DNA from: Escherichia phage vb_EcoS_bov11C2 | Sequence record: MT884012.2 | Length of the DNA: 44,700 nucleotides | Direction: 5' to 3' (one strand) | Shown here: in pieces, positions 1-44,700 of the stretch | Layout: every line of letters begins with the position of its first letter | How positions within the stretch are numbered: position 1 is the stretch's first letter | Translations under genes and position numbers: made by a program | The notes under the pieces: model-generated | The model's database searches: none | What the model was told of the DNA's origin: nothing | What the model saw: the letters and a program-made list of their open reading frames with translations, nothing else

Positions 1-55
1 TATAATCCCCCTTAGATGGCAGGGCCGTCTCCTATGTTGCCGATGGTCGGCGCAT

Positions 56-628
56 ATGAACAAAAGGGCTTATATCATGGCAGAAATCAAAGTTAAGGGC
101 CGACGCGCCAAACTGGACGGACGAGTAGCAGTAACCCCGCGCCGTAAACCAGGCGAGCAAACCGAGCATACCAATCTCGGACCTGAAATCGAGTACGGAA
201 AGCGCCGTAAAGGCGGCAAATGTGGACGCCCTACTGACTACCGATCCGTTTACTGCGACCAGCTTCGCCGCTATTTTGCCGACGCCGACGCCTGGCAGGT
301 AAACTACTCCGATAAAGGCGCTGCGCAAGTAATCCCCCGCAACAAAATGCCAACCTTCGGTCGATTTGCCGCGGAAATCGGCGTGGGCGTAGCTTGCCTG
401 TATCGCTGGGCGCGTGCGCATGAGGAGTTCGCCGAGGCGATGGCTGACGCTATGGAGCTACAAAAAACCTTCCTGATGGAAGCTGGCGGCGTAACCATCG
501 CGGCGGGCTTCGCTACGTTCCTGCTTAAAGCAAACCACGGCGTCCGCGACGATGTACCGCTGGATGACGACGAAGATGATAACGGCGACGTAGTTGTCGA
601 ACCTTCCGGCAAAGGTCAGGGTGAATAA
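56..628 (+). CDS. terminase small subunit (putative)
   Basis: Basic N-terminus, HTH-like segment, directly upstream of and overlapping the large terminase start (stop/ATG overlap at 626-630). Alternative start ATG 77. Confidence 0.55.
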   Translation: MNKRAYIMAEIKVKGRRAKLDGRVAVTPRRKPGEQTEHTNLGPEIEYGKRRKGGKCGRPTDYRSVYCDQLRRYFADADAWQVNYSDKGAAQVIPRNKMPTFGRFAAEIGVGVACLYRWARAHEEFAEAMADAMELQKTFLMEAGGVTIAAGFATFLLKANHGVRDDVPLDDDEDDNGDVVVEPSGKGQGE

Positions 629-2013
629 TGCGTAACTATGCGGCAGAACACCGCGCACTGGAACGCGCGATCGCAAAGCGTAACCTACCGCCACGCCCGA
701 CACGCGTTGCGCAGGCCGTCCGCCTTTACCAGCCAGATTGCCTTCCGCACCAGGTCGAACTGCTGCGTGACACGAAGACTAAAATCCTCGGCCTGTGTTC
801 CGGCTTCGGTGGTGGGAAGTCATGGGTCGCAGCCCGTAAGGTAATCCAGCTTTTAACACTGAACCCTGGTCATGATGGCATCGTAACAGAACCGACTATT
901 CCACTCCTGGTTAAAATCATGTACCCGGAATTGGAAAAGGCATTCGACGAGGCGGGCTTCAGGTGGAAGTTCAATAAGCAGGACAAGATCTATAACGTGC
1001 TTGTGAAAGGCAAATGGACCCGCGTTATTTGCGAGTCAATGGAGAACTACACACGTCTTATCGGTGTTAACGCCGCGTGGATTGTTGCCGACGAGTTCGA
1101 CACCACGAAGCAAGACGTTGCAATGGCGGCGTATCACAAATTGCTCGGTCGTCTGCGTGCGGGCTTGGTACGCCAGTTCGTCATCGTGTCCACCCCGGAA
1201 GGCTACCGGGCGATGTACCAGATTTTCGAAGTGGAGAAGGACAGCCAGAAACGTTTGATCCGGGCGAAGACCACGGACAACCACCATTTACCGGCGGACT
1301 TTATAGACACGCTGCGCAGTCAGTACCCAGCTAACCTGATCGACGCGTACCTGAACGGCCTGTTTGTTAACCTTACGTCGGGCGCGGTGTACAAGATGTT
1401 CAACCGCGAGGAGAACGCCAGCACCGAAGAAGTGCAGCCGGACGACACACTGATTATCGGTATGGACTTTAACGTCACGAAAATGGCGGCGGTTGTGTAT
1501 GTCAGACGGCAGCGCGTCACCGAAAACAAGGAGTTCCGCGACGAGATTCACGCGGTGGATGAATTTGTGGACCTGTTTGACACCCCGGCTATGATTGAGG
1601 CGATCGAGGAGCGCTACCCGGAACATTGTGCCGCCGGTAGGGTCGTCGTTTACCCGGATAGCAGCGGCAAATCCCGCAAGACGGTCAACGCGTCGTCGTC
1701 CGATATCGCACAACTGGAAGACGCTGGCTTCGAGGTGGAGTATGACAGCGTTAACCCGCCTGTGAAAGACCGACTGATCGCGATGAATACGATGATGTGC
1801 AACTCGAAGGGCGTGCGCCAGTATTTTGTCAACCTGGATAAATGCCCTACACTAGCGAAATGTCTGGAACAGCAGGTGTACGACCTGAAGAAAGGCGAAC
1901 CGGATAAAACGGCCGGGGTGGACCACATGAATGATGCAGCGGGCTATCCAATTGCGCACCTGTTCCCAGTGATTCGTCCGATCGCCGTTGTTCCAACTGT
2001 AGACTTCTACTAA
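628..2013 (+). CDS. terminase large subunit
   Basis: Walker A GFGGGKS and Walker B-like WIVADEFD in the N-terminal ATPase, C-terminal nuclease-sized domain, 461 aa, followed by portal. Confidence 0.9.
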   Translation: MRNYAAEHRALERAIAKRNLPPRPTRVAQAVRLYQPDCLPHQVELLRDTKTKILGLCSGFGGGKSWVAARKVIQLLTLNPGHDGIVTEPTIPLLVKIMYPELEKAFDEAGFRWKFNKQDKIYNVLVKGKWTRVICESMENYTRLIGVNAAWIVADEFDTTKQDVAMAAYHKLLGRLRAGLVRQFVIVSTPEGYRAMYQIFEVEKDSQKRLIRAKTTDNHHLPADFIDTLRSQYPANLIDAYLNGLFVNLTSGAVYKMFNREENASTEEVQPDDTLIIGMDFNVTKMAAVVYVRRQRVTENKEFRDEIHAVDEFVDLFDTPAMIEAIEERYPEHCAAGRVVVYPDSSGKSRKTVNASSSDIAQLEDAGFEVEYDSVNPPVKDRLIAMNTMMCNSKGVRQYFVNLDKCPTLAKCLEQQVYDLKKGEPDKTAGVDHMNDAAGYPIAHLFPVIRPIAVVPTVDFY

Positions 2014-2023
2014 GGAAACGACC

Positions 2024-3544
2024 ATGACCGTTAACGTTGACAACCAGCACCCGCTCTATGCGCGCATTGCGCCAGAGTGGAAGATGATCCGCGATTGTGT
2101 AGCAGGGGAGCGCGCCGTGAAGGCGTGCGGCCCTTTGTACCTGCCTCATCCCGCCAGTGGCGACAATACTGACCCGAAAGCACGGGCGCGGTATAAGGCG
2201 TACAAGCAACGCGCGGTATTCCTGAACGCCACCGCCCGCACACTAAACGCGCTGTTAGGCGTCGCCTTTGCAAAACCTGTAAGTCTGGACCTTTCCGGGG
2301 TGATGGCTGACCTGATTGACGACGTAGACGGCAGCGGTATGCCATTGCCGCAACTTCTGCGCGGTGCTATGTCGGAAGTTCTGCAATCGGGACGCGCGGG
2401 CTTTATGGTGGACTACGACCGCCAGGCTAACTTTGATGAACTGGGTAACGTAGTGCCACAGACAGCCGCCGAGATGGCGGCACACCGACCGCTTATCCGC
2501 CTGTATACGGCAGAGCAGATCATCAACTGGCGGCAGACCCACGGCGTCGATACGCTAATTGTGCTGAAGGAAACGGACGAAATCAGCACCGAAGACCCTG
2601 ACGATTTCGCAAACCACGAAGTAACAATCTGGACCGAGCTTCGCATGATTGACGGCAAGGCACACGCCCGCCGCTGGTTTTACAACGCGGACACGTCCGA
2701 AGTGAAGATGGACTTGCCGCGAGGCTTCACCAGAACCGATCTTGTGCCGTTGGTGGATGCTTCCGGTAATGCGCTTACGCAACTACCGTTTTGCTGGTGC
2801 GGTGCGGTGGACAACAACGCAACGCCTGACGCCGCTCCGCTGGCGGATATCGCATCCATCAACATTAAGCACTACAACGCCGAAGCGGACGTCGCCGAGA
2901 TCGCGCACATCGTGGGTCAGCCTACCCTGGTTGCGACGGGCTTGACTCAATCATGGGCTGACAAGAACCTGAAGGGAGGCATTGCCCTCGGTGCGACTAA
3001 GGGCGTTATCCTGGGCCAGAACATGGACGCTAAACTGATCCAGGCGGAGGAGCGCAACTTGTCGGTTGCACTGTGTGAGCGTCGCGAATTGCAAATGGCT
3101 AAACTTGGCGCGGCCCTGGTCGAGAAGGGGACCGCACCTAAGACGGCAACCGAGGCGGCCTACGATGCGCAGACTGATAACAGTATCCTGTCGCTTATTG
3201 CCGGTAACGTTGAGAAGGCTTTCAACCGTGCGCTGCAAATCGTCCAACTCTTCACCGGTGACACCGCCGACCAGCGTGTGACGCTGAATAAGTTCTACAC
3301 CGAGATCACGGTTGATGCGCAGCTTATGACCGCGATGATGTCGGGTGTGCAGACGGGTACGGTCCGCCTGGCTGATTTCATCAAGTGGATGATGGCGCAG
3401 GGTGTCATCGACGACTCGCAAACCGTCGAGCAGGTTGAAGACGAATTGCGGAATCAGAATCCATTGCCTCAAATGTCCCCTGATGCGGTAGAATCTACCG
3501 AAGAAGACCCGGACAAGGTAGCGGACAATGGCGAAGACAATTAA
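2024..3544 (+). CDS. portal protein
   Basis: 506 aa ORF immediately after the large terminase, RBS AAGGA, acidic C-terminus; call rests on position and size. Confidence 0.75.
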   Translation: MTVNVDNQHPLYARIAPEWKMIRDCVAGERAVKACGPLYLPHPASGDNTDPKARARYKAYKQRAVFLNATARTLNALLGVAFAKPVSLDLSGVMADLIDDVDGSGMPLPQLLRGAMSEVLQSGRAGFMVDYDRQANFDELGNVVPQTAAEMAAHRPLIRLYTAEQIINWRQTHGVDTLIVLKETDEISTEDPDDFANHEVTIWTELRMIDGKAHARRWFYNADTSEVKMDLPRGFTRTDLVPLVDASGNALTQLPFCWCGAVDNNATPDAAPLADIASINIKHYNAEADVAEIAHIVGQPTLVATGLTQSWADKNLKGGIALGATKGVILGQNMDAKLIQAEERNLSVALCERRELQMAKLGAALVEKGTAPKTATEAAYDAQTDNSILSLIAGNVEKAFNRALQIVQLFTGDTADQRVTLNKFYTEITVDAQLMTAMMSGVQTGTVRLADFIKWMMAQGVIDDSQTVEQVEDELRNQNPLPQMSPDAVESTEEDPDKVADNGEDN

Positions 3545-4631
3545 TCAACATTTGGCGGATCGAATGATTCGCCGTCACATCTTCACCCAGCGCCTGAGCA
3601 ATGATCAGGCGCGGAGGGTGCTGGCTATGTGGGAGAAGTTCCGGCCCACTTTACTTGGTAAGCTGACCGAGTTACTTGATGGCAAAAAGTCCATGAGCAA
3701 CAAGGCACTTACCACACTGTTAACTCAACTCGACAAGACCGTCAAAACGGAACTGCGCGCCGAGTTTAAAGTGCTGGCGGAGAGCCTTCAGGAGTTCGCC
3801 GACGCCGAGGCTAATTATCTAGCAGACACACTAACGGCAGCGATCCAGCCCGCTGTCGCCGTACCGGCTGTTGAAGTAGTTGGCGTTGTTACCGGCGCGC
3901 AGATTGCAGCGACGGCAATGAAAAACCCGTTCCAGGGTAATACTATGATGCAATGGCCTGATTCCCTTTCCGAGTGGACCAGGACGCAGATCGGCAATCA
4001 GGTGCGCGCCGGATTCATCCAGGGAAAGCCAACGATGGAAATTATCGCGGACGTGAGGCGCGCGCTAGGCGGTCGTAGTGCGCAAGCCATCTCAAGCGTT
4101 GTTAAGTCCGCAGTCAACCACTATGCGGCGACCGCCCGCGAACTAATGGTAAAAGCAAATGACGATATTCTCGAAGGTCGCCAATGGTTATCTACATTGG
4201 ACACGCATACTTCTCCCATGTGCCAGCTACGCGATCGCCTGTTTTATCCGGTTGATGTTACTCCCGATACGAAAGGGAAGCGCGGCGGGAAAGTGGTGGC
4301 TGGATCACAATATGGCGCTGGTCCGGGCAAGCTACATTATTGCTGCCGTTCGACGGAGACGTGGAAAGTCAAAGGTATGGAAGATTGGCCCAGTGGTAAG
4401 CGTCCGGCACTGAAGGCTGACGCAGGCAGATTGCTGAGTGAGCAGGTAGACGCGCAGACTGATTTCTTCTCATGGGTGCAGCGCCAGCCGCGCCATATCC
4501 TGGAAGAATTATATGGAGTGCAACGCGCCGACCAGATTATGCGCGGCGTGAAAGTGCCGAAGATGTTCACCGATTCTGGTGAACTGATGACTATTGCACA
4601 GCTTAAAAACCGGGGGTTATGGCGTGATTAA
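3528..4631 (+). CDS. head morphogenesis protein (Mu F / SPP1 gp7-like)
   Basis: 367 aa ORF overlapping the portal stop; order terminase-portal-MuF-like is canonical; sequence features fit that family from memory. Confidence 0.7.
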   Translation: MAKTINQHLADRMIRRHIFTQRLSNDQARRVLAMWEKFRPTLLGKLTELLDGKKSMSNKALTTLLTQLDKTVKTELRAEFKVLAESLQEFADAEANYLADTLTAAIQPAVAVPAVEVVGVVTGAQIAATAMKNPFQGNTMMQWPDSLSEWTRTQIGNQVRAGFIQGKPTMEIIADVRRALGGRSAQAISSVVKSAVNHYAATARELMVKANDDILEGRQWLSTLDTHTSPMCQLRDRLFYPVDVTPDTKGKRGGKVVAGSQYGAGPGKLHYCCRSTETWKVKGMEDWPSGKRPALKADAGRLLSEQVDAQTDFFSWVQRQPRHILEELYGVQRADQIMRGVKVPKMFTDSGELMTIAQLKNRGLWRD

Positions 4632-4953
4632 ATATGCAGCGATTGGGCTGGTTATCGGTCTGGCGGTAGGATTCTGGCTAGGTGACTCCTATCGCGCGGG
4701 CGTAGTGGCGGAGGCAGCGCAAGAAGCGCAAGCCCAAGCCCAACGGCAGCAAACTAAAGTTGTTGAGCGCTCCGTGCAGGCAGAACAAGCCCGCGACGTA
4801 GAATACCGGACTATCACGAAAGAGGTTGTTAAATATGTTACGCGCCCTAACCGCCCTGATTGTAGTTTTGATGCTGAGCGCGTGCGGATCAAGCAACGCG
4901 CCGTTGATGCCGCTAACGGAGTCGGCGCTGCGACCGCCGTGCAAGTTCGATAA
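4624..4953 (+). CDS. i-spanin (Rz-like), putative
   Basis: GTG start overlapping the upstream stop, RBS GGGGG; N-terminal TM helix IKYAAIGLVIGLAVGFWLG then Ala/Gln-rich coiled-coil-like region; contains the o-spanin ORF in the +1 frame. Confidence 0.6.
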   Translation: MIKYAAIGLVIGLAVGFWLGDSYRAGVVAEAAQEAQAQAQRQQTKVVERSVQAEQARDVEYRTITKEVVKYVTRPNRPDCSFDAERVRIKQRAVDAANGVGAATAVQVR

Positions 4954-5065
4954 CCCGTCCGCGGACCCCGACGAAGATTTGATGATTGACGTGAAAAATA
5001 TGGAATGCGGGGCGAAGCTAAGGGCGCAGGTGCTGGAGTTGCAGCAAATAATTAAGGGGCCGTAA
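4835..5065 (+). CDS. o-spanin lipoprotein (Rz1-like), overlapped
   Basis: Signal peptide MLRALTALIVVLMLSAC with lipobox L-S-A-C, Pro-rich short mature part, RBS AGAGG 10 nt upstream; starts inside the i-spanin frame and extends past its stop. Confidence 0.65.
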   Translation: MLRALTALIVVLMLSACGSSNAPLMPLTESALRPPCKFDNPSADPDEDLMIDVKNMECGAKLRAQVLELQQIIKGP

Positions 5066-5077
5066 TGGCCCCTTTTT
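5056..5077. terminator. bidirectional intrinsic terminator
   Basis: GGGGCC-gtaat-GGCCCC followed by TTTTT; sits between convergent genes (o-spanin stop 5065, minus-strand gene end 5080). Confidence 0.7.
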
Positions 5078-5079
5078 CG

Positions 5080-5844
5080 TTAGCGCGGAATGCCGCAAAT
5101 CTCGTTAAGTGTCTTCACATCCAGCGCCACTGCCGTGGATTTTGGCTTGTCCGGGTACGGGATGAATTGCTCGACTTCAGGCCATGCCTTAATCAGCTTC
5201 TTGTCAGTATTGTGCAGGTCCAGCACACCGGTAACGGTCAACTTGAATGCGTCATACTTCGCACGCAATTCGCGGCGGGCCTGGTCGTTACGGTCCAGGC
5301 GCTTACAGAAGTCATGGTCCGCAGGGTAATCTGCGCGACCGCGAGGGAGATATATCGGCAGCGCTTTCCCGTCCTCGTCCACTTCGCACACTGACGCGAG
5401 CATAACTGTCTCGAACCCCGGAACGATATCGCCGAGATCAGGCGCGAGCTTATTCATATATTTCTCTTCCCAGTATCCGCGATGTACGCGGTATCGGCGA
5501 CCGTCACCGCTCAAGGACAAGGTGCGAACATTTCCGCCTGCGTTGATTTCGAAAGTGGCGTCGTAAACGCTGCCGATACCTTTCGGGCGGTCGGTGTTAT
5601 AACTATATGTCGCCTTGTTGGTGTATACACAGACGCCGTACATCTGCGACTGGTCGTCGCGAATTGCCTTGATATGCTCGCGGAGCGCTGCGAACGTGCG
5701 AATGCCTTCCGGCATACAGTCCAGCGTTATTGCGTACGCCAGATCGCGTGAGTCCATCATGATTTGTTTGGCTTCGGTTGCGATTTCGTGGTCGCGCAGG
5801 ATGTTAGATAGGATCTGATTTTTAATGTCTTTTGTCAGTCTCAT
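5080..5844 (-). CDS. hypothetical protein, antisense island in head module
   Basis: 254 aa ORF on the opposite strand to all surrounding late genes; no confident family assignment. Confidence 0.6.
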   Translation of the reverse strand: MRLTKDIKNQILSNILRDHEIATEAKQIMMDSRDLAYAITLDCMPEGIRTFAALREHIKAIRDDQSQMYGVCVYTNKATYSYNTDRPKGIGSVYDATFEINAGGNVRTLSLSGDGRRYRVHRGYWEEKYMNKLAPDLGDIVPGFETVMLASVCEVDEDGKALPIYLPRGRADYPADHDFCKRLDRNDQARRELRAKYDAFKLTVTGVLDLHNTDKKLIKAWPEVEQFIPYPDKPKSTAVALDVKTLNEICGIPR

Positions 5845-5883
5845 TTTTGTGTCCTCATTATTGGGGCTTTCGCCCCGATTGGT

Positions 5884-6198
5884 TTAGTTAAATTTGATGT
5901 TGCCGCCGGTTGAGGTTAAGCGAGCACATACAGATTCAACGGCATCGACGCACATGAAATCGTTAAAGGCTTCGACCAGGGCGTTTATGAAAGATGCCGG
6001 AACCAGGCCGCAAGCCGGATTATCGAATGTCGCGGAGTTGACCGCCGCTTTTGCCGCTTCAGAAGCATTCATGCTCTGGCACAGATTCAGCGCTTCCGCG
6101 TTACGCATTGCGTGAAAGGTAAAGGTATTCGCTACGGTAGCTTTATTGAAACGGGCCATTGCGGCGTCTACTGGAGTTGCTACGGTCATGTTAGTCAT
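5884..6198 (-). CDS. hypothetical protein (Ala-rich, about 104 aa)
   Basis: ATG at 6198 with RBS AAGGAAAA 8 nt upstream; alternative ATG 6213; first gene after the minus-strand promoter at 6218-6263. Confidence 0.55.
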   Translation of the reverse strand: MTNMTVATPVDAAMARFNKATVANTFTFHAMRNAEALNLCQSMNASEAAKAAVNSATFDNPACGLVPASFINALVEAFNDFMCVDAVESVCARLTSTGGNIKFN

Positions 6199-6217
6199 TT
6201 TGTTTTCCTTCATATCT

Positions 6218-6263
6218 CTGTTGGTGTGCAACCAATATACTGCAACCAACATCCGCAATGCAA
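6218..6263 (-). promoter_or_regulatory. sigma70-like promoter with ATTGGTTGCA motif pair and operator-like inverted repeat
   Basis: Minus strand reads TTGCAT (-35, 6258-6263), 18-nt spacer, TATATT (-10, 6234-6239), then GGTTGCACACCAACAG; the 22-nt TATATTGGTTGCACACCAACAG is identical to 39900-39921. Confidence 0.5.
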
Positions 6264-6352
6264 GCGAATTTTGCGATTATTTTTATCGCTGATAATATTA
6301 AGGCGTGAAGTCAAGCGGGTGGCCCGCTTTGCCACAATCCCAGGGGGATAGC

Positions 6353-7054
6353 ATGAAACTTACTAAAGCAGAATATGACGCGTTGCCAGACGGTATGAAG
6401 GCGCTTTTTGTTGCCGATGGCGACGGGTATAAATCAACTTTCATGACCGCAGAAGAAGTACAGGCGGAAATTAAGGGTCTGAAAGACAATAACGCGAAGC
6501 TGGTGATCGAGAAGAAAGCAGAAGCTGAACGCCGCGCCGAAGCCGAGCGCCTTGCGAAAGAGAAAGAGGAAGCCGCCGCGCGCAAGAATGGCGACCTCGA
6601 AGCGATCGATAAGTCCTGGAAGGATAAGTTTGCGAAACACGAAGCAGACACATCGGGAAAAATCGAAGCCTACCGCAAGCAGATCCACGACCTAACCATC
6701 GGCAGCGCTGCCAAAGACCTGGCGTCGAAGCTGTTCGGTAAGAATGCGGGCATCATGCAACGCCACGTAATGGATCGCCTGACGCTGGAAGACGGCGAAG
6801 ACGGCAGCTTGAAAGTGCGTGTCTTGCAGGATGGCAAACCGTCCGCGCTGACTATGGAAGAGCTTGAAAAAGAGTTCCGTAATAACGCCGATTTCGCATC
6901 CGTCCTGGCTGGCACGCCAGCAGGCGGCGCTCCTAGCAAACCGACGCAGGTTGTCGAAGATGTGAAGTCTAAAATTACGATGGGCCATAGCTTCGGTATC
7001 ACCGATCTCACCAAACAGGCCGGGGATATCATCGCTAAAATGGGCGACGAGTAA
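6353..7054 (+). CDS. scaffolding protein (putative)
   Basis: ATG 6353 with RBS AGGGGGA; charged Ala/Glu/Lys-rich coiled-coil-like sequence immediately upstream of the major capsid gene. Confidence 0.55.
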   Translation: MKLTKAEYDALPDGMKALFVADGDGYKSTFMTAEEVQAEIKGLKDNNAKLVIEKKAEAERRAEAERLAKEKEEAAARKNGDLEAIDKSWKDKFAKHEADTSGKIEAYRKQIHDLTIGSAAKDLASKLFGKNAGIMQRHVMDRLTLEDGEDGSLKVRVLQDGKPSALTMEELEKEFRNNADFASVLAGTPAGGAPSKPTQVVEDVKSKITMGHSFGITDLTKQAGDIIAKMGDE

Positions 7055-7059
7055 GCGGA

Positions 7060-7083
7060 TTGCCCGCGAAAGCGGGCAATTTT
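7060..7083 (+). terminator. intrinsic terminator
   Basis: TTGCCCGC-gaaa-GCGGGCAA then TTTT, right after the scaffold stop. Confidence 0.6.
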
Positions 7084-7151
7084 GCGAGCGCGTAAAACTA
7101 AGGTAACATTAATGCCACTGGGCGAATGCTCACAACTCAAAGGATTTCGAT

Positions 7152-8252
7152 ATGTCTTTAACAGTGTTCCAGCGTAAACTCGTTACCGCGGTTACGCAAA
7201 TGATCCCCGACAACCTGAACGTTTTCAACGCCGCCGCCAATGGCGCTGTTGTTCTCGGTACTGGTGAAGTGCTGAAGGACGTTATTGAGAAAATGTCCGT
7301 AGGCTTGATCGCTAACCTCGTTACCGACCGTAACGCCTACGCCCCCGTCGGCACTCCGGCGACCGCGAAAGTGCTGGCGCGTATGCTAACCAACTCGGTT
7401 AACCTTTCCGCAAAAGTGGGTCCGGTAGCAATCACTAAGGCTATGATGGCTAAGATCGAAACCAACGTTAACAGCGTTGCGGCTGAGATTGCGGCACAGG
7501 CTACTCAAGCGATTATGCTGCACTACCTGAAAGCTGGTATCGGCGCAAGTAAAGCGGCGATCGAAAGCAACGCAGCGGCAAAATACACCCAACCGGCGCG
7601 CGTTGACGGCGTTGGCGGTCGTACCTTCCCGACCCTGGCAGACTTCCCGCTGGCGGCTTCTAAGTTCGGCGATCAGGCGTCTTTGATTAAGTCTTGGTTT
7701 ATGGACGGCGTTACCTGGGCAAACTTCATTGCGTACCAGGCACTCCCTTCCGCTGAACAGGTATTCGCAATTGGCGATCTCCAGGTAATGGGTGATGGCC
7801 TGGGCCGTCGCTTCATTATCTCCGATGCCGCTGCCGATGCTATTGGCGCTGGTAACATGCTGGGTCTGGTCCCTGGCGCGGTTGCAGTTACGACCAACGG
7901 CCTCGACATGCTGGCGCAGGAAAAAGGCGGCAACGAGAACATTGAGCGCTGGTGGCAGGGTGAGTTCGACTTCAACGTGGCTGTTAAAGGCTACCGTCTG
8001 AAGGCGTCCGCTCGTACCCCGATCGAAGGTGTACGCTCGTTCAAACTGGACGATATCACCACTTCCGATAACTGGGAACTGGATCAGGGCCAGGTAGACA
8101 ACGCACCGGCAACCGTGCAGGATGTTGGCGCTGTGGGCGATGGCGATACTAAAGGCCGTCGTAAGACCCAGGCCGCACAGGCAGTGCCTACCCGCCACAT
8201 CAAGGAAACCGCTGGCGTACTGGTTACGCTGACTGCGACTACCGCGTCTTAA
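7152..8252 (+). CDS. major capsid protein
   Basis: 366 aa ORF with RBS AAGGA, downstream of the scaffold, flanked by terminators; position and size typical of a major capsid protein. Confidence 0.75.
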   Translation: MSLTVFQRKLVTAVTQMIPDNLNVFNAAANGAVVLGTGEVLKDVIEKMSVGLIANLVTDRNAYAPVGTPATAKVLARMLTNSVNLSAKVGPVAITKAMMAKIETNVNSVAAEIAAQATQAIMLHYLKAGIGASKAAIESNAAAKYTQPARVDGVGGRTFPTLADFPLAASKFGDQASLIKSWFMDGVTWANFIAYQALPSAEQVFAIGDLQVMGDGLGRRFIISDAAADAIGAGNMLGLVPGAVAVTTNGLDMLAQEKGGNENIERWWQGEFDFNVAVKGYRLKASARTPIEGVRSFKLDDITTSDNWELDQGQVDNAPATVQDVGAVGDGDTKGRRKTQAAQAVPTRHIKETAGVLVTLTATTAS

Positions 8253-8270
8253 CGGGCGCACATCCCAAAT

Positions 8271-8295
8271 GGGCGGGCTTATGCCCGCCTTTTTT
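8271..8295 (+). terminator. intrinsic terminator after capsid gene
   Basis: GGCGGGC-ttat-GCCCGCC followed by TTTTTT. Confidence 0.7.
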
Positions 8296-8310
8296 ATAGG
8301 AGTGCATACA

Positions 8311-8811
8311 ATGTATGGCGACCCGCAAACCTTTGTTATTTATGCCGCTGCGCGAGGCGTTGAAATTACGCCGAGCGACGCAACGCGACACCTTACTATC
8401 GTTAATGACTTCCTTAACGGCATAGACTGGATCGGCGAACAAGCAGACCCGACCGGAATTGACGCATGGCCCCGCGTCAACTACCCGTCAGACGGTAAGC
8501 CGGTGCGAAACACGCTTACTGAAGATTTGGCAGTAGTTCCCGCGGGGCAGATTGTAGACTTCGCATCAATCCCTGTCGCCGTTGAGCAAGCCGTTTACCG
8601 GCTGGCAATGTTGGTGGCTGACGAGGTCGATATTTCTCCTGTTGGCAGTGGTAAGGAGACTATCCGCGAGACTGTTGGCCCGATCACGATGGAATATGAC
8701 CCCGCGACGATTGGTAGCGGCGTCTCGTTCCCGTGGTGGGATGGCTTGCTGGGCCACTGGGTGAACGTAGACGGCAACGCAGCGGGTAATTTTGACGTAT
8801 TCCGGGGGTGA
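8311..8811 (+). CDS. head-tail connector / head completion protein (putative)
   Basis: ATG 8311 with RBS AGGAG; first gene after the capsid terminator; functional call by position only. Confidence 0.4.
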   Translation: MYGDPQTFVIYAAARGVEITPSDATRHLTIVNDFLNGIDWIGEQADPTGIDAWPRVNYPSDGKPVRNTLTEDLAVVPAGQIVDFASIPVAVEQAVYRLAMLVADEVDISPVGSGKETIRETVGPITMEYDPATIGSGVSFPWWDGLLGHWVNVDGNAAGNFDVFRG

Positions 8812-8812
8812 T

Positions 8813-8983
8813 ATGAATCCTGCATTACTGGCGGCTATTATCGCCGCAAATACTAAGCACCAACCAGAACCAGAGCCGGAACCAGAACCAGAGCCGGAAC
8901 CAGAGCCGGAACCAGAACCAGAGCCGGAACCAGAACCAGAGCCGGAGCCACCGGTACAGGAGGATGCTAATGGCGGGCTTTAA
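8813..8983 (+). CDS. small protein with (Pro-Glu)14 repeat
   Basis: ATG 8813 with RBS GGGGGTGA; hydrophobic N-terminus MNPALLAAIIAANTKHQ then 14 consecutive PE dipeptides. Confidence 0.5.
   Translation: MNPALLAAIIAANTKHQPEPEPEPEPEPEPEPEPEPEPEPEPEPEPPVQEDANGGL
8864..8947. repeat. tandem repeat, 84 nt of CCA-GAA / CCA-GAG / CCG-GAA units
   Basis: 28 consecutive Pro/Glu codons; the 18-nt unit ccagaaccagagccggaa recurs about 4.5 times. Confidence 0.9.
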
Positions 8984-9323
8984 TTACGCAGGATTAAAGC
9001 GGAAAGTGAATCCGCTGATTAAAAAATTCGGCATGACCGTTACGGTTACGCGTCCGGGATCGGTTGACCGCGTAGATGGCGAAGAAGTGGTCATCCCGCC
9101 GACCTCGTTTGACGTCATCGGTCTTCGCGAGGAGTACAAGCCTAGCGAGATCGACGGAACGCGTATCGTTGCCGGTGATGTGAAGTTTTTATGTCGGGCG
9201 GTTGAGCAATTGCGGGTGGGCGACCTGGTTAACCTGAACGGCACTGACTACCGGGTCATCAACCCTAACCCACTGCAACCGGCGGGAACTACCATGCTGT
9301 TTCAACTACAGCTAAGGGGCTAA
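8970..9323 (+). CDS. head-tail joining protein (putative)
   Basis: ATG 8970 six nt after AGGAGG; 117 aa; located in the head-tail joining cluster. Confidence 0.45.
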   Translation: MAGFNYAGLKRKVNPLIKKFGMTVTVTRPGSVDRVDGEEVVIPPTSFDVIGLREEYKPSEIDGTRIVAGDVKFLCRAVEQLRVGDLVNLNGTDYRVINPNPLQPAGTTMLFQLQLRG

Positions 9324-9324
9324 C

Positions 9325-9918
9325 GTGGCTGAAGTCTACTCATTCGCCGCCACTATTGCTACGTGGGTGGATAAGACGAAGGAGAACAACGATAAGGCGG
9401 TGCGGGCGTACGGGATGCAAATACTCGGACGCCTTATTGAGATCTCCCCGGTGGGCGACCCTCGCCGGTGGAAAATTAACAGGGCTTACGCGCTGGCCCG
9501 CCAGCACGCGAACAAGGTGAACGCCGCGCAGCGCCGCAAGAATGGCGGCAAACTGAAGCGCGGGCAGAAGAAGCACGCCAGCGTGCTGGTATCATTCAAA
9601 ACTAAAAACGGCAACGTCACGTTCCGCCAGCGTGGCTGGGCTGCGAAGAATTACACCGGCGGACGCTTCCGGGGAAACTGGCAGGTTACGTTCGACCGAC
9701 CGGCGGTTGGCGCTATAGACCGCGTGGACAAGGCCGGAACGGCAACATTAGCCGCTGGGCGTGAAGTGCTGGCGCATTACGATTCCAGTGAATACGGGTC
9801 GATCTGGTTTACTAACAACGTGCCATACGCGCAGCGACTTGAGTATGGCTGGAGTAAACAAGCGCCCGCGGGGATTGTTCGCGTCGTAGCGGCAGAAATT
9901 AATTCGAAGGTGAAATAA
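9325..9918 (+). CDS. neck / tail completion protein (putative)
   Basis: GTG start after RBS AAGGGG, 197 aa, between head-joining genes and the major tail gene. Confidence 0.45.
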   Translation: MAEVYSFAATIATWVDKTKENNDKAVRAYGMQILGRLIEISPVGDPRRWKINRAYALARQHANKVNAAQRRKNGGKLKRGQKKHASVLVSFKTKNGNVTFRQRGWAAKNYTGGRFRGNWQVTFDRPAVGAIDRVDKAGTATLAAGREVLAHYDSSEYGSIWFTNNVPYAQRLEYGWSKQAPAGIVRVVAAEINSKVK

Positions 9919-10340
9919 TGAGCAATACCGCAATCCGCAAAGCGCTTAACAGCGTGGTTGAAGAGTTATCGGCAAGCCTGAGCACAAGCCAGCGTCCGAT
10001 TAGGGTTAACTGGGAGAACGTGAGCGGCGACCACGCAAACGGCAGCGGTGTCTACCTGGAGCCGTACCTGCTACCGGCCCCGACCCAGTTTGTGGGCTTA
10101 CAGCAGAAGGGTCGGATCTATGCTGGCGTATATCAGGTTGCCGTGGTGTTTCCCGCAGGAACTGGAACACAGTACGCGAGCGAACTGGCGGACGCCATCG
10201 CTACGTCTGATAAGTGGCTGGCGGTGAAGATTTCCGGTGCGTCATTTCAGCTTCAGGACGCGCCATACACCAGTTCAGTGATTGAAGACGTTGATCGCGC
10301 CCGCATCGTGGTTACAGTACCCTACACCTGTTGCGCCTGA
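9918..10340 (+). CDS. tail terminator / tail completion protein (putative)
   Basis: ATG overlapping the upstream stop (TAATGA), 140 aa, immediately upstream of the major tail gene. Confidence 0.45.
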   Translation: MSNTAIRKALNSVVEELSASLSTSQRPIRVNWENVSGDHANGSGVYLEPYLLPAPTQFVGLQQKGRIYAGVYQVAVVFPAGTGTQYASELADAIATSDKWLAVKISGASFQLQDAPYTSSVIEDVDRARIVVTVPYTCCA

Positions 10341-10401
10341 TTTGGCGCTATTCTGCGCGTGCTGTATCATTAAACCGTATATCTAAACAGGAGCGTTCAT
10401 T

Positions 10402-11127
10402 ATGGGTTATCAACTTCCTAACGGGTCTAGCGTCCAGATTGGGTCCGTACTGGGTAGCGGCATCGCTGTTACGGCAGCCACCAACGCCGCCGCGTCTATC
10501 TCCGACCTTACGCAAGGTTGCGTAATTACCTGTGCGTCTTCGCATGGTCTGGTTGTTGGCGACGTTGTTATGTTCACTAAAACCCCGTGGGTCCGAGCGC
10601 TTAACCGCGCATTCATCGTGGGTAAAGTGGACACCAACGACGTTACGCTGGCGCGCTTCGACACCGAAGACGTTACCAAGTATCCTACCGGAGCGTTTGG
10701 TGTAGGCACTCCGGGCGAAGTGGTGAAAGTGTCGAGCTTTATCGACTTCCCGTTTATCACTAACGTTGCCGTGTTGGGTGGTGACCAGCAGACTACTACC
10801 TTCCAGCCGTTGCAGGTGAACACCGCAATCAGTCTTAACACCACGAAAAACCCGTTGGTACAGACTTACACCTTCACCCACGACGAAGAAGACCCGATCC
10901 GCCCAATCCTGGAAGACCTGGACGACACACAGAAAACCACTGTGATTAAGTTTACGAACCCAGCGGCAGCAAGCGGCAAAGGTGAAATTCGTATTTACCC
11001 GGCTAAGGTATCTTTCCAGAAGATTCCGTCCGCTGAAGTAAACAACGTGGAAACGGTACAATCCACTCTGACCATGCAGTCAGATATGGTTATCTACCGC
11101 AAGGATCTGGTCGAGGCATTGTCTTGA
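10402..11127 (+). CDS. major tail protein
   Basis: 241 aa, strong RBS ACAGGAG, Thr/Val/Gly-rich beta-type composition, followed by terminator and the G/GT chaperone pair. Confidence 0.7.
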   Translation: MGYQLPNGSSVQIGSVLGSGIAVTAATNAAASISDLTQGCVITCASSHGLVVGDVVMFTKTPWVRALNRAFIVGKVDTNDVTLARFDTEDVTKYPTGAFGVGTPGEVVKVSSFIDFPFITNVAVLGGDQQTTTFQPLQVNTAISLNTTKNPLVQTYTFTHDEEDPIRPILEDLDDTQKTTVIKFTNPAAASGKGEIRIYPAKVSFQKIPSAEVNNVETVQSTLTMQSDMVIYRKDLVEALS

Positions 11128-11157
11128 TTTGGTCGCTTAAATAGCGAGTGATAATAT

Positions 11158-11180
11158 GGGGCCAGCACGGCCCCTTTTTT
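11158..11180 (+). terminator. intrinsic terminator after major tail gene
   Basis: GGGGCC-agcac-GGCCCC followed by TTTTTT. Confidence 0.7.
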
Positions 11181-11196
11181 ATTGGAGAATACTACA

Positions 11197-11559
11197 ATGG
11201 CTAAAGCACCACTCTTTACACTTGACCCTAAGCCGACCTTTAAGCTGCCGATTGAGATCCCGCGCCCTGGAGAGAACGAACCCGGCAAGATGACGTTTAC
11301 CGTACGCCACCGCCCGATCGACGAATTTTCGCAAACCATGCAGGACACCGAACGAAAGCTATCGGAATATGACGACAATGACCCGGACGGCTTTAACGTT
11401 ATGGTCGAGGCCATCATGCACGTCGCGGAAGGCTGGAATCTGCCAGACGAATTTAACGCGGAGAACGTCCGCCGCCTGGTGGTCAACTACCCACGCGCGT
11501 TCGGTGTGTTCCACACGTCGTACTATCTCGAACTGATGGGATTGCGTGAAAAAAACTAA
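11197..11559 (+). CDS. tail assembly chaperone (G-like)
   Basis: ATG 11197 with RBS GGAGA; 120 aa; ends 700 nt before tape measure; contains slippery heptamer A-AAA-AAC at its 3' end. Confidence 0.7.
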   Translation: MAKAPLFTLDPKPTFKLPIEIPRPGENEPGKMTFTVRHRPIDEFSQTMQDTERKLSEYDDNDPDGFNVMVEAIMHVAEGWNLPDEFNAENVRRLVVNYPRAFGVFHTSYYLELMGLREKN

Positions 11560-11873
11560 TTGAGGCGGCGCGACGCTTTTATGGCCCGCCGCCACCCTCC
11601 GAAGATTTAGCCGCAAGTTTATGGGGCGCGGCCCCCGAAGATGTTTGTCCGCCTGTTGCGCTATGGCCTGACAACGCGAAGATAGTCGCGGTCTTCACAG
11701 ATTGCGCCACGCAATGGCGCACCGGATTTGGTGGCGCATACGGCATCGACTACGGCGTGCTGGAGTGGTTATTTAAGATGCACGGTATCGAAAACGAACA
11801 GCGCGCGTTTAAAGATATCAAGCTAATGGAACGAATCGCGCTTGATGAGATGGCGCAGCAGAACCCCGCATAA
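11197..11873 (+). CDS. tail assembly chaperone GT fusion via programmed -1 frameshift
   Basis: Slippery A AAA AAC at 11550-11556 just before the G stop; the -1 frame from 11556 is open for 105 codons to TAA 11871-11873 with no ATG of its own. Confidence 0.6.
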
Positions 11874-11877
11874 TGAA

Positions 11878-12190
11878 GCGGGACAAAACGGGATGTCCCG
11901 TTTTGTCCCACCCCACAAATGTGCATATCTAATCACTTCCATTGCATAATCTAAAAGCGGGACAATCGGGACGTCCCGTTTTGTCCCACCCCACAAATGT
12001 GCATACCTATTCGGATTTCGTGCATAAACTAAGCGGGACAAAAAGCGGGACAAACAAGGTGCGGGACAAAGCGGGACAGCACCCCCGTCCCAGCCAGTGC
12101 TGCCGCGGTTTTTAGCCGATCGGGACAGGCGGGACAAACCCCAGTCTTTCAGACTAGACGGGGGTCAATGGCCCCCCTCGTCTGAGACTG
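11878..12190. repeat. GGGACA iteron/palindrome array R1
   Basis: At least 10 GGGACA copies plus inverted copies; 30-bp perfect palindrome at 11880-11909; second imperfect palindrome 11959-11987; 71-bp unit 12021-12091 and 52-bp hairpin unit 12139-12190 each with 1 mismatch to 39549-39716. Confidence 0.85.
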
Positions 12191-12258
12191 CATAAGGTTT
12201 GTTTTAAATTCGCTGATACAATATCAATCGGCAACTGCATAAAAAAGGGGACTGCATA

Positions 12259-14901
12259 ATGGCAGATCAAGCAGCAGGCATCACGCTAAAGGTCGATGCC
12301 ACACAAGTCAGAACGGCAAATACGGCGCTGGACTCGTTCGCACAGAAGTCCGAGACTACGGAATGGAAAGCTAAGAAATTAAACGACACACTCGGCAACA
12401 CGAAAAAGGTGACGGGTGACGCCGCGGGCGGAATGGGGAAGCTGGCGAACGAATCGCAGCGCGCCGCCGATGGCATGACGAAACAAGAGCGACTTGCCAA
12501 CCGGTTAGGCATGTCGACCAAAAACCTGGGCTTTGCCTCGCGTAACGCCGCATTCCAGTTACAGGATATTGCGGTAACGCTTGAGATGGGTATGCCTGTT
12601 CACCGCGTCATGCTTCAGCAGTTACCGCAGCTAACTGGGGCGTTCGGTGGACTGGGTAACACGCTGCGTTTTGTTGCGGGCTTCCTCGGCCCAGTGGGGA
12701 TCGGCCTTGCTGCCTTGACGGCAACGTTAGGCGTAGGGGTGGCAATTACGTCCCGCGCAGAAAACCAGGTCGCAGCGCTTAACAAGACGCTGGCGCTGTC
12801 AGGTAACATTTCCGGCCTAACTGCAAACCAGATCCTGGTGCTATCCGAGAACGCCGAGCGCATGGGCGGGTCGTTCCGCAAGACGCGTGACACAATCCAG
12901 GCGCTGGCGGCGGCGGGTGTGAAAGCGGGTGGTGACTTCGGCGCACTGGCGAAGGTAGTGAATGACTTCGCGAAGGTGTCCAGCCAGCCGATCGAGGATG
13001 TGGTCGCGGCGGTGGCTAAGCTGTCTACCGACCCGGTAGGTGGCTTGCGAGCATTGGCGGATAAGTATCACGTCGTAAACGAAGCGCAGATCCAGCAGGT
13101 ACAATCCCTGGTGGATATGGGTCGTGAGACTGAAGCGGTGGCGCTGGCTAATAAAACAGCCGCGGCGTCGTTCACCACCATGACCAACGATATTAAGTCC
13201 AACATGGGAACGCTCGAGCGGTCGATGAACATCGTCACATCGGCAGCGAAATCTATGTGGGATGCAATCCTGGATGTTGGACGCGCGCAGTCCTCGAATG
13301 AGTCCGAGATGAAAGCGCGTGAGTCATTGCAGCGACTGACCACGGCTTACTATGCCGAGATGAAAGCGGTAAACGCTGCCGGTGGGGTGATGACCGAAGC
13401 GCAGAAAGCGCGTATTAACATGCTTTACAGCGAACTGGTAGCCCAGGAAAAAGTAGTGGCGTCGCTAACCCTGCGTAACCGTGCCGAGCGAGACAACGCC
13501 AGCGCCGCGGAACAATCAGCGAAGGCGAACGAGGAGGCCAACCGCACCGCCCGCGACCGCGCCGCGTTCGAGAAGGAGTACGCGACCAACGCGAAGCGGC
13601 GCGCCGACGAGATCGCCCGCCTCAATTTGCTGAATAAGCGCGGCGTGATTGATGAGAAAGAACTTGCCGAGGCGGTGAAGCAGGTCAACGAGCGTTACAA
13701 AGACCCCGCCCCGAAGAAGGCCGCCGCTGTTCGAGTCGATGCAGGGATGAAAATGCTGGAAGTAGCACGGAGCGAACTGGCACAGCTTCGTGAGTCTGGA
13801 AAGCAGATCGAAGCCAACGCATCGACGCAGACCCGCACGCAACGCGCGCAAGCGGCCTTAAACAAGCTGATCGCGGATAATGAGCAGTTAATTGCTGCGA
13901 GCAAAGAAAGAGCGCTAACGGCAGCCGAAAAGCAGCAGATGGTAGAATTCGGACGCGTGAAGGAAGTGCGCGAGCAGATCGTCGAAGAAGCCAAATTGCT
14001 GGACGCGAAAGAGAAGCAGGTCAAGGCGCACGCGCAGATCGACGCCTTCGTTAAGAACCAGAACGCCGAGCTAAAAGCCACCGCGGCGGGCTATGCGCTT
14101 TCCACTCGCGAAGCGGCTAACCTGCGCGAAGAATTGCAGCTAATTGATCGCCTTAAGCGGGTTGGCGCTAGTGATACCGATATTGATCTGGCGGTGTCTA
14201 AGCTGCGCGAAGTGCAGGAAGCACAGACAGGGGCTAACGCCTCGCTATGGGATGGCTTCAGCCGCGGGCTTAAGGATAGCGTGGATGATATGGGTAACGG
14301 ATATACGCAGATGGCGTCACTCACAAAATTCACGTTCGGCGCTATGCAGGACACGATGAACAAGTTTTTCGAGACTGGCAAGCTGAACGCAAAGGATATG
14401 GTTAAATCCATCCTTAGCGAATTAATCAAGCTGGCTACATCGCAGGCATTCAAGTCCATCGTTAGCGCTTTCGGTGGCGACGGCGGCAAAAACGGATTGT
14501 TCGGCGCTATCTTCTCGGGCCTAACTAAGAATGCGGACGGAGGAGCGTACGCAGGGGGCAATCTCGCGGCCTATTCGGGGAAAGTGGTAAGCCAGCCAAC
14601 CTTTTTCAGTTATGGCGTCCAGGCGTTCGCTAAGGGCGCAGGATTGATGGGGGAGGCTGGACCCGAGGCTATCATGCCGCTTAAGCGCGGCCCGGACGGA
14701 AAACTGGGCGTTGCCGCTGCCGGTGTAGGCGGAGGGATGATTGTAACAACCAACGTTAACATGGGGACCGGTAAGACGGATACCAGTGTTAGCGGACCAG
14801 ACCCGCGCACAGCGCAGGCGTTCGGAAAGCAAATCACCGAGTCGGTCAAGGCCGAGATCGTGAAGGCGACGAAACCGGGTGGTGTACTTTACAAACGATG
14901 A
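12259..14901 (+). CDS. tail tape measure protein
   Basis: 880 aa, Ala/Gln/Glu-rich coiled-coil core, Gly-rich hydrophobic C-terminal region, located between the GT chaperone and tail tip genes. Confidence 0.9.
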   Translation: MADQAAGITLKVDATQVRTANTALDSFAQKSETTEWKAKKLNDTLGNTKKVTGDAAGGMGKLANESQRAADGMTKQERLANRLGMSTKNLGFASRNAAFQLQDIAVTLEMGMPVHRVMLQQLPQLTGAFGGLGNTLRFVAGFLGPVGIGLAALTATLGVGVAITSRAENQVAALNKTLALSGNISGLTANQILVLSENAERMGGSFRKTRDTIQALAAAGVKAGGDFGALAKVVNDFAKVSSQPIEDVVAAVAKLSTDPVGGLRALADKYHVVNEAQIQQVQSLVDMGRETEAVALANKTAAASFTTMTNDIKSNMGTLERSMNIVTSAAKSMWDAILDVGRAQSSNESEMKARESLQRLTTAYYAEMKAVNAAGGVMTEAQKARINMLYSELVAQEKVVASLTLRNRAERDNASAAEQSAKANEEANRTARDRAAFEKEYATNAKRRADEIARLNLLNKRGVIDEKELAEAVKQVNERYKDPAPKKAAAVRVDAGMKMLEVARSELAQLRESGKQIEANASTQTRTQRAQAALNKLIADNEQLIAASKERALTAAEKQQMVEFGRVKEVREQIVEEAKLLDAKEKQVKAHAQIDAFVKNQNAELKATAAGYALSTREAANLREELQLIDRLKRVGASDTDIDLAVSKLREVQEAQTGANASLWDGFSRGLKDSVDDMGNGYTQMASLTKFTFGAMQDTMNKFFETGKLNAKDMVKSILSELIKLATSQAFKSIVSAFGGDGGKNGLFGAIFSGLTKNADGGAYAGGNLAAYSGKVVSQPTFFSYGVQAFAKGAGLMGEAGPEAIMPLKRGPDGKLGVAAAGVGGGMIVTTNVNMGTGKTDTSVSGPDPRTAQAFGKQITESVKAEIVKATKPGGVLYKR

Positions 14902-14908
14902 TAAAATG

Positions 14909-14939
14909 GCCCTCACTACAACGTGGGGGCTTTTTTTTT
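14909..14939 (+). terminator. intrinsic terminator after tape measure
   Basis: 8-bp stem (one G-U) with 6-nt loop followed by T9. Confidence 0.65.
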
Positions 14940-15539
14940 ATGTCACAAGGTACAATCATACTAGCGACGGGGCGTAGGACCGTATTAGGCACGGGAACCG
15001 CGTTCTTGAGCGAGATCGGTAAGGTCTGCGTATTTGCCCGCATCGACGGCAACGACTACGCACAAAAAATTGAGAAGTTCAACCATAACGAGTCCATCAC
15101 CCTAGTGGACCCGTGGGCCGGTCCAAATTATACCGGCGAGGCTTATGAGCTACTCGAAGCATACGACCCGAGGACCAACGAATGGCCATATTACTGGCAC
15201 ATGCAATTGCAAGGTGGCGGAGACGTGCAGTTGGCCTTCCGGTCAGAGGAATTGCAATTTGGTAACGGTTACGGTCAAAACATTGCGGATGGCCCGAACG
15301 CCGAAACGAAACAGTTCCCCATGCAATTCATCGGACTGACTACTGACAAGTGGTGCAATCCTAAACTGGTGTACAACTTCCTTCGCGGGCACTTCGTAAA
15401 GCCGTTTGTTGCCACCGCGCCAGATGGCGAAAAAGGTTTATTCGTGGTAGAGCGTTCGAGCTTGTCGTACACTGACAACGGACACCGCACGGCAACGGTA
15501 TCCGCCACCCTCAAGACCGCTATTGGATTCGTAAGATGA
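14940..15539 (+). CDS. minor tail protein (lambda M-like position)
   Basis: ATG directly after the T-run; first ORF after tape measure in a M-L-K-I-J-like series. Confidence 0.55.
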   Translation: MSQGTIILATGRRTVLGTGTAFLSEIGKVCVFARIDGNDYAQKIEKFNHNESITLVDPWAGPNYTGEAYELLEAYDPRTNEWPYYWHMQLQGGGDVQLAFRSEELQFGNGYGQNIADGPNAETKQFPMQFIGLTTDKWCNPKLVYNFLRGHFVKPFVATAPDGEKGLFVVERSSLSYTDNGHRTATVSATLKTAIGFVR

Positions 15540-16324
15540 ATAAACTTTATCGCGAGGCGACACGCTTCGACCCATCGGGCCGCGTTCGCCTGATTCACAT
15601 TGACGCGCAGGACGTGGAACCGGGCGACGGCGCGATCGGCGCGGGTCATCACTATTTTCACTATTGCTTTATTCCGCACACTGCCGAGGATATCGCCGCA
15701 GCAGGCGGAGACGAGGACAAGCTAAAGCCCAAGTCTATCTTCTTCGGCGGGCAGGAATTCGAATTTTGGCCCTTCGATCTGTCTGGCCTTAACTTCTCTA
15801 CATCAACGGCAGCAGAACCGCAGCTAACCCTCGTTGATATTGGCGGCATTATAACCCGGCTGTCGCTGAATCATGACCAGCTACTGGGCGCGAAGGTTGA
15901 GATCATTGATACGTTCGCGAAGTTCCTGGATAACGGATCGGACCCGGACCCGACGCAAAAACGTGTCCAGGAGTATTACATCGACTCACAGGTCGGGCGC
16001 AATCCGGGCAAGCAGATCACCTTCGCGCTATCCTCCCCCGCGGATATGGAGGGGCAAGTAGTACCCCGCCGCCAGATCATGAACATGTGCGAATGGGCGC
16101 TCAATGGGAAGTACGCCAGCGGGGATGGTTGCACATGGAACCTTGCACAGCCGGGCATCAAATATTACGACGAGCGCGGAAACGAAGTTATCGCGATGAA
16201 TATGGACCGATGCGGCGGCTGTTTGTCCGACTGTTATCTTCGTTTTGGGCAAGGTCTGGCGGACCCTAAAGCGGCGGTGCTGGACTTCGGCGGTTTTCCA
16301 GGGTCCAAATTAATTAAGGGGTAG
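15536..16324 (+). CDS. minor tail protein L-like
   Basis: 262 aa with C-terminal Cys cluster CGGCLSDC as in lambda gpL; ATGA overlap with the upstream gene. Confidence 0.7.
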   Translation: MNKLYREATRFDPSGRVRLIHIDAQDVEPGDGAIGAGHHYFHYCFIPHTAEDIAAAGGDEDKLKPKSIFFGGQEFEFWPFDLSGLNFSTSTAAEPQLTLVDIGGIITRLSLNHDQLLGAKVEIIDTFAKFLDNGSDPDPTQKRVQEYYIDSQVGRNPGKQITFALSSPADMEGQVVPRRQIMNMCEWALNGKYASGDGCTWNLAQPGIKYYDERGNEVIAMNMDRCGGCLSDCYLRFGQGLADPKAAVLDFGGFPGSKLIKG

Positions 16325-16326
16325 TC

Positions 16327-17067
16327 ATGCTAACGAAGAAGGTTAAACGCGATATTGCCGCACACGTTGCGGCATGTCTGCCGGAAGAAGCCTGCGGGCT
16401 GGTCGTCATGGTGGGCCGTAAGCAAGTATTCGTCCCGTGCCTGAACGTCTTCGAAGACCCCACCGGCGCGCGCTCTCGAAAAGATGCGTTTACAATTAGT
16501 GATATGGCCTGGATGGATGCCGAGGATATGGGCGACGTTGTGCGCGTAGTACACTCGCACCCAGGTCAGCGCGAGTTAACCCCGTCATTGGGCGACGTTA
16601 ATGGATGCAACGGCAGCGGCGTCGTCTGGACCATCACTAACGAATATGGCGACTTTATCGAGATCGACCCGGAAGACCCGCCGCTGGTAGGCCGCCGATT
16701 TGTTCTCGGGGTTACGGACTGCTACGGCCTCGTCATGGCATGGCATAAAAAGCAGGGCGTAAACCTGCCAGACTTCCGCGTACCGTATAACTGGTGGGAG
16801 ACAGGCGAAAACCTGTATATGGACAATTGGTATGGCGCGGGCTTCCGGGAGTGTGAGGAGAATACGCCGGGGGCAATGGTCATCATGCAGATCAGCGCGC
16901 CAGTGCCAAACCATGCCGGAATCTACCTTCCAGGAAACCAACTACTGCACCATATCTACGGCAGCCTGTCGAGCGTCATTCCCTTCCGGGCAGGATTTTT
17001 CCGGGACAATGTGGTTAAATGGGTACGTCATAAAGACCTACCGGGGAATATCACAGAATGGCAATGA
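16327..17067 (+). CDS. tail assembly protein K-like (JAMM/MPN plus NlpC/P60)
   Basis: HSHPG (JAMM metal-binding motif) followed by a Cys-His papain-like pair (DCYGLV, NHAGIY); 246 aa. Confidence 0.8.
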   Translation: MLTKKVKRDIAAHVAACLPEEACGLVVMVGRKQVFVPCLNVFEDPTGARSRKDAFTISDMAWMDAEDMGDVVRVVHSHPGQRELTPSLGDVNGCNGSGVVWTITNEYGDFIEIDPEDPPLVGRRFVLGVTDCYGLVMAWHKKQGVNLPDFRVPYNWWETGENLYMDNWYGAGFRECEENTPGAMVIMQISAPVPNHAGIYLPGNQLLHHIYGSLSSVIPFRAGFFRDNVVKWVRHKDLPGNITEWQ

Positions 17068-17675
17068 CCACATTTAAATTATACGGCGTTTTAGGACGTC
17101 GATTCGGTAAAGTGCACAAGCTGGACTGCTTTACACCGGGCGAGGGTATCACCGGCCTGTGCGTGAAGTTACCGGGCTTACAGGACTTTCTAATGTCGGC
17201 ACACCTGGACAACATGATGTTCAAAGTGCGCAAGGGCAATCACACTATGACCGGCTACGACGAGTTGGGTGAGTTCCACGGCGACCGCGTAGTGACCATC
17301 GCGCCGGTTATGACTGGCGCAAAAAGCGGACTGGGCCAATTGCTGGCGGGTGTCGCAATCGTGGTGGCGTCGTTTTATACCGGCGGGCTTGCGACTGCCG
17401 CTTTCGGAGCTTCAGCGGCGACCGCGGCCGCTATCGGCGCCGCGACGTTTTCGTTTGGGATGTCGATGGCGCTGGGCGGCGTTATGCAATTGCTGTCCCC
17501 GCAACCGAAAGGATTGCAGACAAGGCAGGATGTGGATAATAAGGCGTCTTATGCGTTCGGCGGCCCAGTAAACACGACCGCGCAAGGCACGGCACTTGGG
17601 GTATTATGGGGAGAGCGTGAGATCGGCGGCGCTATTATTTCAGCCGGAATCGTAACCGAGGATTTGAACGAATGA
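17058..17675 (+). CDS. tail assembly protein I-like
   Basis: 205 aa, ubiquitin-like N-terminal region then Gly/Ala-rich hydrophobic segment; between K-like and J-like genes. Confidence 0.7.
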   Translation: MAMTTFKLYGVLGRRFGKVHKLDCFTPGEGITGLCVKLPGLQDFLMSAHLDNMMFKVRKGNHTMTGYDELGEFHGDRVVTIAPVMTGAKSGLGQLLAGVAIVVASFYTGGLATAAFGASAATAAAIGAATFSFGMSMALGGVMQLLSPQPKGLQTRQDVDNKASYAFGGPVNTTAQGTALGVLWGEREIGGAIISAGIVTEDLNE

Positions 17676-20600
17676 CGATTGTCTATGATGTCACAGGCCA
17701 TAAAGGCGGCGGTGGCAAACAGCACACCCCACAGGAGACACCAGATAGCCTGCATTCGCTGGCTAAAATCCGCATCTTGCTTGCGCTGGGAGAAGGGGAG
17801 TTCGAAGGTATTCCAGACCCTAACGAATTACGGCGGCGCGTATATCTGGACGGAACACCGATCCAGAATGCAGACCTGTCTGAAAACTTCCCAGGCGCGC
17901 GTGTGGAGTTCCGCCCCGGAACACAGCACCAGGATGTGATCCACGGATTTTCAGCGGTGGAAAGTGAGCAATCTGTCGGCGTAAAACTGGAAAACGGCAC
18001 GCCGTGGGTGCGCCAGATTAACGACACCAGTTTGGACGCCGTGCGCATTCGCATCGGCATTCCGGCCCTGTACACAAACGAAGATAATGGCGACCTGGTG
18101 GGCGGGCGCATCGACTATAAGATCGTTGTGTATACGGATAACGCGGACCCGCGTGAGTTCAGATTCGCCGCCGTTGGTAAAACAATGTCGCTGTATGAGC
18201 GCGACCACCGCATCGAATTACCTCCGAACGTTAACACCGGCTGGCGCGTGGAGGTGCACCGCATAACGGCAGACTCCACATCGGCGAAAGTGGTTAATGA
18301 TATCCGGGTGCAGTCCATCACTGAGATTATTGACGCCCGCCTGCGTTACCCGCTAACCGCGCTGTTGTTTGTGGAGTTCGACGCCAAAGCGTTCCAGAAC
18401 ATCCCGCGCGTGTCCATCAAGTGCAAAGGCCGCAAAGTTCTAATACCGAACAACTACGATCCGATTAATCATACCTATTCCGGGGACTGGGACGGCACGT
18501 TTAAACGCGCATGGACGGATAACCCTGCGTGGCACTGGTACGATATTTGTATTACTGAGCGCTTCGGCCTCGGTCGGCGTATCAAACCGCAAATGTTAAA
18601 CCGGTACGCGCTCTACCAGATTGCGCAGCGCTGCGATCAGTTGGTCAGCGACGGCAACGGCGGTAGAGAAATCCGCTTTAAGAACGATATGTACATCCAG
18701 TCGCAGACAGACGCCTGGACCGTGCTTAAGGATTTAGCAGCTATCTTTGCCGGTATGACCTGGTGGGGAAACCAGATGTTGAATATCGTAAGTGACCAGC
18801 CGGTCGCAGCGGTATCGCACACTATCACCAACGCCTCGGTTATTGATGGCAGATTCGACTACGCGTCCGGTAGCCAGAAAACTCGGTATTCCACATTCGC
18901 GGTAGCATACGGCAACCCGAAGAACCACTATGAAGATGCCATTGCTACGGGTCAGCGTGTCGAACTGGTACGCCGCCATAAGATTAACCGTCTGGATATA
19001 ACGGCGATCGGCTGTACGCGTGAGTCAGAAGCGCAACGACGTGGGCACTGGGCGCTAATCTCCAACCAGCTTGACCAGCAAGTTAGCTTTAAGGTTGGCA
19101 TGGAGGGACTTTTCTTTATTCCGGGTAGCGTAGTCGCGATCGCCGATACAAACATTTCTGGCGGCTTCGAGACACGCGGCGGTCGCCTGTTGTCGGACCC
19201 TGGCACGCGGACGGTGCTGAACACAGACAGCGAAATCACGTTCCGCCCCGGTGATAAATTCCTGGTGCGCACCGATAGCGGAAATGTGGAGACTCGCGAG
19301 ATTGCCAGCGTCAACGGCAACAAGGTTACGCTAAAAACCGCACTGGATGCCGACCCGATCCCAGATCAACCGTTTTGCGTGGATGGCAACGATATCCAGT
19401 TGCAGAAATTCCGCATCACCGACCTGGAATATGACGACTCTACCAGCACTTTCTCGGTGCGCGGGATCGAGTACAACGATAGTAAATACGATGCCGTTGA
19501 TAATGGCGCTCGCCTTGATCCGGGCATCTTCACGCAAGTTCCTGATGGCGTAATGAAGGGGCCGGAATCCGTGACCATCACTCCGTCGCAGATTTCATCG
19601 CAAGGCCAGCTAATCACCAACGTGGATATTGTATTCCCGCCGGTGAAGGACGCCGTTGTGTATGAAATCCAGTGGCGACGCACCAGCTTGCAGAATATGG
19701 AAATCCAGTGGGGTAACGACTGGGTGAATATTCCGCGCACGGCGTCGAATGGCGCGCATATCCCAAACGTGTTTTCCGGTAACTATCAGGCACGCGTTCG
19801 CGCGATCGGTATGGGCGAGATTTCATCACCGTGGGTGTCGTCCGCTATCACGCCGGTGGAAGGTCGTCTCGGAGGTCTTAACGCACCTATCATCACCAAC
19901 GCGATTTCGGGCCTTCATCAAATTTTGTGGAAGTGGAACCACAACAACGCCGCGACGGATATCTCTTACACCGAGCTTGAAGTGCGCAAGACTGGTGAAA
20001 CGGAATGGAAGTTTCTTACAAACGTCCCATATCCGGGGGCGGAGTATGCCCAAACGTCGCTGGAGTTCGGGATCTATCAGCAGTTGCGCACCCGCGTAGC
20101 GGATAAAATCGGCAACCTGTCGGACTGGTCTGCCCCATTTGAAGGCCAGGTGAGTGACAAAGTTGACGAGTACATGAAGGGGCTTGACGACGAGTTCTTG
20201 ACTTCTGAGGATGGTAAACGCTTCCAGGAAGCGATCGACACCATTCCGCAAGGCATTTATGAAGCCATGCTCACCGACGCACAGCAATTGTTTAACGCCC
20301 GCACCGAGTACAAGGGTATTTATGCGGAAATCTCGGTCGCGTATAACGTGGCGGCGGACGCCCACAAGGCGGTCGCTCAACTGGAGACGTTGATCGGCAC
20401 GAGACTGGACGATGCTGAAGCGGCGATCCACACGCTGCAGACGGCGCAGAGTACGCACGAACAAGCGTTCGCCCAGTACCAACAAACTGTTGCCGCTAAG
20501 TTCGGGGAACAGGAAGCCGCCATCCAGCAGGTACAAACGGCGACTGCCGACGTAGCTGGCGCGCTGGCGGAGTATAAGACCCAGGTCGCGGCGCAGTTCG

Positions 20601-21118
20601 GGCAGCAGTCCGCAGCTATCGAGCAGAAGATGACGTCTTCGTTTAACCACGCTGGTGGTAGCGCCACTTACAGCCTTAAGGCTGGCGTGACGTATAACGG
20701 GACTTACTATGATGCGGGTATGCAGCTTTCCGTTGTGACGTCTGGCAACGCAGTTAAATCGCGTATTGCGTTCAAGGCGGACCAGTTCTACATCATGCAC
20801 CCATCTAATGGGTCGCTTTCGTCCGCGTTTATCGTAGACGGCGGGCAGGTGTACATCGACACGGCACGTATCAAGAACGCGTCAATCAACTTTGCGCAGA
20901 TCACGGACACGCTGCGGTCGAATAACTTCGTTGCGGGGTCGTCAGGGTGGAACCTGCCTAAATCTGGTAACGCGGAATTGAACAACGTAACGGTACGCGG
21001 CAACTTGTTCGCTACTACGGGGAACTTCGGATTCTCCGGCGGGTCCGTTACGATCGACTCAACGGGTGTTAACGTGCCATTACCTGGCGGGGGCAGGGTG
21101 AAAGTCGGGACGTGGTAA
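17672..21118 (+). CDS. tail tip / central fibre protein J-like
   Basis: 1148 aa, largest ORF after tape measure, follows the L/K/I-like genes, beta-rich C-terminal domains. Confidence 0.85.
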   Translation: MTIVYDVTGHKGGGGKQHTPQETPDSLHSLAKIRILLALGEGEFEGIPDPNELRRRVYLDGTPIQNADLSENFPGARVEFRPGTQHQDVIHGFSAVESEQSVGVKLENGTPWVRQINDTSLDAVRIRIGIPALYTNEDNGDLVGGRIDYKIVVYTDNADPREFRFAAVGKTMSLYERDHRIELPPNVNTGWRVEVHRITADSTSAKVVNDIRVQSITEIIDARLRYPLTALLFVEFDAKAFQNIPRVSIKCKGRKVLIPNNYDPINHTYSGDWDGTFKRAWTDNPAWHWYDICITERFGLGRRIKPQMLNRYALYQIAQRCDQLVSDGNGGREIRFKNDMYIQSQTDAWTVLKDLAAIFAGMTWWGNQMLNIVSDQPVAAVSHTITNASVIDGRFDYASGSQKTRYSTFAVAYGNPKNHYEDAIATGQRVELVRRHKINRLDITAIGCTRESEAQRRGHWALISNQLDQQVSFKVGMEGLFFIPGSVVAIADTNISGGFETRGGRLLSDPGTRTVLNTDSEITFRPGDKFLVRTDSGNVETREIASVNGNKVTLKTALDADPIPDQPFCVDGNDIQLQKFRITDLEYDDSTSTFSVRGIEYNDSKYDAVDNGARLDPGIFTQVPDGVMKGPESVTITPSQISSQGQLITNVDIVFPPVKDAVVYEIQWRRTSLQNMEIQWGNDWVNIPRTASNGAHIPNVFSGNYQARVRAIGMGEISSPWVSSAITPVEGRLGGLNAPIITNAISGLHQILWKWNHNNAATDISYTELEVRKTGETEWKFLTNVPYPGAEYAQTSLEFGIYQQLRTRVADKIGNLSDWSAPFEGQVSDKVDEYMKGLDDEFLTSEDGKRFQEAIDTIPQGIYEAMLTDAQQLFNARTEYKGIYAEISVAYNVAADAHKAVAQLETLIGTRLDDAEAAIHTLQTAQSTHEQAFAQYQQTVAAKFGEQEAAIQQVQTATADVAGALAEYKTQVAAQFGQQSAAIEQKMTSSFNHAGGSATYSLKAGVTYNGTYYDAGMQLSVVTSGNAVKSRIAFKADQFYIMHPSNGSLSSAFIVDGGQVYIDTARIKNASINFAQITDTLRSNNFVAGSSGWNLPKSGNAELNNVTVRGNLFATTGNFGFSGGSVTIDSTGVNVPLPGGGRVKVGTW

Positions 21119-21123
21119 ATGCG

Positions 21124-21147
21124 AAGGGGCCATATGGCCCCTTTTTT
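21124..21147. terminator. bidirectional intrinsic terminator
   Basis: AAGGGGCC-atat-GGCCCCTT then TTTTTT; between convergent J-like gene (ends 21118) and minus-strand gene (ends 21146). Confidence 0.7.
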
Positions 21148-22111
21148 AATACATGTTAGGGATGACGAGTAACGGGGTGGGTACGGTTATGTTGCGGTTA
21201 GGCATCTGGAATTGCTGCCGTGAGTAGTTACCAATCACGCGATTTCGAGCCGAGCTAACCACGTTGCCTGCCATGCGTATCCCGTTCATTCTCACGTGGT
21301 TGTATCCGCTGTTGTTCTCAATAAGCGCGCCGGTATATGAAAGCTGTACGAGGCTGTTACCGATATTCTGACCACCAGTGCCGATATTAATAACGGAATT
21401 GAGAACAAACGGCTTATTCACGGTAGAGAACGTGACCTGCCCCTGGTTGTTCGTCATGGTTATACCGGTCCCCGGTGATGGCGGCGTGTTATTGAAGATA
21501 ACCAAATCCAGGTCCACTTCGGCCCCTACGTCGTCGATCCCGCCATAAGACGAATTGCGGACGATGATATTACTGCCATCAAATCCTACCGACACGTTGC
21601 CATTATCCCAGCGCGCGAACGGGATACCGCCCACAGGCAAAGGCATACTACCGTTCACGTGCACGCGCTGCGCGTAGCGGCAGGTCATTAGCCGGGACAC
21701 GTTGGAAATCGCGGTGAAGTCTGTCGAGTTCGCCACCAGCAAGCCCGCATTGCGTGACCCCACCGGCAGCACTTCCATAATTATCCCCGCCCATTGAGGG
21801 AGGCCGCTGTAGGCGTTATACGCGTCCGCGCCTCGTAGAATAATTCCGCTATCCCCGTTGCGTTGTACCGACGTCACGTAGAACGGATCTGGAAGAACCA
21901 GCGTTTGGTCGAATACCTCAATCACTTCGACAGGGCGCGTGAGCGCAACGACAAGATCCGACCCAGGTGTTAGCGGGGTGTTAATGGTCAGCGTCTTGTC
22001 TGACTGGCAGCGTTGATCAAACGTAGTGCAGTATGACGGAGCGCGTAGACCGGCAGTTATCTCCATCACCGTCCTTCCGTCGTTGTAGTCTATAAGTATT
22101 CCAGCGCCCAT
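21146..22111 (-). CDS. beta-rich hypothetical protein, candidate receptor-binding protein
   Basis: ATG 22111 with RBS GGGAG (GTG 22120 alternative); Gly/Asn/Ser/Thr/Val-rich; opposite strand to tail genes, co-transcribed with the upstream lipoprotein gene. Confidence 0.55.
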   Translation of the reverse strand: MGAGILIDYNDGRTVMEITAGLRAPSYCTTFDQRCQSDKTLTINTPLTPGSDLVVALTRPVEVIEVFDQTLVLPDPFYVTSVQRNGDSGIILRGADAYNAYSGLPQWAGIIMEVLPVGSRNAGLLVANSTDFTAISNVSRLMTCRYAQRVHVNGSMPLPVGGIPFARWDNGNVSVGFDGSNIIVRNSSYGGIDDVGAEVDLDLVIFNNTPPSPGTGITMTNNQGQVTFSTVNKPFVLNSVINIGTGGQNIGNSLVQLSYTGALIENNSGYNHVRMNGIRMAGNVVSSARNRVIGNYSRQQFQMPNRNITVPTPLLVIPNMY

Positions 22112-22113
22112 AA

Positions 22114-22335
22114 TTACCACTCCCGAGATTTAACTGATACCGTACCAGAGAAGTTGCCGTCGCTATCCGCGGACAGGCCGGTGAAGCGCATATCCACATC
22201 TCCGGCAGGCACTTTTTGCCCATCGACGTAGCGCAACATGCAGCTACCGTAAGCTACCGTAATGCAATCGCCGTTGTTACGTTCTACCGCACAGCCGGAC
22301 AGAAGAACCGAACAAATCACAATTAATGTTTTCAT
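22114..22335 (-). CDS. small lipoprotein, candidate superinfection exclusion (Llp/Cor-like)
   Basis: ATG 22335 with RBS GGGAGA; signal peptide MKTLIVICSVLLSGC with lipobox L-S-G-C; mature part about 57 aa. Confidence 0.6.
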   Translation of the reverse strand: MKTLIVICSVLLSGCAVERNNGDCITVAYGSCMLRYVDGQKVPAGDVDMRFTGLSADSDGNFSGTVSVKSREW

Positions 22336-22415
22336 GTTATCATCTCCCATATTTGGTTGAGTTTTAGTATTGCACCGCTCAATCGAGAATGCAACCAATC
22401 TATGAGGATTTAGCT

Positions 22416-24032
22416 ATGGCAGCGGGTACTTTATCCGTAACGAATAACAGCAAGGCGGTTGTAGGGGTAGGCACAACGTTTACCGCGTTTAAAGCTGGCG
22501 ACTTCTTATCGCTGGTAGTGGGGCAAGTCCCTTACACTGTCGCTATTGCATCCGTAGAAAGCGACACGTCTCTTACGCTGGTGTTACCGTTCGACGGACC
22601 AACGGCAACCGGCCTAGCCTGGGACGGCGTTAAGCGCGATACCATGTCATTGGCAACGATGGGCGTTACCGTACAGGCACAAAAAGCATTGCGCTTGATG
22701 ATTGCAGATGAAAACAACTGGCGTGCAATCTTCGGCGACGCTGAAGAAATCACAGTGACGTTACCTAACGGGCAGGTTATGCAGGGCATGTCATGGGGCT
22801 ATCTGTCGCAGCTAATGAAGCAGATCGACCCTGTGGAGATGCGCAACCTGCAACAACAAGCAGCCGCATCGGAAGCAGCCGCGCAAGGATTTCGCAATGA
22901 GGCCGAAGGATTTCGCCATGAAGCCGAAGGATTCAAGGTGCAGAGCCTGGCAATCCTCAACAGCACGCAGGAGGTCCACGACGCCACCAGCACCATCAAG
23001 GACCAGACGAACCAGATCAAGACGGATACGCAGGCCATCAAGGACCAGACGAACCAGATCAAGACGGATACTGGCGTTATTCGAGATCAGGCCAATACAG
23101 CGAAGACGGACGCGCAAGCCGCCCGCGATGCCGCGCAGGGGTATCGGGATGAAGCCGAAGACTTCAAAAACGCGATCGACCCTACGCAATTCATGAAGAA
23201 GTCGCAGAACCTGGCAGACGTCGCAGATAAATCGTCGGCACGCGCTAATCTTGGTCTGGGGTCTGTAGCTACGGAGAACACCGTACCCATCGGGAAAGGC
23301 GGCACTGCGGCGACAACGGCAGCGGCAGCACGCGCTAATCTTGGCGTTGGTGATGATAGTAACGTTAAACACGCAACATTACGTCTGAATGGTGGGGAGT
23401 CATTAGTATTCGATGACGTCGAAAGAAACGGCTTAGTTCTGTCTAACGTATCGTATGGGATTGACAGTTGGGTAGGCTTCACCATGCACAAATGGTACGC
23501 CGACTGGGTGCGCGCAGGCATTGTTCGCGCTGCTAACACTCAAATGTCGGACTACCGGATTCATACGTGGAAGAACGGTGTTTCCGAGGCGCTATTCCGC
23601 TTCCTGCCGGACGGCAGGCTGATTCAGGGTAACAGCGGCAACCCTTCCGTAAATGAGTTTCAGAAAGCAGCGCTATCGGACCGCGACCTTAAAAAAGAAA
23701 TCCAATACACTGACGGCGAGGAAAGCTACAACCGCGTTCGTCAATGGCTTCCGGCAATGTTCAAGTATAAGGAGTCTGACGTACAGCGATACGGCCTTAT
23801 CGCACAGGACCTGGCAAGGATTGACCCAGAATATGTGCACTTGCTGCCGGGTTATGCCATTTATGAGGATATCAAGGGGGTGGACGAGGAAGGGAACGAA
23901 GTTGTAGTCGACCGAAAGGAGATCGGGTATACAGACGATGTGCTGTCGCTTGATAGTAACGTGTTGTTAATGGATCTGTGCGCCGCCTTCGTTCACCTGT
24001 TGCGGAAAGTGGAGAAGCTAGAAGGTAAATAA
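22416..24032 (+). CDS. side tail fibre with C-terminal self-cleaving chaperone domain (peptidase S74-like)
   Basis: ATG 22416 with RBS GAGGA; internal repeats (GFRNEAEGFRHEAEGFK; IKDQTNQIKTDT x2); C-terminal region with S-D-R-D-L-K (Ser...Lys at i+5) from 23676. Confidence 0.75.
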   Translation: MAAGTLSVTNNSKAVVGVGTTFTAFKAGDFLSLVVGQVPYTVAIASVESDTSLTLVLPFDGPTATGLAWDGVKRDTMSLATMGVTVQAQKALRLMIADENNWRAIFGDAEEITVTLPNGQVMQGMSWGYLSQLMKQIDPVEMRNLQQQAAASEAAAQGFRNEAEGFRHEAEGFKVQSLAILNSTQEVHDATSTIKDQTNQIKTDTQAIKDQTNQIKTDTGVIRDQANTAKTDAQAARDAAQGYRDEAEDFKNAIDPTQFMKKSQNLADVADKSSARANLGLGSVATENTVPIGKGGTAATTAAAARANLGVGDDSNVKHATLRLNGGESLVFDDVERNGLVLSNVSYGIDSWVGFTMHKWYADWVRAGIVRAANTQMSDYRIHTWKNGVSEALFRFLPDGRLIQGNSGNPSVNEFQKAALSDRDLKKEIQYTDGEESYNRVRQWLPAMFKYKESDVQRYGLIAQDLARIDPEYVHLLPGYAIYEDIKGVDEEGNEVVVDRKEIGYTDDVLSLDSNVLLMDLCAAFVHLLRKVEKLEGK

Positions 24033-24036
24033 GGCG

Positions 24037-24060
24037 AAGGGGCCGTATGGCCCCTTTTTT
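24037..24060. terminator. bidirectional intrinsic terminator
   Basis: GGGGCC-gtat-GGCCCC then TTTTTT; between convergent fibre gene and the last minus-strand early gene. Confidence 0.7.
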
Positions 24061-24634
24061 AGTTTGAGTTTTCCCAGTCCATTTTGCGCCGAACCAGCGG
24101 GCTTTCGTAATATTCCTTCCCCTCCACTTCCACTAAGGGCCAGTCGTTAACAATCACGTACGGTTCCGCAATATCCTCAATCACGCCGTGCGCGCCATGT
24201 TGTCCGAACGATACGCCCACCAGAATAACACCGGCAACGCGACGGGTCAGATATTCGCGAGCGCAACGGGCCTCGACCAGTCCCCGACGTATGCCGCTGG
24301 TGGCCTTAACCTCGTAGGTCCAGACGGCATCGATCACATGCTCGCGGAAGTCGGGGCCGGATTTAACCTTGCGCTTGCCGACCATGATAATATCGCCGCG
24401 GTCAATGGTGTTGGCGCTAAACAGGCCGGTACGCATAAGCAAACCTTGCGGGATGCAACTACGCCCGCCCGCCTGCCCCTCAAGGTACATTCCTGCAAAC
24501 ATTTCGCCCAACACACCGACCAGTCGGCTTTGCTTGCACGCGTCAGACTTTAAGCGCCATTGATCAAACTCGATGCTTGCTATCATTGCCGCCAGGTGGA
24601 ATTGTTTACCTGATATTTCATATTCGCCGTACAT
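24059..24634 (-). CDS. hypothetical protein, weak PD-(D/E)XK-like pattern
   Basis: RBS GAGGA 7 nt upstream; GDIIMV ... TYEVK spacing resembles a D...E-x-K nuclease core; unverified. Confidence 0.4.
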   Translation of the reverse strand: MYGEYEISGKQFHLAAMIASIEFDQWRLKSDACKQSRLVGVLGEMFAGMYLEGQAGGRSCIPQGLLMRTGLFSANTIDRGDIIMVGKRKVKSGPDFREHVIDAVWTYEVKATSGIRRGLVEARCAREYLTRRVAGVILVGVSFGQHGAHGVIEDIAEPYVIVNDWPLVEVEGKEYYESPLVRRKMDWENSN

Positions 24635-24676
24635 CGTGTGGTCCTCATTGATGCGGGCCGAAGCCCGCGATTAGAA

Positions 24677-25198
24677 TTATTTCAGTGCGCTACGTACCAG
24701 TGTTTTTTCCATGTTACGGAAGTCTTCCGGCGTCATAAGGATTTTGGATCCGTCTTCGCCAGTGAGCACGACCATAGGCTGAACGTCCTGGTCTACGACG
24801 CCGAAATTGGCGGCTTTGACTGTCATGCCCACCGATGCCGAAGGATGCCACGTCCCCGAGGTAGCGATGGGCCAACCTTTAAGGCTGTCGTATTGCGCTG
24901 CCGTTGTATCGACCTGAATCTCGTCGTGCACGGTCATGTACGACTCGCCCAGCAGGGCGGAATACGCTACCAGGTCGACGATATTGTCCTCCTGGTGCTT
25001 ACGGTGCTGACGAACCAGCTTCAGGCAGATCAGGAAGGTCCAGGCTTCTTGCTCGGTAAGATCGCGCCCGGTAAGCGCGTTAAACACGGCGGCTACCTGT
25101 TTAGCGCTGCGTTCTTCTTTCGCGTTGTCATAGCCGTTTTCTTTCCCGCGCTGTTCCATAGTGGTAGCGGCGTTTTTGCAGTATTCGTATGCTTTCAT
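24677..25198 (-). CDS. hypothetical protein
   Basis: ATG 25198 with RBS AAAGGA; downstream of the palindromic motif 25251-25272. Confidence 0.5.
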   Translation of the reverse strand: MKAYEYCKNAATTMEQRGKENGYDNAKEERSAKQVAAVFNALTGRDLTEQEAWTFLICLKLVRQHRKHQEDNIVDLVAYSALLGESYMTVHDEIQVDTTAAQYDSLKGWPIATSGTWHPSASVGMTVKAANFGVVDQDVQPMVVLTGEDGSKILMTPEDFRNMEKTLVRSALK

Positions 25199-25260
25199 GA
25201 TGTTTTCCTTTTTAGTGGAGGCGGTATTGCCCCCGACGTGATTAAGATACTGCAACCAAC

Positions 25261-25731
25261 CTATTGGTTGCAAGTAAATTTTGCAACGTTTATTGCGTAA
25301 ATTTTCGGGACTAAATCGCTGCACGCCCGACGAATTGCCGCGATGTTCTTCGGGCAGTCTTCAATGATGACCAGTTCCGATACGTCCGCATAGCAGACCA
25401 TTTTGAACACAGCGTACGCTTTAAACTCTGGCGGCGGGGTGTCGTCCAGCATGTGGCGCATGAACAACCGGCCTCTAGGGAATACTTCCAATTGCTCGGC
25501 TGTGGTGTCCCAGCATTCTCGCTGCCGGTTGGTCAGATACGCGATCTCGAAGCCTTGCTCTTTGTACATGGTCAGCAGCGGCAGCATATCCATGTTCAGA
25601 TCTTCGCGTATATGCGCTTTGTGCCACTTCGCCCAAAAGGTGGATTTTGTTTTTATGCCCGGAACCAGGTCGGCACGCGCATCGCTTGAACCGTTAATAA
25701 CGCCATCCAAATCGCAAATCAGTAATTTCAT
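25261..25731 (-). CDS. HAD-family phosphatase-like protein
   Basis: N-terminal LICDLDGVI (HAD motif I DxDG), RBS GAGGAG; 156 aa. Confidence 0.55.
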   Translation of the reverse strand: MKLLICDLDGVINGSSDARADLVPGIKTKSTFWAKWHKAHIREDLNMDMLPLLTMYKEQGFEIAYLTNRQRECWDTTAEQLEVFPRGRLFMRHMLDDTPPPEFKAYAVFKMVCYADVSELVIIEDCPKNIAAIRRACSDLVPKIYAINVAKFTCNQ

Positions 25732-25952
25732 TTCAACTCCTCGATCAGATTCATACGAACAACACGGGCCGAAAAAGCGTCACACACAAGATGACAACTG
25801 GCGGTCATTACAAGCCAGCCGGTAAGGTGCATGCCAAGCAATTGCTCCGGGCGACTGACCCGCCGCACTTTGTTCTCCCTCGGGTTAATTTGGTAGCGTT
25901 TAACAATTTCGTCCACGACGCGCATACTGCGGTCAACGACTAAGATATTCAT
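25728..25952 (-). CDS. hypothetical protein
   Basis: ATG 25952 in frame with track ORF 25728..25961; overlaps the Dam gene end by about 20 nt. Confidence 0.35.
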   Translation of the reverse strand: MNILVVDRSMRVVDEIVKRYQINPRENKVRRVSRPEQLLGMHLTGWLVMTASCHLVCDAFSARVVRMNLIEELK

Positions 25953-26418
25953 GTAGCTCACTCTCGCTCATTATTTCAATTTGTGCGCTGCCGATGGGTG
26001 GCGCTTCGTCAAAGATTATCAATTGCTGGCACTTGTTATTGCTCGGACCGACTTCGCCGGTGACAGCGTGAATGAATCTAATCCGCCAGTCCAGAAGAAT
26101 TATCAGGTTTGCAGTCTTCCGGGCAAGCCTCGCCCACTTCGTCGACGTGTCCTGATTCAGTAGCATGACAGTCCGGCGACCGTGCGCTGCGCATTCCACC
26201 CACGGCAGCGGGTCGGAATACGGCGGATTGCACCACTTCCACCCTTTCAACTCGGACCAGTCCACATCAAGCGCGCTGTGTTCCGCCGTGAAGTAACGCG
26301 GTAGCAGATGGTTTGCATCGCTTGCCGCCATATCGTAACGGAATCGGTACTTCCGACGAAGCGGTTTAAATAAAGCTGGCGGCGTGCGCCAGCTATCTTT
26401 TTGCTCACTCTTCTGCAT
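25933..26418 (-). CDS. DNA N6-adenine methyltransferase (phage Dam-like)
   Basis: WRTPPALF ... DMAASDANHL ... WCNPPYSD (NPPY catalytic motif); 161 aa, size typical of small phage Dam-type enzymes. Confidence 0.7.
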   Translation of the reverse strand: MQKSEQKDSWRTPPALFKPLRRKYRFRYDMAASDANHLLPRYFTAEHSALDVDWSELKGWKWCNPPYSDPLPWVECAAHGRRTVMLLNQDTSTKWARLARKTANLIILLDWRIRFIHAVTGEVGPSNNKCQQLIIFDEAPPIGSAQIEIMSESELHEYLSR

Positions 26419-26863
26419 GATCTGGACCTATTGCGTACAGGGCAATTTTCTTGTCGCTGGACAGAACGCGCCGGACTCGGGCCATATCCGCCGGACCCAG
26501 CGGTCGGCTATCGGAATAGTAGCTGCCGTTCGCACGCCACGCTATCAGCACCAGATCTTTCCGGTCGATCTTAGACTGGCGGCCCTTCGGGCGCACGTAT
26601 TCCTCGGCCCGTTTGCAATGCTCGCGCAGACCTTCGGCAGTGATGCGGTTTAGTGCAACGCTGGTTGTGTATCCGGTGCGCTGCATAATCCCCATCAATT
26701 CGAAAAGCAGTTCGAAGCGCTCCTCTAGCTCCTGGCGCACTTTCTTCTCACCTTCATATAGCGCCTGTTTGGTGTCCGCCAGCGCGTTCGCACGTTCGGC
26801 CTGTTCGCGGGCTTCGAGGCATTGCGCGGCCCAGTATGCTTTTTCTTCTTGTAAAATTTTCAT
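26405..26863 (-). CDS. hypothetical protein
   Basis: RBS GGAGA; 152 aa; coiled-coil-like N-terminus. Confidence 0.5.
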   Translation of the reverse strand: MKILQEEKAYWAAQCLEAREQAERANALADTKQALYEGEKKVRQELEERFELLFELMGIMQRTGYTTSVALNRITAEGLREHCKRAEEYVRPKGRQSKIDRKDLVLIAWRANGSYYSDSRPLGPADMARVRRVLSSDKKIALYAIGPDHAEE

Positions 26864-27106
26864 TTATTTAATCTCCGTAGTGCGAATCTCTTTGCGTGGA
26901 ATAAATTTGCCATCCATCTCCACCCAGCAGACTCCGTATCGCCATTGGGTATTACGTCCTGTTTGCTCGGCATATACGGTCTTGCATCCGTAGCGTTCCG
27001 TGTAGTAAATAGCAGCGGTAGGAACGCAAATACAAACGGCAAACATGAGGGTGAGGATCACCCAAAATCGAAGGTCGCCGTCGTAGTCGAAAAATAATGA
27101 TTTCAT
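26864..27106 (-). CDS. small membrane protein
   Basis: RBS GGAGA 8 nt upstream; one TM helix (FWVILTLMFAVCICVPTAAIYY); 80 aa. Confidence 0.5.
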   Translation of the reverse strand: MKSLFFDYDGDLRFWVILTLMFAVCICVPTAAIYYTERYGCKTVYAEQTGRNTQWRYGVCWVEMDGKFIPRKEIRTTEIK

Positions 27107-27125
27107 CGTGTTGTCTCCAGGTATT

Positions 27126-27151
27126 AAAAAGGGCGTCCAAACCGGACACCC
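27126..27151 (-). terminator. intrinsic terminator overlapping a promoter
   Basis: Minus strand forms an 8-bp stem (one G-U) then UUUUU; lies directly downstream of -10 TATATT (27154-27159) and -35 TTGCAT (27177-27182), which sit in a TGCAACCAAT pair (27161-27170, 27178-27187). Confidence 0.5.
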
Positions 27152-27187
27152 TCAATATAATGCAACCAATATTATTATGCAACCAAT

Positions 27188-27511
27188 TTACGAATAAAAA
27201 TTTGGGTCACGTGCGACGTCTACCAGGTAAAGGTTGCTTATGCGGTTGCCGTAGTGCCCTGGTGTGCGCTGGCGGCACACAACGGCGTAGCCAGGAGGGA
27301 TTGTATTTCCGGTTTCAATAATCCACGCCACACGCGCGCCCGATAGCGTCTTGCCGTTGCATTCGATACGTGTTCCGCCATCGGCAGTGTTAAGGTTGCC
27401 AATCTTGCAGCCTGTGGACTTCAGGCGGATGACGCCAGTCTTACTGTCGTAGGAAAAAAGCTGATTGGTCATTGCCACTGAAAAGTCGATGGCGTCGAAT
27501 GTAGTATTCAT
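27188..27511 (-). CDS. HNH_3/AP2-like domain protein with substituted catalytic positions (putative DNA-binding)
   Basis: LFSYDSKTGVIRLKS ... GARVAWIIETGNTIPPGYAVVCRQRT ... NRISNLYLV fits the HNH_3 pattern from memory, but expected His positions are Ala and Arg/Gln; ATGA overlap with the upstream MTase-like gene. Confidence 0.4.
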   Translation of the reverse strand: MNTTFDAIDFSVAMTNQLFSYDSKTGVIRLKSTGCKIGNLNTADGGTRIECNGKTLSGARVAWIIETGNTIPPGYAVVCRQRTPGHYGNRISNLYLVDVARDPNFYS

Positions 27512-28203
27512 TTTAAATTTTCCTCGTTAACCGCTATCGCGAAGCCGCGCGGAGTGAGCGAGCGGATTAATTTTGTGCGGGCTGATTTACCACCGAGGCG
27601 ACTATACTGTTTCGAGTACCCTTTTTCAACGAAAACAGGTTTCTTCTCTGGCATACGGAAGCCGTTGCCGGTCCATAAGCAGGTCAGCTTCGGATATGAA
27701 TCGCGGGCGTTGATGTATTCCGGGAAGAGCGGGTGTACGTCATCCTCCGGCAGATATCCACCATACTCCCACGGATCAAACGAGTGGTCTGGCTTGCGCC
27801 ACTGGGTGGAAAGCACACTGCGCGGATTCTCAATCATATATGGCACCTCGAAGAAGTCACCCAGGTAGGCGGCGATCTTCGCGGTGCGCACCGCCTTAAG
27901 CTGAAAGGCCGGGTCTTTCGCACGCTTGCGCGGGAAAGCTGGCGCGCCGCTCACTGCCAGATCCGTACACGGAGGGAACGCATAGATGATATCCGGCGTA
28001 CCGAAATCGCCATTCATCGCGCGGTCTACGAAGTCCAGATCGATAAACTCATTGCGATACCGGATTCCGCGGCCATAAATCCGGTAGTCAAGGTACGACC
28101 CGTGATCGGCTTCGGAGTAGTTAAAACAGTAGCACTTATGCCCCATCTCGGCAGCACGCTCAATCATCAAGCCGCTGCCGTCGAACAATGACCAGATTAT
28201 CAT
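27508..28203 (-). CDS. C5-cytosine DNA methyltransferase-like protein
   Basis: Motif order FDGSG (motif I-like), FPPC..LAVSGA (motif IV PC-like), ENP (motif VI ENV-like); only 231 aa so a target-recognition region may be reduced. Confidence 0.45.
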   Translation of the reverse strand: MIIWSLFDGSGLMIERAAEMGHKCYCFNYSEADHGSYLDYRIYGRGIRYRNEFIDLDFVDRAMNGDFGTPDIIYAFPPCTDLAVSGAPAFPRKRAKDPAFQLKAVRTAKIAAYLGDFFEVPYMIENPRSVLSTQWRKPDHSFDPWEYGGYLPEDDVHPLFPEYINARDSYPKLTCLWTGNGFRMPEKKPVFVEKGYSKQYSRLGGKSARTKLIRSLTPRGFAIAVNEENLK

Positions 28204-29624
28204 TTGCGCGCCTTTTTAGCTTTCATGTATTCCATCAAATCGTCCTGAATATCTCGCTTACTGTCACGACGCTCGGCGACCAATTCGTCCAGTGTCCCGC
28301 GCGCCTGGATAATGTAGACGAATACAGGTCTAGGGTGTCCGGCCTGCATCTGGCGAACCGGCCCGATACGTTCAACGATCTGCGAAAAGTGCTCAAAGTT
28401 CCAGGTATCAGAGAAGATTGCCAGGTGATGACCGCCGTCCTGCAAGTTAAGGCCGTGGCCCGCCGATGCCGGGTGTGCAAACATGATGGGGATCTCGCCC
28501 CTGTTCCACGCTTCCATATCCTTATTGCCCTGCTTACCCTTACCCAACGCAACGCCGTGCGGGAATTTCTTCTTGAGACGCGCCAGATCATGCTTGTACT
28601 GGTATGCGACGAGCAACGGTGCGCCGTTCAACTCCTCCACGATACTTTCCAGCGCGTCCAGTTTAGCGTCGTGAATTTTCACCCATTCATCGGTGCGCTC
28701 GCCGTCTTCGTCGACTTTATACACGGCCCCCGAAGCAAGCTGAAGGCACTTAATTGTCTTCGATGCCGCGTTCGCCGCCTCCACTGTTCCGCTTTCCAGT
28801 TCGGCAAATAGCTCGCTTTCAAACTGGTCATAAATCTTGCGCGCTTTCTTCGGCAGGTCCACGACAACCGGAGTATAGATTGGCTTGTCGCACCCGAAGT
28901 ATTCAGCCGCGTCAACGGTTAGGGATACATCAGACAGGCGTTGTTGTATTTCTTTCTCAGAGTTCTTTAGCGGGGCGTGCTGCATAGTGAAGCTGCCAGG
29001 CTTAACAGGCTTGCTAATGAACCAGCGATCGGTAAACGCCTTATAGCTACTGCCGAGGCGTTCGCCACCGTCGACAAACCACGTCTGACCCCATAAGTCT
29101 TTCAGCCCGTTTGGCGCTGGTGTGCCGGTCAGGTTAATCCAGCGCTTGACGTGCTTATGTGCGATCGCCGCCAGTGCGCGTGCGCGCTTACTACCCTGCT
29201 TGCTTCGGTAGCCTTTCAGCTTAGTCGATTCATCGGCAACAACGACCGTAAAGGGCCATGCATCGCCGTAATAGTCAACCAGCCACTCAACCACATCATA
29301 GTTAACACAAACCACGTTAGCGTCGCTCTCAAGCGCTGCGATACGGTCCTTCTCCGGCCCAGTGCCGTCTACGACCAGTAGGGATGAGAACCGCCATTTC
29401 TCCTGCTCCGGGGGCCATGTACCTGACGCGACACGCAGCGGGGCCAGCACCAGTACGCGGTCCTCATGATGGGACAGGACGCCAGTCTGGAACATTTTAT
29501 TCAGCGCCCACATTGTCGCGCCGGTTTTACCGGATCCCATTGTCGCCCAGATATTACATCGCTTATGCTTGAGGATGAACGCGGTTATCAACTTCTGATA
29601 TTCGCGGCGTCGGAATCGTGCCAT
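28200..29624 (-). CDS. SNF2-family helicase
   Basis: ATG 29624; Walker A MGSGKT, DExx-like VVADEST, motif III LTGTPAPN, C-terminal helicase domain. Confidence 0.8.
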   Translation of the reverse strand: MARFRRREYQKLITAFILKHKRCNIWATMGSGKTGATMWALNKMFQTGVLSHHEDRVLVLAPLRVASGTWPPEQEKWRFSSLLVVDGTGPEKDRIAALESDANVVCVNYDVVEWLVDYYGDAWPFTVVVADESTKLKGYRSKQGSKRARALAAIAHKHVKRWINLTGTPAPNGLKDLWGQTWFVDGGERLGSSYKAFTDRWFISKPVKPGSFTMQHAPLKNSEKEIQQRLSDVSLTVDAAEYFGCDKPIYTPVVVDLPKKARKIYDQFESELFAELESGTVEAANAASKTIKCLQLASGAVYKVDEDGERTDEWVKIHDAKLDALESIVEELNGAPLLVAYQYKHDLARLKKKFPHGVALGKGKQGNKDMEAWNRGEIPIMFAHPASAGHGLNLQDGGHHLAIFSDTWNFEHFSQIVERIGPVRQMQAGHPRPVFVYIIQARGTLDELVAERRDSKRDIQDDLMEYMKAKKARK

Positions 29625-29628
29625 TTCT

Positions 29629-29847
29629 TTATTCCGCCTTTTTCCAGACTTCGGTTTCACTGTTCCAGTTCCTTTTTGTAGCGTCGTAGTTGGTGGCGTG
29701 TCCGATGTGCACACCGGTAGCCCGGAAGCTCTTAAATTTTTGCCAGCACACCGTCAACGGCAGCGGATCATTCATGCCCGCAATAAACCATACGCGATCG
29801 CCCGGTTTACATTCGCCCAGCTTGGTGAGTCGGTAATGTTCTTTCAT
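29629..29847 (-). CDS. hypothetical protein
   Basis: ATG 29847 with RBS GGGAGA; 72 aa. Confidence 0.4.
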   Translation of the reverse strand: MKEHYRLTKLGECKPGDRVWFIAGMNDPLPLTVCWQKFKSFRATGVHIGHATNYDATKRNWNSETEVWKKAE

Positions 29848-29890
29848 CGTCATGTCTCCCAAAAATGGCGGGACAAGCCCGCCGTATTAA

Positions 29891-30064
29891 TTATTTTTGT
29901 TCTGCACGGTAGCGGCGCTGCCGTTCGCGCTCTTTCTTATTGCGGCACGATTTGCACTCTGCCCGATGCCCGTCTGGACTGCGCGCAGTTTTACCGGTGT
30001 ATTTGTGGAACTGGGATAGCGGCTTGACACAGCCGCAATTACTACAACGTTTTTCTTCAATCAT
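29891..30064 (-). CDS. small zinc-ribbon protein
   Basis: ATG 30064 with RBS GAGGA; CSNCGC ... CKSCRNK (two CxxC pairs); 57 aa; promoter-like element with motif variants at 30108-30129. Confidence 0.4.
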   Translation of the reverse strand: MIEEKRCSNCGCVKPLSQFHKYTGKTARSPDGHRAECKSCRNKKERERQRRYRAEQK

Positions 30065-30104
30065 CTCTAAAATCCTCGATATGGCTAACCGGCACACTAT
30101 ACCG

Positions 30105-30383
30105 CTATGCGACCAATTCAGCAACCAATAAATCGCAGTCGGATATGTTGTCGATAACGCGAACGTCAGCACCGCGGCGGGCCATTCGCTCATGTTCACG
30201 TACCTGGTGCGGCTTCGGTTTTCCTCCGGGGCGCTTCACTTCGACGAACACTATTTTGCCGTTGATGATAATAATCAGGTCGGGCGCACCCGCGCGCCCC
30301 TCCCATGCCAGTTTTCGGCAGAATCCGCCGACCTCTTTCACCCGTTTCATCAGGTGACTTTGAATCTTGCCTTCCGGTGTCAT
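30105..30383 (-). CDS. VRR-NUC-like nuclease
   Basis: ATG 30383 overlapping the polymerase stop; GAPDLIIIINGKIVFVEVKRPGG ... Q pattern (PD ... E-V-K). Confidence 0.55.
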   Translation of the reverse strand: MTPEGKIQSHLMKRVKEVGGFCRKLAWEGRAGAPDLIIIINGKIVFVEVKRPGGKPKPHQVREHERMARRGADVRVIDNISDCDLLVAELVA

Positions 30384-32674
30384 CACTTCCTGTACCTGTA
30401 CATGATGTCGCCTTCGGCGGCAAGTGGGAAGCCTTTCGCCCAAACAGGCAGGTCGCACATCAGCGCGCACAACTCCTCGGTTGTGTAGTCGTCAGTATCC
30501 GGCACTTCGGTTATCAGTTCATCGTGTACGGACAGTACGATCTCATATCCCGCAGCTTCAACGCCAGGCATGGACCATGCGAGGATATCGCGACACAGCG
30601 CCTGTACGATGTTTTCCGTGAGTTTGCCGCCGTAGGTGTACTGGAAGCCCCACTGGCGCGTCGTCTGATTCTCACCCTGATATTTAATGCGGGTGCTGGT
30701 GCGCTTCTTGCCGGTGTCTTCGTCAATCTCGGTCGTGACAGACAGCCCGATGCCTGGGTAGCTCATGATGCGCCCCGACGGCAACTCAATTTTCAACCAC
30801 CACCCCGCGGCGTTCGGGTCGTCGCGCTCCTCGTCGAAGGTTGGGTCGTGCTTCGCCTTCGTGCGCACAATCTTGAGCGCTTTCCTACCGTCCGGGCGAA
30901 CGTTAGCGCCCGCCCAGTATGCTTTGCCCGGATTGCGGATTGCGCACAACACCGCGTCCTCAAGCTCGGCCCAAAAGGCTACCGTCTTCGGGTGAGCCTC
31001 ACGCCACATACGTTTGATCGCGTCACAGGTAAGCCATACGTTTTTCGGCAGTATGTAGGTTGGGCGCTCATCCTTCTTGCCAGGCTTCGGCGGGCGCTTA
31101 GCTTCGTTAATGCGGGCGTACTCATAACCGCGTTTCGCCGCCGCCCAAATGTGATCCGGGAATGTACCCTTCATCACGTCCGCCATAGTGTAAAGGTCGA
31201 GGCCCAGGTTTTTAGCGAACTGCAAGAACGCCGCGACGCCGCCACCATAGCCCAGTCCCAATTCACACGCCTTTCCGATCTGGCGTAAGTCTTTGCGGTT
31301 GGCTTTGATGTAATCCGGGTCAAGGCCGAACATCTTACCGGCAGTCTCGCAGTAAATATCGCGGCCCGCCTTAAACACCATGAGCGCTGTTTTCTCGCCC
31401 GCGATCCAGGCAAGTCCACGCCCTTCCACGTTGGAGTAGTCCGCTACGACAAACTTCTTGCCCTTAGCCGGGATAATGCACCCGCGAACGGTCGAGGCTG
31501 TTAGCTTAGATATGTCATACGCCCAGTGCGCGGTCCCGCGTAACAGGGAATTGATGCCGTTGGTGAGCATGTGCGACCGGACCCAAAAAGCAACGTCGCT
31601 CTCGCCTTCGCGGCGCTTAATCTTCCCTTCGTGATCGTCGCTATACTCGCCGCGTGCCAGGTTTTGAGGCTGGAAGCCTTTACCCGCCCAGCGCAGCGTG
31701 CGCTTTGCGCCACCATACTGAAGACACCCACGGCGGCGACCGTCGGCAGACAGGCCATTAACGAGCGGATTGTACTTAGTCGATGCCGTTGATGACGCGC
31801 CGAGGCGCATTTCGATAAGCGCTTTGCCTTCGTCGGGGAAGTCCGGGTCTTCAAGCAGGTCGTTAAGTGTGGATTTCTGCGCGTTGTGGATTGTGAACGC
31901 CGGGGCGATATCACGCAGGATTGGCAGGAAGTCATTGCCTGTCAGTTTACCACCAAATCGCTCCCAGGCTTCCTCCTTCAATTCTTCCTTATGCGCCTGC
32001 ACCGCTTTGATCGCGGCGTTCGCCAGGTCAACGTCCACATAGAAGCCGCGGTCGTTGATCAACTGGTCGATAAGCAGGATTTCATCTTCCTTCGGGGTAT
32101 TACCCCAGTCCGGTATGCGCCAGTAGACCTCCCGCATCGCGATAATATCCAGCGCGGCATATCGCAGAAATTTGGCCCATTCTTCAGGGTGAGTCTCGCG
32201 AGTGTAGCGGCGTATTTTGTAGGTCTTAGGGGTAGGCTTACAGAATCGTTTGATCAGCGCCTTGCCTGCCTTATCCTTCGCGTGCTCTGCGTCAACGCCC
32301 AGCACCTGACACTGCATATCGAGGCTACCCGGCAGCGCGTGCCGAAAGGCCATAATCATGGTATCTTCGATCTGGCTTACCGGCAGGTCGATTCCCCACT
32401 TCTCACGGATAACCAGGCGGTCAAACAGGAGGCCGTTAGCCATCACGATTTTTGCTTTCTTGCGGGATACCTGACGGAGCGCCTTGCGCAGTTCACGCGG
32501 CATTGTTGGGGATTCAGTGGCATCCCATGTCTGCACGCGGCCTTCGTCGATGGCGTAGGTGCAAATCATAATCTCGGTGGTTGGGTGCTCTGCGTAGGCG
32601 TACGCCCCTACTTTCTTCAGGTCAACCCCGCTGAATGTCTCGGTGTCGAGAAACAAGCGTTCGAAGTCTTTCAT
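30383..32674 (-). CDS. DNA polymerase, family A, with 3'-5' exonuclease domain
   Basis: Exo I motif FLDTETFS; motif B RQIGKACELGLGYGGG (R-x3-K-x6-YG); motif C VHDELI; 763 aa. Confidence 0.9.
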   Translation of the reverse strand: MKDFERLFLDTETFSGVDLKKVGAYAYAEHPTTEIMICTYAIDEGRVQTWDATESPTMPRELRKALRQVSRKKAKIVMANGLLFDRLVIREKWGIDLPVSQIEDTMIMAFRHALPGSLDMQCQVLGVDAEHAKDKAGKALIKRFCKPTPKTYKIRRYTRETHPEEWAKFLRYAALDIIAMREVYWRIPDWGNTPKEDEILLIDQLINDRGFYVDVDLANAAIKAVQAHKEELKEEAWERFGGKLTGNDFLPILRDIAPAFTIHNAQKSTLNDLLEDPDFPDEGKALIEMRLGASSTASTKYNPLVNGLSADGRRRGCLQYGGAKRTLRWAGKGFQPQNLARGEYSDDHEGKIKRREGESDVAFWVRSHMLTNGINSLLRGTAHWAYDISKLTASTVRGCIIPAKGKKFVVADYSNVEGRGLAWIAGEKTALMVFKAGRDIYCETAGKMFGLDPDYIKANRKDLRQIGKACELGLGYGGGVAAFLQFAKNLGLDLYTMADVMKGTFPDHIWAAAKRGYEYARINEAKRPPKPGKKDERPTYILPKNVWLTCDAIKRMWREAHPKTVAFWAELEDAVLCAIRNPGKAYWAGANVRPDGRKALKIVRTKAKHDPTFDEERDDPNAAGWWLKIELPSGRIMSYPGIGLSVTTEIDEDTGKKRTSTRIKYQGENQTTRQWGFQYTYGGKLTENIVQALCRDILAWSMPGVEAAGYEIVLSVHDELITEVPDTDDYTTEELCALMCDLPVWAKGFPLAAEGDIMYRYRK

Positions 32675-32841
32675 TGCTTTATCCTCACTACGGCGTCAGC
32701 GCTGCCGATCATGGAGAAGATGCCGTCGGACAGGGCGATCTCTTCTCCATTGTTGCGAATCTCGGCAACTGTGAAATACTCGCCCAGCAATTTGGACCAT
32801 ACCTGCATTCCGACTTTTACTTCGCTGGCTTTAATACGCAT
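32671..32841 (-). CDS. small hypothetical protein (56 aa)
   Basis: Not in the ORF track (under 60 aa); ATG 32841, stop overlaps the polymerase ATG; fills the gap between SSB terminator and polymerase. Confidence 0.3.
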   Translation of the reverse strand: MRIKASEVKVGMQVWSKLLGEYFTVAEIRNNGEEIALSDGIFSMIGSADAVVRIKQ

Positions 32842-32856
32842 TTTTCATTGTCCTAT

Positions 32857-32880
32857 TAAAAAGCCCGCATTAAGCGGGCT
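32857..32880 (-). terminator. intrinsic terminator after SSB gene
   Basis: Minus strand AGCCCGC-loop-GCGGGCT followed by U-run. Confidence 0.6.
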
Positions 32881-32899
32881 TGAATAGTGGGCTTTGCCC

Positions 32900-33682
32900 T
32901 TAACGGCGGCGACGTTTACGTGGCGCTTCGTCTTCGTCGTCGTCCTCATCTTCGTCATCGCGTGGCTTACGACGTTTGCGAGGTTTTTCATCTTCCTCAT
33001 CGTCGTCGTCATCGCGGCGCTTGGATTTCTTGGACTTGCGCGGCTTGTCATCTTCATCATCGTCATCACGACGTTTTGACTTTTTGGACTTGCGCGGTGC
33101 TTCGTCTTCGTCGTCGTTGTCCAGGTCTTCGTCGGAACATGAAGACCCGCCACCTCCGAAGGCTTCGCCGTCTTCACGGAATCGCAGACCCAGCAAGCCA
33201 GCCCCGAGACCCTTGCCGTTGGTATTGTTCCACGCCCAGATATCAAGGGACACGTTGCAATAACAACCGGAGTAGATCTCCTGGCCTTCAATCTCGTCGC
33301 CGTCGATGGTCAGACCTTGTTCGGTCTGCTTCTCGCCGAGTGACGTTTGAATGATAGGCTGTTTGAACGATTTGGCGTTGATATACAACATGCCTTCGAA
33401 TTCTTCGGTCACTTCGTCACGCTCGTCACCGTCGCGGACTGCGCATTCCTTAGAATCCTGGGCGTAGTGGCGGTCCATCCACTTATCGGCATTCTTCTCG
33501 GATTTCAGCTTGTCGGTGAGCACTGCGCGCGCTGCCGCTTCCACTTTGTCCACCTGCGGATCTTCTTTATCCAGAAGAATCACGGCACGGTATGCCGGTT
33601 TTTGTCCATCCTGTTTAGGGGTATCACGTTCCCAGATTTTCAGGAAGCATACGCGCACATTTTTCAGGTTGACTTTAGCCAT
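32900..33682 (-). CDS. ssDNA-binding protein (T7 gp2.5-like / DUF2815-like) with mixed-charge repeat tail
   Basis: ATG 33682 with RBS GAGGAA; N-terminus MAKVNLKNVRVCF typical of this family from memory; C-terminal 90 aa of alternating PRKSKKSKRR and DDDDEDD blocks. Confidence 0.55.
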   Translation of the reverse strand: MAKVNLKNVRVCFLKIWERDTPKQDGQKPAYRAVILLDKEDPQVDKVEAAARAVLTDKLKSEKNADKWMDRHYAQDSKECAVRDGDERDEVTEEFEGMLYINAKSFKQPIIQTSLGEKQTEQGLTIDGDEIEGQEIYSGCYCNVSLDIWAWNNTNGKGLGAGLLGLRFREDGEAFGGGGSSCSDEDLDNDDEDEAPRKSKKSKRRDDDDEDDKPRKSKKSKRRDDDDDEEDEKPRKRRKPRDDEDEDDDEDEAPRKRRRR

Positions 33683-33772
33683 TTTCCAATTCCTCATTTT
33701 CACATGTATCGGGGTTATTGGAAGCCACCCCGTTCGGCTTGGTTGCCAATTTACTTGGTTGCGCCTGAGCGG

Positions 33773-34015
33773 TCAAGCATTTTCATTAAAAAGATTTCTG
33801 GTCACGTAGTTGGTCGCGTTCTCGATCCAGCTTAACGGCGGGCGGTTGATGTTCTTCTCCACCCAATCGACGGCAGCTTCGCTATAGCCGTCATCCAGCC
33901 AGCGGGTCGGATGTCGAATCATCCACGCCACCATTAACACGCCTTGCACGCAATGCAGGATAAAGCCCAGCGCGCCGAGCAAAAACATCAATAAGATTGC
34001 GAATACTTTATTCAT
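33773..34015 (-). CDS. small membrane protein
   Basis: N-terminal TM helix AILLMFLLGALGFIL; 80 aa; overlaps the exonuclease stop. Confidence 0.45.
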   Translation of the reverse strand: MNKVFAILLMFLLGALGFILHCVQGVLMVAWMIRHPTRWLDDGYSEAAVDWVEKNINRPPLSWIENATNYVTRNLFNENA

Positions 34016-35438
34016 TACTTAAGTCCTCGTCGGTAGCTTCAGACCACGCAGGGCGCGGGTCGTCGATTGGTGCTAATACCGGTTTTGCCGGTGCGCGCGT
34101 GATTTTATCACACAACTTCGCCCACACTTTCGGCTTCTCGTCCTTCAATACCTTCTCGGCATCAGTAGGGCTGAGTAATGTTTCTTTGTACATAACATCG
34201 CGCTTGATCCGGGCCTTCGTGAAGATCTCAATCACTTCGCTCTCGTCCGCCCACTTGCGGATTCCTTCCTTACCGGCAACCATCTTGAGGCCCAGCGATT
34301 CGCCATCACCCGCCATTACGGCCTTGAACACCGCGGACTCGATAGCCTTGATGTGCTGGCGCATTGCGTCAAGACCTTCATATGCCTTGCGCAGTTCCGC
34401 CGCGCTCATAGCGCCGGGGGCCGCTTCTTTCTTGCCACGCTTCGCACGTCGTGCCGCTTTGCGGGCTTCGCGGGCCATATTGCGGTCGTGATTGGCGCAT
34501 TCTTCCTCTGTCGCAATACTCACGTCGTCGCCCAGGTCTTCGTCTGTTGCCGTTGGTTGGGTCATCGTGTCGATTGCGGCCTTAGCGCGGGCGCTACACT
34601 GATCCGCAAATCGGCACCACTGGCACGCATCAACGCTCGGTCGGAAGTCGGCACGGGTGAGTCCCTTTTTGCCGCGGGCGTACGCCTCCAGGGCGGCGAT
34701 AGCACGCTTGGACGCAAACTTCGCGAATATCTCCAGGGCTTCTACCGAAATATCCCACTCCGACGCCCCGCCGCAATACGGCTGGAAGATAACCAGGCGC
34801 ACGGTCGTGATGTCGTACATGGATTGCAGCTTGCGCAGCAGGCCGAGCGCATACAGCATAAGCTGTTTGTTTTCTTTCGCCTCGACCTTATGCCGCCCCG
34901 TCTTCAGGTCGCCAACAATCAGCATGTACGTGCCGTCGGTCTTCTTCATGACCATGACCATATCGGCAGTACCGAACGTCTTAACCCGGTTGCCGTCGAT
35001 CTCGAAGCCAGAGTGTAGGACGCGGGTCAGATCGGTGCGCATCTCAAGCTGGACAAACTCCGCCACTTCGAGGAGCGGTCGCCAGTGGTCGACGTATGCG
35101 TCGCACTGTTTCACCATATCGTCGTTGACCAGTACGCCGCCTTTCGGCGCTTTCGGGTGTGCCTTTACCGGTCCCTTTCCTTCGTTCTCGACGTAGCACC
35201 CTTTGTACGTCTTCGCGGTTATCAGCTTCTCACCGGCGATAATGCGGTTTAGCACCACCTCAGATACGGTGTGCATACTCGTACCGTTAATCGCGGCTTG
35301 CCCGGATTCGTTCGGGATATCTTTTTCCACCACCAGGGCGGCTGGGCAACCCATCCATTTTTTAGCTCCGGATGGGCCGAGTAAAGAGTGTTCCGTGTTG
35401 CTACCGGATTGCGTTTTACGTTTTGGTTTAATCGTCAT
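34008..35438 (-). CDS. PD-(D/E)XK exonuclease, Cas4/RecB-like with Fe-S cysteine motif
   Basis: GDLKTGRHKVEAKENKQLMLYALG (D ... E-x-K ... Q..Y) and C-x2-C-x5-C (CQWCRFADQC) plus an N-terminal Cys; 476 aa. Confidence 0.7.
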   Translation of the reverse strand: MTIKPKRKTQSGSNTEHSLLGPSGAKKWMGCPAALVVEKDIPNESGQAAINGTSMHTVSEVVLNRIIAGEKLITAKTYKGCYVENEGKGPVKAHPKAPKGGVLVNDDMVKQCDAYVDHWRPLLEVAEFVQLEMRTDLTRVLHSGFEIDGNRVKTFGTADMVMVMKKTDGTYMLIVGDLKTGRHKVEAKENKQLMLYALGLLRKLQSMYDITTVRLVIFQPYCGGASEWDISVEALEIFAKFASKRAIAALEAYARGKKGLTRADFRPSVDACQWCRFADQCSARAKAAIDTMTQPTATDEDLGDDVSIATEEECANHDRNMAREARKAARRAKRGKKEAAPGAMSAAELRKAYEGLDAMRQHIKAIESAVFKAVMAGDGESLGLKMVAGKEGIRKWADESEVIEIFTKARIKRDVMYKETLLSPTDAEKVLKDEKPKVWAKLCDKITRAPAKPVLAPIDDPRPAWSEATDEDLSNE

Positions 35439-35626
35439 TATTCCACCCTTGAAAATTGAGCAATGTAATAGTCGTGTTTAACATTGGCCCGCTTCGCGGC
35501 TTCGTTCATGGTCGATGCCAGTTCTCGGGCTTGCGTCCAGCAGCAATTCCAGTTTTGATTCATAACAATTTCTGGTTGCTCGTCGCCGGTGATACGGCAA
35601 CGAAATAAAACAAAGAATATAGCCAT
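35438..35626 (-). CDS. hypothetical protein
   Basis: 62 aa ORF whose ATG directly follows the upstream stop and whose stop overlaps the exonuclease ATG; no recognisable motif. Confidence 0.35.
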   Translation of the reverse strand: MAIFFVLFRCRITGDEQPEIVMNQNWNCCWTQARELASTMNEAAKRANVKHDYYIAQFSRVE

Positions 35627-35878
35627 TTATTTCGTCTCCCAGCGGTCGATTGTTTTTGCTTCGGATGCAACTGCGAAGCGAACATATTCCAGATTGGAAT
35701 CCGCCCAAATATAAAAGTCGGGGTTAGTAAAGGTGGTGCGCTTAATTTGCGCGGGGGTATTGCGGCGTTTATCTATTACGGCAACGCGTGACTGAAAGCT
35801 GCCGATGCGTTCGAATAGCCAATAGTACGGGCGCTGGTCGCGGGAGTCCACCGCCTCGATTAGCGTGAAGCGTGCCAT
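35627..35878 (-). CDS. hypothetical protein
   Basis: ATG 35878 with RBS GAGGA 8 nt upstream; 83 aa. Confidence 0.45.
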   Translation of the reverse strand: MARFTLIEAVDSRDQRPYYWLFERIGSFQSRVAVIDKRRNTPAQIKRTTFTNPDFYIWADSNLEYVRFAVASEAKTIDRWETK

Positions 35879-35891
35879 TGTCTCGTCCTCT

Positions 35892-35918
35892 AAAAAGAGG
35901 CCCGCAGATTAGCGGGCC
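35892..35918 (-). terminator. intrinsic terminator after first early-left gene
   Basis: Minus strand GGCCCGC-loop-GCGGGCC followed by UCUUUUU; between gene 35927-36445 and gene 35627-35878. Confidence 0.55.
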
Positions 35919-35926
35919 GGAATATA

Positions 35927-36445
35927 TTAATCTTCCAGTTCGAAATAGGTTTCGACGATTTCTTTTAACTCTGTGTGGAAGTCTTCGACGTCGTCATCTT
36001 CCAGCTTGGCGATTGATTTGATCTCGAACGATTCCAGCAGGTCGTCGAATTCGTCGTTCGCGTCGTCGTCATCACCCCCGGCAATAATAGCGGCATACTG
36101 TTTGATCTCGTCGCGCATCTCTGCCAGCGGATCGGCATCTTTCTTACCTTTGCCTTTCGCCGGGGCTTTTTTACCCTTCGCAGGTTTTTCGTCTTCGGCT
36201 TCTTCATCGTCGTCATCTTCTACGACTTCTTTTTTGGACTTACCTTTCGCCGGGGCTTTTTTAGATTTAGCCGGTTTTTCGTCTTCGGCTTCATCGTCGC
36301 CATCTTCGACAACTTCTTTTTTCGCCTTAGACGGCTTCTTGTCTTCCTGTTTACCAACGGCAGCGCCAACGGTTTCATAATGCTTTGCAATGGTTTCCAG
36401 TGCTACTACGCCGCGAGTGATCAGGTTTACGATTTGCTCAAACAT
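35927..36445 (-). CDS. highly charged tandem-repeat protein, first gene of the leftward early operon
   Basis: ATG 36445 with RBS GGAG; two 29-aa tandem repeats (KKEVVEDGDDEAEDEKPAKSKKAPAKGKS) and acidic C-terminus. Confidence 0.5.
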   Translation of the reverse strand: MFEQIVNLITRGVVALETIAKHYETVGAAVGKQEDKKPSKAKKEVVEDGDDEAEDEKPAKSKKAPAKGKSKKEVVEDDDDEEAEDEKPAKGKKAPAKGKGKKDADPLAEMRDEIKQYAAIIAGGDDDDANDEFDDLLESFEIKSIAKLEDDDVEDFHTELKEIVETYFELED

Positions 36446-36641
36446 GGTATATCTCCGATTGGTTAAGTTTAGGTGTCGGCAGTTAACTTCGTCGGTGGCC
36501 TTAACATATTGCCAGGTTACGCGTTCTCCCGTTCGGGTAGTGGACCTGGTTATATAATCACGGTTGGGAATCCTGACACTTCGATCCGGCCCCTGCGTTG
36601 CCCCTCTCCAGTTTGCGTCCTGCATCCTGTCGACGGGGTGA

Positions 36642-36671
36642 ATAATAGATTGGTTGCAGGATGGGTGTCAA
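36642..36671 (-). promoter_or_regulatory. strong sigma70-like early-left promoter
   Basis: Minus strand TTGACA (36666-36671), 18-nt spacer containing TGCAACCAAT, TATTAT (36642-36647); about 190-nt leader to ATG 36445. Confidence 0.55.
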
Positions 36672-36682
36672 CAACTAATTTC

Positions 36683-36742
36683 AAAAAAAAAAGCGCCGAG
36701 GCAAAATGCGACGGCGCTAACCAATAAGAGACAATGAGACGG
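36683..36742 (-). ncRNA. candidate small RNA (orphan promoter plus strong terminator)
   Basis: Minus-strand terminator AGCGCCG-13nt loop-CGGCGCT followed by U10 (36683-36718) with no upstream gene on that strand; TTGAAA-N16-TAATAA promoter at 36749-36776. Confidence 0.25.
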
Positions 36743-36788
36743 GAATTATTATTACACGCGTGCGCGCCCGTTTCAATATCCAAAGGAT

Positions 36789-36834
36789 TTGACACCGTGC
36801 AGTTTTGGGTGTAGTTTCGTTGGTCATTAACCAA
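36789..36834 (+). promoter_or_regulatory. early-right promoter with inverted repeat at the start site
   Basis: TTGACA (36789-36794), 17-nt spacer, TAGTTT (36812-36817), then TTGGTcattaACCAA (36820-36834) before RBS GAGGG and ATG 36849. Confidence 0.45.
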
Positions 36835-36848
36835 CTGAGGGCAGAGCA

Positions 36849-37178
36849 ATGAATGTAAACGACGCAATCGAAATGTTAACGAAGACTGTTTGCAGTGAGA
36901 CAAGCCGGTCATGGGCATACACCGATGCCGTAGGGGCTGTGTTATTTGAAATCGAACGACTGCGCAGTATCGAAAAAGAATTGCGCGCCAGGCTGGAACT
37001 ACTCAACGGTACAGCAGCAAGCAAGCTGCAAAAACACAATGAAGAAATGGAAGAATACAAAAAGCAGGTTATCCGTTTGCGCGCCGAGGGCAAATCCTGG
37101 GCGATGATTGCTGAGTTGACCGGAATTAATCAGAGCACAGTTCGCTCCTGGGTACGCAATAATAAAACTTCTAAGTAA
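36849..37178 (+). CDS. HTH DNA-binding protein, candidate early regulator
   Basis: C-terminal helix-turn-helix SWAMIAELTGINQSTVRSWVRN; first gene of the rightward operon. Confidence 0.55.
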   Translation: MNVNDAIEMLTKTVCSETSRSWAYTDAVGAVLFEIERLRSIEKELRARLELLNGTAASKLQKHNEEMEEYKKQVIRLRAEGKSWAMIAELTGINQSTVRSWVRNNKTSK

Positions 37179-37188
37179 GGCCGCGGCA

Positions 37189-39453
37189 ATGAGCTTAATT
37201 AAATTCGCTGTAACAAAACCCGCTAAAAAAGGCGAAAAAGCCAGGGCGGAAAACTTCCAGATGACGACCGATGAGTTTTTCGAATTTATCAAAGATGCGA
37301 AAGAAATATCCTCGGTGCATATCAACAAGACGGAAGATAAAGCCGAGTATGCGCGCCGCAAGCGTAAGGCCGATGGCATCGTGGCGTATACCAGTGACGG
37401 ATTGCGTCGTAAGACCAGTGCGGTGGACCGCTCGATCCTGTTCTTTGATATTGACCGCACCGACACCCGCACCCTGCGCCGCTGCCGTAAGGCGTTCATC
37501 GACGCGGGTCTGGAACACGTATTTCACACCACCACCGGCGACCGCCACCCGCTGAAGGGCGGCACGCGTTGCGCCCGTTTCCTGGTGCTCACTGACAAGC
37601 CTGTACCGGCTGAAGACCTGGGCCGCGTACAATATGCACTATTACACCAACTGGGTCTGTCAGATGTGGACTTCGACGATTGCACGAAAGACACAAACCG
37701 CCTGATGTACCTGCCACACCAGCAGTCTGTTATTAAGTGCCACTATGGCAAGCGCGCCAATGTGCGTCGTCTACTCCGTCGGGCGGACAAGCTGGGGGTG
37801 GAAAAAGAGGAAGTACGCCGCGAGCTTACCCAGGGCGACGACGCAGTGGCAGACGGCATTCTGGACTGGTGCTTCCAGGCCGGATTCGAGGAGTTATCTT
37901 CTGGTCGTGGTTATGAAGTGCCGTGTCCTAACGAACATCTGCACAGCGGCGAAGGGTCGACGGCTATCATGGTCAAGGATGGTGAGATCCGTTTCAAGTG
38001 TATGCACACTGGCAACGAGTGTTGCTCGGAACTGAACAGACACCAGCACCTGGCGCTACGTCTTATCGGGATCCCGGACCACCTGAACGTCGAACCGCAC
38101 AACATGTCACGTAAGCAAATCGCCGCCATCCTCCCAGGACTGGACGACGAGGAAGTGGAATCATGCTATGCGCATATCGTTGATGCGGTCGGAGACGGCG
38201 ACGAGTACGGCGTATGTACCGACGCTGACCTGGATAACGAACCGGTCGCACTGTTCAGTAAGCACGACCCTATCATCGAGGGGTTGATTAACTTTAAATC
38301 GACCTGGTATATGGCTGGCGAGTCTAACATCGGTAAATCGTTCTACGTGCTGGGCCAAATGGGCGCTGTTGCCGCGGGTATTCCGTTCGGCGGTGCGAAG
38401 GTCGTCCAGTCTCATTGCTTCTATTTCGACGCGGAAGGTGGCGAAGCCTCCAACCAGCGTAAGGAAGCATTGCAGATCAAATATGAGCACGACCTGGACA
38501 AGCTGCACATTATCGATCTGCAATCACGCGGCTGGGATATCACCAGCAAGTCCGGCTTGCGTGAAGTTATCAGCTTCATCAACCGCACCGCTAACGGCGA
38601 ACCGGTTGGCCTGGTGGCGTTCGACTCACTCAACCAGACGGTTGCGTTGCGGTCCGCCGATGCCAAACCGTTCGACGAGAACAACGCCAGCGATATGGGC
38701 GAAGTGGTCAAAGCGCTGAAGGCCATCGCGGAAAATACAGGCGGCAGCGCGGGCGTCATCCACCACCCGGCGAAGGGTGCAAACGGCAGCAGATCTCCCC
38801 GTGGGTCCGGTGCGCTGCATGGTGCTGTCGATTCTGCGTTCTTCCTGGAGCAACCAGACGACAACCAGCCCGGACAACTGAACCTGTATCACGAGAAGGC
38901 ACGTAACGGCATCAAGCAAGCGCCGCGCGGCTTCGTCCTGCTCAAGTGCAAGGTGAAGGTGGATCTCCGCAAGTCCGAGGCGTTCGAGGCACACCAGTCC
39001 ACCAGCACAGGGCCGGACTTCGGCGATGTAGTTGCCGGTTGGGACGTCAAGCCAATTGCATCCACGCCACGCGACGAGACTCTTTACCTCGTACCGGTCG
39101 CCCTGGCACCGTTCGCCATCGAACAGGCGAAGGCCGCGGGCAAGGCCGCAGTTAAGGAGGAGAACGCCGCAGGACCGCGCAACGAAAAAGAGAAAGTGCT
39201 TTATGCGGCACTGGAAAAACTGATGGAAGATAACCCGGACCATACCGGATTCAGTAAATCGGCAATTGTACGCCAGGCGGGATTGGCAAAAGGCGGCACA
39301 TCGACGAAGGCAATCGACGATATGGTCGAGCGCGGCGTGCTCGGTTTTTATACAGATCCGCACACCGGGGCCATCTATGGGTCGTCAAATATCGTCATCA
39401 AAACGAATATACCCATCACGCTTTCGGCGACCGATGACGACCTGAAAGATTAA
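37189..39453 (+). CDS. primase-helicase (AEP-type primase-polymerase N-domain fused to RecA/DnaB-like ATPase)
   Basis: N-terminal hydrophobic DxD motif LFFDIDRTD; central Walker A GESNIGKS and Walker B VGLVAFDSLNQ; 754 aa. Confidence 0.7.
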   Translation: MSLIKFAVTKPAKKGEKARAENFQMTTDEFFEFIKDAKEISSVHINKTEDKAEYARRKRKADGIVAYTSDGLRRKTSAVDRSILFFDIDRTDTRTLRRCRKAFIDAGLEHVFHTTTGDRHPLKGGTRCARFLVLTDKPVPAEDLGRVQYALLHQLGLSDVDFDDCTKDTNRLMYLPHQQSVIKCHYGKRANVRRLLRRADKLGVEKEEVRRELTQGDDAVADGILDWCFQAGFEELSSGRGYEVPCPNEHLHSGEGSTAIMVKDGEIRFKCMHTGNECCSELNRHQHLALRLIGIPDHLNVEPHNMSRKQIAAILPGLDDEEVESCYAHIVDAVGDGDEYGVCTDADLDNEPVALFSKHDPIIEGLINFKSTWYMAGESNIGKSFYVLGQMGAVAAGIPFGGAKVVQSHCFYFDAEGGEASNQRKEALQIKYEHDLDKLHIIDLQSRGWDITSKSGLREVISFINRTANGEPVGLVAFDSLNQTVALRSADAKPFDENNASDMGEVVKALKAIAENTGGSAGVIHHPAKGANGSRSPRGSGALHGAVDSAFFLEQPDDNQPGQLNLYHEKARNGIKQAPRGFVLLKCKVKVDLRKSEAFEAHQSTSTGPDFGDVVAGWDVKPIASTPRDETLYLVPVALAPFAIEQAKAAGKAAVKEENAAGPRNEKEKVLYAALEKLMEDNPDHTGFSKSAIVRQAGLAKGGTSTKAIDDMVERGVLGFYTDPHTGAIYGSSNIVIKTNIPITLSATDDDLKD

Positions 39454-39548
39454 AATTTGCGCGCATTGGTTGCCGTTTTAAGTGTTTTTATCTGGTCGTA
39501 TTGGTTGCCGTGTAGTGTAGATATAATGAATAGTTATGCATTGAAACT

Positions 39549-39716
39549 GCATAAACTAAGCGGGACAAAAAGCGGGACAAACAAGGGGCGGGACAAAGCG
39601 GGACAGCACCCCCGTCCCGCCCCGGATGACGCGGCTTCCAGAGGAGCGGGACAGCGGGACAGCACCCCAGTCTTTCAGACTAGACGGGGGTCAACGGCCC
39701 CCCTCGTCTGAGACTG
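39549..39716. repeat. GGGACA iteron array R2 (copy of R1 units)
   Basis: 70-bp unit 39549-39618 and 52-bp hairpin unit 39665-39716 each differ by 1 nt from R1; six GGGACA copies. Confidence 0.85.
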
Positions 39717-39876
39717 AATAAAATCCGGGGATTGCAAAACACACGGCAGCATGATGCGAAGTGCGGTCGCGGATGAACTAGGCAACCAATGCTAGTAGCA
39801 TTATGCTGAGTGAAAAATGCGGTTTGCAGTTGCAGCAGATAGCGATCAACTTTTTCATGCGCGTGATTAATATTGG

Positions 39877-39921
39877 TTGCATCCGCCCAGGCACCCTGCT
39901 ATATTGGTTGCACACCAACAG
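39877..39921 (+). promoter_or_regulatory. sigma70-like promoter with ATTGGTTGCA pair and operator-like inverted repeat
   Basis: TTGCAT (39877-39882), 17-nt spacer, TATATT (39900-39905), TTGGTTGCACACCAA at the predicted start, then RBS AGGAGG and ATG 39933. Confidence 0.5.
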
Positions 39922-39932
39922 GAGGGCGGAAC

Positions 39933-40112
39933 ATGAAAACCGAAATGGTTAATAAGCGCGAAATCAAGATCGGCGATACGGTAGTCCACAACGGGGAGCT
40001 TCGCACTGTGTGCAAGCGAGCGTTTAGCATCGATGGATTTATGGGCCTGCTACTTTGGGGCGACAGCTATCGTTTAGGGCATAAACTGGTTGAGAGGGTT
40101 ACGGAACTATGA
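39933..40112 (+). CDS. hypothetical protein
   Basis: ATG 39933 with RBS AGGAGG; 59 aa. Confidence 0.45.
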   Translation: MKTEMVNKREIKIGDTVVHNGELRTVCKRAFSIDGFMGLLLWGDSYRLGHKLVERVTEL

Positions 40113-40435
40113 AATCGATTATCTGGAATTACGCAATGGCTATGGCGGCGGCACAAGAAGCGGCGGAGTTCGCCGGTGAAGGAGCGGAAGCGGTCGAAAG
40201 ACTAGCGGCAGCGTGGTCCGTTGTTCGCGTAACGCAGCAGGCCATCGCCTGTATGCTTGAGCGCCGCTTCGACACGATGGCGGAGATCCAGCCGTTGGCG
40301 AACGCTATCCAGGACTACGCGCTTGCATTTGCCCGTGAGCGCCTGGCTTATCGCTTCGGGATCGGTGAGACGGCAGCGACAAACGTTGCCCGGATTAAAG
40401 CCCAGCGCGAACTATTCGCCCAGCTTGCGAAATAA
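40109..40435 (+). CDS. hypothetical protein
   Basis: ATGA overlap with the upstream gene; 108 aa, Ala-rich. Confidence 0.5.
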   Translation: MKSIIWNYAMAMAAAQEAAEFAGEGAEAVERLAAAWSVVRVTQQAIACMLERRFDTMAEIQPLANAIQDYALAFARERLAYRFGIGETAATNVARIKAQRELFAQLAK

Positions 40436-40444
40436 GGGGCCAAA

Positions 40445-40714
40445 ATGAGCCGTAGACGAGCCAAACAGCTTTCGTGGCATATTCCCCTGCATTGCATACG
40501 AATATGGGCTAAGAATGCGACTGAGGGCGATTCTGTATTATGGTGTTATCGCGATGACGTTAAGCCGTTAACGCAGACTCGCTACTTGCACCAGTTCGCA
40601 GCACAACACGATTTCAGGGTGCGGACTTCCTTGCAACCAATGGGAATACGTATTACATTACGCCGAAAGCCAGCCATTGAGCGGGTAGGCAAACACTGGA
40701 GACTGAGCAAATGA
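40445..40714 (+). CDS. hypothetical protein
   Basis: 89 aa ORF in the early-right operon series. Confidence 0.45.
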   Translation: MSRRRAKQLSWHIPLHCIRIWAKNATEGDSVLWCYRDDVKPLTQTRYLHQFAAQHDFRVRTSLQPMGIRITLRRKPAIERVGKHWRLSK

Positions 40715-40863
40715 CACCAATGCAAATAACGCTAATGGCAGGGTATTCGCAGCAATTCGTAGACCTGTTATCTTGCATAGCGGACTATGAGATGGACGGC
40801 ATCGCTACGGTGTGCGATGGCGACACGAAGACTGTCGACGAGATTGAGGAGACTGAGCAATGA
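40711..40863 (+). CDS. small hypothetical protein (50 aa)
   Basis: Not in track; ATG 40711 with RBS GGAGA; ATGA-coupled at both ends. Confidence 0.3.
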   Translation: MTPMQITLMAGYSQQFVDLLSCIADYEMDGIATVCDGDTKTVDEIEETEQ

Positions 40864-41414
40864 AATTACTATTCCGCCGTAAGCACGATGGCCGCATCCT
40901 GAAGCCGATCCAGACCCTTGAGGCGCACGTCCGTTTGCACCACGAAGCAAGCGATCGCGTCTGGTGGGCGAAGAAAGACAAGCTGCCGGAAAACTTCGAC
41001 GTACTCACACACGATATTGCGCGCGGCGATGTGCTGCGTGACCTTCGCGACGGGCAATTGTGGGTTGTGGAGCACACCTCCCAGCTCGGCTTGCGGTTGA
41101 AGTCCGGTATCTTGTTGAAGGGGATGACGTACTTCGGCCTCGTAAATTACGAGCGAGTGGGTCGCAAATACAGCCTTCGGGACCGCCAGCCTCATGAGCG
41201 CGTGGAGTTCCGCAAGTCGCAGCCCGCGTATGCCACTTACGACGCGAGCAAAGTGATGGAGCCGATCCGCCAGGCCACGCGTGAGAGAGTCAATCGCTTT
41301 GATGCCGTGACGAATGCACAGCGCCATGCGCAGGAATACGGCGTTGGATTCATCCGTGTCGAACCAGACGGCAGCATGAAGGCCATCGACCCGCGCTCGG
41401 TGATTCTGAAATGA
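40860..41414 (+). CDS. hypothetical protein
   Basis: 184 aa; same RBS-start module GGAGACTGAGCAA-ATG as at 40698. Confidence 0.5.
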   Translation: MKLLFRRKHDGRILKPIQTLEAHVRLHHEASDRVWWAKKDKLPENFDVLTHDIARGDVLRDLRDGQLWVVEHTSQLGLRLKSGILLKGMTYFGLVNYERVGRKYSLRDRQPHERVEFRKSQPAYATYDASKVMEPIRQATRERVNRFDAVTNAQRHAQEYGVGFIRVEPDGSMKAIDPRSVILK

Positions 41415-41551
41415 GTGCGACTATCCGTGATATGCTGATGCACAACCGCTTTGAGATAGGCGGTCGGGTGTTTCGCAATTACTTCGTGGCGCGTGCCTGG
41501 GCGCGCCATATTGGCAAACCAGAGGGGGCAATACGATGCTACACGATTTGA
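41411..41551 (+). CDS. small hypothetical protein (46 aa)
   Basis: Not in track; ATGA overlap with the upstream gene; ends just after the next ATG. Confidence 0.3.
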   Translation: MSATIRDMLMHNRFEIGGRVFRNYFVARAWARHIGKPEGAIRCYTI

Positions 41552-41823
41552 TTTATTGGTTTGGTATGGCCAGCATGTTATGCCTGATCACGGCAGGGCT
41601 TGGCGCGATATGGGTATTCCTGGTATGGCCCGCGGTGGAAGCTGCCAGTATTACCCGCATGACGTTCCAGATATACAAGCGCCGTGGCATCACGGAGCAC
41701 CCGACCAGGTTGCGCATGTGGTGGCTATGGTATCGGGATATGATAGGGGGCCGGATGTTCGAGGCCGTCCGATCGGAAGGGTGGGAGTGGAAAGGCGTCG
41801 GCAAGTGGTCCATTTTCGATTAA
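41536..41823 (+). CDS. membrane protein
   Basis: RBS AGAGGGGG; N-terminal hydrophobic stretch of about 30 aa; last gene before the terminator. Confidence 0.5.
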   Translation: MLHDLIYWFGMASMLCLITAGLGAIWVFLVWPAVEAASITRMTFQIYKRRGITEHPTRLRMWWLWYRDMIGGRMFEAVRSEGWEWKGVGKWSIFD

Positions 41824-41840
41824 TTATGCAAGCGTGATAT

Positions 41841-41876
41841 AGTCCCAGTGAGCTAAAACTTACTGGGACTTTTTTT
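41841..41876 (+). terminator. intrinsic terminator abutting the lysis cassette start
   Basis: Perfect 9-bp stem AGTCCCAGT / ACTGGGACT with 12-nt loop, then T7 running into ATG 41877. Confidence 0.7.
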
Positions 41877-42167
41877 ATGGATAAGCTAAACGAGTGGTTA
41901 TTTGCCATCGCATGTCTGGCTGGCGGCTTCGTAGGCGCACGCATTCATGGTGAGGCTACGAAGGGGCCGCTAAACTTTGTTTTGTATGTTGTAGTTGGCT
42001 TCCTGTGTGCCATATTTGGCGCACCGGCTATCGCTGAGTGGGCTGGTTTGTCGGGTGAGCGCACTGTCGCCGGTTTAGGCTTCGTAACCGCGATCTTCTG
42101 GATGCCAATCGCCGACCGGATCAGGGAGACTATTGCGTCGTTCCGACTTCCGGGGGGTGCAAAATGA
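41877..42167 (+). CDS. holin candidate (three predicted TM segments)
   Basis: 96 aa with three hydrophobic segments; immediately upstream of a second membrane protein and the endolysin. Confidence 0.5.
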   Translation: MDKLNEWLFAIACLAGGFVGARIHGEATKGPLNFVLYVVVGFLCAIFGAPAIAEWAGLSGERTVAGLGFVTAIFWMPIADRIRETIASFRLPGGAK

Positions 42168-42409
42168 TTATCTCCGTCCTGTTGTTTGTTATCATCGGGG
42201 CTTCGTCCCTGTTTAACGTGTATGCGCCGTCCGTCCGGGATGGCATTTTCGGTCGGGTGCTGTATCTGTTAACGGCAATGGTCTGTGTTATCGGATTGTT
42301 GCAAACAGGAGACGTATCTGATACCACCTGGACCGCGTTAATCTGGCTGTTTGCATTGCGCACGCTGCGTAATGCTGTTTTGAATGGGGTAAAACATGCG
42401 ATTCAGTGA
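42164..42409 (+). CDS. second small membrane protein (holin/antiholin candidate)
   Basis: 81 aa, two TM segments; ATGA overlap upstream; overlaps the endolysin start. Confidence 0.45.
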   Translation: MIISVLLFVIIGASSLFNVYAPSVRDGIFGRVLYLLTAMVCVIGLLQTGDVSDTTWTALIWLFALRTLRNAVLNGVKHAIQ

Positions 42410-42887
42410 CAACGGTCTGAGATTTACGGCAGCATGGGAGCAATTCAGCCCAGTGCCGTATTTCGCGACTAAGAAAGAGCAGGCCCGCGGCCTGTATACC
42501 TGGGGCTATGGTCACACCGGCACTAATCCGCCGCGGAGCATTACCCGTGCGGAGGCACTGGAGCTACTCAAGCGCGATGTGGTGTATGCCGAGAACTGGG
42601 TGAACAAGTACGCGCATAAGAGCATTAACCAGGCGCAATTCGACGCGCTGGTGGACCTGGTTATCAATGCAGGTCAAGGTCCGATCGTACCGGATGACGT
42701 CGCGAATGATTTCGATGATGCGGTCCGCCTGGGCGACTGGGCTAAGGTACGTGCTACTCTGCCGCAGTTCCGCAAGCAAGGTGGCGAAGTGCTTAAGGGT
42801 CTGGTGCGCCGTGCAATCGGCAGACAGGCGTTGTTTGATGGTAAGCAGTGGGACGTTGCCGAGAAAATCGGGCGTAACGCAGCATAA
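42396..42887 (+). CDS. endolysin (lysozyme-like muramidase)
   Basis: 163 aa; N-terminal KKEQARGLYTWGYGHTG resembles the catalytic Glu region of phage lysozyme-like enzymes; follows holin candidates. Confidence 0.65.
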   Translation: MRFSDNGLRFTAAWEQFSPVPYFATKKEQARGLYTWGYGHTGTNPPRSITRAEALELLKRDVVYAENWVNKYAHKSINQAQFDALVDLVINAGQGPIVPDDVANDFDDAVRLGDWAKVRATLPQFRKQGGEVLKGLVRRAIGRQALFDGKQWDVAEKIGRNAA

Positions 42888-42902
42888 TACGAGGAACACA
42901 GT

Positions 42903-43070
42903 ATGTTAAAAAGCATTCTTGATCATAACGCTGACGCGCTCGCAGCGCTGGCTAAAACCGAAGACCCTGGCGCACGCGCTATCATCGCGGACACTATCAG
43001 CCATGCAGGCGTCTTTGACGCGAAGCTGCCTAGCCCGCCGCCACAGGAAGAATCTGGCCCAGTGACGTAA
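42903..43070 (+). CDS. small hypothetical protein (55 aa)
   Basis: Not in track; ATG 42903 with RBS GAGGA; ends just before the terminator at 43077. Confidence 0.35.
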   Translation: MLKSILDHNADALAALAKTEDPGARAIIADTISHAGVFDAKLPSPPPQEESGPVT

Positions 43071-43076
43071 ACAATC

Positions 43077-43101
43077 AAGCCCGGTTAATTCCGGGCTTTT
43101 T
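43077..43101 (+). terminator. intrinsic terminator after lysis cassette
   Basis: AAGCCCGG-ttaatt-CCGGGCTT followed by TTTT. Confidence 0.7.
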
Positions 43102-43307
43102 ATTGCTTGACTCGCAACCAACACAGGGGCCATACTGCAACCAATCAACTGGAGGAGTAATCAAGATGGCACGTAAAGATATTTGGGTATTAGCGATCTG
43201 GACCACCGCGGCTTTTATCGGCATGGTTATTTGCGAATTGATATAGCCCGCCGCCATACGGACCGTGGTATATTGTCCACGGTCCACTAATCAGGAATTA
43301 ATTAAAT

Positions 43308-44450
43308 ATGCACCCGCAAACTAAAATTACCGATGAGCAATTGATCGCAGAAATTCAGGCAGGGACTACGGTTAAAGATATTGCGAAGAAATACGGGATT
43401 GCCCTACGCAATGTTTATATGCGGAAAGCCCGCCTGTCGAAAAAAGGCATTGGACACGGTAACGATGCCGTAATACGCAAGCGCGTTGCCGATGGGTTTG
43501 GGGTTAAGCGCGTATCGGCCCTGGTGCGCGGCAATGGCGAAGAGGTCATGTCGTGGGTCATCACTGAGCAGGACAAAGAGCGCCAACTCGAAGCCATGCG
43601 CGCTGTTGTCGAGGGTATGAACAGCGAAATCACACCGGCAGCGCCAGTAAAAGCCCCGCCAGTACCGATCCAGGCGCTCGACTTGCTCAACCTGTACACC
43701 GTGTCCGACTTCCACCTGGGCATGTTGGCATGGGGCGAGGAGACTGGCGAAGACTGGGATATGGCGATTGCCGAAGACCTGTTCTACCGCTGGTTTGTCG
43801 AAGCCTTCGCACGCGCACCAGACGCAGGCACTGCCGTAATCAATATCCTCGGTGATATGGCGCACTTTGATAGCCTCGATGCCGTCACTCCCGCCAGCGG
43901 GCACGTACTGGACGCGGATACCCGCTACCAGAAGCTGGTCCGCTACATGATTCGCATGGTGCGTAACGTGGTGGAACTGGCGCTGCAAAAACACCACAAA
44001 GTCAAACTGCTAATCGTCCAGGGGAATCATGACGAGTCTGGCATGATTTGGCTGGCTGAAATGTTCAATACCCTGTACGAGAACGAGCCGCGCGTCGATG
44101 TGGATACGTCCCCGGACGTCTACAAAATGGTGCAGCACGGTAAGACCACACTATTTTTCCACCACGGGCACAAAGCGCGATTCGATGTTATCGAGCAGGT
44201 TATGATCGCTAAATTCAGACAGGCGTTCGGGTCGAGCGAATACAGCTACGCGCACGTAGGCCATTTGCATCACCAGAAGATTGTTGAATCCCGCAACATG
44301 ATTGTTGAACAGCACAGGACGCTCGCAGCGAAAGACGCCTACGCCAGTCGTGGCGGTTGGATGTCAGGTCGCAGCGCAAACGTCATCACCTATAGCGCCA
44401 ACTACGGCGAAGTAGCGCGCTTAACCATTAGCCCGGAAATGTTGAAATGA
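43308..44450 (+). CDS. calcineurin-like metallophosphoesterase with N-terminal HTH-like region
   Basis: Ordered motifs D-x-H (VSDFHLG), GD (ILGDMAH), GNHD (VQGNHDE), HHGH, GHLHH. Confidence 0.65.
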   Translation: MHPQTKITDEQLIAEIQAGTTVKDIAKKYGIALRNVYMRKARLSKKGIGHGNDAVIRKRVADGFGVKRVSALVRGNGEEVMSWVITEQDKERQLEAMRAVVEGMNSEITPAAPVKAPPVPIQALDLLNLYTVSDFHLGMLAWGEETGEDWDMAIAEDLFYRWFVEAFARAPDAGTAVINILGDMAHFDSLDAVTPASGHVLDADTRYQKLVRYMIRMVRNVVELALQKHHKVKLLIVQGNHDESGMIWLAEMFNTLYENEPRVDVDTSPDVYKMVQHGKTTLFFHHGHKARFDVIEQVMIAKFRQAFGSSEYSYAHVGHLHHQKIVESRNMIVEQHRTLAAKDAYASRGGWMSGRSANVITYSANYGEVARLTISPEMLK

Positions 44451-44659
44451 TCAGACAAGTATTCATGAGCACGCAGGCCACCCGCCTGAAAGAACTACGC
44501 AAGCAACTCGAAGGCTTGCGCCGATTTGAACGAACGGCAGCGGCAGTAGGAATGTCGATGGACGAGAGGATCGAAATACTGTCGCAAATACGCTACACAG
44601 AAGGCGCGATAAGAGAAGTACAAAGCATGTTAACCCGATACTACGGGCGCGACGTTTAA
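44447..44659 (+). CDS. hypothetical protein
   Basis: 70 aa ORF, ATGA overlap with the upstream gene, followed by a putative terminator. Confidence 0.45.
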   Translation: MIRQVFMSTQATRLKELRKQLEGLRRFERTAAAVGMSMDERIEILSQIRYTEGAIREVQSMLTRYYGRDV

Positions 44660-44666
44660 ACCGCAT

Positions 44667-44692
44667 AGCCTGCCGATTTGGTGGGCTTTTTT
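44667..44692 (+). terminator. putative intrinsic terminator
   Basis: G-U-containing 9-bp stem with 3-nt loop then T6. Confidence 0.4.
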
Positions 44693-44700
44693 GTGCCTGT

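Follow-up and report, generated by a model that had tools for sequence, protein, structure and literature searches.

Two separated iteron-hairpin sites of Dhillonvirus genomes as a candidate replication origin and second cis-acting site, with a winged-helix primase-helicase as putative reader

Classical plasmid iterons are 17-22 bp long. In the satellite phage P4, studied by Ziegelin, Lanka, Calendar and colleagues, the alpha protein combines a Toprim-type primase, a superfamily 3 helicase and a C-terminal winged-helix origin-binding domain, and binds octamer iterons; ori and crr are two separated cis sites about 4.5 kb apart, one of which lies close to the initiator gene. The oriV of RSF1010 (IncQ) depends on three separate proteins, RepA, RepB' and RepC, and contains 20-bp iterons and, within one origin, two opposed hairpins that serve as single-strand initiation signals, such IncQ-type signals being about 40 nt long. 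The origin of lambda is a single site inside the O gene, and the O protein, which has no enzymatic domains, recruits the host helicase via P. Here we describe a pair of sites in Dhillonviruses whose repeated words, of the CGGGACA type, measure 7-8 bp and thus fall short of the iterons of plasmids, from which they also differ in their less regular spacing.

The window, that is the whole stretch of DNA analyzed (44,700 nt, Escherichia phage vb_EcoS_bov11C2, MT884012.2), is a complete Dhillonvirus genome of an HK578/SO-1-like siphovirus. It holds two repeat-bearing non-coding regions, A and B, whose existence is already on record: the GenBank entry of phage SO-1 (GQ502199 / NC_013600, 2009) marks both intervals as repeat regions A and B, and its annotators described repeats of direct, inverted and palindromic type that resemble each other between the two regions, and gave a 'possible' function. 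That annotation is a note without word-level analysis, cross-lineage comparison or a reader protein; a literature search on Dhillonvirus origins, iterons, genome ends or regions A and B found no paper analyzing them. In our preferred reading, to which we assign a probability of roughly one half, A and B would together form an iteron origin beside its initiator gene and a second cis site, in the manner of P4 ori and crr but with unrelated protein domains.

The gene layout of the window is given in Table 1. The tail assembly chaperone reading continues in the -1 frame to about position 11873 in a three-frame translation, as the usual G/GT frameshift pair; this extension is named DUF1799 in relatives. 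The 385 bp of non-coding DNA between the frameshift product and the tape-measure gene are unusual. In the related Guernseyvirinae (Hafnia phage TS33, a Kagunavirus), where the primase-helicases are 33-44% identical, no region A was found, and the Guernseyvirinae checked had no two-site repeats analogous to A and B; chaperone and tape-measure genes directly adjoin each other there. The cumulative GC skew changes direction at about 36-37 kb and about 24 kb, at the flips of gene orientation and not at A or B. Since the skew follows gene orientation it is uninformative for the origin, and it was dropped as an indicator.

Several other repeats of the window were noted in passing. Two terminator-like palindromes, AAGGGGCC-ATAT-GGCCCCTTTTTTA, are 94% identical and lie 2.9 kb apart (21118-21148 and 24031-24061). 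One ends a long tail gene (17672-21118) and the other ends the tail-fibre gene (22389-24032), and two minus-strand ORFs at 21146-22398 are enclosed between them. The tail-fibre gene (547 aa) carries a perfect 37-nt repeat with a 42-nt period at 22993-23071, which gives an in-frame duplication of 14 residues. Low-complexity coding repeats were seen at 8844-8968, where a plus-strand gene has an (EP)n-like run with GAACCAGAGCCG repeats, and at 32916-33134 and 36133-36312, where two minus-strand genes have acidic Asp/Glu-rich repeats. One of the latter is the gene of the Gp2.5-like single-strand-binding protein (32900-33703).

Regions A and B share one module. Its parts follow in the order TTATGCA-N7-TGCATAA, four direct CGGGACA words, an inverted GTCCC, a site-specific GC-rich spacer, two further CGGGACA words and a 49-nt hairpin (Table 1). 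In the whole genome 17 of 26 GGGACA words fall in the two regions, and the GGGAC words, 7 in region B and 14 in region A, form the sole two clusters genome-wide. The AT-rich stretch of region B is modest in both length (100 bp) and composition. From the last iteron to the hairpin the distance is 7 nt, and an AEP primase and a RepA-type helicase are predicted in the same replicon. The arms of the site A palindromes differ by uncompensated substitutions and an indel, both here and in phage WFI. Because these changes are uncompensated, what is conserved at the palindromes is the word GGGAC and not base pairing.

Table 1. Features of the window and of related loci; positions refer to the window unless a locus is named.
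Feature	Position	Strand	Basis or remark
Terminase, head and tail genes	56 to ~24,000	+	
Terminase genes	56-2013		
Tail assembly chaperone gene	11182-11559		Pfam Phage_TAC_4
Region A, 385 bp non-coding, from end of tail-chaperone frameshift product (~11873) to tape-measure start (12259)	11874-12258	+	Three-frame translation, Phage_TAC_4, SO-1 'region A'
Two GGGAC palindromes, site A only	11878-11911, 11957-11989		Each followed by a TGCATAA word
Direct-repeat units of region A, 78-bp spacing	11886-11954, 11964-12032		Hold the GGGAC palindromes
Site A iteron unit, 71 nt	12021-12091	+	70/71 identical to 39548-39618
Two extra CGGGACA iterons, site A	12121-12136	+	GGGAC starts 12122, 12131
Site A hairpin	12142-12190	+	Differs from site B hairpin only at loop position 12169
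TGATACAAT, extended -10-like element	12214-12222	+	~40 nt 5' of tape-measure start; read from sequence; also in LM40P1, L060
Replication genes	~24,000 to 36,900	-	
Small HTH protein, 754-aa primase-helicase, small genes, lysis genes, terminase again (circular map)	from 36,849	+	
Small HTH protein, 109 aa, HK578 gp45 homologue	36849-37178	+	Pfam HTH_23/Sigma70_r4_2; co-transcribed with primase-helicase
Primase-helicase, 754 aa	37189-39453	+	Pfam, PHROGs, conserved columns, AlphaFold2/Foldseek on two fragments
Predicted domains of primase-helicase	Residues: AEP primase ~1-230, zinc finger C246-C279, RepA-like helicase (AAA_25) 357-531, winged helix ~661-740		
Coding sequence of predicted C-terminal winged helix (residues 661-740)	39169-39408	+	<160 bp from first iteron
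Region B, 479 bp intergenic, primase-helicase gene to next gene (SO-1 gp49 homologue)	39454-39932	+	ORF list, record annotation, SO-1 'repeat_region, region B'
AT-rich stretch directly 5' of iterons	39454-39553		60-72% AT versus 46% genome
Two TTGGTTGC motifs in AT-rich stretch	39466-39473, 39501-39508		
Inverted repeat TTATGCA-N7-TGCATAA	39534-39554		
Site B iteron unit, 71 nt	39548-39618	+	TGCATAA, four direct CGGGACA, one inverted GTCCC
Direct words of site B unit	GGGAC starts 39562, 39574, 39590, 39600		Spacing 12, 16, 10
Inverted GTCCC of site B unit	39614-39618		
GC-rich spacer specific to site B	39619-39646	+	Unlike site A spacer, kept among B copies
Two extra CGGGACA iterons before site B hairpin	39647-39661	+	GGGAC starts 39648, 39656
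Site B hairpin, 49 nt, imperfect	39668-39716	+	CAGTCTTTCAGACTAGACGGGGG-loop-CCCCCCTCGTCTGAGACTG
TTGGTTGC groups	6228-6249, 25252-25271, 27162-27186, 33739-33762, 39466-39508, 39873-39911, 43114-43144		
TTGGTTGC singles	22391, 30121, 36650, 39782, 40633		
Word CGGGACA	L038, L042, L061		
Word TGTGGCA	L039, L040		
Word TGTGCCA	L041		
Word GGTGCCA	L044, L064		
Word of GGGAT type			Lineage with 46% identical helicase
GATTTATAAGGAG-like motif	L040:6700-6730, L041:2860-2890, L044:5030-5050, L064:2800-2815 and 2935-2950, L062:4995-5010		

A repeat search and direct comparison confirmed what a preliminary description of this DNA had reported, namely two units that are nearly identical between the sites with one mismatch each. 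The iteron units agree at 70 of 71 positions (T12060 versus G39587), the start given earlier for the site B copy (39549) being one base off. The hairpin units, 12139-12190 and 39665-39716, agree at 51 of 52 (T12169 versus C39695). The 46-47 nt between the units, described as diverged, are indeed largely unlike save for the two further CGGGACA words. Among 14 genomes holding both copies, the A and B iteron units are 79-94% identical, and the near-identity seen here is a trait of this lineage, high within that range. In the same 14 genomes the iteron unit is 85-87% identical between A and B, 87% among A copies and 92% among B copies, and the hairpin follows the same pattern. The corresponding values for the spacer are 57%, 90% and 82%. 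The likeness of A and B, which roughly equals that of each site to its counterparts elsewhere, is thus confined to the words and the hairpin, which argues for selection on those parts and not for a recent duplication of the whole stretch.

Recent gene conversion had been proposed as one source of the near-identity, and it receives modest support. The segment immediately preceding the hairpin exists in two alternative forms, and each form occurs at both sites, in different genomes (16 IMG/VR contigs). In the 14 genomes A-B identity was 87.4% within genomes and 85.2% between genomes (permutation p = 0.005). These sequence comparisons suggest, at a modest level, that exchange between sites A and B also occurs.

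The module was found at 357 places in 158 phage records, about two per genome, and in 16 IMG/VR contigs of ~44 kb; all of these are Dhillonvirus-like, and the 71-nt iteron unit is kept in all A and B copies of the 16 contigs. Neither 5,426 complete E. coli genomes nor 72,556 plasmids gave a match to it, and a host REP-like or plasmid element was rejected on this ground. Both copies are kept at the same two positions in the 158 phage records. We consider it highly improbable that the module is a selfish or accidental duplication without a function of its own, for instance a miniature mobile element or a tract left by recent gene conversion. The near-identity of the copies in this genome, the modest signal of concerted evolution and the PHROGs label 'transposase' on the neighbouring small HTH protein would fit such an origin. 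Against it stand the fixed positions, which hold in lineages down to 46% helicase identity, the restriction of conservation to words and hairpin with a site-specific spacer, and the lack of copies elsewhere. The 109-aa HTH protein, moreover, has no catalytic domain (Pfam). The distribution largely refutes this explanation, and word swaps found at both sites contradict it.

Region B differs in length between genomes because of extra tandem units at its start: in some Dhillonviruses one or two additional copies of a TTGGTTGCC plus palindrome GATATGGGAATTCCCATATC unit are present, as in phage PNS1 (MK138527; L065:250-370) and phage rolling (L037:3455-3510). Extra module copies in PNS1 were thereby ruled out, the added length being a tandem duplication of the upstream TTGGTTGCC unit.

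Several database records, and metagenome contigs as well, have one of their ends within A or B (MZ234029 and MK373791 start there; OX460974 and IMGVR_UViG_3300045988_009799 end there). Assembly breaks at the repeat or hairpin are the likeliest cause, with real physical ends as a possible alternative. Such ends have a bearing on whether A and B serve some other DNA transaction carried out by one protein at two places, for instance recombination-dependent helicase loading, synapsis or looping, or activity as a hotspot of packaging or recombination, in which case they would not strictly be origins. A single multimeric protein could bridge two direct repeats separated by 17 and 27 kb on the circular map, and genes for an exonuclease and a Gp2.5-like annealing protein (PHROGs) are present in the phage. 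However, the contig ends are more simply explained as assembly breaks, one contig carrying the same 27 nt at both of its ends, and the terminase genes and the usual pac location are far off, with nothing specific to packaging at either site. We regard this explanation as improbable.

To compare more distant relatives, contigs were fetched via primase-helicase homologues of 67-70% identity. All of these contigs retain the region B scaffold, composed of TTGGTTGCC pairs, TTATGCA...TGAATAAATAAGC, an array of words, a spacer, two further words and the hairpin. What changes from lineage to lineage is the word (Table 1), and the lineage words are the top words of each region in an unbiased k-mer count. 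Wherever both sites could be read, A and B carry the same word. A Logan contig of 27.6 kb (ERR11172925_9173; L039/L060) holds both the tape-measure homologue P0135 and the helicase P0010. It begins within the region A analogue, 215 nt 5' of the tape-measure gene, and stops within the region B analogue, 111 nt past the helicase gene. Its two ends carry one and the same 27-nt stretch of TGTGGCA iterons, which indicates that both sites carry the TGTGGCA word and that the assembler broke at the repeat. The diverged CGGGACA lineage (L061) has a region A analogue with GGGAC words and a hairpin, and where the helicase is only 46% identical, words of the GGGAT type occupy the post-helicase as well as the pre-tape-measure site. 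Comparison of both copies across relatives had been put forward as a check, and its outcome is a repeated word that changes jointly at A and B. The earlier proposal of a shared binding protein is well supported by this joint change, together with a word common to both sites and a spacer specific to each.

Two further features were seen in these lineages. In the diverged CGGGACA lineage two minus-strand genes of unassigned role, preceded by TTGGTTGC motifs, lie between the chaperone genes and the region A analogue (L061:1853-2601), and region A thus doubles as a place where additional genes are inserted. In the non-CGGGACA lineages the spacer between the iteron groups contains a conserved GATTTATAAGGAG-like motif, which is absent from the CGGGACA lineages.

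The gene directly upstream of region B encodes the primase-helicase. AlphaFold2 models of its fragments were built from a 36-sequence alignment. The N-terminus is predicted to adopt an AEP primase-polymerase fold, with the cyanophage S-2L PrimPol as best match (6zp9, E = 1.6e-5). Among the homologues D87xD89 is invariant and H120 nearly so, and the Cys/His columns of a zinc finger follow. The centre is a RepA-like AAA_25 helicase (Pfam); searched by sequence against solved structures, the protein gave only a marginal RepA match (1g8y). For the C-terminus, the model (m394e18260b35) predicts a winged helix of the order H1-S-H2-H3-wing with a core pLDDT of 80-90. All top Foldseek matches of this part are winged-helix DNA binders (linker histones, MarR/MepR, LexA, Rio2), at weak E-values of 0.03-0.25 and probabilities of up to 1.0.

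We then compared domain identities between homologues of the same and of different word classes. The winged helix shows 71.6% versus 56.2%, with ranges that overlap (minimum 59%, maximum 62%) and few independent swaps; the AEP domain shows 70.6% versus 64.2% and the helicase core 80.0% versus 77.2%. The winged helix is thus the domain that best separates same-class from different-class pairs, to which linkage contributes, as it is encoded less than 160 bp from region B. Further support comes from a prediction made for P0009, whose winged helix most resembles that of P0013 (69%), although the AEP domains of the two are only 58% identical. The word class of P0009 was predicted from the winged helix and then confirmed, its contig carrying GGTGCCA like that of P0013. 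On the strength of the predicted fold and these comparisons, we propose that the winged helix of the primase-helicase is probably the iteron reader. Since an AEP primase, a zinc finger, a RepA-like helicase and a DNA-binding domain are predicted in one protein, it may be an all-in-one initiator. The origin or replication-coupled role that had been favoured from the position of region B after the primase-helicase gene is plausible as far as an origin is concerned, and it gains from the way the predicted winged helix tracks the word class. The literature lends indirect support: mutants of HK578 that escape the OLD defence map to the primase-helicase and the promoter of its operon, genes which the authors of that work regard as replication-initiation genes; OLD binds the iteron hairpins of the lambda origin (bioRxiv 10.64898/2026.07.10.737580).

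Other candidate readers were considered. The small HTH protein encoded upstream of the primase-helicase was ruled out as iteron reader, for its HTH segment EGKSWAMIAExTGINxSTVRSWVRN is identical in the four word classes compared (CGGGACA, TGTGGCA, TGTGCCA and GGTGCCA). It probably reads TTGGTTGC, to judge from the equal invariance of that motif, which is unchanged in all lineages with an unchanged small HTH protein. In the distant lineage with the 46% identical helicase (L062), an HTH_3-type protein replaces the small HTH protein and GCTGCCAAC replaces TTGGTTGC. TTGGTTGC occurs 19 times in the window versus about 2 expected, mostly as intergenic pairs, and often as TATATTGGTTGCACACCAACAG directly 5' of a ribosome-binding site and start codon; from this placement it is probably an operator or promoter element. 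The genes just downstream of region B were also rejected as readers, being either not conserved or uncorrelated with the word class. One of the genes beyond region B encodes a small basic protein (40445-40714, 89 aa, phrog_12533), whose homologues in diverged lineages, likewise encoded downstream of region B, share ~30% identity with it (L040:7575-7970 and, in its C-terminal part, L038:12697-13482) and show no correlation with the iteron class.

The hairpin folds strongly in silico. At site B it is present in the minimum-energy fold of a 181-nt stretch (39545-39725; z = -3.4), and alone it reaches about -25 kcal/mol as RNA. As single-stranded DNA the top and bottom strands fold about equally (-12.7 and -13.3 kcal/mol, z of about -3.8). 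All 23 distinct hairpin variants fold alike into one long imperfect hairpin (RNA, -21 to -30 kcal/mol). The single mismatch between the sites falls in the loop, as had been noted, which is an AAU/AAC triloop with RNA parameters and a 5-nt loop with DNA parameters. In the alignment 91.7% of pair cells are paired, versus 29-50% in slid controls, and four pairs have changes on both sides; in diverged lineages the apical stem GGGGG:CCCCC becomes GGGTG:CACCC (L040) or GGGAG:CTCCC (L041). The claimed selection on structure is thus borne out mainly by conservation and by a few compensatory changes, whereas formal covariation is weak, as the stems hardly vary. Folding fits both DNA and RNA, and the structure may matter in either.

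A generic terminator shared with unrelated genomes had been named as the finding that would speak against a specific role. The hairpin has no U-run, the sequence directly 3' of it being AAUAAAAUCC at site B and CAUAAGGUUUGUUUU at site A; no copies are present in host or plasmid sequences, and all phage records with the module are Dhillonvirus-like. A terminator scan of 39300-40100 found no intrinsic terminator, and the sole terminator-like matches were the site A palindromes, on the minus strand. An intrinsic (Rho-independent) terminator was therefore ruled out, given the missing U-run and the empty region B scan. The module had no Rfam match, with only chance-level microRNA-type hits (E above 1). 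A known RNA family or a put/nut-like element was rejected as well, on the Rfam result and the uncompensated arm differences tolerated by the site A palindromes.

The main alternative to the origin reading is that A and B are transcriptional control regions. Their words would bind a phage regulator, which need not be the primase-helicase, that switches or boosts late genes at two operon boundaries, with lysis and head genes after B and tail genes after A, and the hairpin would act in RNA as an attenuator, processing site or stabilizer. Site A lies amid the tail-gene operon, an odd place for an origin, and promoter-like elements stand beside the modules: five TTGGTTGC copies frame region B, and TGATACAAT follows region A. 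Each module has the orientation of the genes beside it and is placed between transcription units. Given this orientation and the adjacent promoter-like elements, a transcriptional role fits these observations equally well. It would also agree with the strong RNA folds, with a canonical terminator that precedes region A in LM40P1 and a terminator annotated inside region A of WFI, and with the pre-tape-measure site being kept even at 46% helicase identity, as expected for tail-gene control. However, no candidate regulator co-varies with the word, the sole nearby HTH protein is invariant, and it is part of a replication protein that tracks the word class. The absence of a U-run after the hairpin, of a terminator in the region B scan and of an Rfam match also speaks against this role. 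So do the uncompensated arm differences at site A, which indicate that the word is read as DNA and not as RNA pairs. We consider transcriptional control a possible but rather unlikely explanation.

The preferred reading, that of an iteron origin beside its initiator gene and a second cis site, suggests the following mechanism. A and B would be two cis-acting sites of the phage's own replicon, with the CGGGACA words as iterons, and the winged-helix tail of the primase-helicase would bind the word arrays at B and at A. Array binding beside the AT-rich stretch could promote melting and helicase loading. The hairpin, once exposed as single-stranded DNA, might provide the AEP domain with a signal for loading or priming. 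Region A would then act as another origin or as an obligatory helper site comparable to crr in P4. Against this reading weigh the position of site A among tail genes, the short and unevenly spaced words, the turns of GC skew away from both sites, the missing region A in the Guernseyvirinae compared, and the physical linkage of the winged helix to region B. A bolder and, in our estimation, doubtful extension is that the winged-helix tail and its own iterons constitute a self-contained, swappable replicon cassette that has to stand at two genome positions simultaneously, with the two-site origin doubling as a replication-coupled switch of late genes. If so, a change of specificity would need coordinated changes at the protein domain, at site B and at site A, and the pre-tape-measure copy would couple helicase loading or initiation to tail-gene expression.

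Dhillonviruses such as HK578, SO-1 and several BASEL phages are common models of phage defence and candidates for biocontrol. A defined origin with an identified reader would help phage engineering and the construction of origin plasmids, and an unmapped origin becomes directly testable. It would also help to interpret defence systems that sense replication intermediates. The lineage-specific words offer a natural swap set for asking how specificity can shift jointly in an initiator and in two remote DNA sites. On the practical side, the module breaks metagenome assemblies, and contigs start and end within it.

Compared with known systems, the lambdoid O protein and its origin would be similar in that the initiator's DNA-binding domain moves with its iterons as one unit and varies among related phages; lambdoid iterons can form hairpins upon DNA melting. 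Unlike lambdoid O, the Dhillonvirus system has two sites outside the gene and predicted enzymatic domains. RSF1010 shares the arrangement of iterons beside an AT-rich stretch followed by a hairpin, as well as a helicase of the AAA_25 family and an AEP-type primase. It differs from the system proposed here, which has one fused protein, words of 7-8 bp and one hairpin per site, both in the same orientation. The closest likeness is to P4, where a primase, a helicase and a C-terminal winged helix (predicted in our case) are likewise joined in one protein, and where the same short iterons occur at two separated cis sites, one near the initiator gene. The predicted AEP primase and RecA-type, RepA-like helicase make the Dhillonvirus protein an analogue and not a member of the P4 family. 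On the circular map 17 and 27 kb separate the two sites, much more than in P4, and each site carries a conserved 49-nt hairpin, for which we know of no counterpart in P4.

Follow-up and report, generated by a model that had tools for sequence, protein, structure and literature searches.

An exact 8-bp word in predicted promoters of Dhillonviruses as a candidate operator of a phage-encoded regulator

The DNA directly upstream of gp49 in Escherichia phage vb_EcoS_bov11C2 (39,872–39,921 of the window, i.e. the whole stretch of 44,700 nucleotides analyzed here, MT884012.2) carries two copies of a short word that recurs between genes all along this genome, which raises the question of what reads it. 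An earlier note on this DNA offered two answers, either an extended promoter consensus or a set of sites for one phage regulator. We favor the latter, and the former, taken as a fixed element, does not agree with how the copies are placed.

An exact word between genes

The 9-mer TGCAACCAA is present 12 times in the window, counting both strands, and every copy listed in the earlier note is found. Across 100 dinucleotide-preserving shuffles the same 9-mer has a mean of 0.52 copies (maximum 3), compared with the 0.34 that the note had estimated. The 12th copy (40632) falls within the gp51 gene. The true core of this motif is the 8-mer GCAACCAA, with T preferred on either side, and the commonest 10-mer of the genome is ATTGGTTGCA. 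Exact copies of GCAACCAA number 19 in the window; 15 are fully intergenic, 3 lie within ~20 nt of the end of a coding sequence (25252, 25264, and 30121), and a single one is internal to a gene (40633). This intergenic bias is highly significant (binomial P = 2e-14), given that intergenic DNA makes up only 7.2% of the genome.

The earlier note also listed eight one-mismatch variants of the 9-mer. All eight sites exist (30108, 30120, 33739, 33755, 39466, 39501, 39781, and 43113, where 30120 and 39781 replace coordinates that were off by one), but seven of them are exact GCAACCAA cores preceded by another 5' base, leaving the site at 30108 (GCGACCAA) as the sole true variant. One-mismatch 8-mers of GCAACCAA show no enrichment in intergenic DNA (3 seen vs. 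2.8 expected), which rules out a degenerate motif family. A word used in its exact form, with no tolerated mismatches, is unusual for operators of helix–turn–helix (HTH) proteins.

Frequent pairing of the copies is borne out by their start-to-start spacings, which range from 12 to 35 bp. Specifically, direct pairs are spaced by 14, 17, 12–13, 16, 23, 31, and 35 bp, and the inverted pair at 25252/25264 by 12 bp. Rfam searches of the whole window at gathering thresholds return no matches, and this, along with the occurrence of the word in both orientations relative to transcription, argues against a structured RNA signal. Separately, at position 16934 the window has GAAACCAA where MT884013.2 has GCAACCAA, i.e. 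at least 1 base differs between the two.

Placement at predicted promoters

Read against the sigma70 consensus, copies of GCAACCAA overlap core promoter-like sequences in both orientations; all promoters named below are predicted from such consensus readings. Three divergent regions illustrate this. In cluster A (6228–6249, plus strand), two direct copies (6228–6235 and 6242–6249) surround TATACT between the gene at 5884–6198 (minus strand) and the structural operon that starts at 6353 (plus strand). On the minus strand, this pair occupies −22..−15 and −8..−1 of TTGCAT-N18-TATATT (6234–6263), an arrangement unchanged in 6 genomes, and the first copy belongs to a 16-mer, GTTGGTGTGCAACCAA, that is common to cluster H2. 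The single copy of cluster B (22391–22398, plus strand) lies between the gene at 22114–22335 (minus strand) and the tail-fibre gene at 22416 (plus strand), and forms the −35 of a leftward TTGCAT-N17-AATACT (22366–22394) while being immediately 3' of GAGAAT in the rightward direction. Cluster G, also a single copy (36650–36657, minus strand), sits in the spacer (−22..−15) of a leftward early promoter, TTGACA-N18-TATTAT (36642–36671), which is the best sigma70 match of the genome (11/12); its arrangement, GCAACCAA-tc-TAnTAT, is also seen in relatives L007 and L011.

The rightward promoter-like site facing cluster G (TTGACA-N17-TAGTTT, 36789–36817, plus strand) belongs to the operon whose first gene (36849–37178, plus strand) encodes the 109-aa protein that we discuss below as a candidate reader. 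This site is without the full motif and has only a palindrome, TTGGT-cattA-ACCAA, at its 3' side; in L007, a perfect GCAACCAA stands where the window has this palindrome.

Further copies are found at the gp28/gp27 junction, where cluster C (25252–25271, to which no single strand applies) is the inverted pair GCAACCAA-cCTA-TTGGTTGC and reads on the minus strand as TTGCAACCAA (at the −35)...TTGGTTGC-ag-TATCTT (25244–25273). Between the HNH gene and the gene at 26864–27106, cluster D has two direct copies 17 bp apart (27162–27186, plus strand); the transcribed (minus) strand reads TTGGTTGCAT-N..-TTGGTTGCat-TATATT, which places the sites at −39..−32 and −22..−15 of a promoter-like TTGCAT-N17-TATATT (27154–27182). 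Cluster E, at the 3' end of gp36 (30109–30128, plus strand), combines the variant GCGACCAA (30109–30116) with an exact copy (30121–30128) and contains TTGGTTGCTG-N17-TATAGT on the minus strand (30096–30124). Upstream of the ssDNA-binding protein gene, the two direct copies of cluster F (33739–33762, minus strand) are arranged as TTGACC-N8-GCAACCAA-g-TAAATT-g-GCAACCAA, with a promoter-like site at 33748–33776.

The region that opened this analysis contains three groups of sites. Just past the stop codon of the helicase-primase gene and upstream of a TATAAT (39522–39527), cluster H1 has two direct copies on the minus strand (39466–39473 and 39501–39508), each within a unit, gcgcaTTGGTTGCCg, of which phages Sponge and Zar3M have a third copy. 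A single copy, H-mid (39782–39789, plus strand), lies within the 479-bp gap and is unchanged in 6 genomes while its flanks vary. Cluster H2 (39873–39911, minus strand) consists of two direct copies 31 bp apart, which read on the plus strand as ATTGGTTGCAT-N17-TATA-TTGGTTGC and fall at −39..−32 and −8..−1 of a promoter-like TTGCAT-N17-TATATT (39877–39905); AGGAGG and the ATG of gp49 (39933) follow downstream, and TTGGTTGCAT-N17-TATATT is the same in L011. The gene-internal copy in gp51 (40633–40640, plus strand) is kept in 6 genomes and is part of TTGCAACCAA-N..-TACATT, i.e. TTGCAA-N17-TACATT (40631–40659), a possible internal promoter. Lastly, cluster I (43114–43144, plus strand) has two direct copies 23 bp apart, directly 3' of a terminator (43077–43098), in the arrangement TTGACT-c-GCAACCAA-N9-CATACT-GCAACCAA (promoter-like site 43107–43136), ahead of a small ORF, a phosphoesterase gene, and the terminase genes.

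Overall, the word is present wherever a promoter is needed, i.e. in divergent regions A, B, and G and after the strong terminators at H and I, and gaps that contain only a terminator are without it. The −10-like hexamers associated with GCAACCAA exceed the intergenic background (P = 0.006, 0.003, and 0.0003), and the best sigma70 matches of the genome contain copies of the word, several of them matching at 9–11 of 12 positions on their own; genome-wide, the total of consensus promoter matches is not above that of shuffled sequence. These results uphold the earlier observation that copies overlap sigma70-like −35 hexamers (TTGCAT), spacers, and start regions. The word is forward in the predicted promoters P_G, P_F, and P_I and reversed in P_D, P_H2, P_A-left, P_B-left, and P_E, and its registers (−39..−32, −34..−27, −29..−22, −22..−15, −8..−1, and −6..+2) form a pattern that is partly circular, because GCAACCAA itself supplies the TTGCA that is scored as a −35.

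No partner element is found at a fixed distance within 45 nt of the word (at most 0.22 bit outside the motif, for 44 sites from three divergent genomes), which rules out ECF-like and other bipartite promoters whose −10 partner has a set place. Because the copies occur in both orientations, in at least 5 registers relative to the −10, and with no such partner, our results do not support GCAACCAA as a fixed promoter element read by the polymerase, nor, in that form, the extended promoter consensus proposed earlier. The word fits a dispersed set of operators instead.

Conservation of the word and a candidate reader

The window belongs to a Dhillonvirus, and five other Dhillonvirus genomes carry 18–21 copies of GCAACCAA each. 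In two metagenomic relatives with ~71–72% DNA identity, we find 13 and 12 copies per 20 kb, located at the same orthologous promoters and in the same registers. Alignments of 6 genomes centered on each site reveal that 96% of the columns in the core are invariant, compared with 72% in flanking intergenic DNA (Fisher P = 8e-13), and that pairwise divergence is 1.0% in the core vs. 12.2% in the flanks. The exact word is thus under strong purifying selection.

Outside the group, GCAACCAA is found once, as expected by chance, in a Jerseyvirus that was isolated on E. coli K-12 MG1655. Phage T1 is only partly useful as a clean negative control, as it has 8 copies, although 7 of these are inside genes. 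T1 has an over-represented word of its own, AACCA(A/G)TCAGGA, which is mostly genic and represents a different phenomenon.

A protein that could read the word is encoded directly upstream of the helicase-primase gene, in the same operon. This 109-aa protein (gp47 of phage SO-1; PHROG 9366) is the only recognizable DNA-binding protein in Pfam scans of 30 phage proteins, with bit scores above the curated cut-offs for HTH_23 (30.9 vs. 24.6), HTH_28 (28.5 vs. 25), and Sigma70_r4_2 (27.7 vs. 25.7). The GerE profile stays under its cut-off (15.9 vs. 23.5 bits), and the protein has no Sigma70_r2 match, i.e. no sigma region 2, which argues against a sigma factor. Its structure is predicted with confidence (pLDDT 88) as a helix at residues 3–15, a long helix at 21–79, and an HTH made of helices 84–91 and 95–107.

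The HTH superimposes at ~1 Å on those of SdiA, RhlR, LiaR, GerE, and NarL, with 28–38% identity. Its C-terminal 35–40 residues accordingly resemble the HTHs of LuxR/GerE/NarL regulators and of sigma70 region 4, but the protein lacks the receiver, ligand-binding domain, and sigma regions 2 and 3 of these families, and its N-terminal part is instead a single helix of ~59 residues. Full-length analogues are missing from the PDB at E <0.001 (the top "resolvase" matches have rmsd of 9–10 Å) and from viral structure models outside its own family, and a PDB sequence search returns only weak LuxR-type HTH matches. The full-length family is likewise small, with only 3 representatives at 50% identity among 1.84 billion proteins. 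Current annotations of the protein as a transposase, resolvase, or Gam are misannotations.

All 8 genomes that bear the motif encode this protein, in conserved synteny, and its gene is absent from the Jerseyvirus and T1, neither of which has promoter-linked copies of the word. A word-index search shows that all 24 clusters of the family share an essentially invariant C-terminal module, and an exhaustive profile search adds one divergent member (P0025, 44% identity), whose phage has the same exact word. Even at this level of identity, TGIN-ST---W, which spans the turn and the first part of the recognition helix, does not vary. The word is identical in every carrier, also where several other residues of the recognition helix differ, which leaves no covariation between helix and word. 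An invariant word alongside a drifting protein fits a putative frozen regulon and, equally, a different and more conserved reader.

Under the last option, the operators would work as we propose, with another small early phage protein as their reader (e.g. the 172-aa product of 35927–36445) and a different job for the 109-aa protein. Most small phage proteins have no Pfam match and could bind DNA, and co-occurrence does not discriminate the 109-aa protein from other group-specific genes; add to this the constancy of the word during the drift of the HTH protein, and such a reader becomes conceivable, if unlikely. The 109-aa protein, for its part, stands alone as a recognizable DNA-binding protein in our scans, is predicted to be driven by the one strong promoter without a full operator, and retains its invariant TGIN-ST---W as expected of a regulator. 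We take it as the best candidate binder.

The embedding of the word in promoters, its purifying selection and its conservation within the genus and beyond, the pattern in the outgroups, and the co-occurrence with one early HTH protein, to which the earlier note had already pointed, lead us to favor a single regulator. With moderate confidence, we infer that GCAACCAA serves as the operator for a transcription regulator encoded by the phage, with the 109-aa protein as our candidate. Under this model, host sigma70 polymerase would first transcribe in both directions away from the early region near 36.7 kb, and the rightward early promoter, free of a full operator, would yield the 109-aa protein as its first product. 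The protein would dimerize, probably via its long helix, and read the 8-bp word with its C-terminal HTH. Copies of the word, single or paired and in either orientation, are built into nearly all other predicted core promoters, where they cover the −35, fall in the spacer by the −10, or span the start site, and their occupancy within the polymerase footprint would readjust promoter use with rising levels of the protein.

The most likely effect would be to turn down promoters that appear competent by themselves, as Cro and the P1 C1 repressor do, and sites located 5' of a further promoter, e.g. between the divergent genes near 6.2 kb, may instead help that promoter. The direction of regulation is uncertain, because repression of nearly every promoter, the structural ones among them, would be odd for a phage described as lytic.

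Competing readings and known systems

A different role for the same protein would be that of an adaptor. In this case, the word would be a "phage promoter" tag instead of a repressor operator, and the 109-aa protein would hold the host polymerase on tagged promoters, or protect these promoters, during the shut-down of host transcription, a proposal that we judge unlikely. If true, one frozen word would set what counts as a promoter throughout an entire lineage of virulent siphoviruses, and a single 109-aa protein would achieve a position-flexible appropriation of sigma.

More generally, the word could specify promoters for a phage-modified host polymerase, or for an adaptor resembling sigma region 4 that recruits polymerase as T4 MotA/AsiA do. 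The tagging of nearly all predicted promoters except the immediate-early rightward one agrees with this, as do the Sigma70_r4_2 score of the HTH and the lack of any −35 at some tagged promoters (A rightward and B-right). In addition, the −35 of four promoters is formed by the reversed word, always at −39..−32, and is followed after 17 nt by a proper −10 hexamer. The likeness to T4 is that a word specific to the phage takes the place of the −35, or overlaps it, with a phage protein (here a candidate one) as its reader, but the MotA box is fixed in both position (about −30) and orientation. By contrast, GCAACCAA occurs in both orientations and in at least 5 registers that include the start site, has no fixed partner, and is found in several promoters that match sigma70 well by themselves (9–11/12) and keep a good TTGACx −35. 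Pfam scans of the 30 proteins also reveal no relatives of MotA or AsiA. A MotA-type box does not agree with the varying registers and orientations, and a role in promoter specificity of any such kind appears doubtful.

A DNA-binding protein of E. coli might also bind the word and be exploited by the phage at its promoters. This would explain how the word stays frozen across phages whose own proteins diverged strongly, and the exactness of the sites would suit a single conserved reader. We know of no E. coli regulator with a GCAACCAA site, however, and the Jerseyvirus from E. coli K-12 MG1655, which has a related replication module, carries the word at chance level, while T1 shows no link between word and promoters; a host reader is improbable as a result.

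Least convincing is a replication signal, i.e. initiator or helicase-loader sites with an origin in the 479-bp gap and scattered copies doubling as regulatory sites. DnaA boxes are asymmetric sites that occur in both orientations, as this asymmetric 8-mer does, 5 of the 19 copies lie in the gap (39454–39932) adjoining DNA with 70% A+T and a CGGGACA repeat array, and the HTH gene shares an operon with the helicase-primase gene; yet 14 copies are at eleven other loci, each beside promoter-like hexamers, and the iteron-like array of the gap is built on a different word (CGGGACA) that has changed to GGGGTGCCA in L011 where GCAACCAA is unchanged, which makes this explanation very unlikely.

Among known operator systems, that of the P1 C1 repressor is built on ~17-bp asymmetric, mismatch-tolerant operators in a temperate phage. 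The arrangement described here is similar in that an asymmetric word, single or paired, overlaps core elements at many promoters and would be read by one small phage protein, and differs in being an exact 8-mer. The gp71 repressor of mycobacteriophage L5, another temperate phage, binds stoperators, which all point the same way relative to transcription and at which elongation is blocked. Tens of short asymmetric sites in short intergenic gaps with one HTH reader (a candidate here) recall this system, but the sites of the window are in core promoters and have mixed orientations within both leftward and rightward operons, which dismisses L5-type stoperators.

The early-to-late switch proteins phi29 p4 and lambda Cro are confined to very few inverted-repeat sites. 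As our candidate would, these small early proteins of the lytic program bind at promoters and, depending on their position, turn early ones down, and p4 in addition switches on a divergent late promoter, a mode of action that is conceivable for the divergent regions near 6.2 kb and 22.4 kb. Their folds and families are unrelated to that of the 109-aa protein, and the window has ~20 sites over 12 loci. Repeats of the lambda CII type (TTGC-N6-TTGC) and NtrC-like half-sites were dropped, because neither their spacing nor their sequence fits.

Pfam and PHROG scans reveal no relationship of the 109-aa protein to C1, and the 62 annotated genes include no integrase, partition gene, or protelomerase. 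These phages have been described as lytic (PMC8967787). Both this reported lifestyle and the absence of annotated integrase or maintenance genes speak against a temperate immunity repressor system of the P1 C1 or L5 gp71 kind.

The promoter word system is apparently an undescribed example of a familiar kind of system. Literature searches on the motif, Dhillonvirus promoters, and HK578, which were in part loosely targeted, found nothing relevant, and we found nothing published on a Dhillonvirus transcription program; the genome papers that we checked contain no promoters, motifs, or regulator. Dhillonviruses are common coliphages that are included in the BASEL collection (PMC8594841) and are candidates for the biocontrol of E. 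coli O157 (PMC8967787). They are also used in work on bacterial defence systems.

For these phages, the motif provides a ready map of ~12 likely promoters and points to a single candidate master regulator. The putative pair of an 8-bp operator and a small protein could be reused as an orthogonal regulatory part, or give phage engineering a handle. It would also be a natural case in which the DNA word of a regulon stays frozen and its putative reader drifts to 44% identity.

The word and its place in the genome

The 9-mer TGCAACCAA is found 12 times in the window, at exactly the coordinates reported in the earlier note, compared with 0.52 on average and at most 3 in shuffled controls. The sites that had been listed as its one-mismatch variants are also all present, but all except one are exact copies of the 8-bp core GCAACCAA (hereafter the word) with another 5' base. 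The word has 19 copies, and the commonest 10-mer of the genome is ATTGGTTGCA. Fifteen of these copies are fully intergenic, 3 lie within ~20 nt of a gene end, and 1 is internal, in a genome of which only 7.2% is intergenic (binomial P = 2e-14). Intergenic DNA holds no excess of true one-mismatch 8-mers (3 vs. 2.8 expected), which indicates that selection acts on the exact word. In motif profiles built from 117 sites of six genomes, and from 44 sites of the three most divergent genomes, information is confined to the eight core positions and a preferred T on either side; no other position within 45 nt of the core exceeds 0.22 bit.

Gene coordinates were taken from the annotation of vb_EcoS_bov16_1 (MT884013.2, Dhillonvirus; 62 genes), which fits the window positions; along the entire query, the last 8.7 kb of the window is 100.0% identical to this genome and its sister isolates. 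There is at least one difference, at position 16934, where the window has GAAACCAA and the record GCAACCAA, so the window is not base-for-base identical to the otherwise matching record. This position lies inside a tail assembly gene, and the Dhillonvirus genomes HK578, Sponge, and WFI also have GCAACCAA there. The source paper ascribes a lytic lifestyle to these phages (PMC8967787). The annotation comprises a rightward block of early, lysis, terminase, and head genes (36849-44659, continuing into 77-4953, + strand), a leftward block of replication and recombination genes (24059-36445, - strand), a structural operon (6353-21118), and small divergent units near 5.1-6.2 kb and 21.1-22.3 kb. Every gap needing a promoter has the word, namely divergent regions A (6228-6249), B (22391), and G (36650), and regions H (39466-39911) and I (43114-43144), which follow strong terminators. 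Gaps holding only a terminator have no copy.

A consensus scan places word copies inside three of the better sigma70-type matches: TTGACA-N18-TATTAT at 36671-36642 (11/12 matches, the best in the genome), TTGACC-N17-TAAATT at 33776-33748, and TTGACT-N18-CATACT at 43107-43136. Read on the transcribed strand, a second design recurs, in which the reversed word supplies the -35 element (TTGGTTGCAT) and a -10 hexamer lies 17-18 nt further on. Such promoter-like sites lie at 27182-27154 and 39877-39905 (both TTGCAT-N17-TATATT, the latter being the site that the earlier note singled out), 6263-6234 (TTGCAT-N18-TATATT), 22394-22366 (TTGCAT-N17-AATACT), and 30124-30096 (TTGCTG-N17-TATAGT); the sole "coding" copy reads TTGCAA-N17-TACATT and is conserved. 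The same reading bears out the proposal that copies overlap sigma70-like -35 hexamers (TTGCAT) or sit in the spacer or at the start site. Specifically, the registers relative to the -10 hexamer are -39..-32 (4 copies, always reversed), -22..-15 (5, both orientations), -8..-1 (2, reversed), -6..+2 (2, forward), and -34..-27, -29..-22, and -27..-20 (1 each). A -10-like hexamer at the expected distance is more frequent than at random intergenic positions (P = 0.006, 0.003, 0.0003), with the motif flanks supplying some of the hexamers. The only strong promoter without a full copy, TTGACA-N17-TAGTTT at 36789-36817, lies in front of the gene for a helix-turn-helix (HTH) protein; 3' of it is only the palindrome TTGGT-N5-ACCAA, and the metagenomic relative L007 has a perfect copy there.

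Several features neighbor these sites. Directly downstream of the predicted promoter TTGCAT-N17-TATATT, a terminator-like hairpin (GGGTGTCCggttTGGACGCCC) with a T run occupies 27107-27154 (-), and a terminator is also annotated for the equivalent gap of the WFI record. Transcription from this promoter would begin within the hairpin's left arm and avoid termination, and read-through from upstream would be halted there; L011, a second metagenomic relative, conserves this arrangement. Just upstream of the leftward early promoter, 36683-36776 (-) may encode a small leftward transcript of ~60 nt, with an extended-10 promoter-like sequence (TTGAAA-N17-AATAAT, 36776-36748) and, behind it, a strong terminator consisting of GCGCCGTCGCATTTTGCCTCGGCGC plus T10. 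Its conservation extends over six genomes; it contains UUAUUGGUUAGC, a near-match to the reversed motif, and has no Rfam match. An unannotated, hydrophobic 26-codon ORF (MARKDIWVLAIWTTAAFIGMVICELI; 43166-43246, +) with a GGAGG ribosome-binding site comes right after the motif pair at 43114/43137, and its start is conserved in other genomes.

Conservation in relatives and outgroups

Five other Dhillonvirus genomes share the motif, with 18-21 copies each in HK578, CHD5UKE2, Sponge, WFI, and Zar3M. Site-centered alignments show that copy positions are kept and the DNA between and around them drifts: 96% of core columns are invariant vs. 72% of flanking intergenic columns (Fisher P = 8e-13), and pairwise divergence is 1.0% in the core vs. 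12.2% in the flanks. The two metagenomic relatives have the same gene order with DNA identity of only ~71-72% where still alignable, and carry 13 and 12 copies in 20 kb vs. 0.62 expected, mostly intergenic. At their orthologous promoters the register of the word is kept and the remaining spacer sequence has changed. In the leftward early promoter, for example, the window has TTGACA-cccatcct-GCAACCAA-tc-TATTAT, L007 has TTGAC-GCAACCAA-c-GCAACCAA-tc-TAGTAT, and L011 has TTGACG-gatgtgat-GCAACCAA-tc-TAATAT.

The Jerseyvirus buks, isolated on E. coli K-12 MG1655 and with a DNA polymerase 65% identical to that of this phage, has a single copy of GCAACCAA, no more than expected by chance, and its genome has no intergenic word of a comparable kind. 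Phage T1 has eight copies, 7 of them inside genes and none linked to a promoter. T1 has its own over-represented word, AACCA(A/G)TCAGGA (ACCAGTCAG, 14 copies; ACCAATCAG, 11 copies), which has the AACCA(A/G)T core in common with the Dhillonvirus motif; 22 of 26 copies are inside genes, several immediately 5' of a Shine-Dalgarno sequence and start codon, and the two words may be unrelated.

Other repeated sequences were also seen. A direct repeat of ~175 bp (~90% identical; 12022-12195 and 39549-39725, 27.5 kb apart) has one copy preceding the tape-measure gene and one following the helicase-primase gene. Both hold the hairpin CCCCAGTCTTTCAGACTAGACGGGGGTCAAyGGCCCCCCTCGTCTGAGACTG and an array of CGGGACA, spaced 12, 16, 10, 49, and 9 in one copy and 12, 16, 10, 48, and 8 in the other. 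CGGGACA occurs 17 times on the + strand (2.7 expected), 14 of them in the two repeat loci, and in L011 the equivalent gap is filled by GGGGTGCCA. The repeat may be an origin, pac site, or iteron element. Coding DNA has strongly over-represented words as well (ACGGCAGCG, 15 copies; CGCTGCCG, 30; ACGGCAAC, 22), and HK578 is alike.

A candidate reader

Among 30 phage proteins scanned with Pfam, the only recognizable DNA-binding protein is the 109-aa product of 36849-37178 (PHROG 9366), of which residues 65-105 score above the curated cut-offs of HTH_23, HTH_28, and Sigma70_r4_2. GenBank names it variously "putative resolvase", "transposase", or "DNA recombination nuclease inhibitor gamma" (Gam), names that find no support here; it lacks a recombinase catalytic domain, and its only recognizable part is the HTH. 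The AlphaFold model (mean pLDDT 88) consists of a short helix, a long helix (21-79), and a compact HTH (helices 84-91 and 95-107) that superimposes on SdiA, RhlR, LiaR, GerE, and NarL at ~1 Å over 34-36 residues. The DNA-binding domain belongs to the broad LuxR/GerE/sigma-region-4 class; a sigma factor identity is rejected, as there is no region 2. The modest heptad pattern of the long helix (a/d positions 65% hydrophobic vs. 44% overall) suggests a dimer. No full-length structural match outside its own family exists among solved or predicted viral structures.

The family is tiny, with 24 clusters among 5.8 billion proteins and, at 50% identity, three full-length representatives in a set of 1.84 billion. 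Its first 45 residues differ freely among members (HK578 has another N-terminus) and the C-terminal 65 are nearly invariant; the most divergent member (44% identity) still keeps the turn and recognition-helix start TGIN-ST---W. The gene always heads the rightward early operon, with the helicase-primase gene next in line just downstream. Co-occurrence with the motif cannot single out this protein as the reader, and a weak point of the model is that the protein drifts while the word stays frozen. That the copies are protein-binding sites embedded in promoters, whichever protein reads them, is probable; the joint claim of an operator set with the 109-aa protein as its reader is somewhat favored.

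Proposed mode of action and novelty

Host polymerase would start at the consensus early promoters near 36.7 kb, and the rightward early transcript would yield the HTH protein, which, as it accumulates, would occupy GCAACCAA within the polymerase footprint of other phage promoters. We think that it mainly turns promoters down, as Cro or C1 does, because the sites overlap the -35, the spacer, or the start, because either orientation serves at the same register, and because many promoters look competent unaided (8-11/12 matches). A brake on nearly every promoter, structural ones included, is however awkward for a lytic phage, which keeps alive the reading that the protein is an adaptor or activator. 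At divergent regions a dual role is possible, by analogy with phi29 p4: relative to the leftward promoter-like site the two copies of region A are at -22 and -8, and relative to TTGCGA-N16-TAATAT (6271-6298), a rightward candidate that is fully conserved, they are at ~-63 and -77. The surrounding block of ~42 bp (6258-6300, TTGCAAGCGAATTTTGCGATTATTTTTATCGCTGATAATATTA) is invariant in 6/6 genomes, more so than its surroundings; it holds the inverted repeat GCGAT-N7-ATCGC and this sigma70-like sequence facing the structural operon. The block could be the true late promoter or else a control element of another kind.

A replication signal is conceivable for the five copies that lie in the 479-bp gap following the helicase-primase gene, but the other 14 are elsewhere, at promoter-like sites, and the iteron-like array of this gap is of another word, CGGGACA, which is replaced in L011 where GCAACCAA is unchanged. 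A signal acting at the RNA level is unlikely, since both orientations relative to transcription occur and there is no Rfam match. The suggestion of an extended promoter consensus fails as a polymerase-read element, with mixed orientation, several registers, and no fixed-distance partner, and an element for a phage sigma factor is ruled out on the same grounds.

In working mode the system most resembles dispersed sets of asymmetric operators, of which the P1 C1 operators and the L5 stoperators are examples, and proteins of early switches, such as Cro and phi29 p4. It does not belong to those families, however: the orientation rule of L5 stoperators fails for these copies, this phage shows no sign of being temperate, and, unlike for MotA, position and orientation of the word are not fixed. 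The 109-aa protein has no Pfam or PHROG match to the C1, L5 repressor, Cro, or p4 families, and in the literature searched, genome papers included, promoters, motifs, and regulators go unmentioned; we found neither this word nor a role for its putative regulator described. Systems in which a phage regulator acts through operators at phage promoters are well known. What appear to be new are the specific word, its exactness, and its near-universal presence at the predicted promoters of a lytic siphovirus, as does the orphan family of long-helix-plus-HTH proteins.
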